The notes under the pieces were generated by a model. That model was not told the DNA's origin, made no database searches, and saw only the letters and a list, made by a program, of their open reading frames with translations. DNA of 54,143 nucleotides from a virus (lineage: Duplodnaviria > Caudoviricetes), in IMG/VR virus record IMGVR_UViG_3300048590_000145, positions 1 to 54,143 of that record. One strand, written 5' to 3'. The position numbers and the translations under genes are program-made. Positions 1-54,143 of the stretch are shown here, in pieces; position 1 is the first letter of the stretch, and each line of letters begins with the position of its first letter.

Positions 1-197
1 TCAGGATCCATGAGCCAGAGCACGGTGGAACAGATCGTTGAGGATGTGGTCGCCCTCTCATGGGAGGCGGACGCTCACCTCGCCATCGTGTCCAACACCT
101 GCACGCACTGGCTGCCTGGTGAGTTCAGTGTCGAAGCTGTGCTGCAGGCTGCCGAGTATGGCGGCACGCACTACGAGACACTGGCTCCACTATTCGA
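1..197 (+). repeat. Terminal overlap copy 1 (matches 53947-54143, 6 mismatches)
   Basis: Direct comparison; mismatches at 19, 39, 159, 177, 190, 192. Confidence 0.97.
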
Positions 198-411
198 GGA
201 CACCGACTGGGGTGTCGTCGTGACCATCGCTGACTACGACAGCAGCTTCGATGCCAAGCGTGTCATCGCTGCGGAGAACGGCTCGATCGAGCAGGTTCTC
301 GATGTCAGTCTGGTTGATCAACCGACATTCCTCGCCGAGGTTGTCGGACAACTGGCCCACGAGGTGAAGCCGCTGATGATGGCGGCGTCCTACTACGGCC
401 TGCGGTACTGA
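1..411 (+). CDS. vWA-domain protein, 3' part (gene starts at 53422 and spans the window junction; ~311 aa total)
   Basis: In frame with 53422 ORF through the terminal overlap; MIDAS motif LVILDVSGSM ends at this junction. Confidence 0.85.
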   Translation, partial: SGSMSQSTVEQIVEDVVALSWEADAHLAIVSNTCTHWLPGEFSVEAVLQAAEYGGTHYETLAPLFEDTDWGVVVTIADYDSSFDAKRVIAAENGSIEQVLDVSLVDQPTFLAEVVGQLAHEVKPLMMAASYYGLRY

Positions 412-419
412 GCAACAGG

Positions 420-490
420 CTCCGCAAGGAGAGCGGGCAGGCATCTGCCGTGGCCCGCATCATCCAACACAACAATCTCCAAGGAGGAGA
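420..490 (+). promoter_or_regulatory. Structured leader of SSB gene (GCAA-tetraloop hairpin, second hairpin, A/C-rich tract, SD)
   Basis: CTCC-GCAA-GGAG 420-431; GCGGGC...GCCCGC 433-458; unstructured 459-480; AAGGAGG 481-487. Confidence 0.45.
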
Positions 491-492
491 GC

Positions 493-1167
493 ATGGCAAC
501 AAACAACCCGAAGTCCGTGACGTTCTACGGACGTCTGTCGTACCCGACGTTCACGGCTCAGGAAGCCTACGTCCGCAGCCTCAAAGGTTCCTACCCTGCG
601 GATGATGTGGCCTCAGCTGCACCTGACTTCCTGCTGCTCGTGACGGAGGCACAGTTCAAGAAGGTTCTCGACCACTGTGTCAACGTCTTCCTGCCGTACT
701 GCAAAGAGCAGCACGACAAGGGCGAGAAGCGCGATGCGCTGGAAGCCGGCGAGGTGAAGAAGCTGATCGAGTCCATCCAGGGTGACCTGGCAGATCAGGT
801 CTACAACTCGCCGTTCAAGCCGGTCAGCGACAAGACCGCGGACCTGGCACCGGATGCTGTGGCTGCGGTCAAGGTGATCGGCTCGAAGGGTGAGGACTTC
901 ATCCTGAAGGCGATCGTCAACGACGAGTCCGAACTGTCCGTGCCTGACCCGGACATCCTGCAGTTCCCGGTGATCAAGCCGCTGTCCGCCACCACGCACC
1001 AGATGTACCCGGGTGCTGTGGTTGCCGTGACCGTGAACCTGTACGCCTACCGCAACGGTAAGCTGCCAGGCTTCAGTGCGGGAGCGAATGTCGCAGTGTT
1101 CCGGTCGGATGCCGAGCGCTTCGGCGGCGGCGTCGACGTGGACACGGATGAGATCTTCCTCGACTGA
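493..1167 (+). CDS. Single-stranded DNA-binding protein (DUF2815/T7 gp2.5-like)
   Basis: GRLSYP near N-terminus, YPG and GFSAG..VF..D.ERFGGG, acidic tail DVDTDEIFLD; precedes exonuclease and polymerase; strong SD. Confidence 0.75.
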   Translation: MATNNPKSVTFYGRLSYPTFTAQEAYVRSLKGSYPADDVASAAPDFLLLVTEAQFKKVLDHCVNVFLPYCKEQHDKGEKRDALEAGEVKKLIESIQGDLADQVYNSPFKPVSDKTADLAPDAVAAVKVIGSKGEDFILKAIVNDESELSVPDPDILQFPVIKPLSATTHQMYPGAVVAVTVNLYAYRNGKLPGFSAGANVAVFRSDAERFGGGVDVDTDEIFLD

Positions 1168-1180
1168 GTGATCTCACCAT

Positions 1181-1220
1181 GAGAGGGGTAGGCAGGGTTG
1201 CACCTGTCTACCCCTTTCTC
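1181..1220 (+). terminator. Intergenic stem-loop (terminator or processing site)
   Basis: AGGGGTAGGCAGG / CCTGTCTACCCCT inverted repeat with G-U pair, followed by TTCTC. Confidence 0.6.
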
Positions 1221-1236
1221 TCGTGAAGGAGGAGCT

Positions 1237-1950
1237 ATGCCTGAAATGTTCAGTGCCAGTCGTGCCACACGCATGATGCAGTGCCACGCCAGTGCCAACT
1301 TGGAACTGGCTATCCCCGGATGGGAACCTCCGGTTGCCGATCCGGACAAGGAGAACGCAGCGAATCATGGAACGCACATCCATGAGCTGTTCGCCAAGGC
1401 GATGGAACTCAAGGCCAAGGATCTGAAAAAATTTTCCGAGGCCACGATGTACATCGCAGAACTACGTAGTCGCCGGCGTTTCCAGGTGCTCATCGAAGAG
1501 TCTGTCGATGTGAACTGGTTGCCGTCGAAACCGCACACCACTGCGGATCTCGTGCTGTATGTGCAGGATGAGATCCATGTCATCGATCTGAAGACCGGGA
1601 AGATCCCCGTGTACGCAGTCGACAACGCGCAGCTGCTGTACTACGCAGCGAGCTATGGACACCTGGCTCCCAAGGCCAAGGGTGTGCACCTCCACATCGT
1701 TCAGCCGTGGGCTGACGTGATGGAGTCCTGGTTCGCTGATGTCTCAACCATCGCTCGCTTCATGACCGATGCCATCAACACTGACAAGGCCATCACCGCA
1801 GGAAGTACACACTTCTCCCCGGGTGATGGTTGTCAGTTCTGCCCTGCCAATCCACACAGTCGTGGGCTGAAGGGCAGGCCGATGTGCCCCGCCATGATGC
1901 AGCTGCTGTACCCGCCTCTGATTGACGAGGCTGAAATCCTAGGAGGATAG
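1237..1950 (+). CDS. Cas4-like PD-(D/E)XK exonuclease (DUF2800-like)
   Basis: HGTHIHE, TADLV, IDLKTG, QLLYYA, C-terminal CQFCP..C; ATG 1237 after GGAGGAG. Confidence 0.85.
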   Translation: MPEMFSASRATRMMQCHASANLELAIPGWEPPVADPDKENAANHGTHIHELFAKAMELKAKDLKKFSEATMYIAELRSRRRFQVLIEESVDVNWLPSKPHTTADLVLYVQDEIHVIDLKTGKIPVYAVDNAQLLYYAASYGHLAPKAKGVHLHIVQPWADVMESWFADVSTIARFMTDAINTDKAITAGSTHFSPGDGCQFCPANPHSRGLKGRPMCPAMMQLLYPPLIDEAEILGG

Positions 1951-4050
1951 ATGAACTACACCAAGAAGATGATAGGTCTTGACTTCGAGACCTATGCCGC
2001 AACAGATCTGGTCGTCAACGGGTTGGACAACTACGTCAACTGCCCACACTTCCGTCCACTGGTAGCAGCAGTGGCGTACTCCGATGCCGGTGAGATCGTG
2101 ACGAAAAGCTTTGACTTCGTGGACAACTACGTACACGAGCTGATGCTGTTGAAAGAAACCTTGAACAACTGCATCATCGTGGCGCACAACGCAGGCTTCG
2201 AGCAGGCAGTGCTGGAGCGGATGGGTATTGATCTCCCATCCGAATCCTTCATTGATTCTGCTGTGCTCGCTCGTGCTGCCGGCGCTGCCGGAAAGCTCGA
2301 GGCCGCTGCTCCTCAACTGTTGGGCAGTGACAAGTTCGAGTCGGGCTCCGGTCTGATCAAACTGTTCTCCATCCCTGGCGAGTACCAAGCCAGGTCGAAC
2401 AGTATGGCGTTCAACCCGCGAGTCGTGGAGGATCACCTCGATGACTGGTCGGAGTTCATTGCCTACTGTGTGCAGGATGCTGTGCTCAGTTTCAAACTGG
2501 GGCAGTACCTCAGCTCCACGTATGGAGTAGAGGAACACCTGTTCAACGCAGTGACGATGGACATGAACAACACCGGATGGTTCGTTGACATCCCGTTGGT
2601 CGAGGAGATGCAACGCCAGTACCACGCCAACGTGGAGCAAGCAATCGAGAAGTTCCGTATCGACTGTGATGCTCCTGACCTGAACCTCGCCAGCTTCACG
2701 CAGTTACAGAAGTGGTGCGAGGACAGAGGTGTCCGGGCCAAATCGTTCGACGAGGCAGCAGTGGAGAAGCTGCTCGCCACACTGCACAAACGCATGGCGT
2801 CCAAACCCAACATGGATGAGGACACCAAGCGGGGATACCAACAGGTGATCGAGTTGCTGCTCACGAAACAAACAGTGGGTGGTAGCAGTCTGAAGAAACT
2901 GCAGACCATCCTCGATCGCACGGGTAGTGACGGACGGCTGCGGGACCAGTACCTCCACGTAGGTGCGGGTGCCACACGTCGTACGTCAGGACGTGGTGTG
3001 CAGTTGCAGAACCTGAAGCGGTTGAACGGGCAAGGCGACGATGTCGAGTTGCTGTTTGACCCGGCAGTCACCTGGCCTAACGACAGGCTGGCTGCCAACC
3101 TGCGACAGGTGTTTCGTGCCACGGATGACAATGGCCAGTTGATCGTCGGTGACTTCAGTAGCGTGGAGTCCCGCGGTCTAGCCTGGCAATCAGGTGAGCA
3201 GTGGAAGCTGGATGCTTATGCTCGCGGTCGAGATCTGTACAAGGTGCAGGCTGGGTTGATCTTCAACAAGCCTGTCGATCAGGTGTCCAAATCTGAGCGA
3301 CAGATCGGCAAGGTCGGTGAGTTGGCATGTGGCTATGGCGCAGGCCCGGATGCGGTGCGAGACTTCGCAGCGAAGATGGGTGTATCGATGACACAGCACG
3401 AGTCAGCGAAGCTGGTGCGTGACTGGCGCTCAGCCAATGATGGGATCGTGAACTACTGGCACGCGCTCAACGATGGGTTGCACACTGCTACAGGTGGTGC
3501 ATACACATCAGTGTCAATGGCATACGGAACTGTCGAGATCGAGCCTGTCATGGCACCGGAGTCGCTGCGTCAACAGACCCGCGATGTCGACCTGGTGTCC
3601 TTGCAGATCACCATGCGTACCGGATCCAAGATCCTGTTCAACCGTGTGATCCACGGTGCCCATCTCAAGGGCAGGAACGTCGGATACTGGAAGCCGAGCG
3701 AACGCAAGACCGGAGACTTGTGGGTCGACAGGTTCACCAACCCGAAGACCAAGCAGGTCCAACCGTACACCGTGTACGGAGGGAAGCTCGCGGGACTACT
3801 GACACAATCATTGTGCCGTGAGGTGTTCTTCACCTGTCTGCTCGATGTCCATGACTGGGTCGAGGATCTACCCAACGTCCAGTTGATCGGACAGTTCCAC
3901 GATGAGATCGTGCTGGACTGGGCCCCCCAGCTCAACCAGCCAGGTCTGGCTACTGTCATGGGAACACTGAACGAGTCGATGACACGTACGACTCTGCCGG
4001 ATTTCCCGCTCGCTGCGGAGATCAAGAATGATTTCCGTTACACCAAATGA
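1951..4050 (+). CDS. polA: DNA polymerase, family A, with 3'-5' exonuclease
   Basis: Exo motifs DFETY, AHNAGFE, YCVQD; polymerase motifs GDFSSVESR, RQIGKVGELACGYG, QFHDEIV. Confidence 0.95.
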   Translation: MNYTKKMIGLDFETYAATDLVVNGLDNYVNCPHFRPLVAAVAYSDAGEIVTKSFDFVDNYVHELMLLKETLNNCIIVAHNAGFEQAVLERMGIDLPSESFIDSAVLARAAGAAGKLEAAAPQLLGSDKFESGSGLIKLFSIPGEYQARSNSMAFNPRVVEDHLDDWSEFIAYCVQDAVLSFKLGQYLSSTYGVEEHLFNAVTMDMNNTGWFVDIPLVEEMQRQYHANVEQAIEKFRIDCDAPDLNLASFTQLQKWCEDRGVRAKSFDEAAVEKLLATLHKRMASKPNMDEDTKRGYQQVIELLLTKQTVGGSSLKKLQTILDRTGSDGRLRDQYLHVGAGATRRTSGRGVQLQNLKRLNGQGDDVELLFDPAVTWPNDRLAANLRQVFRATDDNGQLIVGDFSSVESRGLAWQSGEQWKLDAYARGRDLYKVQAGLIFNKPVDQVSKSERQIGKVGELACGYGAGPDAVRDFAAKMGVSMTQHESAKLVRDWRSANDGIVNYWHALNDGLHTATGGAYTSVSMAYGTVEIEPVMAPESLRQQTRDVDLVSLQITMRTGSKILFNRVIHGAHLKGRNVGYWKPSERKTGDLWVDRFTNPKTKQVQPYTVYGGKLAGLLTQSLCREVFFTCLLDVHDWVEDLPNVQLIGQFHDEIVLDWAPQLNQPGLATVMGTLNESMTRTTLPDFPLAAEIKNDFRYTK

Positions 4051-4053
4051 AAA

Positions 4054-4088
4054 GCCGAGCGCCTGGGTGCACAGTCCAGGCGCTCGGC
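4054..4088 (+). terminator. Intergenic stem-loop
   Basis: Perfect 13-bp stem GCCGAGCGCCTGG / CCAGGCGCTCGGC right after polymerase stop; no U-tract. Confidence 0.55.
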
Positions 4089-4109
4089 CTCATCCGAAAG
4101 GAGGTAGCT

Positions 4110-4601
4110 GTGTCCAATATATACACAGTGATAGGCATTGATCCAGGACTGGTGCACACCGGAGTGGTGCGCATGCAGTTCGACACCACATCAAAGACCC
4201 TTACGGTGGATTCCACAGTGATCGACGGGCCTGATGCCAAGGCTGTCTGGCATTGGATCTATATGTCAACCACATCACCCGTGGTGTTCATCGAGAAGTA
4301 CGTGCCACGCCAGAGGTACGGCACGGACGAACGCATGGTGAAAGCGGAAGCCGCCTTCACTACGCAGATCCCGCACGCCAAGGTGATACGCAACACCGGA
4401 GCCAAGCAGGTGGTCACCCAAGATCTGATGCAGGTGTTAGGAGTGTGGACATTCAACACTCCGACACATCACCAGGATCTCAGGGCAGCAGCACGCATCC
4501 TGTTGTACGGGATGATGAAGGACAAGCACCTGAATCATGTCCTTGCTGATGTCATCCATGATGAACTGGATGGGCATGGTTGGACGAAGGAGACAGCATG
4601 A
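4110..4601 (+). CDS. RuvC-like Holliday junction resolvase
   Basis: N-terminal IGIDPG..TG, VFIE, HQDLRAAA; GTG 4110 after AAGGAGG. Confidence 0.75.
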   Translation: MSNIYTVIGIDPGLVHTGVVRMQFDTTSKTLTVDSTVIDGPDAKAVWHWIYMSTTSPVVFIEKYVPRQRYGTDERMVKAEAAFTTQIPHAKVIRNTGAKQVVTQDLMQVLGVWTFNTPTHHQDLRAAARILLYGMMKDKHLNHVLADVIHDELDGHGWTKETA

Positions 4602-5806
4602 CAGCCACCACTGCACCGGAGATCCACGAGTTAGCAACACGAGCAGGGGTCACCCTGTTCGACTACCAGCAGGAGTTCTTGGACAGTGTGGTGCACAGTG
4701 CTCAGCCCTTGCGCTCGTGCTTGTTCTACAAGACGGGTGCAGGCAAGAGCCTCACTGCACTGGCAGCCATTGCTCTGCTCGGGTACGACACCTGCCTGGT
4801 GATCTGCCCTCCGTCCACTCACAGTCAGTGGGTGGCGTTGGGCGAGAAACTGGGTGTCACCGTGGATACGATGTCGCATGCGAAGTTCCGCAGAAAGACG
4901 GTCAAGGTGTCGCGCGTGATCCCGGTGATCGCTGATGAGTTCCACCTGTTCGGTGGGCAGAAGGGTCAGGGCTGGCGTAAGCTGGACAAACTGGCCCGGC
5001 ACTTGCAAGCACCTCTGATCCTGGCATCGGCGACACCGAACTACAACGATGCCGAACGGTGCTACTGCGTGCAGCATGTACTGGTGCCACACCAGACCAA
5101 GGGCGGTTACCTGCAATTCCTGTACGAGAACTGCACCACGGAGCAGAACCCGTTCGGGATGGAACCGATCGTCACCGGCTTCAAGAACTACCCGGATGCG
5201 GCAGCGTTCCTCGCGGACATCCCAGGGGTGTTCCATCTGCCGGACGACCTGGTCATCGACATCGTGGACGTGCCGTACCGAGAGCAGTTGGATCCTGATC
5301 TCGTCACCTACGGATACGACAGGCTCAACCATCGCATGATTGCGAGCCTGATGGAACGCCGGCACACGTTCCGATACCAAGGGTTGATCGATGAGCGCGG
5401 TAACCTGCGAACACCGATCCTCCAAGAACTGGTGAAGATAGTGATCGCCAGTCCATACGGACGCACGGTCATGATCTTCACCACGCATTCTTCGATCGCA
5501 CAAGTAGTGTCAGAAACCCTGGCATCTGTGTGGCTCAAGAATGTGCTGGTCACAGGTAGTACATCCAGGCTGGAAAAGAACCGCATCATCGATGAGGTTC
5601 GCGCCGGCAACCACAAGATACTGATAGGCACAGCAACCCTGGCCACAGGTACCGATGGACTGGACCGTGTCTGTGACACGCTGGTGATTCTCGACGACAC
5701 AGATGATGACGCACTGCGCCGTCAGCTGATCGGACGGATCATGCCACGAGGCGACTACGTCTCCTCGACGGCTAAGCAAATCCTGAGGTTCGTACCTACA
5801 CCCTGA
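4598..5806 (+). CDS. SF2 DNA helicase
   Basis: YKTGAGKS, ICPP, DEFH, SATP, TGTDGLD, QLIGRI; ATGA coupling to upstream gene. Confidence 0.9.
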   Translation: MTATTAPEIHELATRAGVTLFDYQQEFLDSVVHSAQPLRSCLFYKTGAGKSLTALAAIALLGYDTCLVICPPSTHSQWVALGEKLGVTVDTMSHAKFRRKTVKVSRVIPVIADEFHLFGGQKGQGWRKLDKLARHLQAPLILASATPNYNDAERCYCVQHVLVPHQTKGGYLQFLYENCTTEQNPFGMEPIVTGFKNYPDAAAFLADIPGVFHLPDDLVIDIVDVPYREQLDPDLVTYGYDRLNHRMIASLMERRHTFRYQGLIDERGNLRTPILQELVKIVIASPYGRTVMIFTTHSSIAQVVSETLASVWLKNVLVTGSTSRLEKNRIIDEVRAGNHKILIGTATLATGTDGLDRVCDTLVILDDTDDDALRRQLIGRIMPRGDYVSSTAKQILRFVPTP

Positions 5807-5855
5807 CCACACCCGGGGTGGGGAGCTGGACAGTCCAGCTTGGAAAGGAGTAGTG

Positions 5856-5978
5856 ATGCCGAGCATCCAGGAGATTGCTGAGTCAGTTCGTGAAGAGATG
5901 AATCAGCCTGACATCGCACCATTACGATTCGCCGAACTAGTGCGACGTCTCAAGTGGTGTGAGTCCCAACTGAAATAA
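5856..5978 (+). CDS. 40-aa hypothetical protein (MPSIQEIAESVREE...), not in ORF track
   Basis: GAAAGGAG SD, fills gap between helicase and SF3 helicase. Confidence 0.65.
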   Translation: MPSIQEIAESVREEMNQPDIAPLRFAELVRRLKWCESQLK

Positions 5979-5983
5979 CCGAG

Positions 5984-6014
5984 GAGGCGGCAGGGACCGA
6001 AACCCTGCCGCCTC
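5984..6014 (+). terminator. Intergenic stem-loop
   Basis: Perfect 12-bp stem GAGGCGGCAGGG / CCCTGCCGCCTC. Confidence 0.55.
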
Positions 6015-6038
6015 TGCTCTACCCGAAACGGAGATGCT

Positions 6039-7424
6039 ATGCCAGACATTCGTACCAAACGGGAGCTGAGCCAGTACGCAGTCAACTTTGCTACCAGCTT
6101 CTCACTCGTACGGTACAACCATGTGCTGTACATCCCGGCCGACTTTGAGACCGGGGAGATGGAGGTGACTCCCTTACCTGAACGCACAGTGTGGAAGCCC
6201 ATGTCTATGACCGCGGTGCAGCAATGGGCCATGCACCATTACGACACCTTGTTCGTGTCTGCCAGTGAGGAAGCCAGCTTCTTCTACATGGTGGGTCAGG
6301 CTGCACAGCAGGTGGATTTTCAAACAGACAGCCTGCTGATCCACACCACAGATGGGTTGAAAGAACTGAAAGGCGATGGCAAGTTGCACGATGCCACCGG
6401 CCAGTTCGTTCCGAACTTCCTGCCCGTCATGCTGAACGAGGATCCACAGGACAAAGCACATGTCCTCGATGTACTCAACGGATGGCTGGATGACGAGGAG
6501 GAAACCGCAGCGCTGCTGCGTCACCTCGCCACCACGCTTGCGCCTGACTGGTCAGCCGTCAAGTACGTCATGCTTCTCGGTGACGGGCGTAACGGCAAGT
6601 CCGTTCTGATGAGTATGCTGCAAGCCCTGTTCGGCTGGGAGAACTGCTCCCATGTCACCCGGCAGGACATCAGCAAGGCATCTCCTGTTGTCACCGAAGT
6701 CCTCGGCAAGTTGTTGAACGTCGTCTATGACGGTGTCGCTGAGTACCTGCGTGACTCCGGCAACGAGAAGTCTCTGATCGCAGGGGAACCCGTACCGATC
6801 AGGATGCTGTACTCGTCCACCTCCACATTGGTGCAGACCAACGCCTTGTTCATCGAAGGATTGAACAAGGAGCCGAAGTCCAGTGACAAGTCCTCAGCAC
6901 TTCAGGCTCGTATCGTACGGTTCTGGTTTCCGAACACGTACGCCGACGATCTGATGTTCAAGGACAGGATGCTGTCGAAGCCCATGTTAGGCGCCTTGCT
7001 GTCCCTGCTGATCGACAACTACGTCAAGAAGCAGGACAAGGCGGTCATGCTGGCACCCACTCGACGGTCGAAGGAACTGCAGTTGGAGCATATGCATTCC
7101 AACTCCTACGCACTGCAGTTCATTGTCCATGTGGATCACTCGGACCCGTTGGGTGCCGACAGTCTGCTTGGTATCGACTTCGCAGAACTGACCGCGCGAT
7201 TCATCTCGTGGCGTGTCAGTGAGGGCGACATTGCTTCATGGTCAGAGCCGGATGTCACAGAGTTGTTCCGGCCTTCTGTGAGGATTAGTCGTCAATCACG
7301 CCGTGTCCACGGCAAACCCCGAAAGATCAAAGTCGTCGAGGCTTTCAAGCCGGAGACAACTGCCTACCTGCAACTACTGAAAGGAGAGGATGCAGATGCA
7401 GACACAACCGTGGTGGATGACTGA
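6039..7424 (+). CDS. D5/P4-type SF3 helicase (primase-associated)
   Basis: Walker A LLGDGRNGKS, GKLLNVVYD, KSLIAGE, N..P..D.S.A..RI..FP pattern; possible C-terminal winged helix. Confidence 0.85.
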   Translation: MPDIRTKRELSQYAVNFATSFSLVRYNHVLYIPADFETGEMEVTPLPERTVWKPMSMTAVQQWAMHHYDTLFVSASEEASFFYMVGQAAQQVDFQTDSLLIHTTDGLKELKGDGKLHDATGQFVPNFLPVMLNEDPQDKAHVLDVLNGWLDDEEETAALLRHLATTLAPDWSAVKYVMLLGDGRNGKSVLMSMLQALFGWENCSHVTRQDISKASPVVTEVLGKLLNVVYDGVAEYLRDSGNEKSLIAGEPVPIRMLYSSTSTLVQTNALFIEGLNKEPKSSDKSSALQARIVRFWFPNTYADDLMFKDRMLSKPMLGALLSLLIDNYVKKQDKAVMLAPTRRSKELQLEHMHSNSYALQFIVHVDHSDPLGADSLLGIDFAELTARFISWRVSEGDIASWSEPDVTELFRPSVRISRQSRRVHGKPRKIKVVEAFKPETTAYLQLLKGEDADADTTVVDD

Positions 7425-8247
7425 TGAGTATTTCAGTGCCACACCGATACCCGCAGAGTTCGAACAGCACGCCGGACCTCACGGGATTGCTCTTGTCAAA
7501 GCCTGGCAAGACGGACGGACATCACGAGGATGGGGGCTGAAACCAACGGAGAAGTCTCCCGGATTCATGAAGTCGTACGAGTCGAACACCTTTCGATCGG
7601 ACATCGTCACCTTCGGGTACGAGTCAGGTCGGTGGAGTTTTGCCTTCGTGATGCGATCATTGCGCATGGTGTGTATCGACATCGACGGCAAGAACGGTGG
7701 CCTGGTCGAAGCCCGCAAGTTGGGCATGTTGCCTTACACACTGGCGGAGACCAGCAAGAGTGGCGATGGTTTCCACCTGTTCTACCTGACCAGTGATGAT
7801 CAGTGGGACAGTGAGACTGGCTTTGCCATGTTCAACGACCGGATCGCTTTGGAGCAGGGTGTGGACCTGCGTTCCGTTGGCTGTGTGTACCACTACAAGC
7901 AACAGCGGTGGAACACCCGTGCTCTGGCCGAACTGCCACAACATCTGAAAGACCGTCTCAATCGAGACAAGCAACGCTCGTCAGGAACCACTGACGAGAT
8001 CATCAAGATCCTGGATACAGGAGATCCTACGGAGGTAGCAATGATGCACGACACAATGATCACGGATCTGAACAAGCAGATCCCAGCCGGCCGGCGAAAC
8101 ACCACACTGTTCGCCATCGGTTCCCAGATGATGCAGGCACAGATCCCTGGCTGGCCGCGGCTCGTTCACGACCGTGCCCTGGCTCTCGGCCTGGACATCG
8201 AGGAAGCGGACAAGCTGCTGCACAACATCAAGAAGTACGGAGACTGA
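7390..8247 (+). CDS. Bifunctional primase-polymerase (Prim-Pol) with PriCT-like C-terminus
   Basis: CIDIDGKNG, TSKSGDGFHLFY, GVDLR, C-terminal GRRNTTLF. Confidence 0.85.
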   Translation: MQMQTQPWWMTDEYFSATPIPAEFEQHAGPHGIALVKAWQDGRTSRGWGLKPTEKSPGFMKSYESNTFRSDIVTFGYESGRWSFAFVMRSLRMVCIDIDGKNGGLVEARKLGMLPYTLAETSKSGDGFHLFYLTSDDQWDSETGFAMFNDRIALEQGVDLRSVGCVYHYKQQRWNTRALAELPQHLKDRLNRDKQRSSGTTDEIIKILDTGDPTEVAMMHDTMITDLNKQIPAGRRNTTLFAIGSQMMQAQIPGWPRLVHDRALALGLDIEEADKLLHNIKKYGD

Positions 8248-8248
8248 C

Positions 8249-8518
8249 ATGACTGTTCGAGATGAAGTTCTCAGCGAAGCTCAGCATCTGATCACCAACG
8301 ACCGCAACAAGGACTATGGTGATCCGAGCAACAACTTCCGGTGCATCGCTGACATGTGGTCATCGTATCTCGATCACACGATTGAACCTCATGATGTTGC
8401 TGTCATGATGGTCATCGTCAAGTTGTCACGGATTCAGACAAGTCCTGCCAAGCGTGACAGTTGGGTGGATCTGGCTGGCTATGCAGCATTGGGATGCGAA
8501 GTTGCCCCGAGTGCATGA
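8249..8518 (+). CDS. DUF6378-like phage protein
   Basis: DRNKDYGDP..NF..IA.MW, KLSR, DSWVDLAGYAA pattern. Confidence 0.75.
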   Translation: MTVRDEVLSEAQHLITNDRNKDYGDPSNNFRCIADMWSSYLDHTIEPHDVAVMMVIVKLSRIQTSPAKRDSWVDLAGYAALGCEVAPSA

Positions 8519-8520
8519 GA

Positions 8521-8559
8521 AGAAGGTGACCCTGGGAAACCGGGGTCACTTTCTTTTTT
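8521..8559 (+). terminator. Rho-independent terminator of replication operon
   Basis: AGAAGGTGACCC / GGGTCACTTTCT stem followed by T-run. Confidence 0.85.
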
Positions 8560-8616
8560 CAGCAGGGAGATATCGAGTAGACTATTTGCAATTAACTACT
8601 TTTTTGAGGGTGACTC

Positions 8617-9180
8617 ATGAGCATGCTGGATGACAATGCGACGTTTCTTTCTGAGGCGGAAGAAGAGCTGAAGAGACGTTTCAAGAAGGAAGAAGCAGAC
8701 AAGCGTCGGCTACCGTCAAACGCTGCCGACGCCCCGTCGTCCGACAGGCTCGACCAGCTCGTACTCCCCGATGAGATGCGAGCGAAGATGCCCGTCACCA
8801 AGGACAAATATCTGGTGAGGGAAAACCCTCACCTGGTTCAGTGGGAGCGCGAGGTCCGTAAGTTTCTCAGGAACCTCTCGCCCGATCACGGTCACCGGGT
8901 ATCGGCGGTGATGGTGTACGAGTGGGCCACCGGGATCCGTATCGCCGACATCATGAAGTCGCCGGACAAGGTTGTCGGCCGGCTGCAGTCGTGGCGCTCC
9001 GACCTCCGCAAGATCAACAAGGTGTTGGAGTTCTACTTCGGCAAGCCCTACATGACGTACATCTGCGGGAAGAAAGTACCGAAGGCGTACCGGGTGAAGC
9101 CCGGGTACTACATCCGCCGGCACCGCCCGTACACCTTGACGCTGTGGGCCGAGTACACCGAGGGCGTGCTGTACCCGTGA
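8617..9180 (+). CDS. Hypothetical protein (basic C-terminus, possibly DNA-binding)
   Basis: 187-aa ORF with GAGG SD and phage-like codon usage. Confidence 0.8.
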   Translation: MSMLDDNATFLSEAEEELKRRFKKEEADKRRLPSNAADAPSSDRLDQLVLPDEMRAKMPVTKDKYLVRENPHLVQWEREVRKFLRNLSPDHGHRVSAVMVYEWATGIRIADIMKSPDKVVGRLQSWRSDLRKINKVLEFYFGKPYMTYICGKKVPKAYRVKPGYYIRRHRPYTLTLWAEYTEGVLYP

Positions 9181-9497
9181 CCCATCATCCCGTTGTTGTC
9201 CTGCCGGACGGTACGCGGAGGTACTCGAACTACTCGAAGTACACACCGAAACCGTTGGAAGAACGCACGTACAAGGTTCGCAAGCCGGATCATCCACAGG
9301 CCGTACGGTTCCACGGTCAGTGGTTCATTCCGTTGGAACTGCTGTCAGACGAGTACCGCACGATGCCGGAGACACGACCGGATACCGATGCGTACGACCA
9401 CATGGTCAAGCCGCGGAAGTGCCGGTGTGTCCCGTGTCAGAGGCCTGAGGCTCGGGCCTGGCAGCAACGATGGCGGGACGACCAGCTCAAATCCTGA
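9177..9497 (+). CDS. Hypothetical protein with H..CRCxxC cluster
   Basis: GTGA-coupled start at 9177; 106 aa. Confidence 0.7.
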   Translation: MTHHPVVVLPDGTRRYSNYSKYTPKPLEERTYKVRKPDHPQAVRFHGQWFIPLELLSDEYRTMPETRPDTDAYDHMVKPRKCRCVPCQRPEARAWQQRWRDDQLKS

Positions 9498-9771
9498 CCG
9501 GATTCTGCTGGGCCAATACCTGTTGGTCGTACTGCGGGCCGCCTTCGATCCGCTGAAACAACTGTTGAATCGATTTCAGATCGCGGCCCAGGATCGCTTG
9601 CAGTACCAGTGTCGCGGCTGTCTTGTCGAGGATGTCCTCGGACTCCTTGTACACCATCTGCACGGTGCCGAACCGCTGGTGCCACAGCCACAGCAGCCGG
9701 GTGTCCAGGCTAGTGCGGTGGTCCTCAGGGATCCGGTTGCGCCAACGACGGATGGGCGTGATGTCACTCAT
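9487..9771 (-). CDS. Hypothetical protein (DUF5681/TerS-like C-terminal motif)
   Basis: AILGRDLKSIQQLFQRIEGGP; last gene of - strand operon. Confidence 0.75.
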   Translation of the reverse strand: MSDITPIRRWRNRIPEDHRTSLDTRLLWLWHQRFGTVQMVYKESEDILDKTAATLVLQAILGRDLKSIQQLFQRIEGGPQYDQQVLAQQNPVRI

Positions 9772-9856
9772 CGCCGTCTCCGTCGTTGGGGTGAATCAGC
9801 CCGATCTCCTGACGCCGCGTTTGATCCCCGGAGTTGATGGCCTTGAGCGCAGTCAC
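9764..9856 (-). CDS. 30-aa micro-ORF (VTALKAINSG...)
   Basis: GTGA overlap with upstream stop, GAGGGG upstream, fills gap exactly. Confidence 0.4.
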   Translation of the reverse strand: MTALKAINSGDQTRRQEIGLIHPNDGDGDE

Positions 9857-9996
9857 TTCAGAATCCCCTCACTAGAAAGGCCGTGGGCCGCCTCCCACCC
9901 GGCGACGAACGCCTTGTAGGCGGTCGTCGTGTCGCGGACTCCGTATTCGTTGCGATATTCGGCCCACGCGCACGCCAAGTCCTCGAAGTAGTTCAT
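9853..9996 (-). CDS. 47-aa hypothetical protein (MNYFEDLACAWAEY...AFVAGWEAA)
   Basis: ATGA coupling, GAGG upstream, phage-like codons. Confidence 0.65.
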   Translation of the reverse strand: MNYFEDLACAWAEYRNEYGVRDTTTAYKAFVAGWEAAHGLSSEGILK

Positions 9997-10229
9997 CCGT
10001 CGTCCTCGTCTCTTCCGATGTCGGTGGTGACGATCTCTAGTCCGGCACGCAGCATTCCGATTTGCAACAGCCAGTCGAGGTCGGGGGTGGCGGCCAGGGT
10101 CAGGCGTGGTTTCCCGTCCCCGACGGTGGATACGACGCGCATGAGGACGACGGCGTCGAGGACGATGTCGTCATCGTTGATGTGGTCGCTGGTGACGTTG
10201 GGCAGCAGGTCGCTGATGTGACGGCTCAT
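9993..10229 (-). CDS. Hypothetical protein, 78 aa
   Basis: ATGA-coupled at both ends. Confidence 0.7.
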   Translation of the reverse strand: MSRHISDLLPNVTSDHINDDDIVLDAVVLMRVVSTVGDGKPRLTLAATPDLDWLLQIGMLRAGLEIVTTDIGRDEDDG

Positions 10230-10282
10230 TGCCACGCCCCGATCAGCAGCAGTCGGATAGTGGCTTCCATTTGTAGTTTCAT
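10226..10282 (-). CDS. 18-aa micro-ORF (MKLQMEATIRLLLIGAWQ)
   Basis: ATGA overlaps at both ends; AGGAGGAG upstream. Confidence 0.45.
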   Translation of the reverse strand: MKLQMEATIRLLLIGAWQ

Positions 10283-10569
10283 GATTCGATCGCTCCTCCT
10301 GTCAGATCCCGGAACTCGATCTTGATCTCTTGATGGGTGGCAGGATGGGATCCGGTTCGACGCCGGCCAACCATCCGGTTGAAGATCATCTCCCGTGCGG
10401 TGTTCGCTTCCTTCATCGAGCTACGGTCTGTCGAGTTGGCACTGTTGGCGATCTCGAACAGCGTGCGCACCACCAGCTCGTGTGCTGGCAGGCTGATCAT
10501 GTCATCGGTTTTCATGACGGGGTTGTCGGCCACCAGTTGCATAGCCTGTCTGATCGTGACGATCTTCAT
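10279..10569 (-). CDS. Hypothetical protein (DUF5681/TerS-like motif)
   Basis: ATGA-coupled to terminase stop; LFEIAN...AREMIFNRMVGR. Confidence 0.75.
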   Translation of the reverse strand: MKIVTIRQAMQLVADNPVMKTDDMISLPAHELVVRTLFEIANSANSTDRSSMKEANTAREMIFNRMVGRRRTGSHPATHQEIKIEFRDLTGGAIES

Positions 10570-12026
10570 GCCCACACTCCTGTCCAGTCTTCCTCGTAGT
10601 TCACTGACGCGGTGGACTGTCCGGCGTTGTCAAAAAATTTTCCGTTGAAGAAATCCAATTCCTTCACGGCCTGTACCACATAGCGCAGTGCGTCCATCAT
10701 GTGGCTGTACTTGTCGTGTAGCGGTTGCTGGGTCCACATCTGCAGCTTGGTGTTGAACTCGTACTTGTAGTTCTCCAAGCACTCGAGCAACCACTGGCAG
10801 TTTCCCGAATGGACGATGCTGTTGTACAACATCATGCGTGTCTGCTGGATGTCGGTGACAATCGAGAAGTCCCCAGACCTGGATCCCGGGATCTTCCACA
10901 CCTTGTTCGACTTGGCGAGCACTGCCACGTTCGGGAACCTCTGTCGCATCATGTCCGCGGGCGTGGTGTTGATCGCCTTCTCATGGTGCTCACCGTCCCA
11001 CGGGAGGATGATCGCAGCCAACTTGTTGAAGTACGGCTTCACCTGTAGATCGTCCACGTACTCCGGCAGTGCTTTGCCGTGTCCCTCGCCGCAGTCGTAC
11101 AGGAACAGTCTCCCGTTGATCCACTGGAACGCGATCCAACTGGTGGCGTCCGACTGGATCCCGGAGGAGCCGATGTCGAAGGCGACGTACACCGGATGGC
11201 CTGGATTTAGGTTGAACTCATGGACCCGCTTCTCCTCCTCCATCTTCATGTACGCCTCGCCGTACACCGCAGCGGCGTCCATCTCCTCGAAGGAGACGTA
11301 GTACTCCTGCTCGAACATCCGGTCGTTGCCGAACCGTTTGAGGTAGGTATCCCGGATCCGTTCAAGTTCTTCCGTGGTCAGGACCGGGGGCAGTCCTTCC
11401 CGCGTCATGATCTTGTTCAGGTCATCGATGTCCCTGATGATGACATCGGCCTCGGGGTTGTCCTTCATGGATTCCATCAACTGCCACAACGGATTCCGTC
11501 GTTTCCCTCGTGGCGTGCTGACGACCATCAACCGCTTGTCCTCTGCGCGGTTCTCAAGGATCGGCATCAGCCGGGGGATGGGATCCTCACGGGTGAACAG
11601 CGCCAGCTCGGTGATGGTGTAGTCCTGGAACGACGTACCCACACCGGCTTTGTCCTGTCCGGACTGGAAGTAGCCTTGCAGCTTCAGCCGGCTCTGGTTG
11701 GTGAACCGGCCCTCCATGACGGTGCCCTTCCAGTCCACTGTCTCCCCGGGTACGTTGTCCTGCAGGCCACGGATGTACTCCCCGGACTCCGGATCAATGT
11801 ATGTCTTGTCCCAAAGAATGTCCCGGATCATAGGATTCGAGAGGCTAATGTATACGCCCGTCGTCTTCGGAGTCTTGAGTCGGGCGTGACACTGCTCCAT
11901 CGATGCCGAGACATCCTTCCCCGTCTGCCGTGGCAAGACCGCGATCCCGTACCGATTGTTCCTCCACAGTCGGTGGAGTTCCTCCTGGTACGGGCGTGGC
12001 TTGTAGTAGACGGGGAAGGACGGCAC
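10566..12026 (-). CDS. terL: Terminase large subunit
   Basis: PRPYQ, Walker A LPRQTGKD, ITE, STPRG coupling motif, FEQEY, nuclease AFDIG and HMMDALRY. Confidence 0.93.
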   Translation of the reverse strand: MPSFPVYYKPRPYQEELHRLWRNNRYGIAVLPRQTGKDVSASMEQCHARLKTPKTTGVYISLSNPMIRDILWDKTYIDPESGEYIRGLQDNVPGETVDWKGTVMEGRFTNQSRLKLQGYFQSGQDKAGVGTSFQDYTITELALFTREDPIPRLMPILENRAEDKRLMVVSTPRGKRRNPLWQLMESMKDNPEADVIIRDIDDLNKIMTREGLPPVLTTEELERIRDTYLKRFGNDRMFEQEYYVSFEEMDAAAVYGEAYMKMEEEKRVHEFNLNPGHPVYVAFDIGSSGIQSDATSWIAFQWINGRLFLYDCGEGHGKALPEYVDDLQVKPYFNKLAAIILPWDGEHHEKAINTTPADMMRQRFPNVAVLAKSNKVWKIPGSRSGDFSIVTDIQQTRMMLYNSIVHSGNCQWLLECLENYKYEFNTKLQMWTQQPLHDKYSHMMDALRYVVQAVKELDFFNGKFFDNAGQSTASVNYEEDWTGVWA

Positions 12027-12028
12027 AG

Positions 12029-12454
12029 TTACTCGGCGGTGTAGGTGAAGACTGCCGCCGTCGACAGCTTCGACTCACCGTTGTCCACGACCAGGTCGTA
12101 GTCGCCGGCAACTTCATCAGGCACATCGACCTCAAGCTCGGTGGCACTGTTCACCACCGGAGTGAGCTCTGTTTCTCCCCACAGCACAGTGGACTCATCG
12201 ATGAACCCGGTGCCGGTGACAGTGACGGTGACGGGCCCGGTGCCTTCCACGGCCGTTGACGGGTCGATCTCAGAGACAGTTGGCACGGGCTCCTGCAGTC
12301 CGGTCAAGTCCTGGTACTGCTCCTTGCTGGACTTCTCACTCCGGTCGAAGTCGGCTCGTAACGCGGTGGTGGCCTGTGCGTTGTTGGCCGCGGTCTCTGC
12401 TGGTGTGGACCGCGCAGGATTGGTATAGACGGTGGCGTTGTGAGGAGTGGTCAT
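12029..12454 (-). CDS. Ig-like (IPT/TIG) domain virion protein
   Basis: PTVSEIDP...VTVTGTGF...V.WG...SATELEVDVP...GDYDLVV.N...FTY pattern. Confidence 0.75.
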   Translation of the reverse strand: MTTPHNATVYTNPARSTPAETAANNAQATTALRADFDRSEKSSKEQYQDLTGLQEPVPTVSEIDPSTAVEGTGPVTVTVTGTGFIDESTVLWGETELTPVVNSATELEVDVPDEVAGDYDLVVDNGESKLSTAAVFTYTAE

Positions 12455-12467
12455 CTTCGTGATCCCT

Positions 12468-13490
12468 TCAGATCTGCAGGTGTGGTAACCCTATTGTGCC
12501 GAACAATGTGGAATAGTCTTCCTTCTCCGCAGAACTGCCGGCTTTGGAAGGGATGCCAGCCTGGGGTGGGTCAGGCTCCTTGACGGAGTTACTGCCTTCC
12601 CCAGGCGGCGTGGTGGCCGGCTTCGGCTCGGGCTGTTTCGCTGACGGAGGGGTTTCCGTCTGCTTCTGCCGGAGCGCATCGATGATCGGCTGCACAGGGA
12701 TGCTGTACCCCTGCAACTTGCCATCTTGCCTGACCTCGTACGGCGTGGCGAGTTTGGCGAACTCGTCAGCCAGAGTCTTGTTGAAGTTCTTCGTGCCGGG
12801 GATCAGATCCTTGTTGTTCTTGAACAGATCGATCGAGGCATGAAGGGTTTGTAGTTGTGACCCGGACTCTTCAAGTTTCTGCTGTGTCGCCTCCTCGACC
12901 TCTTGAACGAGCAGACTGCGCACAGCCTCTTGCCATTCCTTCGCATCGTTGCTGTCGCGCAGGGTCTCCATTCCCTCCTTGCCAATAGCCGGCACCTGTG
13001 TGCCTACCAGCAAACGAGGGTGCGTCTCCAAGGCTTCGAAGTATTTCTCGTAGTCCTCACGGGCCTGATCGAAAGACTCCTGCTGATACTTCTTGATAAC
13101 GGTTTCCTCGAGTGCGCTGCTCAGCTTGCCGAGTTTCGGGAGGAAATCACTGGCATCGGCTGTCCAATCCGCGGGAAGATCTGTTGCTCCGCTAGGGGCA
13201 TCAGGCCGTTCAACACTTCCTGCAGCATCTCCTCCTGCGTCATCAGATGCAGGTGACTCTTCTGCCACTGCTGCTGTTGCAGGTTGTCCATCCTTTGCAG
13301 CGCCTGTGCCAGTGGAGTCAGTGCCTCCATCAGTAGCATCCGTTGCTGTAGCTTCAGTTCCAGCAGGAGCCGTTGCTCCCTCTCCCACTGCCTCTGCGCC
13401 TTCCTCTGGCGCCAGCGCATCCATGAGAGCGCCGAAAGCAGCATCCCCCATGCCCGGTAGATCCACGACTTCACGGGTGTCTTCACTCAT
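12468..13490 (-). CDS. Putative scaffolding/head assembly protein
   Basis: Acidic disordered N-terminus, helical middle, P-rich linker, short C-terminal helix; ORF certain, function inferred. Confidence 0.55.
   Translation of the reverse strand: MSEDTREVVDLPGMGDAAFGALMDALAPEEGAEAVGEGATAPAGTEATATDATDGGTDSTGTGAAKDGQPATAAVAEESPASDDAGGDAAGSVERPDAPSGATDLPADWTADASDFLPKLGKLSSALEETVIKKYQQESFDQAREDYEKYFEALETHPRLLVGTQVPAIGKEGMETLRDSNDAKEWQEAVRSLLVQEVEEATQQKLEESGSQLQTLHASIDLFKNNKDLIPGTKNFNKTLADEFAKLATPYEVRQDGKLQGYSIPVQPIIDALRQKQTETPPSAKQPEPKPATTPPGEGSNSVKEPDPPQAGIPSKAGSSAEKEDYSTLFGTIGLPHLQI
13121..13486 (-). CDS. Nested +1-frame gene, 121 aa, L/Q/M-rich helical protein
   Basis: GTGA coupling to upstream stop; host frame shows 52 of 66 A/T-ending codons over 13173-13370. 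Confidence 0.6.
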   Translation of the reverse strand: MKTPVKSWIYRAWGMLLSALSWMRWRQRKAQRQWEREQRLLLELKLQQRMLLMEALTPLAQALQRMDNLQQQQWQKSHLHLMTQEEMLQEVLNGLMPLAEQQIFPRIGQPMPVISSRNSAS

Positions 13491-14052
13491 TGCTACCCCA
13501 CTCGCGCTTCATCTCTTCCAGTTCCATCGTGAGCAGTTCCCGGTGCTCATCGCTGAACTCGAACTTGATGTTGTCGAGCAGGGAGGTCAGACCGGTCTGG
13601 TCGAAGAACATCTTGTGGACTTCAACGATCGAGGCCAGTTCGAGAGGAGCGTCACCATGGGTGCAGTCCCAGTCAAGCTCCCAGGACAGGATCACCTTCT
13701 GCCAGTTGATGATGACGTTGAGGTAGTGGATCGAGTTGTGCTCGACATCTTCCTCGGGGCTGGCGTAGTTCAGACATTCGTCATCGGTGTCGATCTCAGC
13801 CTGAAGGACTTCCCGGAGCTGGTCGATCTTGTCGTAGTACAGATCCCGGAAGTGTGGCATGTCCTCGAACAGGATCTGGGCATGAGCACTGATGATGCGG
13901 TTGGCCCATTGCGGGGTGATCCGCTCGGTGCGCACATCCTCACTGGACTTCAGCACAGCGGTCCAGACCTGCAGGATGGTGTGATAGTCCGTGTCCTCTG
14001 CTTCAGCAAGGATGTCTTCCACGGTCAGTTCGGCGTCGATGTTTTCAGTCAC
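13483..14052 (-). CDS. Acidic hypothetical protein, 189 aa
   Basis: GTG 14052 coupled to upstream TGA; ORF-track extension to 14127 unlikely. Confidence 0.8.
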   Translation of the reverse strand: MTENIDAELTVEDILAEAEDTDYHTILQVWTAVLKSSEDVRTERITPQWANRIISAHAQILFEDMPHFRDLYYDKIDQLREVLQAEIDTDDECLNYASPEEDVEHNSIHYLNVIINWQKVILSWELDWDCTHGDAPLELASIVEVHKMFFDQTGLTSLLDNIKFEFSDEHRELLTMELEEMKREWGSNE

Positions 14053-14786
14053 TTGATCTTTCCTGTCAGTTGAAGGTGCCGGTGCTCGGCCTGGATGGTG
14101 CGAATCACGGATCGGATGTCGTAGCACAGATCGTTCTCGACGTAGACCCGTTTGATGGTGTCAGGGACCAGCTCGCTGCCCCCGTAATACGCTTGCACAT
14201 CGGTGAGGTTGAATCCTTCCCGTCCGTCGTAGCAATGGATCTTGAACGGGAATCGGGGATCGGTGTAGATACCAACTTGGTACGAGGGCAGGGTGATCTT
14301 CACCTCGGCTGGGCGTTGAGTCTGGTCACCGGAAACCTCGAAGGTCTCGACGTACTCACCGTTCTGCACTGTCTCCGTGCGGACCCCGGTATCCATGTAT
14401 TTGAGGACACGCCGGCCACGGGGCTTCGGGTATGAAGGTTTGCGCACTTCCTCCTGGTGCCACTTGCGGCCTTTCTCGTCAACCCGGATCACCTCGTCGG
14501 GTGCCAGCGTGTTAAGCCGCTGACCGGGCAGTTCGTCAGGATCCGGTTCACTGACTCGCGGGATAGAGCGCTCTTCAGGTGCCGCCGTTGCCGGGGCAGG
14601 AGCAGGCTCAGGAAGCCCGAAGAACTCGGGGGAGGGTGATTGGTCCTCGGCCTGCTCAGGGGGCGTCTCTACCCGCCCCAGCTCCGCCTTGAGCTGTGCC
14701 ACGGTGTAGTTGCGGTACGGCTGGGTAGGGGTTAGCCCCGACGCCTTCAGTTCGTTGTAGAGGGCTGCCTTCTCAGCAGTGGACAT
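14049..14786 (-). CDS. Hypothetical protein, 245 aa
   Basis: AGGGAG SD; short N-terminal helical module (YTVAQLKAEL), P-rich linker, globular C-terminus. Confidence 0.8.
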   Translation of the reverse strand: MSTAEKAALYNELKASGLTPTQPYRNYTVAQLKAELGRVETPPEQAEDQSPSPEFFGLPEPAPAPATAAPEERSIPRVSEPDPDELPGQRLNTLAPDEVIRVDEKGRKWHQEEVRKPSYPKPRGRRVLKYMDTGVRTETVQNGEYVETFEVSGDQTQRPAEVKITLPSYQVGIYTDPRFPFKIHCYDGREGFNLTDVQAYYGGSELVPDTIKRVYVENDLCYDIRSVIRTIQAEHRHLQLTGKIK

Positions 14787-14825
14787 GTCGCTCCCTAGGT
14801 GGGTTCTGATAAGGATATGGCCTTA

Positions 14826-14930
14826 TGTAGTCACTGTAGTCAGTGTAGTCACCTGTTTTGGAAACTTCTACACCATATGTCGCACGAAAAGTTTAGAAAT
14901 GGGGTGACTACAGTGACTACACCGACTACG
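14826..14930. repeat. Iteron-like inverted cassette A (TGTAGTCA x3, 49-bp spacer, TGACTACA x2 plus one degenerate)
   Basis: Copies at 14826, 14835, 14844 and inverted at 14905, 14914, (14923). Confidence 0.9.
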
Positions 14931-17900
14931 TCCGCTCCCACTCCATGTCCTGTACGGGCCTTGGGATGCCGTTCGTGGAGTAGACATCGGCACCTTCCAG
15001 CACATTCCTGCCGTACTCGAAGGTCTCTATGCTGCCGTGCTCGTAACCCACGTTCACCGTGACCGGGGTGTAGCGGTACTGCACATGGCAGATGGATCCT
15101 GAGCCGGCTTTCCCATCCACGTTGCCAGCGAAGAAGTACCACTCCTTCATATCCCGGCGCACCAGGAGATGATCTTCCACGTCCCATGACATCGAGGTGG
15201 ACCTGTCCGGGGTCAGATCCTCGAACTGCTTCTCGATGCTGACGTTCTGCCCGTTCACTGTGCGACCGCGGATTCCGTACCGCATGGCTCCACTGAAATC
15301 GCCGAACATCACTGACACCTGTTGCAGGTGAGCCCAGGCATCGTGAGCCCGGTTGGCGCCCTGGGTGTTCGTCTCGAAGAACCAAGGGATGGGACGTTGC
15401 CCGACATTCCCGTCCTCCATGACGTAATCGTCCTGACGCGCGTCGGGGTCCAGGTAGTACACACCGTCAGGACGCATGACCCCGACATACACCCGAGGCC
15501 CGTACTCGAGGATCCGCAGCCCGGAGGCTTGGATCAAGAACCGGGACCAGGTGCCAGACTCCTTACCGACTGTGTCGTACACCCAGATCTCGTTGCCGTG
15601 ACAACCGTCTTCCACTGGAATCCCCCGAGGGTTGTTCACCAGGAAGTACAGCCGATTATCATGTACCGCACTCATGATCCAGTTCTTCGACTGCAACGAT
15701 TCCCACATGTTGGAGATGTCATCCGACATCGACTTGTGGTTGATGTTGTAGTTCTGCGCGGTGGACTTCAGCAGTGCACGATCAATAGGTCGGTACAAGG
15801 CGTTGTTGTGCACGAGTGCACCGAACGGAGCCATCGTCCCTGGCGTGTTCGTCGTCTCCTCGAATCCCATCACCTGCGCGCTGCCCGTCTGCGCATTGAT
15901 GTCAGCCGGCGTCATGTAGTAACAGATCGAAGTGCCGTCACTGCCGAGGCACAGGATCGTCAGTGTGTCCACGGACTGCGGGTTCTGCCACAGCACCACC
16001 GATCCAGGTAGGTGCAGGTTTCCCGAGGACAGCGTTTTCACGCCACCCCCTTTGCCGGAGGTGAACTTCGTGTACTCCCCCGGACGGTTCGATGACCATC
16101 GGATCGCACCGGGATCATCGGCATCACCGACCAGTACGATCCTGTCCGCTGCCACGATCCCTGTCCGGGCACGCGGGGGTTGAGAGTAGTTGGTGCGGTT
16201 GTCCTTCGTCGGCAGCATGGCTGAGTCGAGAGTGAATCTCCGGCTGGGAGTCACATTGATCCAGCCGCCCTTCTCGTACGGCAGCGAGTTGCCTGATAGC
16301 CGTGACGCCTGATCCGGGTACAACTCCCGTGACCCGGCGAACTGAGCTTCCACGGGTACCGGATCCTGGTCCGACCAGGAGAATGTGTACAGGTTCCACT
16401 TGATCGCACCGGCAGACAATGCTTCGGTGTACACCGAGGAGGGTACGACAGCCACCAACTGGTCAGCGCACAGATCAGCAACTTCAGTCGCCGTACCACT
16501 GGGCTCACCCGCAGCGTTGGGGACTTCCCATAGCCAGTTCGACTGAGGGCGTTTCATGCGGACCTCGGTGATCTTCGACGGCGCCGACTCACCGATCTCG
16601 TTCTCAAAGGTGTAGAAGTACCCCATCTTGTACTTGTTGACATCGGGGCCTCCGGTAGCGATAAGCGTATTCGCTGCCGGGGCCTCAGCAGTGGGAATCG
16701 CGGTGGGGTCCACCGTTCGTACTTGGATACTGGGGCACAGATGCGCAGCGCCAGGATTCTCCCATTGATGCACGAGCTGCGTCGTACTGACAGTGGAGCC
16801 GTCGAAGTACGTGCCAGCCGTACTGGCATCCGACTCGATCATTCCGCCGTCCAAGGCGAAGACCTGGTTAGGGCCGACATCGCGGATAGTGATCTGAAGT
16901 CCGGCAGCAACGCTATGCGTTGGGGCGATTCCACTTTCTGAACTGACACTGATACGTGTCCACGCCCCTGTGCCGGACGAAGCAGACGTAACCCCGGATT
17001 CAAGCTGGGTGCGATGCTGGTCATAGAGGAACAACTGAAGATCCGTTGTCTTCGCCACTCCGCTCAACGCTTTGATATGCATGGTGTTGGTCACCGGGCG
17101 TCCCGGAACCACACTGACACGGGCTGCCACGATCGTGATGTCCTGGTTCGGCCAGTACACCGAGGCGGACTGGTTGGCCGTTCCCGTCCAGTAGTAGCCC
17201 ACACCTGATGCACCGGAGAACATGTCCGTCGACTCGTTCGCACGGCACAGCATCACATTGCGAACCTTGACCCAGGACTGCTTCTTCTTCGTACTGTCAC
17301 CACCGATGAGAATCCGCGCAGTCACCGCGTTACTGGGTGCTTCGATGGCAGGAGTGACGTAACGGCCGGAGCGTGCATCAGGGAAGAACTTGATCGGATC
17401 GCCGATCTCGGAGCCGTTGTTCCGGTAGAACTGCAGTCGCACCCGGAGCAGGGCGTCGGCACTCAGGTCGAAATCGAAGGCCACCCGGTACTTGCGGCCT
17501 GCTTCGATGCCGGCCAGTTTCGCACTGCGGGCGAGAAAGACGTTCGTCCCCTTCTCGTCATAGATCCGCATGTCGTCCCCGACAGCGCGCAGGACAGGAT
17601 CCCCCAGGCCGGAATGCCAACCTTCGATACCTGTTGCTGACACGTTGTGCAGTGGAGAGGTGGCAAGGTTCGTACGTTGTGGCGCCGTCCACACTTTGAG
17701 CGATGTGCCACCGGCAGGAAGCGACTCTGCCCGTGTTATCTCCCATGAGGTGGTGGAGCCTTTCGTCCAGCCCGCGGTGCCTGCCTCGAAGCTGGGATTG
17801 ATCAGCTCGTTGCGCCGCACCGTGTACCCGAGCTTCGAGATCCATGCGGCTTCCGGGTGCATAACGACTGCCTTGTGGGTGTCTTCCCACTCCGGCGTGG

Positions 17901-18477
17901 TAATCGAGTTCATTCGTTTGGCGACCTTCTCCGCACCCACGGAGAACAGCCGTATCGATTCGCCGGCATCAGACAAAGCCAGGATCTTGTTGTCGATCTG
18001 CAAGTACGACACATGTTTCGTGGCACTCGAGAAGTTCAGTGTCACTACTCCTTGAGGAATGTAGAACCCGATCTTCGTATCCGTGATGGGGTAGACGATC
18101 TGGTTCGGGTCAGTGAGCAGCATCGCTCGGAAACCTACGGTGTCGTCTTCCTCACGGCACGCGAACAGCAACGCCTTGGAACCGTCATGCAGGTAGAAAG
18201 GTTCCATCGTGCCCACGACGGGACGATCAAAGGCAACACCGGGCGCAGCAACGTCGTCGTAGTGCATGTCCGGGGTGTCTATGTAGGACACGTACCGCAA
18301 CCCAGGGCGTACCGAGATCCCCTTGCTCCGATCCACCATGACGTTCTGCATGTCCCGACAGGACGTAGGATCAGACAGTCCTGGCGGATGGGCGGTGGAC
18401 CAGCCGGTGAACTGGCGCAGGTACGCCTTCGACAGCGGCCTGTCGATCGGAGCCGGTATGGATTTCTTGGCAGGCAT
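14926..18477 (-). CDS. Tail nozzle/tubular protein B-like with inserted carbohydrate-binding-like modules
   Basis: 1183 aa beta-rich; N-terminal QFTGW..NV..RPG, IRWSS motif; internal RNELINPSFEAGTAGW and RTNLATSP repeats. Confidence 0.65.
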   Translation of the reverse strand: MPAKKSIPAPIDRPLSKAYLRQFTGWSTAHPPGLSDPTSCRDMQNVMVDRSKGISVRPGLRYVSYIDTPDMHYDDVAAPGVAFDRPVVGTMEPFYLHDGSKALLFACREEDDTVGFRAMLLTDPNQIVYPITDTKIGFYIPQGVVTLNFSSATKHVSYLQIDNKILALSDAGESIRLFSVGAEKVAKRMNSITTPEWEDTHKAVVMHPEAAWISKLGYTVRRNELINPSFEAGTAGWTKGSTTSWEITRAESLPAGGTSLKVWTAPQRTNLATSPLHNVSATGIEGWHSGLGDPVLRAVGDDMRIYDEKGTNVFLARSAKLAGIEAGRKYRVAFDFDLSADALLRVRLQFYRNNGSEIGDPIKFFPDARSGRYVTPAIEAPSNAVTARILIGGDSTKKKQSWVKVRNVMLCRANESTDMFSGASGVGYYWTGTANQSASVYWPNQDITIVAARVSVVPGRPVTNTMHIKALSGVAKTTDLQLFLYDQHRTQLESGVTSASSGTGAWTRISVSSESGIAPTHSVAAGLQITIRDVGPNQVFALDGGMIESDASTAGTYFDGSTVSTTQLVHQWENPGAAHLCPSIQVRTVDPTAIPTAEAPAANTLIATGGPDVNKYKMGYFYTFENEIGESAPSKITEVRMKRPQSNWLWEVPNAAGEPSGTATEVADLCADQLVAVVPSSVYTEALSAGAIKWNLYTFSWSDQDPVPVEAQFAGSRELYPDQASRLSGNSLPYEKGGWINVTPSRRFTLDSAMLPTKDNRTNYSQPPRARTGIVAADRIVLVGDADDPGAIRWSSNRPGEYTKFTSGKGGGVKTLSSGNLHLPGSVVLWQNPQSVDTLTILCLGSDGTSICYYMTPADINAQTGSAQVMGFEETTNTPGTMAPFGALVHNNALYRPIDRALLKSTAQNYNINHKSMSDDISNMWESLQSKNWIMSAVHDNRLYFLVNNPRGIPVEDGCHGNEIWVYDTVGKESGTWSRFLIQASGLRILEYGPRVYVGVMRPDGVYYLDPDARQDDYVMEDGNVGQRPIPWFFETNTQGANRAHDAWAHLQQVSVMFGDFSGAMRYGIRGRTVNGQNVSIEKQFEDLTPDRSTSMSWDVEDHLLVRRDMKEWYFFAGNVDGKAGSGSICHVQYRYTPVTVNVGYEHGSIETFEYGRNVLEGADVYSTNGIPRPVQDMEWERT

Positions 18478-18484
18478 ACCGCTC

Positions 18485-19237
18485 CTAGAAGTTCGAGTGC
18501 GGGTGCAGGTGTTCCTGCATCTCGGGGATCAGACCGTTCTCCAAGGGCAAGATGAACTGGTTGCTGTACGGCATGTCGGTGTTACGGCTGTCACGCTCGA
18601 TCACCTGGTACATCAGATCCTTGTAGCCGGCTTCCAGTGTTTGCACTCGTGGCTGCATGATCGGGTCGGTCTGCGCGTAGTTCCATGCAGCCCTGGCAAT
18701 GATCACATCCGGGTAGTCGAAGTCGAGAAGCTGTCCACGGACACCATCCGGCACCTCTTCCCCTGTGGGGGGTAGCCGGAACATACGAGGTTCCCGCATG
18801 ACCGGGACGAAGATCTGCAGTCCTTCTTCGAAGGAGAAGAACCTACGCGAGAAGGTCAGTTGTTGCCGAGTCACTGAACACCACAGTCCCCGCATGTGCT
18901 CGTACTTGGACAGTGATTCCCGAGGAAGGAAGTACGCCCATTGCACAATGCTTGAGCCGTTCTTCAGCCGTACCGCGTCGTCATTGATGATGCGGGGACG
19001 CACGTTGGACGGCAGTTGCAGAATCTGCTCACCGGCCTTTGCTGCCCCGATGTTCAGTTCGGAAGCGTAGAACCCCCATTCGTGTTCCAGCGCATTCGCG
19101 CGTAGGGCCCTGTTGATCTGCCGGGTGATAGAGCGATACCTGTCGTACTCGGGCTCGTATTCCAGATCGAGTCCGGTCAGCAGCCCCAACACCTCGGCCA
19201 CGGCATCGTCGAGTGTCAGTTCGACTTCGATGTTCAT
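18485..19237 (-). CDS. Tail adaptor/tubular protein A-like
   Basis: 250 aa directly upstream of nozzle; HEWGF motif; positional inference. Confidence 0.55.
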   Translation of the reverse strand: MNIEVELTLDDAVAEVLGLLTGLDLEYEPEYDRYRSITRQINRALRANALEHEWGFYASELNIGAAKAGEQILQLPSNVRPRIINDDAVRLKNGSSIVQWAYFLPRESLSKYEHMRGLWCSVTRQQLTFSRRFFSFEEGLQIFVPVMREPRMFRLPPTGEEVPDGVRGQLLDFDYPDVIIARAAWNYAQTDPIMQPRVQTLEAGYKDLMYQVIERDSRNTDMPYSNQFILPLENGLIPEMQEHLHPHSNF

Positions 19238-19240
19238 CAG

Positions 19241-20440
19241 CTACCACTTCCTCAGACTGGCGCCTTCGGCACGGCCACCCTTTTCAATGGTGACAGCCGC
19301 AGCCAGGTTGGAGTTTGACTGCGCGCCTTTCAGCTGATCCATGCCCCGGTAGTTCTTGATCCAGTCGGGGGCTTCCTTCTGCTCGTACGATTCGTCCTGC
19401 AGTTCCGCCCAGTCATCGAAAGCATTGCCGGCTTGACGCCTGCGCAGTTTGTCCGCGGGCGTGCCGGACTTTCCCTTGCGCATCTTCTTGCCGGTGCCGG
19501 AGACGCCGATCAGCTTGTTGGAGGAGGACAAGGACGCGGCATTGGAGAAGCCCGTTCCGGAACCCTTGGTGTTCTTCAGCTTCTTCTTCGCCTTCTTGTT
19601 CTTGCCGAGCCGGGGGATCTTCGCCTCGTACTCCTCGGCGTTGGCGTACGCATCAGCCTGTGCCGTGCGCACCTGCCCGAGCTGGGTCAGCCCTTCACCC
19701 CGTGCTTCCAGGTAGTCACGCCAGATCTGCTCCTTCTCGCCCTCACCCGCGATCCAGGCGTTGGACAGTTTCGTCTTCGTATCCTCGTTCAGCCCAACGA
19801 CACCCTGATTGATGCTGGCGAGAGTGTCGTAGAACGCACGGTTGCCCTCGGCAGCATTGGCGTTCTGGTTGCGTGCGGCAATCAGCATTGCCTTGATCGT
19901 GTCGGACTCCCCGGCACCTTGGGTGAGGATTTGACCCAGGGCATCCTGACGTTCACGTACCAGGTTGGCAACCCCACCTTCCAGAGTGGCCGCGGTGGCT
20001 GTCTCATTGTTCTCCCCTGCAACCGTGTAGGTCTTGCCGAGTTCTGTAGCACTGGACGTGAGATCTGCGAGTTGGGTGTCCCGGGTCCGCGTGATGTCCT
20101 GGATGTCCTGCTTACGGCGCTCCTTCATCTCACCGAGCGCCTTCTTCAACGCTGACGCCTGACTGTTCAGGTTCGTCGCCTGCTTCAAGTAGCGCTTGCC
20201 AGTACGGTCGTCACGTTCCTTCTGCTGCTTCTCCGCCCTGCGCTGCGCAGACGCCACCGAGTTCTTCGCTGACGACTTCGAACTCTTGGACTTTGACGTC
20301 CTGGACGTTGACGGGCGGGACGAAGGCCGTGACGCGGGATTCGTCGATGTCGGGCGTGGCGCCGTTGACGGCTTACCGAGCACCGGGGCTTTCTTCACCG
20401 GGCGCTTGCCCTTCGGCCTGACAGGGATGGTGTTAGCCAC
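19241..20440 (-). CDS. Putative internal virion/ejection protein (basic termini, coiled-coil core)
   Basis: GTG 20440 after GGAGG; K/S-rich ends, long helical centre. Confidence 0.55.
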   Translation of the reverse strand: MANTIPVRPKGKRPVKKAPVLGKPSTAPRPTSTNPASRPSSRPSTSRTSKSKSSKSSAKNSVASAQRRAEKQQKERDDRTGKRYLKQATNLNSQASALKKALGEMKERRKQDIQDITRTRDTQLADLTSSATELGKTYTVAGENNETATAATLEGGVANLVRERQDALGQILTQGAGESDTIKAMLIAARNQNANAAEGNRAFYDTLASINQGVVGLNEDTKTKLSNAWIAGEGEKEQIWRDYLEARGEGLTQLGQVRTAQADAYANAEEYEAKIPRLGKNKKAKKKLKNTKGSGTGFSNAASLSSSNKLIGVSGTGKKMRKGKSGTPADKLRRRQAGNAFDDWAELQDESYEQKEAPDWIKNYRGMDQLKGAQSNSNLAAAVTIEKGGRAEGASLRKW

Positions 20441-21851
20441 GACGGCCTCCAATGTTCAACATCTCGATGATCTCATCCGGGGACCGGTTGGGTCTAGGTA
20501 CACCGTCGTTGCCAACCGCTTCCTTCGCACCGTACTGCTTTTCATTCATGGCACGCTGGTACGTCGTGCGATACCACTGCTTCTGCTCTTGCGGGCTGAA
20601 CTCGTGATCGATGAAGAACTGGCGGATCTCGGCCATCGGGTCTTTGATCGTCTCGTCCGGGATCTTCAGTGTCAACCAGGAGGATTCGTAGAACCTGTCA
20701 TCGGTCCATAGTGGTTGGGATACCTTACGGCCATCAGGCAGGACAACCTCTTGATATTCAGGTTTACCCTTATCCCTGATATGCCCGCCAAACCCGAATG
20801 GGATGTCCTTGATGTTCTCCTCGGTCACGGTGATCGGGTTGAGCGCAGTGTCCACCGACCAGAACGTCCGCTCAGCATCCGTCATAGCTGCTTCGATCGC
20901 CTCGACGTTCAATCGGACAGCCGACGAGTCAACTGCCGCCTGATTCTCCGGCGAGCGCAGCTGGTCATAGTTGGCGACAGTGTCAACCACTTGCATCCTC
21001 GGACGTCCATCGTTCACCCACTCCTGCTTGCCCTGGATCAAAGGTTCGAGGGGTTGCGCGGATGACAAGGTGAAGTTCTTCAACTCGTCGGCATCGATGG
21101 CCCGTTCGAGAGACAGGTACTCGTCCAGGTCTTGACCGACGGCTTTGAAGTTGATGCTCTTCAGCAGCTCCACCGTGTTGATGGCGATGGTGTCGGACCC
21201 GCCCTCTTTGCCGAAGATCTCCTCCACATCAGCGTTGTACTGGTTCAGCTGCGCTTCGGAGTATGCCGGAGTCTCGGTGCGCGTACCAGCCTTCAGATCT
21301 TTCTGGCGTGCTTGAACCAACCGGGTGTTGAAGTCGACCGCGGCTTTCTGATCGTCGTCCAGTTTGTCGTACTGCTTCCAGGTCAGCACGCCCTTCTGGG
21401 CTTCCGCCTTCGTCTTCTCCTTCTCGATGTCAGGCTTGTCATCGGTGGACTGCGCCGTGGAACGGTAGCCGGTCTGATTGGAGAGCGTATCGTCCATGCC
21501 GCGCAGTTGCAGCGCTGACAGCTCGTACTCGTACTCGGCCAGATCCCGCTTCTTCCGGTACTTCAGATCCTCCGGCGTCTCGATCTTCGTCGGTCGATCA
21601 GGCGCCGGGGCTGACCAGTTCGTATCGTTCAGCAGTCGTTGCTGACTGGCAGGCATGGTGTACGTGGACGGAGCGGGAACCGCTGTCACACCCGCTACCT
21701 CGGGAGGTGCCGGTAACAGGGGAGGCGGGCGGTACGAACTGGACGGTTTCTCGACCGGGGCCTTCGCCTGACCCCGGCCTCCCAGTCCTAGAGGTTTGGG
21801 CGCAGGGTCATTCGAACGACTGCCCGACCACGGGATGAGTTTGAAAGCCAT
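20433..21851 (-). CDS. Hypothetical virion protein, 472 aa
   Basis: GGAGG SD; P-rich N-terminus; within structural operon. Confidence 0.7.
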   Translation of the reverse strand: MAFKLIPWSGSRSNDPAPKPLGLGGRGQAKAPVEKPSSSYRPPPLLPAPPEVAGVTAVPAPSTYTMPASQQRLLNDTNWSAPAPDRPTKIETPEDLKYRKKRDLAEYEYELSALQLRGMDDTLSNQTGYRSTAQSTDDKPDIEKEKTKAEAQKGVLTWKQYDKLDDDQKAAVDFNTRLVQARQKDLKAGTRTETPAYSEAQLNQYNADVEEIFGKEGGSDTIAINTVELLKSINFKAVGQDLDEYLSLERAIDADELKNFTLSSAQPLEPLIQGKQEWVNDGRPRMQVVDTVANYDQLRSPENQAAVDSSAVRLNVEAIEAAMTDAERTFWSVDTALNPITVTEENIKDIPFGFGGHIRDKGKPEYQEVVLPDGRKVSQPLWTDDRFYESSWLTLKIPDETIKDPMAEIRQFFIDHEFSPQEQKQWYRTTYQRAMNEKQYGAKEAVGNDGVPRPNRSPDEIIEMLNIGGRRG

Positions 21852-21864
21852 GCGTCACACCTCC

Positions 21865-22641
21865 TCACAGCTTCATGATATAGGCGAGAACGTAGTACGG
21901 CGGCATGTTGTTGTGCGCCTGAGATGCATTCGCGGCGGTCGCATTGTTGATCGTATGCGAGTGAGGAGCGTTCGCCGCCTCCGACGGGACCAAGTCGTTC
22001 GCGGTACCGAACGCATGATTCGTCCAGTGGTCGTGATTGCCGTTCTGTGTGGTCGCCGCATTGTTGATCGACCCAGCACCTGTCACTCGTTTACCGTTCG
22101 GTGAGCCAAGAGCAACATCCTGCTGGTAGTCCAGGTTGTGCCCGTGGTTACCGTTCGGGTTCACGTAATGGTTGTGGTACCAGTGGTTCCTGTTGATGCT
22201 GTGGGAGTGTGGAGCATTGGCCGTTTGCATCGTGTGCGTGTGTACAGGTACGCCGGACTGCGCCCCGGTCAAAGTGACATTCTCTTCGCCACCAGCAGTG
22301 CCGACGGCCCGCGTGCCCCAGCCCAGCACGAACTTGTTCTTCAAGTCCGGGGTGCCATTCGTCCCGTCGCACAACGCCCAGCCTGCCGGAGCAGTTGTCC
22401 CAGACCACATCACGATCACACCTGTCGGAACGCCGCCGACGGATTCGGGATCGACCGCGGCCCACGTATCAGTCGCTGTGGTGGCGAGCAGTTTGCCCGC
22501 CGGAATGTTCGTGTCGGGTGTGTGGATCGTGCCGTTGTCCAACGCGATCAACGAGTTCTTCACCCATAGCGTGTGGTCGAAGTGACCCAGTTCGCCTTCA
22601 ACCGGATCAGCCGGCCACGGGGTGGGGAGCAGAGATACCAT
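21865..22641 (-). CDS. Tail fibre with tail-collar domain and HxH needle
   Basis: PTGVIVMWSG..PAGWALCDGTNGTPDL..FVLG; HTH/HSH/HNH/HGH/HDH repeats; HNNMPPYYVLAYIMK. Confidence 0.85.
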   Translation of the reverse strand: MVSLLPTPWPADPVEGELGHFDHTLWVKNSLIALDNGTIHTPDTNIPAGKLLATTATDTWAAVDPESVGGVPTGVIVMWSGTTAPAGWALCDGTNGTPDLKNKFVLGWGTRAVGTAGGEENVTLTGAQSGVPVHTHTMQTANAPHSHSINRNHWYHNHYVNPNGNHGHNLDYQQDVALGSPNGKRVTGAGSINNAATTQNGNHDHWTNHAFGTANDLVPSEAANAPHSHTINNATAANASQAHNNMPPYYVLAYIMKL

Positions 22642-22650
22642 GTCAGTCTC

Positions 22651-23169
22651 CTAGACGACGTACCAGATCCGGACGGTACGAGTGGCACTCGGCCCGATGT
22701 AGATCTTGTTGTTGGTGGTGTTCAGCAGCATTTGGTTCGTGGTCGGTGTGCTGCTGACATCCAGGAGCGATGTCACAATCGCGCCCGCTGGCAGTCCGGT
22801 AGGTGTCGCCCAGCCCGTTCCATCAGCAGTGATGCTGACCTGCAGGTACGGGGGAATCCGGGAGTCGACGTACTGCTTCGTCGCCAAGTGCCCACTGGCT
22901 GTCGGGCTGAGAGCGGTCACGCGCGAGTTCACGTTCAACCCGGAGCTGGTCGCGCTGATCTGGGACTCGTTCACCCCGCTCTTCATGGTGAGCGTGCCTT
23001 CGATGGTATCGCCGCTGCGCTTCACGCTTTGCTGGTCGAGACGCTTCACGAACTCTTTGATCCACCGCGACCAGGCGAAATGCCCTGGTTTGCCGGCTAC
23101 CGGGTCTGCCGGCTCCACTCCCTGCGTACCTCCGGGATATGGGAACTCGGGTGCGCTTGATGCTCCCAT
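22651..23169 (-). CDS. Minor tail/fibre protein
   Basis: KRSGDTIEGTL, PTASGHLATKQYVD fibre motifs. Confidence 0.7.
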   Translation of the reverse strand: MGASSAPEFPYPGGTQGVEPADPVAGKPGHFAWSRWIKEFVKRLDQQSVKRSGDTIEGTLTMKSGVNESQISATSSGLNVNSRVTALSPTASGHLATKQYVDSRIPPYLQVSITADGTGWATPTGLPAGAIVTSLLDVSSTPTTNQMLLNTTNNKIYIGPSATRTVRIWYVV

Positions 23170-23172
23170 TGT

Positions 23173-23364
23173 CTACTCCTCTCCTCCCGACGGAGGTGCC
23201 GGGTTGAGAGACCATTTGTCCCTCCACAGTGACTCCCACGTTATCGGAAAACCTTCGTCCCATATGTCGATCCACGGGTCGGGCCATACACACAGTTGCC
23301 CGAGCCAGATCCGTTCGATCTGCTGCCCGCCGCTGTGCGCTGTCCCGACACCTATGAGATCCAT
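23173..23364 (-). CDS. Small Trp-rich tail-associated protein, 63 aa
   Basis: ATG 23364; IERIWLGQLCVWP motif. Confidence 0.6.
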   Translation of the reverse strand: MDLIGVGTAHSGGQQIERIWLGQLCVWPDPWIDIWDEGFPITWESLWRDKWSLNPAPPSGGEE

Positions 23365-23368
23365 GTGA

Positions 23369-23929
23369 CTACCGTTTCTTCTTCGGCTTGAGCCAGACCT
23401 TCGACGGTGGCCAGATCCGGTTGCTGTCGTACATCTGGTTGTACCGCTGGCTGGGATTGATCCAGCCCTTGTGTACCGAGAAGTGCAGGTGCAGCCCGGT
23501 GGTGTTGCCTGAGGTTCCCATGCGCCCGATCCACTTGCCGAACGGCTTCTGCTTACCGGCAATCACCACGCCGGCTTTCACCTTTTGACCGGGCTTCACC
23601 CGCACCGATCCTTTACGAAGATGCTGGTAGAAGGCCGAGCGTTTCTGCCCTTTGCTATTCGTCCAGCCGAGGATGATCCAGTTGCTGGGCATCCCCGAGT
23701 AGCGGCGCGGAGGATTGTCGGACTCACCGTCGTGACAGGCAAGGATCACACCGTCCCGTACGGCCCGGAGTTTCGCGTACCGCCACGGGATCGGCGCGAT
23801 GTCCATCGCCCAGTGCGGGTTACCGTTGCTGTACCGTTCAGCGCACGTAAGGCGAAACGGGCCGCGCAGTGGTGGCGAAGCATTCTTGCGCCAGTTCTTC
23901 CGGCGGTTGGGCCAGACACCGAGTTTCAT
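23369..23929 (-). CDS. Endolysin, M23 metallopeptidase
   Basis: HWAMD (HxxxD), YQHL, VKPGQKVKAG, MGTSGNTTGLHLHF (HxH); coupled to holin-like gene. Confidence 0.88.
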   Translation of the reverse strand: MKLGVWPNRRKNWRKNASPPLRGPFRLTCAERYSNGNPHWAMDIAPIPWRYAKLRAVRDGVILACHDGESDNPPRRYSGMPSNWIILGWTNSKGQKRSAFYQHLRKGSVRVKPGQKVKAGVVIAGKQKPFGKWIGRMGTSGNTTGLHLHFSVHKGWINPSQRYNQMYDSNRIWPPSKVWLKPKKKR

Positions 23930-24186
23930 AGGACTTCTCCGTTCTCGTCCAGCTCGGGCGGTGCGTACTCGCCCTCCCCTTCAATGTGGGGATCGTTCAC
24001 CGGGGTGACCGAGGGACGCACCCACAGCACCATCAGCAGCGTCGCCAACCCTGCGACCGCCGTGTTGATCTGAGCGATTTCCTCAGGTGTCAGATCCCAC
24101 ACACGCACGACAATCACATTGGTCACTCCGGCTAGGACCGCGAGGATCGCGGCTCGTATCGCAAGAGGTTCACGGGTGATGTTCAT
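23926..24186 (-). CDS. Holin
   Basis: 86 aa, two hydrophobic segments, REP..and VRPSVTPV motifs; ATGA-coupled to endolysin. Confidence 0.75.
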   Translation of the reverse strand: MNITREPLAIRAAILAVLAGVTNVIVVRVWDLTPEEIAQINTAVAGLATLLMVLWVRPSVTPVNDPHIEGEGEYAPPELDENGEVL

Positions 24187-24189
24187 TTC

Positions 24190-24444
24190 CTACTCCCAGT
24201 ATTCATCGTTGTCATCATCTTCCTCGATTCGCTTCTGTCGGCGCTTGTCACGCTCGTGAAGGGCGTGGAGTTCTTTACGGCGGGCCAGGCGTAATGCGGC
24301 CCGCAATTCCTCGTCCTCCGCTCTCGTCCGTCCGTCCGGCCAGTAGTAACTCGTGATACGTGTGATGAGCATAGCGACGGCTGCACCGATCAGAATGATG
24401 ATCTGACCGATAGCAGGGTCGATGCTCGCCATCCACGTATTCAC
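24190..24444 (-). CDS. Single-TM membrane protein with charged C-terminus (start 24444 GTG or 24432 ATG)
   Basis: IIILIGAAVAMLIT segment then R/K- and D/E-rich tail. Confidence 0.65.
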   Translation of the reverse strand: MNTWMASIDPAIGQIIILIGAAVAMLITRITSYYWPDGRTRAEDEELRAALRLARRKELHALHERDKRRQKRIEEDDDNDEYWE

Positions 24445-24836
24445 TACTCCAACTCTCTGTGCGATGTCTCTAGGACATATAACCCAGCCATCGTTATCGC
24501 AAAACACATCGGCAGGATTCCTTGAAAACTTGTGCCGTCCAAAGCCACCTCCACTGCTCTACCGGCCCACGCGCCTACTCCAAACAGTAAACCGATTTCG
24601 TACATGATCTGGGATCTGCGGAACCACGCCCAAATTGTGAACACCGATGACAATCCTGACAATGCTGCGAGCGCACCGATGGAGTCGTCCGGTGTGAACA
24701 GGATCGGCTGTGTGCTGGGCAACAGGGCGAGGATCTGATTGAGAAACAGAACAAGGGTAGCAATCACCGGACCGATTGCCACCGGCTTGATACACCGTCC
24801 ACCGACGGAAATACACTCGATCTCCGCAGGGGTCAT
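24444..24836 (-). CDS. Four-TM membrane protein, 130 aa
   Basis: Four hydrophobic stretches; ATGA-coupled. Confidence 0.7.
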   Translation of the reverse strand: MTPAEIECISVGGRCIKPVAIGPVIATLVLFLNQILALLPSTQPILFTPDDSIGALAALSGLSSVFTIWAWFRRSQIMYEIGLLFGVGAWAGRAVEVALDGTSFQGILPMCFAITMAGLYVLETSHRELE

Positions 24837-24919
24837 AGCGCACTACTGACTGTTATCCAGGCGGCCACCAGAATGATGAGGGACACCAGGAGGATTCGTG
24901 AGATCGTGTCATGCAGCAT
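24833..24919 (-). CDS. 28-aa single-TM microprotein (MLHDTISRILLVSLIILVAAWITVSSAL)
   Basis: Starts 2 nt after upstream stop; ATGA-coupled to next gene. Confidence 0.55.
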   Translation of the reverse strand: MLHDTISRILLVSLIILVAAWITVSSAL

Positions 24920-24921
24920 GG

Positions 24922-25008
24922 TTATCCAAAACCCTTTACGAGAAGGTACGCAATAAGCACGGCAGTGAGCGTTCCGAGAAGTACCGCGACGAAGATTTGA
25001 CCATTCAT
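24922..25008 (-). CDS. 28-aa single-TM microprotein (MNGQIFVAVLLGTLTAVLIAYLLVKGFG)
   Basis: AGGAG SD; fills gap exactly. Confidence 0.6.
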   Translation of the reverse strand: MNGQIFVAVLLGTLTAVLIAYLLVKGFG

Positions 25009-25017
25009 GAGATTCTC

Positions 25018-25296
25018 CTATCCGTTGATCAAAGGTTGTACTGCTGCAAGGATCATCGCATCGGTGATGACTGCGGGGTCCATTCCTGGGTCGGTGGCGT
25101 TCTGCGGTCCGGCCTGGATCGCCTGGGTAACGGCGTAGTCCCATGCCTCCCCCCATCCTGGTGATGCGCACACCGTCCACATGATGTCGTTCATGGTCTG
25201 CTCAGGATCGGCAGCGCCTTCCTGCGCACAGCACGCCGTGATCCGTTGCCGCAGGCCCGGGTGCTGCTGCATCTGCGCGATAGCCAGATAACTCAT
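25018..25296 (-). CDS. Tail-fibre-associated small protein, 92 aa
   Basis: GAGG SD; DPAVITDAMILAAVQ C-terminus typical of proteins following actinophage fibres. Confidence 0.75.
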   Translation of the reverse strand: MSYLAIAQMQQHPGLRQRITACCAQEGAADPEQTMNDIMWTVCASPGWGEAWDYAVTQAIQAGPQNATDPGMDPAVITDAMILAAVQPLING

Positions 25297-25303
25297 CTGT
25301 CCC

Positions 25304-25855
25304 TCATCTCAACCTCATGAACTGCATCGTGCCCGAGTACGCCGACCGGCCGCCGCCAGAGTTGGCCTGGCCGAGCATGTCCATCGTGTCGTGGAGGGCG
25401 TAGGAATCCACGATGAACGTGGCGGTGTTGATGATCTGCCCGGCACCCGCCCCGGTAGTGGCTTCCAAGTAAGAGCGAGACTCCCACGGGCTCCCCATCG
25501 TCCCGAACCACTCACCGATCCGCATGTACATGTACAGGCCGCTGCTAGCAGCGGAGTCCGAAACCACGCCGTAGGTGATCTGCCACCGGCCATACGGGAG
25601 GAAAAACACATGCGAGCCGGACATCGTGATGCCCGCGTCACCTCCGGCCTTAGACCAGCCGTCGATGAAAACCGCGTTGGCCGTAGGGATGGACAGCCCA
25701 GCCGACCGGCTGAACGTGTCCACCTTTCCCCGGTTGTCGATGCCCCACGACTGCGCGTCCACATACTGCTTGGTGGCGGGGTGCATGTTCGCGCTGGGTG
25801 CGAGAACCGTCACCGGGGCGTCGTACTGGGTGGTGTCCTTGATCTTTCGGGTCAT
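25304..25855 (-). CDS. Minor tail/receptor-binding protein, 183 aa
   Basis: ATGA-coupled start; PSANMHPATKQYVD then beta-rich domain. Confidence 0.7.
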   Translation of the reverse strand: MTRKIKDTTQYDAPVTVLAPSANMHPATKQYVDAQSWGIDNRGKVDTFSRSAGLSIPTANAVFIDGWSKAGGDAGITMSGSHVFFLPYGRWQITYGVVSDSAASSGLYMYMRIGEWFGTMGSPWESRSYLEATTGAGAGQIINTATFIVDSYALHDTMDMLGQANSGGGRSAYSGTMQFMRLR

Positions 25856-27408
25856 CCGATCACCGTCACTCTGTACTGGTTGGCGCTCGGAGCCGTGGCG
25901 AAGTACACCTTGCACTGTGTCGAACTGGTGAGCTCCACCCCGCACTGCACCACGCCGTAGGGGCTGCCCACTTCACGCACCTGCACGATCACGTCCTGGG
26001 TGCCCAAGCCGTGAGAGATGACATACGACGTGGCGCTGGTGGTCAGTGTGGCGCTGTACTTCCTCGGGACCACGTTAAAGTTGACCCGGGTCTCTCCGAG
26101 AATATGCGTGAGACCATCACCGATCTTCGCCGATATTTGCGACCCGGTGATGTCGATTCCGTCTCCGGCGGTGAACGCCCCCGGCCCGGAGAACTGCGCG
26201 AATGTCAGTGCAGTGGTGTCCAACGTGATCGGGTTGTCAGTGGTCAATACCCAAGCGGTGTCAGCTTGGGAACCGCCCTGTTCCACGAACGTGAACATCC
26301 CCGCAGTCACTTTCGCGCTGGTGTCCGCATCAGTAGCACGAATGTTCGCCGTGGTTCCCGCAGCACGGGTGTAGATACCGTTCTCCGATGCGGTGCTCTG
26401 GTTCTTCACCAGCACCCGCTCGCCCACCGCGATACTCACTCCATCCACTGTGGCAAGACTCATGCCGGAGGCGAGGTCCACGCTGGCGGTAGTGGCGGCC
26501 TTGACGCTGCCTTTCACGTCCAACCCGGTTTGGGCGGCGGCGACGGCGGCGTCCAGTTGCTGCTTGGTCACCGCATCGGTCGCCCCGGTACCGTCACCCA
26601 TGTTGCCGATCTTGTTGCCGCCCATGTTGATGCTGGCAGTACCGCCGGACATCACTATGGGGCCGGTGACAGTACCTCCGGTTTTCGGCAGGGCCGCGTT
26701 CGCCGTGGCCTGCGCAGCGCTGGCGGCCGACGCAACCGTGTCCACCTGGCCCTTGGTCGCACCGTCAGTAGCACTAGTGCCGTCAGCCATGTTGGTGATC
26801 TTGAAGGAGTTCATGTGCAGCGCGACGGACGGGCGCACACTCGGCAATGACCAGTACGTGCCGTTCCACGAGAACGCCGAACCGTCGTTGCCCGACTGGC
26901 CGTAGATCGAAGTGGAGTACACCGTTCCCGACACGGTGAGGTTGCCGCTGATTGTGCCACCGGAAAGGGCCAGGTACACGCCCACGACTTGCTCGTAACG
27001 GACGGCTTGACCGTTGGCAGCCGCAGCCCCGAGGCCGGTGATCTTGTATCCGCCCATTGCAATGTCAGCGGTCGGCGCGGCCAGGTCGGACAGTTTGATC
27101 GCCGAGTGCGCGGCAGCGTTGTGCGCCGGCAGAGCGTGGTAATGGTCAGAGCGTGCAGCGGTCGCCGCAGATCCGTTCGCTGCGGACTGCCCGAACGCCG
27201 ATGCCTGCCCGGACAGGTTCGCCACGGCAGCCCCTGTAGCCGCCACCCACGTTGAACCGTTGTACCACTCCAACGTGTTCGTCGTGGAATTGTAGTAGAA
27301 CTTCCCGGTCGTTCCGGTTGGTGCGGCGGACAGGATATGTGCCCGTACGTTCCGTAACTCGTTGCCGTTCAGATTGATACTGACGACGAACGTTGCGTCA
27401 GATGCCAT
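25852..27408 (-). CDS. Tail fibre protein, 518 aa
   Basis: ARSDHYH, KITNMADGT..TDGATKGQVD repeats, GLDVKGSVKAATT, RVLVKNQ..ENGIY. Confidence 0.85.
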   Translation of the reverse strand: MASDATFVVSINLNGNELRNVRAHILSAAPTGTTGKFYYNSTTNTLEWYNGSTWVAATGAAVANLSGQASAFGQSAANGSAATAARSDHYHALPAHNAAAHSAIKLSDLAAPTADIAMGGYKITGLGAAAANGQAVRYEQVVGVYLALSGGTISGNLTVSGTVYSTSIYGQSGNDGSAFSWNGTYWSLPSVRPSVALHMNSFKITNMADGTSATDGATKGQVDTVASAASAAQATANAALPKTGGTVTGPIVMSGGTASINMGGNKIGNMGDGTGATDAVTKQQLDAAVAAAQTGLDVKGSVKAATTASVDLASGMSLATVDGVSIAVGERVLVKNQSTASENGIYTRAAGTTANIRATDADTSAKVTAGMFTFVEQGGSQADTAWVLTTDNPITLDTTALTFAQFSGPGAFTAGDGIDITGSQISAKIGDGLTHILGETRVNFNVVPRKYSATLTTSATSYVISHGLGTQDVIVQVREVGSPYGVVQCGVELTSSTQCKVYFATAPSANQYRVTVIG

Positions 27409-27423
27409 GATTGTCTCCCTGTG

Positions 27424-27951
27424 TCATGAGCAATACGCTTTCCCACTTGTTGCTCCTGAGAATCGAACGATCACGGATGTGATGTCGACATATTCGATGG
27501 CGGCAATGAGCGCCGACCCAGCGCTGTCCACAATGGATACCGCCGGATAGTAGCCGAGTTCGTGCACCACAGTCCAGGTATCGTCTGCGACTGCTTGGGT
27601 GTGTACGTACGATCCAGCGGTTGATCCGTCCCCCGGAGGTCCAGGCGGTCCAGGCGGTCCAGGCGGTCCAGGCGGTCCTTGCGGGCCTGGATTCCCGGTG
27701 TCGATCAGAATGTCCGGAGCGGTTGTTACCTCCAACGGTGCATCCGGTTTCACATCTGCTTCGACGGTGACATCCACCGGAGTCAGTACAGATAGGTCGA
27801 TAACCTGTCCACTGGTCACATCGATGACATGCTCACTGGGTTGAGCAATGACGACGGCTGTTTCCCCTGCTGTCGTGTCGATGGTGACGTTCGCCGGAGC
27901 TTCAACAACAATCTCCACCCCCGAAGTGTCGTCCCCCGGGGGCGTGGTCAT
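27424..27951 (-). CDS. Collagen-like minor tail protein
   Basis: (GPP)n repeat; C-terminal HELGYYPAV..V.F domain. Confidence 0.8.
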   Translation of the reverse strand: MTTPPGDDTSGVEIVVEAPANVTIDTTAGETAVVIAQPSEHVIDVTSGQVIDLSVLTPVDVTVEADVKPDAPLEVTTAPDILIDTGNPGPQGPPGPPGPPGPPGPPGDGSTAGSYVHTQAVADDTWTVVHELGYYPAVSIVDSAGSALIAAIEYVDITSVIVRFSGATSGKAYCS

Positions 27952-28301
27952 GTCGCTGTCCGGGTCACATCAGGATGAATCCGCAGTTCACCGTAGGCCA
28001 GTGTGGTGACCGGATCGGATCCGTCAGACTCCGCCAGCTGCACATCCCAGAAGCCAGTGAACTTGCCACGACGGGCAAGCCGTTGACAGTCTGCATGCAG
28101 CAGGATGACATCGGCGCCCCAGGTCTCTTCAACGATGTCGAACTCTGCTTCGAGTTTCTGACTGTCAGGGCGGGAGCGTACTTGGGCCCTCCACGTTCTG
28201 CCGGCCACGATCGCGGAGTCCACTTGGATGTGCAGCGTGAGAGTGTCACCGGCATAGTGATCGATGTTGATTACCTGTGGCCGGGTGTCGATGTTGGGCA
28301 T
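27948..28301 (-). CDS. Tail fibre adaptor-like protein, 117 aa
   Basis: AGDTL...WRAQVR...WDVQL...TL..G....DVT pattern. Confidence 0.65.
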   Translation of the reverse strand: MPNIDTRPQVINIDHYAGDTLTLHIQVDSAIVAGRTWRAQVRSRPDSQKLEAEFDIVEETWGADVILLHADCQRLARRGKFTGFWDVQLAESDGSDPVTTLAYGELRIHPDVTRTAT

Positions 28302-28309
28302 GGGTCACC

Positions 28310-29002
28310 TCACGCGATCACGAGATAGAGAACGTTCGGGTCTTTGACGGGGATCGCATCGTACTGGGCCTGCGTTCCCTTCCAGAACGGGAAGCCGACA
28401 GACTCGAACCAGCCCCGCAATTCGTTCGCGTAGTTCGCGGAGGTCTGTGCAGAGGCTTCCGCCGTATCTGCAATCGCCTGCATCGCTGAACGCATGTCGG
28501 TGATCTCGACGCGGAAGTCATCGATGAGCTCCCGGACGAGCATGAACAGCCCGTCCACGCGCTCCACCGTCACCTGGACGACGTCGTGTTCTTTCAGGTA
28601 GACGGTGACATCCGTGCCCGTACCAACGTTGGTGAACGTGTTCGCCGTGTCCTCGTCCGCGTTGATGCCGACCTCGAGATGGCCTTTGAGGATCGGCACC
28701 GAATACCCGGACGGCGGATACAAAGTGATGTCGTACGAGTACGCTCCGGGGGTGAGCGCCAGGTCTTCTGCCTGGAACTCGAACTGTTGCATGTCCGGTT
28801 GATCCAGCATCGGCACGGCTGTGATGCTCAGAACTTCCAAACCACTACGGCGTACCTGCTCTGTGGCAACGAACCGCAATTCGCTGTCAGTGAGATCGAC
28901 CGGCGTTCCGTCGGATGTCCGAAGCCACACGCCGAAAGAAAACGATTTGTTCGCCTCGACAGCAATGTTCGTTTCCTGCCGGGGCGTATTCCCTATAGCC
29001 AT
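28310..29002 (-). CDS. Minor tail protein (BppU-like N-terminus, coiled coil, WKGTQAQYDA..KDPNVLY end)
   Basis: DGTPVDLT, YSYDI motifs; GGAGG SD. Confidence 0.7.
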   Translation of the reverse strand: MAIGNTPRQETNIAVEANKSFSFGVWLRTSDGTPVDLTDSELRFVATEQVRRSGLEVLSITAVPMLDQPDMQQFEFQAEDLALTPGAYSYDITLYPPSGYSVPILKGHLEVGINADEDTANTFTNVGTGTDVTVYLKEHDVVQVTVERVDGLFMLVRELIDDFRVEITDMRSAMQAIADTAEASAQTSANYANELRGWFESVGFPFWKGTQAQYDAIPVKDPNVLYLVIA

Positions 29003-29018
29003 GCAAACCTGACCTCCT

Positions 29019-29057
29019 GTTGTGGCGGGAGCAACACATGGTTACTCCCGCCACAAC
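29019..29057 (-). terminator. Stem-loop downstream of capsid genes
   Basis: 13-bp perfect stem GTTGTGGCGGGAG / CTCCCGCCACAAC. Confidence 0.6.
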
Positions 29058-29064
29058 GATCGAG

Positions 29065-29244
29065 TTACTGACCGGGAGGCATTTCCTCAGGAGGTGCTTC
29101 AGCCGGCGCGCCCTCTGGCGCTCCTGCCGCTCCACCCTCCGGGGGTGCTTCCCCGCCGCCGCCTTCGGTCGCACCTTCCAGTGCGTCGATGGCAACACCG
29201 GCCAGTTCCTGAATCTGCTTGAGCAGTTCGATGAGCTGTTCCAT
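29065..29244 (-). CDS. 59-aa protein after capsid (MEQLIELLKQIQELAG... then G/E/A/P tail), not in ORF track
   Basis: GAGG SD, 9 nt after capsid stop, ends just before hairpin. Confidence 0.75.
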   Translation of the reverse strand: MEQLIELLKQIQELAGVAIDALEGATEGGGGEAPPEGGAAGAPEGAPAEAPPEEMPPGQ

Positions 29245-29253
29245 TGGTCAGCC

Positions 29254-30621
29254 TCAGCTCCGCTCGGTGTGTGCCACGTCGCCGGTCTCCTGCACGGTGA
29301 GATCGGTGTCGATCGCACTCGTGGTGTTGTACGGAGACTGGAACCACTCGGGCCGCGACGGGTCGACATCCGGTCCGGACAGCGGGTACGTCACCGGAGC
29401 GACACCAGTCTGTGCACGGGCAGCGGCGACCTGAGCCGCAACGAAGGTGAACGAGTCGTCCACCACATCGAGGTTGTCGGTCGTGCTCGGCAGGAACAAC
29501 GGGACCACACCTTCCGAGAGTTGATCGATGACCCACACGTCGTAGGAGAAGTCCTGCACGTACTCGGTTCCCTTGAACCGGGTGCCGCCGTCCTGCTCCC
29601 GGCGCTCGCTGAAGTGTTCGTACGTCTGGATCGCGTTCTTGTACGCGGCCAGGGCGACGACCTGCTTCAACGTGCGACCGGCGGTTGCACTGGAAGCGAC
29701 CGGGTCGACGACCAGGTTGCTGTCCACGTACACCTTCGGCAGGAACTCGGGGTGGATCTTCACCAGCTTCCACGAACCCTTCAGGGTTCCGAGGTAGCCG
29801 GAGGCGTTCGCCCCGGAGATGTCGCCGTCCTTGTACAACTTGAACGCCGACTCGGTTCCGGCACCCTTGTCGATGAGCGCGTTGATGAACACGAGCTCGA
29901 GGGCACTGGTGACGAGCAGGAAGCGCTCGTTGTTCCCGAAGTTGCTGTCGAACCAGTTGTCACTGAACAGAAGCGTCAGCGCGTCGAGGGTCGACATCGG
30001 GTCGGTGTCATCCAGGTTCATGCCCTTGATGGTGGCGAAGGACGGCTGGATCTGGTTGTCACTGTCCTCGCCCGGTTCGGCAACCCACTTGTAGTCGGCC
30101 GCGTTGCCGGTGCAGGCGATCCGGTCGGCACCAGTGGTGACCGGGCCTGGCGTCTCGGTGGACAGACGGGGAACGAGCTTGCCGGTCATGTGACCCTGGA
30201 CAGCGGCGAGCAGACAATACTTGTCGTGGTCGCGCAGCACGGTGGTCTGCATCTTGCGGCCGGTGTACTCCTGCACGATGTTCTTGATCGGCGAGTAGCG
30301 CAGCTGCTCGTCGAACACCGTGAAGCCGAAGGAGCGGTGCCGGCTCATCGAGTAGGTTCGCCACTCGATCGGCGGGATCCCGTTCTTCCACTCGGAGGTG
30401 TATTCGGAACCGGAGTAGTGGTCCGCCCCGATCCGGCTGATGTCCGCGTCCACGATGTAATCGTCGACTCGGATGTCCGGCACTCGGATACTCCGAGCAT
30501 TCGGGTTCGGCTTGATCTCCGATCCGGTGAACATGCCCGCTACCGGGCTGGTGATGCGAAGGTACGTAGCCAGAGCGACCTGGTAGTCGGTCAGGCTGTC
30601 CTTCTGGACTGGTGCGACCAT
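29254..30621 (-). CDS. Major capsid protein
   Basis: 455 aa, most biased codon usage, follows portal; ARSIRVP, RHRSFGFTVFD, RFLLVT, DVWVID patterns fit HK97-fold capsids. Confidence 0.75.
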   Translation of the reverse strand: MVAPVQKDSLTDYQVALATYLRITSPVAGMFTGSEIKPNPNARSIRVPDIRVDDYIVDADISRIGADHYSGSEYTSEWKNGIPPIEWRTYSMSRHRSFGFTVFDEQLRYSPIKNIVQEYTGRKMQTTVLRDHDKYCLLAAVQGHMTGKLVPRLSTETPGPVTTGADRIACTGNAADYKWVAEPGEDSDNQIQPSFATIKGMNLDDTDPMSTLDALTLLFSDNWFDSNFGNNERFLLVTSALELVFINALIDKGAGTESAFKLYKDGDISGANASGYLGTLKGSWKLVKIHPEFLPKVYVDSNLVVDPVASSATAGRTLKQVVALAAYKNAIQTYEHFSERREQDGGTRFKGTEYVQDFSYDVWVIDQLSEGVVPLFLPSTTDNLDVVDDSFTFVAAQVAAARAQTGVAPVTYPLSGPDVDPSRPEWFQSPYNTTSAIDTDLTVQETGDVAHTERS

Positions 30622-30655
30622 GTCGCGTTCTCCCTTGTACGTCGTTGCCTGATGC

Positions 30656-32641
30656 TCAGGCGCTGGCAGGTATCACACTAGAAGAGTTTGCAACAGGAGT
30701 CGAAAACTCGTTTTCGTTTTCTACCGTCATATCCGCCGATGGTGTGATTTCCATACCTAGTTTCTTCATAATCAGTTCTTGCGATTCCCGCATCATTGCC
30801 ATTTGCTCTTGCAACATGGTCAATGCAGCCTGTGTCATCTCGGTCAATTGAGCATTACCCGTGAGGCTGGCGAGCTGGTTCTCCTCGATGACTGCGATCC
30901 TCTGATCGCGTGCATCCACGGCTTCCACGTCACCGTTCCACATCAGGCCGATGTCCTTCGCAGACGTAGAGCCGGACAGTTCGATCTGCTTACCGATGAT
31001 GTACTGCATCGCCTTAGCAGCCTGTTGCAGCATCTGTGGATCTTGTGCTGCCGCCAGAGCCGGCATCGCCTGGGACAGCGGGACGAACAACTCGTTGAGG
31101 ATCCGCAGTTGCTTCTCGTCTTCCATCTCCACCAGTGACCCGGGTACAGCCCGGACCCAGTATTCGATGGCGAGCTGCTCGAAGTCCATCTCGATCGAGC
31201 CATCGGCATCGATGAGTTCCACCGGCAATCCGGCCCGGAGCAGCTTGAGCCGGGCGTCCGCGGTCGGTTGCACCTTCTTCACGTTCTTCAGTTCCTGGAA
31301 GTACACGGTCAACGCATACGAGCAGTAGTGACTGAAGAAGGATTCGATCGCCTTCTGGTAGTTGTTGGTCGTGATGTCGACCATCGCCTGCTGCGCCTCG
31401 ACACCCTGCGGTGTGGCCGACATACCGTTCCCGGCCTGAGTCGCCATCTGCTGATCGGCTGATCCGATCAGGTTCACCATCGATCCGAGGTTCTGCTGGC
31501 TGATCGCGCCGTACTGCATCAGCGTCTGGGTGTTCACCTCGAACGGTTCGATACGCGCATTCGGGTTGCTGATCTGTGTGTACTTACCAGGGCTCAGGTT
31601 CGGCAACGCATTGACCGCGCCGTATCCCAAGATGCTCGGGTTGATGTTGCGGTACCACAGTTTCATGGCACCGTTCAGCATCAAGTCCTGGAAGTCCTGC
31701 CGCCCGATCAGCAGCTCCACCTGCGACTTGCCGAGTGGCTGCTGGCTGTCCTTCTCCAACACCAGGAAGTGCACGGGGTGGAGCTTCAACGGATGCTTGT
31801 TCTTCTCGATCCGCAGAAGATGCTTGGTGTTGGGGGAGAAGGTGAGGAAGGGCTGCCCGCTCGAGGTGTACCAGGTGATGATCTCGTAGCCCTCGGGAAT
31901 GATCCCGTGCTTGCCGGTCTGGTAGTCGACCGAGTCCTTCGACCGTCCGTACGGTGCATCCTTCAACAGCGACTTCAACGCGGCGACATCCCAGCCGACT
32001 GCTTCGTCACGGATCAACGCATGGACATCACCACGGGTCAGGTATCGCCGGACGAACACGTTGTCGGCCTGGCGTACATCCCGCGCGCCAGGATCCGGGA
32101 ACACGTCACGGTAGTGGATGGCGTCGTACTTCATGTACCAACTACCTGCAGCATCCTGTAGCAGCTGCGGGATCACCACATCGAATCCGATGGTCAGCGC
32201 GGTCTTCGCAGAGGCGAACAAGTTCTGCTGCATGTCGTTGCTGTACTCATCGGAACCGATGATCTTCGTGGTGAGGATGTGCTTGGCGAAGATCCCCTGG
32301 ATCGAATCGTCGTCGTACTTGCTCAGCACTTCCACGTTCGGCGTGTTCTGCACGAGGTTCCGCGCGATACGCCGGATCAATCCCGCCGTCTCACCGGACG
32401 AGATGTTCGGCAGGTCGGGCTTCGGGCTGATGACAGCACCGTCCGCTAGCTTCTCCAACTTGTAGTAGGAGTGCACCCGCTGATCCATCTCGGACTTGTA
32501 CCGCTGGTACATGCCGTACAGCATGTGGCCGGCGGGTCCGATGTTGCGTACGTCGAGACTGCCATCCCGCGAGTCGATCCGGTATTCGTCATACCAGTCC
32601 TCGAAGGTGGTGACAGCCTTCTCAACCGTTTCTACTGCCAC
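30656..32641 (-). CDS. Portal protein
   Basis: 661 aa; VFPDPGAR, LGKSQVELL..QD..N, SATPQG, C-terminal Q-rich coiled coil. Confidence 0.75.
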   Translation of the reverse strand: MAVETVEKAVTTFEDWYDEYRIDSRDGSLDVRNIGPAGHMLYGMYQRYKSEMDQRVHSYYKLEKLADGAVISPKPDLPNISSGETAGLIRRIARNLVQNTPNVEVLSKYDDDSIQGIFAKHILTTKIIGSDEYSNDMQQNLFASAKTALTIGFDVVIPQLLQDAAGSWYMKYDAIHYRDVFPDPGARDVRQADNVFVRRYLTRGDVHALIRDEAVGWDVAALKSLLKDAPYGRSKDSVDYQTGKHGIIPEGYEIITWYTSSGQPFLTFSPNTKHLLRIEKNKHPLKLHPVHFLVLEKDSQQPLGKSQVELLIGRQDFQDLMLNGAMKLWYRNINPSILGYGAVNALPNLSPGKYTQISNPNARIEPFEVNTQTLMQYGAISQQNLGSMVNLIGSADQQMATQAGNGMSATPQGVEAQQAMVDITTNNYQKAIESFFSHYCSYALTVYFQELKNVKKVQPTADARLKLLRAGLPVELIDADGSIEMDFEQLAIEYWVRAVPGSLVEMEDEKQLRILNELFVPLSQAMPALAAAQDPQMLQQAAKAMQYIIGKQIELSGSTSAKDIGLMWNGDVEAVDARDQRIAVIEENQLASLTGNAQLTEMTQAALTMLQEQMAMMRESQELIMKKLGMEITPSADMTVENENEFSTPVANSSSVIPASA

Positions 32642-35600
32642 TGTTTCAACCTTCCTCGCTCAGACGAGTAGCGTTCCCGTCTGACACTAGCCCTACGGAC
32701 AATCGGATTATCGGCTTTCGGCGTGTACTGCCCGTCCATCTGGGGACCGTAGCCGCCACGGATGGACCGCAGAATCTTGTCGGTGAACAGCGCGGGTCCG
32801 TTGTAACTGCTGCCGCTGTACCCTCCTCGGCTGTAGCCACCGCGACTGTAGCCGCCGTAGCCACGACGGTAACCGCCGTAGTAGCCGTTGTACTTGCTGG
32901 TCCATCCCGGCGTGGTGCGCTTTTTCTCCACCTCTTCAAGGATGTCATCCTCGGCCTCAAGGTCGTTGACGATGTACGAGGGGACTACGGCCTTCAACCC
33001 GGTGTTGGTCTGTGTCAACTCGTTCACGATGTTGCCACGGGAGTCGAGCCGTGTTCCCTGTGCCGGAGGTGCCACGGTATGTGGTGTCGGCAGGAACAAC
33101 TGCGACAACGTGTTGCGGGTGAACGGTGTGGCCCACGGCTTGCCGTCCGGCCCGATCGTGTACGTCACGTTCAACTGGGTGTACTTGGCGACAGGGATCG
33201 CAGGGATCTTGTCGTTGTACAGCATCTCGCGGAACCCGGGACGGCCGGTGACATCATCGCCGTACCAGAACCTGCGCACTCGGTACATGGCCGATTCCTC
33301 GGACATGCCCATGTCGATGCTTTCCTGCTTGATCTGCTGCAGCCACTCGACACCGATCTGCCGGCGCATCTCGTACGGGATTGCCAACCCCTGCAATGCC
33401 GGACTGTCGAAGTCGATCGTTCCGTTCCACAACCCGGTGTACACACCGTCAGCACCATCCTTGGTGATGACTTCCATGTTGTTCTTGTCCATGATGGACA
33501 GCGCGTACTTCGGGCTGTTGTACAACTTGTACAGCGTGTTGGCCCGGGCTTCGATCTCGCTCTGCTGCCACCAGCCACCGGCTTGCTCGGTCTGGTACTT
33601 CAAGCCCCGAATGATCTCTTCCTTCGTGAACCTGTCCTGCCCACCCCGGCCCTGCCACGCCGCCATGATCAGTGCCTCGGCCTCGGCCCGGTTCAGTTCC
33701 TCAGTCGGAACCAGGGGTTGCTTCGGCACCATGTTCTCGCGCCGGAACGAACTGTCGCTGCCCCACTGCCCGGTGAACAGGGACAGCAATACGGCAGCCG
33801 TGGCATTGCCTTCGGCGTACTGGTGGAAGATGGCATCCATTCCTGAACGCTTCGCGTACCGCAGCCGGTTCTCGTTGGCGATCGGTTGGCCCGTGTTCGG
33901 ATCGATCACCGGCTCCCCGGTCACGGGATCCACGATCTGATCGCCCTGGTACTGCTCCATCACTTCCTTCTGCGACACCGGGTAGCGATTGCCCCCTACT
34001 CCGATCTCAGTGACCAGCTGCCCGTTCTTCTCCGCAGGGATCGCATACGGGTTACGGTCCACATCGTCGAACGCGGAACGCAGACCGTTGATGAACTGGT
34101 TCTCGAGCAACGGCCTCTCGTACATTCCGACGAGTGTGGCGATCATCCACTGCCGGCGGTTGATCGCCTCGGGTGTTTCAATCCCCTCACTGTCCAGCGC
34201 TTCCAGATCGGACACCAGCAGCGAGGCGTTCAGGTTGGCATCCCGCCATAGGTTCTGTACCGACGTGGGGATCGCGGAGGCCGCGTCGAGGAAACCCCAT
34301 CCGATGTTGCGGATGTCACCATCCTCGAAGAACCGCACCGTACCCATGAGCGGCGAGGTGAACTGCCGGATCATCCAGTGCGGGACCACAGCCGAACGGG
34401 GTTCACCGTCGTAATCACGGGAGAAGATGGTGTTGAGGATCGGGATGCTGTCCAGCCAGATCGAATCCGCGTACAGGAAATCGTTCTGCGCCTCGCGCGG
34501 GTCGTAGAAGTGCGGAAGGTTCAAGTACCGTTCCATGCGTCGGCGACGGCGCTCCTCCTCATCCTCACCGCCCAGTCCAAGGATGTTCGCGCCCATCAGC
34601 CCGAGAGCGACCAGCCCGGTCTGGGTGATCGCACCGCGCAGGACCAGTTTCTGCAGGTCCAGCGTCTCGAGCACATCGGTGAACTCGAAGTATTCGGGCT
34701 CGATCGTTTCACCGCGACGGGCGGCAGCAGCCACCTTGCGGATCGAGTTCGGTGTCTGGCGCCCATCGAGGAACATCGCCAGCCCTTGATCCGCTGCTGT
34801 CATACCCGTCAGCGTGGTCAGCGCGTTCACGTTGAACCGTGTGAACATGAACGGGATCTTCAACATGGTTCCCACGATGGCCTTCATCGTGCTGTCCGAG
34901 GCATACAGGGAATCGATGGGCCGCATGATCATGTCGCCCAGCACCGTGCCCTTGGTGGACCGGACCTGTGCAACCTGCGCAACACCAGCACGGTGAGGGT
35001 TGAACTCCTCGCGTGAGAACTGTTTCTTCAGCCACATCGGATCGGCTTCCAGTTCCTGTGCCAGCGTCTCAAGCGAGATCGAGTTGTTCGTGGCCGCCAT
35101 GTATTCCAGTGCACCCAGGATGTATCGCTTCGCCGCCGCGGTCTTACGCTGCCCGAGCGTGGGGTCGTTGTACACCCGTGCAGTCGTGCCTGCCCACTTC
35201 TCAAGAGTTCGGGCGATCCGCCCTCCACGGGAGATCTGGCCTTCCTCATCCTCGAACTCTGTCGGGATGATCATGTTCTGGTAGGTCATCTCGCCGAACA
35301 ACTCGCCACGCCACTTCGGATCAGCTCCGAGCTGCTCAGCGATTTTCAGGATCAGTTTGATCTGTTCCGGGGTATAGGTGAGCTTGATCTGATCCAACCC
35401 GACCAACTGCCCGAACGACGATTCCTGCAGTCGGGACAACGCGCGACCACTGATTCCGACGTTCTGCCCGAGAAGGAACTCGGTAACGTTGTTCATCTGG
35501 TTGCGCATGTGAACCTCGATGATCGCCGAGGTCCACAGTGCCGGGTTCGCCAGACGGGTGATGATCGACATGTGCACGATACTGCGCAGCGCCATGTTGG

Positions 35601-38600
35601 TGTTCTGCAAGTTCTCCCGGTACTCAACACCCTGCTTGGCGTAATCCCGGTACGTCGTCTTCTTCTGCCGGCCAAGATGATTCTTCTTCAGCCAGTTCTC
35701 CCGCTGAGTGTTCCGGTAGAAGATGCTCGACGCGGGAACATCCGAGGCCACATCGCCATCGAATGCAGCTTCGTGACCCGCCATCACCTCCCAGGTCTTG
35801 TTCATCGATTCCAGGATTGCCGGCTCCCGCATCTGTATCCGGACTCCGGGATCCACCGACAGGTACAGCTCGTTGGTCTCAGGATCCTGAAGCTTCGCCA
35901 GGACCTCGGGATCAAGACTCGCAGGCATGTTCGCCAGCAACGGTGTGGAGTATTGGAACGTGTGGAAGAACCCATCAGTGTCCACACGGAACATCGCGTG
36001 GAACTGCTTGTTGGAGTTCTGCACCTGACCAAACAGCACATCCACCCATTCGGACCAGTCGTACTCGGCCTTGTACTTCTTCTTGCCATCCAGCTTCATC
36101 GGAGCCCAGGCTTTGCCATCGGTACGGCTGGCCTGCGCAAGGAAGATCTTTCGCCAGAACGTGTTCGACTCATGCGGAACATCCGCTCCGTGCAACGGAT
36201 GCCACCCGCGTCGCACGTTCTGCAACATCGACGCGACTGCCTGCCGGTACATCTCCGGTGTCACCGGGTCGATCTCTCCTTCGAGAGGAGCCGGAGCACC
36301 CAGCCACTGCCGTACGAGATAGTCAATCTCGATCATGTCCGCTGTCGGGTGCAGGCCCAGAACATCGAGCAGCTCCTTGGCCTGCCCGGTGTTGTTCCAG
36401 TTGTCCATGTCCTTCGGGTCACGCGACAACGGCTGGGTGTACCGTCCGAGTTTCTCGTCCGCCTTGTCCCAGTGCACCTGTTCCATCGGCATCAGATACT
36501 TCGCCGGGTAGTAGTCCGTGGGCGGGGGAACGATCCGTGTGATGAGATCCCACACCGTCTGATCATCACTGTTGAACCGCATGATCTGCTCGTCACCGAA
36601 CTGATCCCGCGGTTCCCGGGTGACCGTCTGCATACCTTGAGTGCTCGCCACACGCGCGTTGTGCACCGAGGCGTCGCGGGACATCACCACACCGAACGCC
36701 AAGGTGATCGGGTTCTCGTCCGCCGGCAACGGGGTTTCCAACTGCAGCAACCCGGTCTTGATGAGTTCCCGCTTCGAACCGTCAGGCAGTGTCCTGATCA
36801 ACGTCGTGTGGAACGTGAACGCATCGTCGAACCACGAGCCCGTGTGCTCCACCCCGGCATCATCGGTGTACTTCGTCAGCACGGAGTTGGCACGCTTGAT
36901 GAGCATCGAGTGCAGACCGGGCCAGGTCGGGTTGGACATGGCGTCCGTCATGACACTGGGGAGGAAGCCGACAACAGCATTCGTCACCTTGTCGTTCCTG
37001 ACCGTCAGCACACCAGGATTGGACACGACCTGGTTCGGGGAGATCCCCGCGATCGACATGGTGACCAGCAGGATCTGCCCGAGTCGTTGTTCATCGGTGA
37101 GCGTTGTGGACTGTTGATCCGAGGCGACGAGATCGACCCAGGCATCCCCGAGTTCTGCGCGGCCTTCCGCGTTCAACTGCTGCAAGTACGCGAAGGTACT
37201 CGTGGAAGAGGAAAGAATGTCGTCGGCCTCTTCCACGCTCAACGAGTTGTTCATCGCGGCGTACCTGTTGAGGAACGCTTCCAGCTCGTTCCACTTCTCC
37301 GAGAACGACCTGGTGTCATCCGGCATCAGCAGGTTGACCAGATCGGAGCGGAAGTCCACACCCGTGAAGGCGAACAAGGTCTTGAAGTCCGAGACCACGT
37401 TACGCATCCCGGCCTTGTCTTCTTGACCCTTGCGTCCGGTCATCGACCCGATGTGCACCGTGTTGTCCTTGTACACCGACAACGGGCCAACGAACTGCTC
37501 ATCCTCCGCCATCGGGACCAGCGTCGTCTTCACACCGTGCGCCAACATCTTCTGCGCCCAGCCCAGCTCGAACTTGCCGTGCAGCATCTGACCCCGGTGG
37601 TCGGGCCGGATGTCGTCGATGGTGAACGGCGGTAGCAGCGTGGCATTCGCCTCGACCGCAGGACGGGGAATGGCGACTCGCAAGCCACCGCGCTCACCAT
37701 TCAGCGGTGTGCTCCACTGTCCGACGATGTGGCCCTTGTCGAGGTTGTTCGGCAACCGGAATCCGAGACGGTGGATCAGCACCGAGCCGTCGCTGCCGAC
37801 CAGCAGGAACAAATCACCGGACAGCACGGTACGTCCCGCTGTCAGCGGATCCTGTCCAGCGGACAATGCATCGAGGAACCTGTCGAGCGCTTCCTCCGGG
37901 TCGCGGACACCCGGGGTGTACGTCCCGTTCGGGTGTTCCTTGTAGATCGGAATGCTCGAGTCGTACTCGCCCAACATGCCGAGAAGCGTGGCGCGTCCTT
38001 CAGGCTGGGCGGCGAAGTCGAGCAGCTGCTTGGCGATCTTGGTGAACTGATCCCCTACTGCTGTTGCCTGCTGGATCGGGCGACCGAACGCCAACACGTT
38101 GTCACTGGACACACCGAGCATGAGATTGGTGGGAACCAGTTGCATCGACACCCTGCGGAAGATCTCGCTGAAGTTGTCGTTGACGATCCGCGCGCCTTCG
38201 TTGATCGCCATGTCTTCGGTGATCAGGTTGACGTTGATGTTCTGGAACGCCTCCTGATGGATGGCGCTACGTGACGACGTGAGACTGGCGGCCGTTGCGT
38301 CGTACTCCCGATCCTCGGTGATCGGCTCGTAGAAGTTGCCAGACCCGTCATTCATCGAGCGGTACTTGATGGGCATCGGACCGGTCAGCATATACGTGGA
38401 CACTTCCTTGCGCAGATCACTGGCACTGCGTGACGAGCCGAGCATGATGATGACGCCTTCACGCGCGAATGCGTCAACGATCTTGATAGCCCGGGTGGCC
38501 GCTGTGACTTCGTCATATCCGTGCCAGCTGAGAATGCTTTCCAGATCGATGATGACCACATCGCCGTACGACGGTTTGGTCGACGCATTCTGGAAGAAGT

Positions 38601-41600
38601 TCTCGTCGAAGGAGACCCGACCGAGAACCCCGTCCACCACCTGTGTCGAAGCCAGATCCTCCTTGAACTCCCAGATCATGCCGTTGGGGCCGAGACGATC
38701 CTGAATCTTGGAGTACGCCTGCCACGACTTCATCAGCCCGATCGGGTCGCTCATGTCCTCGAAGGGAACTCCGAGCCGCTTCAACTGCTTGCCGATGTCT
38801 TCGACCTTCAACAGTTTGCTGATGGTCTTCCAGCCACGCTTGTTAACCGCGGCAATGTCAAGCTTGCCTTCAGCCTTCTCCCGCAACCGGGACCGGCGCT
38901 CGGCTTCCTGCTCCCCATTGCGCACCCACTGTGCGAGGTTCTGCGCGAACTTGCCCTTCGTCGGTTTCTCCCCGGGTGGCCGGCGCCGCGCGCGTGCCAG
39001 GGGGAGGAACTGTGTGACCGGGGCATCCCGCAGCGTGGCCTCCTCGCCAAGCCGTTCCAGGCCCAACTCCCGCAACCGCGCTTCACCGAGCTCCGGGAAG
39101 ACATCCATCTCATCGAGATTGAGCACCGGCTGTTGCAGATCGTACGGGTCGAACCCGGTGCCACCCAGCAACTTCTGGGCATTGGACTCGCTCAGGGCCA
39201 CCAGCTTCGGTGGCTTACCAGGTTCGGTCAGGGACTCGAGCGGGATCGGTTGGCCGGTGGCCTGTGCGGTGATGTACCGCTCTGCCCACCACACCTCCTT
39301 CTTCCCGGTGTCGGTGTTCCTGCCCACAACGACGTGACGCGACTTCACGTACTGGTACATCGCGGGGAAGTCGTCGAGGAAGAACACCGACATCGGGTAC
39401 TTGCGGGTGAGCAGATGCCACGCTTTCCGCTTCATGATGTCGGCTACATCGCCGGTCTCCATGTTGAGAACGACTTGCAGATCCGCATTCTTGAACGCCG
39501 GGGGAACCGCACCTCCGCTTGCCAGCATGTCCAGCGGTCCCTGCTGCAACAGCTTGGACTCCGCATTCGGGCCGAAGATCATGGCAGCGATCTGGCTGAT
39601 CTCCGACCGGGCAGCAGGGTTGCGCCCGCGTCCGTCGAAGAACCTGTTGTTGGCCCAGTCCCGCGAGTACGGCTTCTTGTCCACATCGACGTATTCGATG
39701 TGAATGGTGTAGCCCTGCTTTAGTAGATCTTTGATCTTCGTCAATCGGTCGGCGTGCTTGAACAGCAACGCCGTGTCGAACACACGCAGGCCGGAGTTCT
39801 GTGTCTCGACGTTTGTCATGTCCACATCGGAAACCCCTGTGGTGATGTCAATCGGCTGTGCCGGGTCAGCCGTGGGGATCAACTGCACAGTGGACACGAA
39901 GTGGTGATGCAGTCGGGCGTAGGCGAACTGGTCGAACACGAGCTGTGCTGATTGACCCGGGTTCACCACCAGGTCGGCGGTGCTGTGGTGCTCAGCAGGA
40001 TCCGGCAGACGGAAGCTCGGACGGAACGCCCCGACCCACGGCCCGAAGATCTTCGGGTAGTTCCCGGCCTTCGGAACCTCCGTGCCAACCCTGGTCTGGC
40101 GCATCGCCAGTTCCATCTTCAGGATGTTCACCGGTACCCGGCTGTTCCACTCACCCAGCAGTTTCTCGTTCAGGATCGTGCCGGTGATCTGCCGAGCGAT
40201 GTCCTCGGTGTTCGTCTTACGCTTCTGCGGATCGATGAAGCCCTGGTTCCTGCCCAGGTCGACCATCATCTTGACCGCGGTGTGCACCTGTGGGGTGAAC
40301 AATCCGTCAACCAGGAAACTCCATGTGTCGTCGTGGAGTCGAGCGAACTCGTGAACGTTCCCAGCGATGGCAGGTGCGGCCTTCACGTCGTTCGCGGAAC
40401 GTGTGGTGCGCTCCTCGAAGTACACCAGGGTGGCCCAGATCGCCAGTTGATCCCACTCTTCGGCCACCAGGGGATCCCAGGTCTCGATGTCGTCGAGACT
40501 TCCCTGCGGTTTGAACGCCACATCCCGGAACTTGTCGAGTAGAGCGGAGAACGCTTCCTCCCGTTCCCCGTCGTTGATGGAGATCTTGGCCTTGACACCC
40601 TGGAACTTGATGACCCTGCCGCCCTCGGACAGGAAGCGGACCAGTGCCGCCTTCTTCATGGTGTCCTCGGTACGCTGCCCTGGATCGTGTGACAGCGAGA
40701 AGGACTGACGGATCGATTCGAAGTCACGGGCGAGGATCGAGCCGGCGAACCGGAGGTCGTGACCGGACTGTTCGAATGCCGACGCCCTGTCCAGGTGCTC
40801 CTGGTACTCACGCTCCGCTTCCGCGATCAGTCCCGCATTGCCCGTGGCCCGGGCATCTGCCAGTCGGGCACCAGCGGCCAGTGTCTCCACCTTGTTCCGC
40901 TGGATGACCGCTGTCACCAGCATGTCGCGGGTGGCCTCCCGCTCACCCTCCTCCACGTTGGAGAGGAAGAGCTCTTCCAATGCGGACGTGTCGCCCCACA
41001 TCTTCTCCTGCATGATGGCGGCAACTTCCGCCTTCAACCTGTCAAGCAGTTTCGGATCCTGCAACGTACCGATCGACTTCAGTGCATTCGCCACATGAAC
41101 GACCAGGGTGTTGCGCAGTTGCTCCGCAGCACGTTCGCCACGGCCTGTGCCGGCTGTGGTCTGGTACGCCTCGAGAATCGTATTCAACATCCGTTGGATC
41201 GGGTAGAACCCGTCAACGTCCGAACCCTCCTCGATGGCCTGCCGGCGGATGAACGACTCCACGTACGTGATCAGCTGCCAGGACTTGTCCAGTTCATTGC
41301 CGGAGCTGGTCTGGAAGACGTGCGCGAACGACGCCTCCTTCATCATCTGACCCAAGTCGGACGGCTTCCCCGGCTTCGAGGAGGCGTGCTCGGAGTCCTG
41401 GTACAACTGGACCACGTTCAACGAGTTGATGTCCCGGGTCACCGGGAAAAGTACGGCACGGGCGAACGCCTGTGTCGCCGGATCCTTCAACGCTTCCAGT
41501 GCACCGCGCAACGTGGACAAGTCGATGGTCAATTCGGAGCCGTCCTTGAGCTGCACCCTGACCGGGCCATTGGCGAGCATCGTCGGGCTGGACGCCACCG

Positions 41601-44600
41601 CCTTCCAGTCATAGGAGTGAACCGCGTTCATCTCCAACGTCAGAGCAGTACCGAACCCGATCGTGTCGATCGAGGCCAGGGCGTCCCCGAGACCGGACAA
41701 CTGCGGGTCGGACTTACCCTTGTCATGCAGACGGATCAGCATCTCGTGGAACGCGCGCATCGCCTGTTCCCGCGCGTTCGGGCCCACCGCATCCCCGAAC
41801 AGCCGTGCATTGTCGATCGACTGCTCCAAGTACATGAGCAGGTTGTTGTACGTGGTGTCCGTCTCCTGGCTGCGCACCTGACGCCACGCATCCTCGGGGT
41901 GGATCCCCTGGGATACCAACGACCGGACCTTCTGCTCCTGGTCTGCCAGCAGATCCACCATGTGCTGCAAGGTCACCTTGTTGCCGGTGATGATGTTCCT
42001 GCTCTCATCGAGCGCGTTCGCCCGGCGGTGCATGATCGACTGGAAGTCGGCCAGTGTCTCGCGCAACTCCATGTCGGTCGATCCGGCCTGGTACACGTCA
42101 CTGGGGGTGAGTTCGAACTCCTCCACGGAATCCACGAACGGGGACAGTTCCGCCCGCCCGAACAGCCACACCGGCTCGTTATTGATCGCCTCGTACAACT
42201 CGTCCAGCGATTCCGACTGGAACATGGTGTTCAGGAATCGTCGCAGTTCGTGACCACCATCCGGCAAGGTGTTCAGGAAGTACATCGTTTCCAAGAACCG
42301 CGACTTGATCATCTTGGGATTGACTCTGCCGACCCGCGCCTCATCCGCGACCTGCTCGACCTTCGGCACCACCCACTGCTGGTTGTCGGCATCCCAGTGC
42401 GCCAGCGCGTCCAGACTGACCGGGGTACCCAGCAACTGGTTCCACTCGGCCAGCTTCGTGAATACGAAATACTTCTCAGCGGCGTCCTCAAGGTTCTCGT
42501 TCGTCATCACGTCTTCGATGAACTGCGCCTCGACCAGTTGCCCGTCCACCCGGTCGAACACCGCACGACGGGACGCGGCGGGGATCAGCTCCGCGATCAG
42601 CTTGGCGACACTCGGATCCCGTTGCAGCATGTGACGGTACACCGCGACCCGGGACACCGCCCCATCCACCGGCTTGATCTCTCCGGCGAACATCTCGCGC
42701 CAGGTATCCAACTGATGCTGGAAATCCCGCAGCCCGTCGATGAAGTCGTCCTTGGCCTTCTTCCCCTGCTTCTGCCGGCGCGCGCGTTCCGCGGCCACCG
42801 CTGACTGCAACGAGTCGATCAACATGGTGTACCCATTGACCACCGGCACACCGGATACGTTCTCGCCATCCTGGTACTCGGCCAGGGTGGACAGTGCGGT
42901 GATGTCCCACGGCGGATCCGGCATCCCCCGGTGGGAGAAGTACCCCGGCACCCGCTTCAACCCGGAGAACTCGTGACGCGCAGCCGACACGCTCTTCGTC
43001 AGCATCATGTCGTGGAACTGTCGCAGCGTCATCTGCGGGCCGATGTAGAACGCATCACTGCCGACCAGCTCGGCCAACTGCAGATCGCCGAAGACCTCGA
43101 CCACGGCCAGTGCCGCAGTGTTCGAGTGCGCGGCCTTCGGGTAGCACAGCTCGGTCAAGCGCTGGATCTTCTTCTTCTTCGCCGAGTCATCGGCCAGTCC
43201 ACGGTTCTTCTCGAGCTCGATCTGCAACGACCGGCGCAGTAGCAACTGCAGCAACGTGATGTCGTTGCCGTCAACGCTGTACTCCCCGGATTCGACATCC
43301 ATCTCGAAGTTCCCGACCCGGATGTTCGAGATCAGCAGGAACAACTGTCGGATGTCGAGGTGGGTGTTGTTCTCGTTCTTCGTGGACTGTGCGATCTCGG
43401 AGATCCAGTTCAGGACACGGCGCTCGATCGAGTTGTGGTTCTGGATCGTCTGAAGATCCGTCTCCGTCTTGTCCGCACCCAGGTTCGCGTACATCTGAGC
43501 GAGCACGAACTCGGGCGAGGTCTCCGTCCGATCCATCGTTTCCGGTCGCCGGTTGAACGTCAGATCGATCGCGGACTGGATCAGCGCGTGGTAGTGCAAG
43601 AACTGTGACGGTCGTGGCTCCTCGAAACCGCCGAGCTGCGCCATGCTCAACCCGTACGTGGCCGCCTGCAACTGCGCACGGGTGTCGAGCCTGGCGATGT
43701 CCGCGGGCCGTGTCCCCGGATCGTCCTTGTCAATCGCGGGATCCTGGGCGAACGCGATCATCCCCAGATGTTCCTGGATCGACTCCCAGTTCGCAGAGAT
43801 CAGCGACCACAGATGCGTGACCTCGGGAACACCCGTGGCATCCGACATGGAGAACAAGGCTTCGGCCTCGAGCTCCCACATCTCCTGTGCCAACTTCACA
43901 CGGGCCTTCGGGTTTTGTCCTCGTACCCGGTTGAAGAACGCATCCAGCACTGTGCGCATGTCCCTGGGGTTGATCGGCCCGGACGGTTGCGCGTACCGAT
44001 CCATCAGCTTCTGGCGCAACCTGTCGAACCCGAGTTCCACCTGTGTCTTGCGCTCAACATCCAGGTTCTGGTTACCGAACAGATCCACGTACGCGGCCTC
44101 AGAGTCCGGTACGTCCATCGTCAACGTCCACGACTTCTCCACCGGGCCCTCGGCTTCAGCCACCGGCCCGGCCTGCTGCTCGAAATACTGCAGGCCACGG
44201 CGGAAGTTCTCGAGTTCCTCCCTCGGGACGTACAGGTCGAACTGCTGCACGAACGCATCCCCGTCGTGGTCGGCACCCAGCGCCTTCAACACCGACTGGT
44301 GCACGTACACCGTGCGGTGCGCGTTGCGCTTGGTCAGCAGTTTCGACACCTGCGGCAGGAACACCGCGAACGATCCCTGATCGATCAGCGGGTGTCTCGG
44401 CAGCATGAACTCGACGACCCGCTTCACCGCTTCGGCATCGATCAGGTTGCCATCAGCGTCAACCAGTTGCGCCTGCTTCTGGTACAGCTCGGTCAGACGG
44501 GCGTTCATCTCGTCGACTATCAACTCGCCACGGCCCGTATCGGTCTCAGCGGTGAAGTCCGCGTACCGCTGGATCAGCTCGCCGGTCGTCGAGTCGTCCC

Positions 44601-47067
44601 CGATCAGGGCACGCACCGCCTCGTTGATGCCGGTCAGATCCTCCAAGTACGATTCGACCCGGGCCAGATCCTGCATCGCCCGGTCCCTGCCGGATTGAGC
44701 AGCGTCCTTCTCCTCCTGCGTGGCACCAGGATCACTGAGCACCGCATCCAGTTCTGACACCTGTGCGCGGTACGCCGCCGCCTGATCGGTGTATCGGGAG
44801 ACCTTTGTGCCCAGTGCTTCGGCGTTCTTCACCATCGTGGTGATCATCTGATCGAACGACATCACAGCGGTGTTCGCGTCGAACAGCATCTCGTCGATCT
44901 CGTTGCCGAGCCGCAGGAACTCCGAGGTGGCCGCGTGTACCGTCACCGCATCCCCACCCAGCTTGTTCGCGTTCTTCTGCGCCTCCTCCCAACTGGTCTG
45001 CTGGATCAGGGGGAAACCCTCCTGTGCCACCGGGGACTCCGCAGCCGCACGGAACTTCATTCCTTCCTGGGCAGTCTCCCGAACAACCTCGGCTGCCTGA
45101 TCCTCCTCCGGGGTGGGGATGGACAGCATGTCGAGCGCGCGCTGGCTCATCCCCTTCTTGACCTCGCCCCACTCCTGCGCTGACACCGACTCCCCGGTAC
45201 GGATGTTGTAGGTGCGGCGCTGCACCTCGCTCAACTTCTGTTCCACGCTCGGGCCTTGGTTCAGCGCGCCCCAACCCATACCCATACCGGCCGCGCCACC
45301 GTACGCCGCAGCCTTCGCAACCTCGGTCGGGACCGGCGTCTCACCAACACTGAGCGGATCCAGGATCGCCTGCACACCTTCTTCCAGTGCTTCGCCGTAT
45401 CCGGTGATCAGCCCGGTGCGCCAGGCGCTGCCCTGCGTCAACTCCACTGCCGCGTTGTACATGTCGTCCGGTGTCACCAGATCACCACGGCGCCTTGCTG
45501 CGGCCCGGGCACGGAACTGCACCGTCAACGCCTTGGTCGCCTCACTCGGGGCGAACGCCTCCGGCACCAACCGGGTGGTCATGGTGCCGTCCGCGGCCCT
45601 GGTGTATCGCGTTCCCGCGATCACCTCTCCCTCGTCCCACTTCGCCAGCCGGCGGTTCACCGAACCGGGCAGCCACCGAGAACCTGCCGTCTCCGACGCC
45701 TCCCGGCCCGCGACAAACGCTCTGTCGTGACGGGCGATCCGGCCCAGCAACCCGCCGGTCGCCATCTGCACCGCGTCGATCCCGACACTGCCGATCGCCG
45801 AACCCCACTCAAGCGGGTTCTCGTACGGGTCGAACTGGCCCTGGGACTCGTTGAACCCCTTGCCGGTCCCCAGTGCCGTCGTCTTCCCCGCGACCACGGT
45901 GCCCATCTGGCCCATGTACAGCGCACGGCCCGGAGCACTCGAGAACTGCAGCACCGCATCCGCGCCGGTCGCCGCCAGGTCCACACCCTGCTTCCATCCC
46001 GGAACGAGTTGGTTCCCCTCGTCATCAACCTTGTACCAGTCCACCAATTGGTCGTCGCGCCCACCCATCTGAACCTCGTTCAGACCGCGCCACAGATTGG
46101 AGACCGGGGAGATCATCTTCGACCCGACGTTGCCCCACTCCTCCACCGCGAAACCCCACGCCGGCAACTCCCCGGCTCCGGCGAACTCCTCCTTGATCTG
46201 GTCCTGCCGGGTCGCAGCCCGTGCCGTCAGATCCGTCAGCTCATCCTTGTTCAGCCATGACCCGATACCACCGACAACACTTCCGACAACACCACCGATG
46301 ATCGCACCGGGCAATGCACCTACACCTGCGAACGGCGCACCGATGGCAGCACCGACTCCGGCGAACAGCGTGGCACCACCCGTGGCACCACCGGCAACCA
46401 GCAGATCGTCACCACGGCCCTTGACGATCGACTCCTCGTGCCGCTGCAGATCCGCCTGGTACTGCTCGGCGGACTTCGCGTACGCCGCCTGTTCGCTGTA
46501 ATGCTTGCGCAGACCCTGGATCTCCTCGGAGTACCCCTTCGGGTTCTCCTTCTGGAACTGCCGGCGGTTCTGGTAGTCGTCGAACAGGAACTGCCCCACC
46601 ATGTTGTCCGCGGTGCGCTCGTCGAACACCTCGTACAGGTTCTGCCCCTGCTGCAGCTTCCCGTTCAGGAACACATCACCGAACCGGAACTGCCCGTTCG
46701 GGTCGTCCCACAACGCAACCCCGGTGGCCGACGGATTCTTCTCCGGGTTGAACTGCTCGTAGAACACCGACGACTTCTTCTCCTCCATCGCCTTGTTCAT
46801 CCAGGTCGACTGCTGGTTCCAGAAGTCCCGGTAGAACTGGGTGTCCCACCCATTCTCCACACCTTCGGCGTTCTGCCCCGCGTACCACTGCGTCGCCGTC
46901 GACATCATCGACTGCGGCAGCCACGGCTGCAGTTGCGAATCCCCTGCCAGGTAATCCTGCTGCGCACGCCCGAACCGCTGCGCGGACTGCTTCAAACCAG
47001 CAGGAGCAGCCGGGTTGGCAGCCATACGGTCAAACGCCGACGTACCCGGCTTGTCATAGTTCGCCAT
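32632..47067 (-). CDS. Giant (~4,811 aa) virion/ejection protein with two-barrel RNA polymerase catalytic motif
   Basis: ATG 47067 after GAGAGG; PRHPLI (44383-44400) and GADHDGD (44257-44277); Gly-rich hydrophobic N-terminal segments. Confidence 0.75.
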   Translation of the reverse strand: MANYDKPGTSAFDRMAANPAAPAGLKQSAQRFGRAQQDYLAGDSQLQPWLPQSMMSTATQWYAGQNAEGVENGWDTQFYRDFWNQQSTWMNKAMEEKKSSVFYEQFNPEKNPSATGVALWDDPNGQFRFGDVFLNGKLQQGQNLYEVFDERTADNMVGQFLFDDYQNRRQFQKENPKGYSEEIQGLRKHYSEQAAYAKSAEQYQADLQRHEESIVKGRGDDLLVAGGATGGATLFAGVGAAIGAPFAGVGALPGAIIGGVVGSVVGGIGSWLNKDELTDLTARAATRQDQIKEEFAGAGELPAWGFAVEEWGNVGSKMISPVSNLWRGLNEVQMGGRDDQLVDWYKVDDEGNQLVPGWKQGVDLAATGADAVLQFSSAPGRALYMGQMGTVVAGKTTALGTGKGFNESQGQFDPYENPLEWGSAIGSVGIDAVQMATGGLLGRIARHDRAFVAGREASETAGSRWLPGSVNRRLAKWDEGEVIAGTRYTRAADGTMTTRLVPEAFAPSEATKALTVQFRARAAARRRGDLVTPDDMYNAAVELTQGSAWRTGLITGYGEALEEGVQAILDPLSVGETPVPTEVAKAAAYGGAAGMGMGWGALNQGPSVEQKLSEVQRRTYNIRTGESVSAQEWGEVKKGMSQRALDMLSIPTPEEDQAAEVVRETAQEGMKFRAAAESPVAQEGFPLIQQTSWEEAQKNANKLGGDAVTVHAATSEFLRLGNEIDEMLFDANTAVMSFDQMITTMVKNAEALGTKVSRYTDQAAAYRAQVSELDAVLSDPGATQEEKDAAQSGRDRAMQDLARVESYLEDLTGINEAVRALIGDDSTTGELIQRYADFTAETDTGRGELIVDEMNARLTELYQKQAQLVDADGNLIDAEAVKRVVEFMLPRHPLIDQGSFAVFLPQVSKLLTKRNAHRTVYVHQSVLKALGADHDGDAFVQQFDLYVPREELENFRRGLQYFEQQAGPVAEAEGPVEKSWTLTMDVPDSEAAYVDLFGNQNLDVERKTQVELGFDRLRQKLMDRYAQPSGPINPRDMRTVLDAFFNRVRGQNPKARVKLAQEMWELEAEALFSMSDATGVPEVTHLWSLISANWESIQEHLGMIAFAQDPAIDKDDPGTRPADIARLDTRAQLQAATYGLSMAQLGGFEEPRPSQFLHYHALIQSAIDLTFNRRPETMDRTETSPEFVLAQMYANLGADKTETDLQTIQNHNSIERRVLNWISEIAQSTKNENNTHLDIRQLFLLISNIRVGNFEMDVESGEYSVDGNDITLLQLLLRRSLQIELEKNRGLADDSAKKKKIQRLTELCYPKAAHSNTAALAVVEVFGDLQLAELVGSDAFYIGPQMTLRQFHDMMLTKSVSAARHEFSGLKRVPGYFSHRGMPDPPWDITALSTLAEYQDGENVSGVPVVNGYTMLIDSLQSAVAAERARRQKQGKKAKDDFIDGLRDFQHQLDTWREMFAGEIKPVDGAVSRVAVYRHMLQRDPSVAKLIAELIPAASRRAVFDRVDGQLVEAQFIEDVMTNENLEDAAEKYFVFTKLAEWNQLLGTPVSLDALAHWDADNQQWVVPKVEQVADEARVGRVNPKMIKSRFLETMYFLNTLPDGGHELRRFLNTMFQSESLDELYEAINNEPVWLFGRAELSPFVDSVEEFELTPSDVYQAGSTDMELRETLADFQSIMHRRANALDESRNIITGNKVTLQHMVDLLADQEQKVRSLVSQGIHPEDAWRQVRSQETDTTYNNLLMYLEQSIDNARLFGDAVGPNAREQAMRAFHEMLIRLHDKGKSDPQLSGLGDALASIDTIGFGTALTLEMNAVHSYDWKAVASSPTMLANGPVRVQLKDGSELTIDLSTLRGALEALKDPATQAFARAVLFPVTRDINSLNVVQLYQDSEHASSKPGKPSDLGQMMKEASFAHVFQTSSGNELDKSWQLITYVESFIRRQAIEEGSDVDGFYPIQRMLNTILEAYQTTAGTGRGERAAEQLRNTLVVHVANALKSIGTLQDPKLLDRLKAEVAAIMQEKMWGDTSALEELFLSNVEEGEREATRDMLVTAVIQRNKVETLAAGARLADARATGNAGLIAEAEREYQEHLDRASAFEQSGHDLRFAGSILARDFESIRQSFSLSHDPGQRTEDTMKKAALVRFLSEGGRVIKFQGVKAKISINDGEREEAFSALLDKFRDVAFKPQGSLDDIETWDPLVAEEWDQLAIWATLVYFEERTTRSANDVKAAPAIAGNVHEFARLHDDTWSFLVDGLFTPQVHTAVKMMVDLGRNQGFIDPQKRKTNTEDIARQITGTILNEKLLGEWNSRVPVNILKMELAMRQTRVGTEVPKAGNYPKIFGPWVGAFRPSFRLPDPAEHHSTADLVVNPGQSAQLVFDQFAYARLHHHFVSTVQLIPTADPAQPIDITTGVSDVDMTNVETQNSGLRVFDTALLFKHADRLTKIKDLLKQGYTIHIEYVDVDKKPYSRDWANNRFFDGRGRNPAARSEISQIAAMIFGPNAESKLLQQGPLDMLASGGAVPPAFKNADLQVVLNMETGDVADIMKRKAWHLLTRKYPMSVFFLDDFPAMYQYVKSRHVVVGRNTDTGKKEVWWAERYITAQATGQPIPLESLTEPGKPPKLVALSESNAQKLLGGTGFDPYDLQQPVLNLDEMDVFPELGEARLRELGLERLGEEATLRDAPVTQFLPLARARRRPPGEKPTKGKFAQNLAQWVRNGEQEAERRSRLREKAEGKLDIAAVNKRGWKTISKLLKVEDIGKQLKRLGVPFEDMSDPIGLMKSWQAYSKIQDRLGPNGMIWEFKEDLASTQVVDGVLGRVSFDENFFQNASTKPSYGDVVIIDLESILSWHGYDEVTAATRAIKIVDAFAREGVIIMLGSSRSASDLRKEVSTYMLTGPMPIKYRSMNDGSGNFYEPITEDREYDATAASLTSSRSAIHQEAFQNINVNLITEDMAINEGARIVNDNFSEIFRRVSMQLVPTNLMLGVSSDNVLAFGRPIQQATAVGDQFTKIAKQLLDFAAQPEGRATLLGMLGEYDSSIPIYKEHPNGTYTPGVRDPEEALDRFLDALSAGQDPLTAGRTVLSGDLFLLVGSDGSVLIHRLGFRLPNNLDKGHIVGQWSTPLNGERGGLRVAIPRPAVEANATLLPPFTIDDIRPDHRGQMLHGKFELGWAQKMLAHGVKTTLVPMAEDEQFVGPLSVYKDNTVHIGSMTGRKGQEDKAGMRNVVSDFKTLFAFTGVDFRSDLVNLLMPDDTRSFSEKWNELEAFLNRYAAMNNSLSVEEADDILSSSTSTFAYLQQLNAEGRAELGDAWVDLVASDQQSTTLTDEQRLGQILLVTMSIAGISPNQVVSNPGVLTVRNDKVTNAVVGFLPSVMTDAMSNPTWPGLHSMLIKRANSVLTKYTDDAGVEHTGSWFDDAFTFHTTLIRTLPDGSKRELIKTGLLQLETPLPADENPITLAFGVVMSRDASVHNARVASTQGMQTVTREPRDQFGDEQIMRFNSDDQTVWDLITRIVPPPTDYYPAKYLMPMEQVHWDKADEKLGRYTQPLSRDPKDMDNWNNTGQAKELLDVLGLHPTADMIEIDYLVRQWLGAPAPLEGEIDPVTPEMYRQAVASMLQNVRRGWHPLHGADVPHESNTFWRKIFLAQASRTDGKAWAPMKLDGKKKYKAEYDWSEWVDVLFGQVQNSNKQFHAMFRVDTDGFFHTFQYSTPLLANMPASLDPEVLAKLQDPETNELYLSVDPGVRIQMREPAILESMNKTWEVMAGHEAAFDGDVASDVPASSIFYRNTQRENWLKKNHLGRQKKTTYRDYAKQGVEYRENLQNTNMALRSIVHMSIITRLANPALWTSAIIEVHMRNQMNNVTEFLLGQNVGISGRALSRLQESSFGQLVGLDQIKLTYTPEQIKLILKIAEQLGADPKWRGELFGEMTYQNMIIPTEFEDEEGQISRGGRIARTLEKWAGTTARVYNDPTLGQRKTAAAKRYILGALEYMAATNNSISLETLAQELEADPMWLKKQFSREEFNPHRAGVAQVAQVRSTKGTVLGDMIMRPIDSLYASDSTMKAIVGTMLKIPFMFTRFNVNALTTLTGMTAADQGLAMFLDGRQTPNSIRKVAAAARRGETIEPEYFEFTDVLETLDLQKLVLRGAITQTGLVALGLMGANILGLGGEDEEERRRRRMERYLNLPHFYDPREAQNDFLYADSIWLDSIPILNTIFSRDYDGEPRSAVVPHWMIRQFTSPLMGTVRFFEDGDIRNIGWGFLDAASAIPTSVQNLWRDANLNASLLVSDLEALDSEGIETPEAINRRQWMIATLVGMYERPLLENQFINGLRSAFDDVDRNPYAIPAEKNGQLVTEIGVGGNRYPVSQKEVMEQYQGDQIVDPVTGEPVIDPNTGQPIANENRLRYAKRSGMDAIFHQYAEGNATAAVLLSLFTGQWGSDSSFRRENMVPKQPLVPTEELNRAEAEALIMAAWQGRGGQDRFTKEEIIRGLKYQTEQAGGWWQQSEIEARANTLYKLYNSPKYALSIMDKNNMEVITKDGADGVYTGLWNGTIDFDSPALQGLAIPYEMRRQIGVEWLQQIKQESIDMGMSEESAMYRVRRFWYGDDVTGRPGFREMLYNDKIPAIPVAKYTQLNVTYTIGPDGKPWATPFTRNTLSQLFLPTPHTVAPPAQGTRLDSRGNIVNELTQTNTGLKAVVPSYIVNDLEAEDDILEEVEKKRTTPGWTSKYNGYYGGYRRGYGGYSRGGYSRGGYSGSSYNGPALFTDKILRSIRGGYGPQMDGQYTPKADNPIVRRASVRRERYSSERGRLKQWQ

Positions 47068-47344
47068 CGACCAGTGGCCTCTCATCGGACAACGCGACAC
47101 CGCCAGTCTAGGGGCATCCCCGCCGCTTTGACAGCCACCCGGGGAACTCGTGTTCGCGGCGAAACCCTGCGACACCTGTGCGGCTCGCAGACTTTCCGAG
47201 CGGTGTCACTGCGATACGGCAGTAAATCCAGCACAGAACTCTGCGAGCCGCAACCTTCCGCAGGAATTACCACGCTGTCAGCATCCTCAGCATTCCCCAC
47301 AGGGCGCTATCCGCCCATTTCCCTCATGTTTCCAGGTCATCCGG

Positions 47345-47515
47345 TGTTTTAATGGAAACTTTTGTGTGAGGTTCCAAAAGATAAAATAGATACAAATAAC
47401 ACAGACTATACCCCCCCTACATATATATGTATATATGTAGTTATAGATAAACCTGAATCTCTTTAGTCTGGTGTTTCCATTTTAGCAATTCTCATTTCCA
47501 TTTTAGCAAGTTAGT
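47345..47515. promoter_or_regulatory. AT-rich divergent control region between late (-) and early (+) arms
   Basis: CTACATATAT/ATATATGTAG palindrome 47417-47440; TTTCCATTTTAGCAA direct repeat at 47474 and 47495. Confidence 0.65.
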
Positions 47516-47535
47516 CAACCGATAAGGAGGACATC

Positions 47536-47856
47536 ATGTCCAAGAAGCCACGGACGAAGAACCCCGTAACTCAGGCCATCCAGGCCAACATGCTCCACAT
47601 GCTCAACCCGCCGAGCGAACAAGACCGTGCCAAGGCAAAGGTCAAGGCAGCGCAGAAGCTCGCTGAGGTAGAGCAACTGCAACAGCTGTCAGCAACGATG
47701 GTCCTTGAGGCCATCCAGAACTCCCAGTTCAACATTCTGCGTCAAGCAGAGGAACTGGGGTTCACCGAGCAGCACCCGGTGTATCAGCGTGCAGTGCATG
47801 CTTACGCTGTTGGTACTGAGTCCGCAGCTCAGAACATGAAGCGCAAGCTCACGTGA
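47536..47856 (+). CDS. First early gene, hypothetical 106 aa
   Basis: TAAGGAGG SD; own terminator. Confidence 0.85.
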   Translation: MSKKPRTKNPVTQAIQANMLHMLNPPSEQDRAKAKVKAAQKLAEVEQLQQLSATMVLEAIQNSQFNILRQAEELGFTEQHPVYQRAVHAYAVGTESAAQNMKRKLT

Positions 47857-47862
47857 GGAACA

Positions 47863-47899
47863 GCCCTAGGGTCTTCGGACCTTAGGGCCTTTCCTTTTT
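47863..47899 (+). terminator. Rho-independent terminator
   Basis: GCCCTAGGGTC-TTCG-GACCTTAGGGC with UUCG loop and T-rich tail. Confidence 0.88.
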
Positions 47900-47905
47900 A
47901 CTCCA

Positions 47906-48069
47906 AGTAGCTACTGCTTTTTTAAGTGTGTCTGTGTGTATGGGACGTATCGAATCTCACTGCACTACGTTTTTCTAGTCGTGTGACGCTTGCGCTCAGG
48001 CTACTGAGCGACCAAGCCATTTTCACACGAGGCATACGCACAGACGTATCTATTTTAAGCAGTGCTACT
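47906..48069 (+). other. Long nested stem-loop (candidate ncRNA or single-strand initiation signal)
   Basis: Nested pairings 47906-19/48057-69, 47930-42/48033-45, 47979-86/48023-30, 47993-99/48004-10. Confidence 0.5.
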
Positions 48070-48306
48070 ACTCACACACACGTCTCATTCATCGCTTGAT
48101 GACCTCATCACCTGATGCAGATGATGAACATCTAGTGCATCTCATGATGTGGTCATCAATTGCATCCAGTAATGATGTCCTCACTACGGTTACTCTGTGT
48201 AGTCGCGGGATGTCAGCAGGAGTCAGCGGTACGCTGGGCGATCTGAGTCTCAACCGACACCCTGGGTGGTCGGTGATCCCACCTTCCAATACCTGAAGCA
48301 GATTGC

Positions 48307-48630
48307 CGTAGTCAGTGTAGTCACCTAAAGTCGTGAAACTTCTTTTCTCTTATAACTAGAAGTTTAAGAGTTAAGGTGACTACATGACTACACGGCCTGT
48401 TGATCATGCAAAACCCCTGGTCAGAGCCATGATCATTTGTAGTCACCTGAAATCCTTTTCAGGTGACTACACCCTGACTACATGACTACACTTTTTACAC
48501 TCCGTTCACCTACTACTCACGACACGCCGTGTCATGTAGTTGCGTAATCCTCACATCCATATCTTGATCTTGAAATCAGGGCAAATGTAGTCAGGATGTA
48601 GTCACCTGAAATCTTTTTCTGGTGACTACA
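48307..48630. repeat. Iteron-like repeat cluster B (10 exact TGTAGTCA/TGACTACA copies in three inverted cassettes); candidate replication origin
   Basis: Copies at 48316, 48438, 48586, 48597 and inverted 48377, 48385, 48464, 48475, 48483, 48623; non-coding, AT-rich spacers. Confidence 0.88.
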
Positions 48631-48822
48631 CCTGAGCACCTGTTCAAGTCCTCGGTCACATCACCATCGACAACGACTGCAACAGCGGTTGCCATGTCCC
48701 AGGCGTGGTCCCCTTCCAGGCGTGGAAGGAGTCAAGGCGTTGACTCTTAGTAACAAAACTGTTTTTGGAAGAAGGAGTAAGAGAGAGTAGGGAAAGAGTT
48801 TCCCTAGTTAGGAGTAATAGCT

Positions 48823-49080
48823 ATGACTCTTCTATCCGTTCTCATCATCTTCACTGCGGGTGTCATCGCCCAGCCACTGACACAGTGGCTCTTCGATGTC
48901 GCACGCTCAGAATGGCGAGACCATCAGCTCCGCCGCAAGACCTTCAAGATCCAGTCCTCGATCACCGTGCTCGAGTCCAACGGCTGGCGCCTCATCCCAC
49001 CGGACGAGGTCGACACCCTGATCCTTCAGCACCACATCGAGACGAATGTCCGGGGGGTGCCGGAGTCATGGGCGACCTGA
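48823..49080 (+). CDS. Early membrane protein, 85 aa
   Basis: AGGAG SD; N-terminal hydrophobic segment. Confidence 0.7.
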   Translation: MTLLSVLIIFTAGVIAQPLTQWLFDVARSEWRDHQLRRKTFKIQSSITVLESNGWRLIPPDEVDTLILQHHIETNVRGVPESWAT

Positions 49081-49268
49081 TTCAGATGAAACTGCCAGAA
49101 CACCAGGCAGTGGACGAACGCCGCAAGAACCACGCGGATCCGCACTTCTCACTGGAGATCTTCACACCTGAAGAACTGCAGCACACACGACTGATCATCA
49201 CCGGCAGGGCACACGACATTACTGATGCCAAAGACCTGTTACAGATGCTCGGCCTGATCAACCCTTGA
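49068..49268 (+). CDS. Hypothetical protein, 66 aa (MGDLIQMKLP...)
   Basis: Overlaps upstream stop; ends AKDLLQMLGL. Confidence 0.65.
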   Translation: MGDLIQMKLPEHQAVDERRKNHADPHFSLEIFTPEELQHTRLIITGRAHDITDAKDLLQMLGLINP

Positions 49269-49308
49269 ACCTCTGTCTGGTGGTGACGTCCAACCTGTCA
49301 GGCGGAGC

Positions 49309-49348
49309 CCCGGGTAGCACGGTCTCACTCGATACCGTGCTACCCGGG
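49309..49348 (+). terminator. Intergenic stem-loop
   Basis: Perfect 15-bp stem CCCGGGTAGCACGGT / ACCGTGCTACCCGGG; no U-tract. Confidence 0.55.
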
Positions 49349-49383
49349 ATTCAATCCAACCCACCATCAAGGAGGTGGACATC

Positions 49384-49506
49384 ATGACGAAGGACATGTA
49401 CATCGAGCTCTGCTACGACGGTGTCAATCGCCCACTGTTCAACCCGAATACATCACTGACTCCGAAGGAGAACAGTGATGCACCGATGCAGCGGAACTGC
49501 CCGTGA
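49384..49506 (+). CDS. 40-aa hypothetical protein (MTKDMYIELC...MQRNCP)
   Basis: AAGGAGGT SD. Confidence 0.55.
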   Translation: MTKDMYIELCYDGVNRPLFNPNTSLTPKENSDAPMQRNCP

Positions 49507-49591
49507 TCAGAGCAACACCATCAAGGAACAGTTCCGCGGCATCACAGAAACACCGCAACACCAACCACAACCATCCGATCAAGGAGAAGTC

Positions 49592-49906
49592 ATGCACGCA
49601 CCACGTATCACCAAGGCAACACTCATCGCACTCGTCCCAGTCATGGCATTCTCACTGGGCGCGTGCTCGGTCGACGTGTCCACACCGGGCACGGCGACAC
49701 AGCCACCGACCAACCTGCACACGCTCAGTCTCGAGGACCAGATCCTCGATGACACCTGGTTCAACCAGCCCGCGGACAACCGCGAAGCGATGTGCGACAT
49801 GTACGCCGTGGACCCTCAGTCCATGTGGCGAGCCTTCAACGAGGGCGCACACGACGCATTCACCAAAGAGCAGTTCGATGCCATGATGCAGCGGAACTGC
49901 CCATAA
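49592..49906 (+). CDS. Lipoprotein, 104 aa
   Basis: AAGGAG SD; signal peptide ending in lipobox LGAC. Confidence 0.75.
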   Translation: MHAPRITKATLIALVPVMAFSLGACSVDVSTPGTATQPPTNLHTLSLEDQILDDTWFNQPADNREAMCDMYAVDPQSMWRAFNEGAHDAFTKEQFDAMMQRNCP

Positions 49907-49936
49907 CCCGCGCAACAATGGCACAAGGAGGAAGCC

Positions 49937-50263
49937 ATGTGCATGACCGACGACGGTGGCTGGGTAATCCCGGTCGCCGGCGAGTACCCGCTACCGACAG
50001 ATGGCAAGACACTGCAGATCATCCACGACACGATGTTCCACATCGACGAGGTGATGCTCATCGAGCTGATCGCTGCTGCACACAGCGATCTGCACAACTG
50101 CTGGCTGCGTTTCCGTCTGGGGATGTACGCCGTGCACAGCGAGGAGATCTTCAACGAGACACAGTACAAGGATGCAATGAACTACATCCTCGCTGCCTGT
50201 GTCCACGCTGGTCAGCTCGACGAGATGCTAGACCTGGCAACCAGGATGCGGGAGATGGGATGA
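49937..50263 (+). CDS. Hypothetical protein, 108 aa
   Basis: AAGGAGG SD; phage-like codons. Confidence 0.75.
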   Translation: MCMTDDGGWVIPVAGEYPLPTDGKTLQIIHDTMFHIDEVMLIELIAAAHSDLHNCWLRFRLGMYAVHSEEIFNETQYKDAMNYILAACVHAGQLDEMLDLATRMREMG

Positions 50264-50269
50264 TCAATC

Positions 50270-50413
50270 ATGGAGTTCCCATCTCAAGGCGACATGACGC
50301 TGTTCGTGATCGCCATGTTCACCATCACGAGACTCATCAACTTTGTCGAGTCTCGCAGGCAACATTCATCGGGACGGGACCAGCCCGTCACTTACCGAGA
50401 GGAGTCATCATGA
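50270..50413 (+). CDS. 47-aa hydrophobic microprotein (MEFPSQGDMTLFVIAMFTIT...)
   Basis: 6 nt after upstream stop; ATGA-coupled to next gene. Confidence 0.45.
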   Translation: MEFPSQGDMTLFVIAMFTITRLINFVESRRQHSSGRDQPVTYREESS

Positions 50414-50535
50414 CTTCAACTCGCTGTGCTTGCTGCTCACAAGAACACTTGTGGCAACCAAGCCAGGTGTGCTCCACCTGTGTCGATCATCTCCATGACA
50501 AGGGGATGAAGACATGGGGATGGTGCCACGTGTAA
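50410..50535 (+). CDS. 41-aa Cys-rich (CxxC...CxxC) microprotein
   Basis: GAGGAG SD; CACC..CSTC. Confidence 0.6.
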   Translation: MTSTRCACCSQEHLWQPSQVCSTCVDHLHDKGMKTWGWCHV

Positions 50536-50546
50536 CACCTGGTAGT

Positions 50547-50573
50547 TGTCCTGGGCATGACATAAAACTGCCC
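50547..50573 (+). other. Compact H-type pseudoknot
   Basis: TGTC/GACA stem, loop GGGCA pairs with TGCCC after A-rich linker. Confidence 0.5.
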
Positions 50574-50801
50574 TCGCATCGCCCCCATCCATTGATGCAG
50601 TAGATATCTATCGACTGTCTCAATGAAGGAATGCTCAGACGTCTATCCATGTGCGCGTAGGTCTGAGAGAAGCGGAAGTCCCGATCAGATACTCGTGGAC
50701 GCACGGTACGGCGGTCTTCGCGGCTTCACCCATCACAGATGTCCCCATCACCTGGCTCATGGTGGTGGGGGTGACATGTCAATCCAACTAAAGGAGGAAC
50801 C

Positions 50802-51077
50802 ATGAGTCGTAGTACACCAATGGAACGCATCGAGAAGTTGCGTCTCCAACTGGAAGAGGCAGAGAAGAAGGCTGCTGAGCAAGAGGCGAAGAAGGCTGCT
50901 GCCCAGGCAGAGCGCGACAAGAAGAAGCGCTCGTCCTTGGAAGCCAAGCTGGACCGGCTCAACACGCAGGCTTCTGCGATTGCTCAGCTGATCCTCGAGA
51001 CGCAGGCCAAGCTCGACGAGCTGGGTCAGCCCGCCGAAGAAGAGCAGACCCTTGACTTCGAGCCTGTCTCCGACTGA
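50802..51077 (+). CDS. Coiled-coil protein, 91 aa
   Basis: AAAGGAGG SD; E/K/A heptads. Confidence 0.8.
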   Translation: MSRSTPMERIEKLRLQLEEAEKKAAEQEAKKAAAQAERDKKKRSSLEAKLDRLNTQASAIAQLILETQAKLDELGQPAEEEQTLDFEPVSD

Positions 51078-51840
51078 GGCACTGTCTCAGGTGGTAGGTC
51101 AGCTGCACGGGAGTCCGGCGTTCATCGCCGGCTCTTGTGCAGCTGCCGATGCACATGGACTCACCGAGTTCCATGACATCGACGTGTTCGTACCCAGCCA
51201 GCCTGTCCTGTTCACCACGATCCAGCGACTGCTCGACCAGGGTTACTACCTGGACGAGCGGTTCGACCGTGTCTGGTACAGGTGGCAGCGGTACGGACTG
51301 AAGGGCTGGCACACCAATTCCATGCGGTTGTACAGCCTGAGTGATGTGGAGACCAACATCGTCTACAAGTTGGTCGACCGTCAGCCAACGACATCACTCG
51401 CACAGGTGATCGAGTCTTTCGACTTCGGTCTGCTGGCGATGGGTGTCGAAACCGAAACGGGTATGTACCGGGACATGCGTAGCTATCTGTTCCCGGGTCA
51501 CGACCCGAACGGTCCATTGCCGATGATGCCCAACAAGCGGGACAACTGGCGTCAGGGATTCATCAGTCGTTACAACGGTTTACGGGAAGGGGCACGGCTC
51601 GCCAAGTACCACAACTACGGGTACGACATGAGCCTGGTTGTTGACGACATGGTGCAGGGCTACAAGATGGCAGCCACGTACCACCTGGCGCAGTATGATG
51701 AGGACAAGCAGTTGCTCGGCCAGATCTACACAGCCCTTGCTGATCGCATCAGCACCGGAGACCTGGATGAACTGGGCACCGCATACAACACGTTGGACTT
51801 CAACGATCCACTCGACGAGATCATGGAGGCACTCGAATGA
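51052..51840 (+). CDS. Pol-beta superfamily nucleotidyltransferase (start uncertain)
   Basis: FIAGS-x12-DIDVF signature and SFDFGLLAMG. Confidence 0.7.
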   Translation: MTSSLSPTEALSQVVGQLHGSPAFIAGSCAAADAHGLTEFHDIDVFVPSQPVLFTTIQRLLDQGYYLDERFDRVWYRWQRYGLKGWHTNSMRLYSLSDVETNIVYKLVDRQPTTSLAQVIESFDFGLLAMGVETETGMYRDMRSYLFPGHDPNGPLPMMPNKRDNWRQGFISRYNGLREGARLAKYHNYGYDMSLVVDDMVQGYKMAATYHLAQYDEDKQLLGQIYTALADRISTGDLDELGTAYNTLDFNDPLDEIMEALE

Positions 51841-51977
51841 CACCATCAGAATCCACTGATGACACACTCGATGCCCTGGTCGAGACCGATGCGAAGCACC
51901 AGCGTATGACCCTGGCTCAGCTGTACCGCAAGGCCAAGGACAAGCATCTGATCAAGCCGCAGGCCCAGTACACCTGA
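51837..51977 (+). CDS. 46-aa hypothetical protein (MTPSESTDD...)
   Basis: ATGA coupling, GGAGG SD. Confidence 0.65.
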   Translation: MTPSESTDDTLDALVETDAKHQRMTLAQLYRKAKDKHLIKPQAQYT

Positions 51978-52058
51978 GCCTGTGGTTTTGTCATACCCCC
52001 CTGTCATCATGAGATGGCAGGGACAACAAGGGGGCACAGCCCCGGAAAGTAGGTAGCA

Positions 52059-52436
52059 ATGTTCGAAGTCACCCCGCTGCTGGATGGCAGCACACTCGTC
52101 GAAGGCACCGACTCTCGTGGTAACACGGGCAGTGCGGTGCTGTACTCTCCCGCGTGGGAAGCAGTCGTGGAGGCACGCATCCAGGCTGCTGCGATAAAAG
52201 AGTTCGACGCCACGGTCGAGGCGTTCTTCGCCCCGATCGTCGAGGCAGCTGACAAGCTGACCAAGGTCGACGAGAATCCGTGGGCCTCAGTCACCATCGG
52301 CGAAGCCATCGAGGGCAAGACCCCTCAGGTGATCCACCTGGACAGCGAGGGCATCATCCTCCGTGTCCTGGAAGAAGGTGACAGCGACAACCTGCGCTGG
52401 GTTGCCGGTGGCACACAGCTGGTCGTGGTCAAGTAA
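52059..52436 (+). CDS. Hypothetical protein, 125 aa
   Basis: Biased codon usage; flanked by hairpins at 51999-52022 and 52447-52486. Confidence 0.8.
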   Translation: MFEVTPLLDGSTLVEGTDSRGNTGSAVLYSPAWEAVVEARIQAAAIKEFDATVEAFFAPIVEAADKLTKVDENPWASVTIGEAIEGKTPQVIHLDSEGIILRVLEEGDSDNLRWVAGGTQLVVVK

Positions 52437-52446
52437 CCACGGCCTA

Positions 52447-52486
52447 GGTCGCCGTCCCTGTCCTCCCCTGTGCAGGGGCGGCGACC
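52447..52486 (+). terminator. Intergenic stem-loop
   Basis: 14-bp stem GGTCGCCGTCCCTG / CAGGGGCGGCGACC with one G-U. Confidence 0.5.
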
Positions 52487-52504
52487 GACCACCGGAGGTA
52501 GCTG

Positions 52505-53425
52505 ATGCTTGAACGACTGATGCGGTTGTACGTCATGTCGATGGCGTACGACGTCCGCTCTCCCATGCCACACCTGGTGGGTCCACCGGGATGTGGCAAG
52601 TCGACCAGTGTTGAACAACTAGCAGAACTGCTGGATGTTGAACTGCACATCATCAATGTCTCCCGGCTCAGTCCGTTGGAGATCGAAGGTGTGCAGATGC
52701 CACATGGTAGCGGTGCTGAGATGGCACTGCGCATGTTGCCGGCCACCTTCTGGACGAGCCTGAAAGAGGGCGACATCCTGTTGATGGATGAGTTCTTGCG
52801 TGGTTTCCCCGAGGTGTACAACGGGCTGCTCGACATCTTCACCAGCCGTAGGGTTGGTGCGTTCGTGCTGCCGAAGGTGTTCATCATCGGGGCCAGCAAC
52901 AGCGTGGTCGCATACGACCAGGCGTTGGAGGACAGGCTATTGCACCTGCCTGTCACTGATCCTCGCAAGTCGAAGACGGAACTGAACAACCTGGCTGAGA
53001 TCATGGTCAACGCATTGGGCTTACTGCCTGCGATGACCAAGGATCCCGACATGATCGAGCTTCTCGAACGTGTAGTGCTGCCGATGTACGACCTCCTCGA
53101 TTCGTTCACGAAGAAAGGGGTCAAGGCTGCATCCAAGAACGACGGTCAGTCTCTGCGGAAACTGATCGGTCAGGTTCAGATGCGGATGGTGAAGACACCA
53201 CTGCTGAAGGACATGATCACTCGCAACAATCAGTTGGCTATGGCATCAGGCAAGGCTCAGTACGTTGTGCTGCTCGACGGGAAGAACCCGCCGAACGGAT
53301 ACCACGCAGCGGCTGAGAACTTGCAGGGCAACCCCCGGCTGACTGATGTGCAGGCTCTCAACCTGCGTATGAATCTCGAGCTGATCGCTTTATCCGAGGC
53401 GATCACAGAAAGTGAGGAAGCATGA
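52505..53425 (+). CDS. MoxR-like AAA+ ATPase
   Basis: Walker A GPPGCGKS, Walker B LLMDEF, GASN sensor, ALEDR arginine finger. Confidence 0.88.
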   Translation: MLERLMRLYVMSMAYDVRSPMPHLVGPPGCGKSTSVEQLAELLDVELHIINVSRLSPLEIEGVQMPHGSGAEMALRMLPATFWTSLKEGDILLMDEFLRGFPEVYNGLLDIFTSRRVGAFVLPKVFIIGASNSVVAYDQALEDRLLHLPVTDPRKSKTELNNLAEIMVNALGLLPAMTKDPDMIELLERVVLPMYDLLDSFTKKGVKAASKNDGQSLRKLIGQVQMRMVKTPLLKDMITRNNQLAMASGKAQYVVLLDGKNPPNGYHAAAENLQGNPRLTDVQALNLRMNLELIALSEAITESEEA

Positions 53426-54143
53426 GCAACGAAGACCTGGTCATCGTGGACCTGAGGCAAGACCTCAAGTTCCAACTGACCATGCTGAAGTCGATGCTGC
53501 CTGACGTGGAGACTGCACTGTTCTTCGCTCAGGTGTACCGGCTCAGCGCAAACGAGCTGGGCACCCTGCTCAAGGCACTGTTCAACACACCCGTCATCAC
53601 CGCTTTGACGGCTGAGGGTGGGATGCACAGTGACATGTTGCAGGACTACCTGGTGGATATCGGGTATCTGCCCAACATCCAACAAGGTGATCTCGTGTTC
53701 GGCGAGGTGCAGCCCGAAGGAGAGGTTCTGCCTCAACTCTGGGATGCAGCACGTATCGAGATCGCAACCTCGATCCAGCAGGTGGCCGACAAGTTGAAGG
53801 ACGTTGTCGCCACGCTGCCGGGCAAGCACGGACAACTGGTGTTTCGATCGATGCAGATCATGAACGCCAAGCGCCCGATCATCGGAGACCACAAGGCTCA
53901 TGTGCACCACGAGCCGGCACCTCCGAACTTGGTGATCCTGGATGTCTCAGGATCCATGAGCCAGCGCACGGTGGAACAGATCGTCGAGGATGTGGTCGCC
54001 CTCTCATGGGAGGCGGACGCTCACCTCGCCATCGTGTCCAACACCTGCACGCACTGGCTGCCTGGTGAGTTCAGTGTCGAAGCTGTGCTGCAGGCTGCCG
54101 AGTACGGCGGCACGCACTACGAAACACTGGCTCCATTGTTCGA
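53422..54143 (+). CDS. vWA-domain protein, 5' part (continues at window start to 411); not in ORF track
   Basis: ATGA-coupled to AAA gene; open to window end; LVILDVSGSM MIDAS motif. Confidence 0.85.
   Translation, partial: MSNEDLVIVDLRQDLKFQLTMLKSMLPDVETALFFAQVYRLSANELGTLLKALFNTPVITALTAEGGMHSDMLQDYLVDIGYLPNIQQGDLVFGEVQPEGEVLPQLWDAARIEIATSIQQVADKLKDVVATLPGKHGQLVFRSMQIMNAKRPIIGDHKAHVHHEPAPPNLVILDVSGSMSQRTVEQIVEDVVALSWEADAHLAIVSNTCTHWLPGEFSVEAVLQAAEYGGTHYETLAPLF
53947..54143 (+). repeat. Terminal overlap copy 2
   Basis: 191/197 identical to 1-197. Confidence 0.97.

Follow-up and report, generated by a model that had tools for sequence, protein, structure and literature searches.

The stretch of DNA analysed here (hereafter, the window) corresponds to a virus record in IMG/VR and is 54,143 bases long. 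An overlap of 197 bases (97% identity), situated inside a gene, connects its two ends, which indicates that the window is a circularly permuted copy of a genome of about 53.9 kb. When the large terminase was compared with those of Microbacterium phages, identity was 70% for the genus Burrovirus and about 61% for cluster EK. The gene layout was also the same as in Burrovirus and EK phages, with two divergent arms and a non-coding centre at about 47.2–48.8 kb. The plus-strand arm carries the replication genes, which encode an AAA ATPase, a nuclease, a family A polymerase, a DEAD helicase, an SF3 helicase and a Prim-Pol. The minus-strand arm contains a giant gene encoding a 4847-aa protein, followed by the tail and lysis genes; past a repeat cluster called site A, five genes follow, the last of which encodes the terminase. 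A 661-aa gene adjoining the giant gene matched an Araxxi gene annotated as portal. No tRNA genes were found, and an Rfam search of the central region returned only sub-threshold hairpin look-alikes. When positions 14000–22000 were compared with phage records by megablast, a single 39-nt match was obtained. Contigs from public runs over positions 12000–18000 (three metatranscriptomes, one probably DNA) were of low depth and fragmentary, and none spanned the cassette.

The SF3 (D5/P4-type) helicase gene is located at 6039–7424 on the plus strand and encodes a protein of 461 aa, which we propose below as the initiator that binds 8-mer repeats. Directly after it, a Pfam scan identified a Prim-Pol type primase/polymerase gene (7390–8247, plus strand), and its product is likely the priming partner of the helicase. 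Site A lies in the late arm, in a gap of 139 bp with 45% GC. The earlier note on this DNA had described this gap as the only sizeable one in the late arm. According to the gene calls, larger gaps of 199, 221, 251 and 257 bp exist there, all with 56–63% GC; the site A gap is the sole AT-rich one. The label 'scaffold', which had been attached to the genes downstream of site A, was not backed by any hit.

Anatomy of the repeat clusters

A gapped-pattern search for GTGTAGTCACC-N(40-60)-GGTGACTACA gave exactly two matches in the window, at 14843–14912 (site A) and 48315–48384 (site B). Both spacers were 49 bp long, and 100 shuffled sequences contained no match. Thus, the central claim of the earlier note, that one inverted-repeat cassette is present in two copies with identical 49-bp spacers, was borne out. 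GAAACTTCT occurred twice in the window when both strands were searched, at 14861–14869 and 48335–48343, and each copy was followed by AAGTTTA (14889–14895 and 48360–48366). This inner inverted pair was found in both spacers and nowhere else in the window, as the note had described. The rest of the two spacers was barely alike: global alignment gave a score of 7 or 3, which is in the range between unrelated genomes, in line with the statement that the remaining spacer differs.

The 7-mer GTAGTCA was present in 19 copies, compared with 4.02 expected and a maximum of 10 in shuffled sequences. This genome-wide motif scan, which the note had proposed as a check, located 16 of the 19 copies in four clusters. 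The 16 GTAGTCAC-type 8-mers fell into the same arrangement, with cluster A at 14.8 kb and clusters B, C and D at 48.3–48.6 kb. Within each cluster, the forward copies stand to the left of the reverse copies, and neighbouring copies are separated by a step of 8–11 bp.

The left arm of site A (14827–14852, plus strand) consists of three tandem 8-mers, GTAGTCAC, GTAGTCAG and GTAGTCAC, which start at 14827, 14836 and 14845, keep a 9-bp step and point to the spacer. The spacer (14854–14902; 49 bp, 36.7% GC) contains the inner pair GAAACTTCT/AAGTTTA. It is followed by the right arm (14904–14929, minus strand), in which 8-mers at 14904–14911 and 14913–14920 and a degenerate copy, GTAGTCGG, at 14922–14929 also point to the spacer. 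Site B is built in the same manner: a left arm (48308–48324, plus strand) with two 8-mers, GTAGTCAG and GTAGTCAC, at a 9-bp step; a 49-bp spacer (48326–48374) with the inner pair at 48335–48343 and 48360–48366; and a right arm (48376–48391, minus strand) with two 8-mers, GTAGTCAC and GTAGTCAT. The extra outer 8-mers that the note had mentioned were therefore real at both sites (three forward and two good reverse copies at A, two and two at B). The GC content of the genome was 59.1%, compared with 36.7% in the spacer of site A and 26.5% in that of site B, the latter belonging to the lowest 0.01% of the 49-nt windows of the genome.

Clusters C and D, which lie next to site B, were absent from the earlier note. 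Cluster C (48438–48489) contains one forward and three reverse 8-mers, and its first pair forms a palindrome with a 15-bp stem and a 4-nt loop. Cluster D (48587–48632), with two forward copies and one reverse copy, is the mirror image of C; the arms of C and D are 83% complementary, with 101 nt between them. Folding of all four clusters gave strong hairpins, with z-scores from -5.2 to -7.5.

The repeat layout in relatives

We used the gene downstream of site A to find 21 IMG/VR loci, 17 of which contained the 5' end of this gene and were listed; all 17 had tandem copies of a short motif upstream of it. A second set was anchored on the terminase. It had 47 rows, in which several loci represent one virus from different samples, and four rows were left out because of a contig end. 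Among the 43 evaluable loci, the window included, 39 had a 7-mer with at least three copies upstream of the homologue of the 245-aa gene, and such a repeated 7-mer was absent from this position in L064, L070, L092 and L129. The repeat sequence changed from phage to phage, with GTAGTCA, GTAGACA, CTAGTCA, CTGGTCA, GCAGTCA, TGTGACA and two odder variants.

In all 10 near-complete genomes (the window, G001–G004 and G006–G010), repeats were clustered both in the late arm and in the divergent centre, giving two loci per genome; G005, which is 72% complete, showed one. Conservation in relatives had been put forward in the note as a check, and the two-locus layout was indeed kept while the repeat sequence changed. 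Across phages, the innermost forward and innermost reverse copies lay 51–77 bp from each other, and within single phages the two sites gave pairs of 60/60, 62/71, 74/77, 51/51 and 60/67. Short palindromic clusters similar to C and D flanked both sites in several relatives. The cultured phages Araxxi (whole genome) and Burro, Akoni and TinyTimothy (first 50 kb each) had the central cluster only, with other 7-mers, and no late-arm site; the central cluster of Araxxi showed the 60-bp geometry and the 9-bp step of the window. The second, late-arm site is thus not universal in the wider family.

The two spacers of one genome were homologous, with alignment scores of 22–34, compared with a mean of -3.75 and a maximum of 9 between genomes; the window's own pair was the least alike, with a score of 7. 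The spacers were mutually flipped in G001, G002 and G004 and were on the same strand in G003. The view of the earlier note that cassettes A and B are probably protein-binding sites and not a recent duplication was supported.

The SF3 helicase and its covariation with the repeats

The note had also stated that this phage encodes a D5/P4-type helicase, and several comparisons agreed with it. The helicase matched Pfam DUF5906 (E 1.3e-6) and the TIGR01613 'P4 family' model (E 2.5e-14; 52.9 bits, below the curated cut-off of 108.7). Its best PDB match was 7OLA (PriRep5), with an E-value of 8e-6 for the single sequence and 2.5e-11 for the profile. When it was compared with P4 alpha by hhalign, residues 46–368 were aligned to alpha residues 358–685 with a probability of 90.8%. 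Beyond this alignment, 93 C-terminal residues are left in the helicase and 92 in P4 alpha. The C-terminal domain of the helicase (residues 369–461; 7143–7421, plus strand) thus appears to hold the place of the winged-helix origin-binding domain of P4 alpha. The profile of this domain showed no similarity to the C-terminal domain of P4 alpha (hhalign probability 2%) and matched no PDB chain, and Pfam found only DUF5906 in 31 helicases. A language-model look-alike search with the C-terminus returned Pox_D5 clusters and, in one cluster, RFX_DNA_binding, which we take as a lead only; both families are equated with the P4-alpha-type winged helix in the passages of PMC2777425 cited here. Variation in the protein peaks in the C-terminal domain, where mean column identity is 31%, compared with 55% for the whole protein. 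Arg428 (codon at 7320–7322, plus strand) lies within a conserved RKSxR-xxG-xxRKVRV motif. This stretch looks like a beta-hairpin, and Arg428 would therein sit in a plausible reading element.

To compare proteins with repeats, we collected 13 conserved protein families from loci with both the protein and site A. Trees of the whole proteins required 5–10 changes of repeat class each: 7–10 changes in 12 families (13–20 rows) and 5 in the 1183-aa family, which had 12 rows. No fewer than 5 changes are possible with all 20 loci, and smaller sets have a lower minimum. None of the 13 families tracked the repeats as a whole protein. A scan of every column in these families found two columns that were uniform within one repeat class, helicase residue 428 and a column in the N-terminal part of a 187-aa protein, and residue 428 was the top column. 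Arg428 was present with T at repeat position 5 (GTAGTCA, CTAGTCA, CTGGTCA and GCAGTCA), and S, T, V, I, L or A was found at this residue where position 5 was A or C. Among 27 deduplicated loci, 14 had Arg with T, one had Arg with another base, none had another residue with T, and 12 had neither (Fisher p 7.5e-7). This was the best of 836 tests of helicase residue columns, with a runner-up at 6.9e-4.

The rule was then applied to loci added after it had been found, and seven of eight fitted: L138, L140, L158 and L144 had Arg and T, and L161, L199 and L251 had a non-Arg residue and A. With the last of these, L251, the count became 28 loci, with T in 14 of the 15 that had Arg and another base in all 13 that had a different residue. 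The exception, L170/G006, has Arg together with repeats that are mostly GTAGACA, with a few GTAGTCA copies mixed in. A metagenome scan gave only one new helicase-plus-repeat pair. Mapped on a helicase-core tree, the repeat state changed eight times, so that shared descent alone would not explain the match; this count of eight contrasts rests on weakly supported branches. The well-supported branches held four independent contrasts, of which about 3.6 were concordant and none was opposite (sign test p 0.125). The covariation is therefore strong by raw counts and by the prediction of new cases, and is not proven to be independent of descent.

Two other candidate binders were rejected. Column 47 (Asp) of the 187-aa protein (8617–9180) tracked the GTAGTCA class in 8 of 9 cases and then failed in the new loci, which had P (L138), A (L140) and S (L158) at this position; it failed in the CTAGTCA class too. 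The early genes at 47536–51077 had no homologue in any relative tested, including G002, which carries the same repeat, and therefore cannot encode a shared binder.

Candidate origins and alternative roles

We propose from these sequence features that sites A and B are origin-type loading sites and that all four clusters are iteron arrays of the SF3 helicase of the phage. By analogy, the system in the window fits a known design, the iteron origin of a self-loading SF3 helicase, as in SaPI Rep and P4 alpha. That the clusters represent two iteron origins, or initiator-loading sites, for such a helicase is the best-supported reading, in line with the origin suggested in the earlier note, and one that we regard as reasonably probable. 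According to this proposal, the 8-mers would be read by the C-terminal domain of the helicase, in which Arg428 would contact the base pair at position 5 of the repeat. One hexamer would be assembled on each arm, the AT-rich spacer between the arms would melt, and the neighbouring Prim-Pol would prime synthesis. Clusters C and D would serve as added binding sites beside the central cassette. We infer binding of the helicase to the repeats, spacer melting and the start of replication at A and B; the two sites would then be either two independent origins or one origin with a helper similar to P4 crr.

SaPI origins, as described in PMC9371898 and the preprint 10.64898/2026.10.17.759575, have an AT-rich region flanked on either side by two or more iterons, in opposite orientation, and the iterons are bound by the C-terminal winged helix of the SF3 Rep helicase. 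In the account of PMC9371898, such an origin has six to twelve short repeats with the AT-rich region near the centre, and one hexamer is thought to be loaded per side. For PriRep5 of SaPI5, the wing beta-hairpin of the C-terminal winged helix is described as reading the iteron in the major groove (10.64898/2026.10.17.759575). The cassettes of the window show the same arrangement, with at least two short opposed repeats on each side of an AT-rich middle (3+3 at A, one of them degenerate, and 2+2 at B), and some repeats are inverted within one half, as in SaPI. The proposed initiator is likewise an SF3 helicase, and its best PDB match is PriRep5 itself. The differences are several. The repeats are 8–9 nt long, compared with 5–7 nt in SaPI, and the spacer is 49 bp (51–77 bp from start to start in relatives), compared with the 102-bp AT-rich centre of SaPI5. 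Unlike the SaPI origin, which lies directly downstream of the rep gene, sites A and B are 7–12 kb away from the helicase gene: its end at 7424 is 7.4 kb from the start of site A at 14827, and site B is about 12 kb away round the circle. The window also differs in having two loci per genome and a primase in the form of a separate Prim-Pol, and it represents a lytic-looking phage, not a satellite.

P4 offers the two-locus part of the comparison. Its record annotates shared 8-mers at ori and at crr (the 'cis required region'), about 5 kb apart, and in the crr unit two forward 8-mers with a 9-bp step are separated from the reverse copies that follow by roughly 35 bp of AT-rich sequence. P4 is known to need both loci in cis, a requirement that the two sites of the window may share. 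The analogy with P4 drawn in the earlier note therefore fits, down to the order of forward 8-mers, AT-rich stretch and reverse copies. As in P4, one 8-mer is found at two separated loci (14.8 kb and 48.3–48.6 kb in the window), in both orientations and with steps of 9–11 bp, and the helicase core is homologous to that of P4 alpha (hhalign 90.8%). P4 alpha is described as having a winged-helix domain C-terminal to the helicase and a fused, DnaG-type primase (PMC2777425); the window has a separate Prim-Pol instead, and the two C-terminal domains are without detectable sequence similarity. P4 crr, moreover, is a 120-bp direct duplication and P4 ori is not a symmetric cassette. Compared with the known SaPI and P4 origins, the window carries its two cassettes, both symmetric, roughly opposite each other on the circle, with flanking short palindromes, and both copies evolve in concert.

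Similar designs occur more widely. In the HSV origins oriS and oriL (UL9) and the SV40 core origin (T antigen), inverted sites for an initiator helicase flank an AT-rich centre. Origins of this type lie between divergent transcription units, HSV has more than one per genome, and the SV40 origin overlaps promoter elements. This likeness is one of design only, as the hosts and protein families are unrelated or distant. Iteron plasmids and the phage lambda ori, with RepA/pi/O-type initiators, share with the window repeated short sites next to AT-rich DNA, there an unwinding element. Their repeats are mostly direct, the initiator is not the helicase, and a separate loader is needed.

Some observations are points against an origin. 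L170/G006 is an exception to the Arg428-T rule; sites A and B both lie at a distance from the helicase gene (7.4 kb and about 12 kb), unlike the SaPI origin; and the cultured relatives manage without a late-arm site. Site A is also fixed upstream of one gene block, a position that would suit a promoter too. Indeed, the AT-rich spacers might be promoters, that of B for the early arm and that of A for the block from the 245-aa gene to the terminase gene, with the repeats as operators for a regulator, possibly the helicase C-terminus acting in the manner of SV40 T antigen, and with the origin function absent or secondary. Both sites lie upstream of co-directional gene blocks, and 39 of 43 loci keep site A in front of the 245-aa gene. 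The flipped homologous spacers of G001, G002 and G004 each follow local transcription (three of four informative genomes), and many relatives have TATA-like centres and a TAGGGG-like motif beside the downstream arm. In the remaining genome, G003, the central spacer is oriented away from the early genes. A scan for sigma-70-like -35/-10 hexamers (E. coli consensus, 16–18 nt spacing, which actinobacterial promoters may escape) found no site in 14600–15100 and none in B, C or D, its sole hit being at 47433–47405, upstream of the giant gene. Phages with the same repeat differ widely in spacer sequence (the between-genome mean is -3.75), cultured relatives that lack site A have a plain TATAAT-containing gap there, and the protein singled out by the covariation belongs to replication and is not a known regulator. 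As an explanation in place of an origin, promoters with operators seem unlikely to us, and a promoter role could possibly coexist with an origin role.

Other explanations fared worse. The cassettes could be palindromic mobile or recombination elements (MITE-like or a gene-conversion tract) without a phage function, as spacers within one genome are far more alike (22–34) than those between genomes (maximum 9) and their orientation can flip. Against this, the positions are fixed across dozens of diverged relatives, the tandem-array arms covary with a protein residue, and there are only two to four clusters per genome, which makes such an element very unlikely. A role as pac sites read by the small terminase subunit, with site A serving the nearby terminase gene, is extremely unlikely in our judgement. 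Site A and the large terminase gene do share a transcription direction, with site A 2.8 kb upstream, and relatives are reported in the 2020 survey to be circularly permuted, which is consistent with headful packaging (PMC7302621). However, the larger repeat set is central, about 21 kb from the terminase gene by the shorter arc of the circle and 36 kb from it along the window. No column of the terminase or of the 94-aa and 98-aa proteins encoded downstream of it separated the repeat classes (best accuracies 0.87–0.92); the covariation is with the helicase. Nothing beyond position favoured the packaging alternative of the earlier note. The same note had also suggested a pair of promoters for a phage RNA polymerase, and N4-style hairpin promoters for a virion or phage enzyme, possibly hidden in the 4847-aa protein, would agree with the strong hairpins of all four clusters (z -5.2 to -7.5) and with the presence of a giant gene of unknown function. 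Such a role is scarcely credible: a Pfam scan of 41 ORF translations brought up no RNA polymerase family, and the 4847-aa protein itself had no RNA polymerase match, with only a weak DUF6861 match in Pfam, none in PDB, and only weak lysis or unknown-function matches in PHROGs. A hairpin promoter, moreover, needs no tandem copies outside its stem, and relatives are stated to lack similarity to N4 RNA polymerases in the passages of PMC7302621 cited here.

The reading of the clusters as iteron origins can be extended to their evolution. The helicase and the origins might act as a private lock and key, re-keyed on many occasions: residue 428 on the putative wing (Arg or non-Arg) and repeat position 5 (T or A) would have been toggled together four to eight times in phages that are closely related, the two origin copies of a genome would have been kept alike by gene conversion, and selection would have favoured privacy of the replicon between co-infecting relatives. 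We put forward this combined reading only tentatively and, taken as a whole, rather doubt it. The late-arm copy may also couple the expression of morphogenesis genes to replication, with the helicase doubling as a regulator by analogy with SV40 T antigen, which doubles in this way.

The literature that we found describes no origin of replication for the Microbacterium cluster EK podoviruses, the Burrovirus group or their uncultured relatives, and literature searches returned one EK2 genome announcement and no work on actinobacteriophage iterons. Throughout its text, the 2020 survey gives inverted repeats for other clusters only, with none such in its EK/Burro section (PMC7302621); its supplements S10 and S13 list repeats of other clusters and might include more. 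The reading as iteron origins supplies candidate origins, a named initiator and a specificity rule of one residue and one base. If the rule is true, the Arg428 protein would favour GTAGTCAC over GTAGACAC, and a Ser-type protein would show the swapped preference. If the reading is true, the self-loading helicase design of SaPI and P4 would reach lytic actinophages, the wing-in-major-groove recognition of PriRep5 would gain support from natural variation, and replicon parts for Microbacterium would become available.

Conserved element and hairpin on either side of the repeat clusters

The non-coding central region, which lies between the two divergent gene arms, contains conserved elements on both sides of the GTAGTCA-type repeat clusters. 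To the left of site B (48308-48391), a 58-nt intergenic element at 47973-48030 showed 88-91% identity to Burrovirus genomes, which otherwise had no DNA similarity to the window in this region. The element contains a small hairpin, CTCAGG-CTAC-CTGAG, and a comparison of five phages revealed compensatory changes at 2 of 10 pairs. Immediately left of site B, TGATG/CATCA words are densely packed at 48090-48180, for example catcgcttgatgacctcatcacctgatgcagatgatgaac.

A second conserved hairpin, CCA-KGCG-TGG, was located at 48699-48725, after the repeat clusters and ahead of the first early gene. Copies were also found in four near-complete related genomes, at 48680 in G001, 15672 and 15690 in G002, 53218 in G003 and 2054 in G004. 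When six copies were compared, the lower stem was found to covary, with both-side changes at 4 of 7 pairs. In phages of cluster EK and Burro, a similar hairpin, TTCCCATG-cgaga-CATGGGAA, is scattered among their own repeats. Two possible roles for the CCA-KGCG-TGG hairpin are as a leader element in RNA and as a second site for a protein.

Early region and giant gene beside the centre

The first ~7 ORFs of the early arm, at 47536-51077, adjoin the centre. A tblastn search (E 1e-3) found no match to these ORFs in five related genomes or in the cultured Microbacterium phage Araxxi; in contrast, the remainder of both arms was conserved in the same genomes. By this comparison, the early region at 47536-51077 is hypervariable.

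Upstream of the giant gene, on the other arm, an AT-rich stretch at 47340-47520 contains an alternating CATATATATGTATATATG run and two copies of TTTCCATTTTAGCAA, 21 bp apart. The only sigma-70-like site in the central region, on the minus strand at 47433-47405, also falls within this stretch, and Araxxi has a similar TATATA-rich block in the same place. The stretch is likely the promoter region of the late genes or of the giant gene. The giant gene itself (32632-47175) encodes 4847 aa with no informative domain: the only matches, to DUF6861 and, at residues 199-325, to PHROGs, were weak, and a PDB sequence search gave no match. The paper on the relatives (PMC7302621) likewise assigns no function to the giant gene.

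Window ends and repeat arrays elsewhere

The window ends, 1-197 and 53947-54143, are repeats of each other with 97% rather than 100% identity, and they fall inside an ORF. Instead of genuine terminal repeats, they appear to reflect wrap-around during assembly from a circularly permuted population. Tandem 9-bp repeats, CCAGGCGGT, in four to five copies, were observed at 27632-27685, within the minus-strand ORF 27424-27951.

The GTAGTCA word also occurs in long head-to-tail arrays on three IMG/VR contigs: L290 (100 kb; array at 9891-10036, step ~22 bp), L311 (41 kb; 652-797, ~22 bp) and L307 (43 kb; 2708-3168, ~15 bp). These array stretches had no match to the cassette-flanking genes of the window's family, except for two weak matches of L290, to late-arm proteins. 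Other replicons may use these three arrays as iterons.
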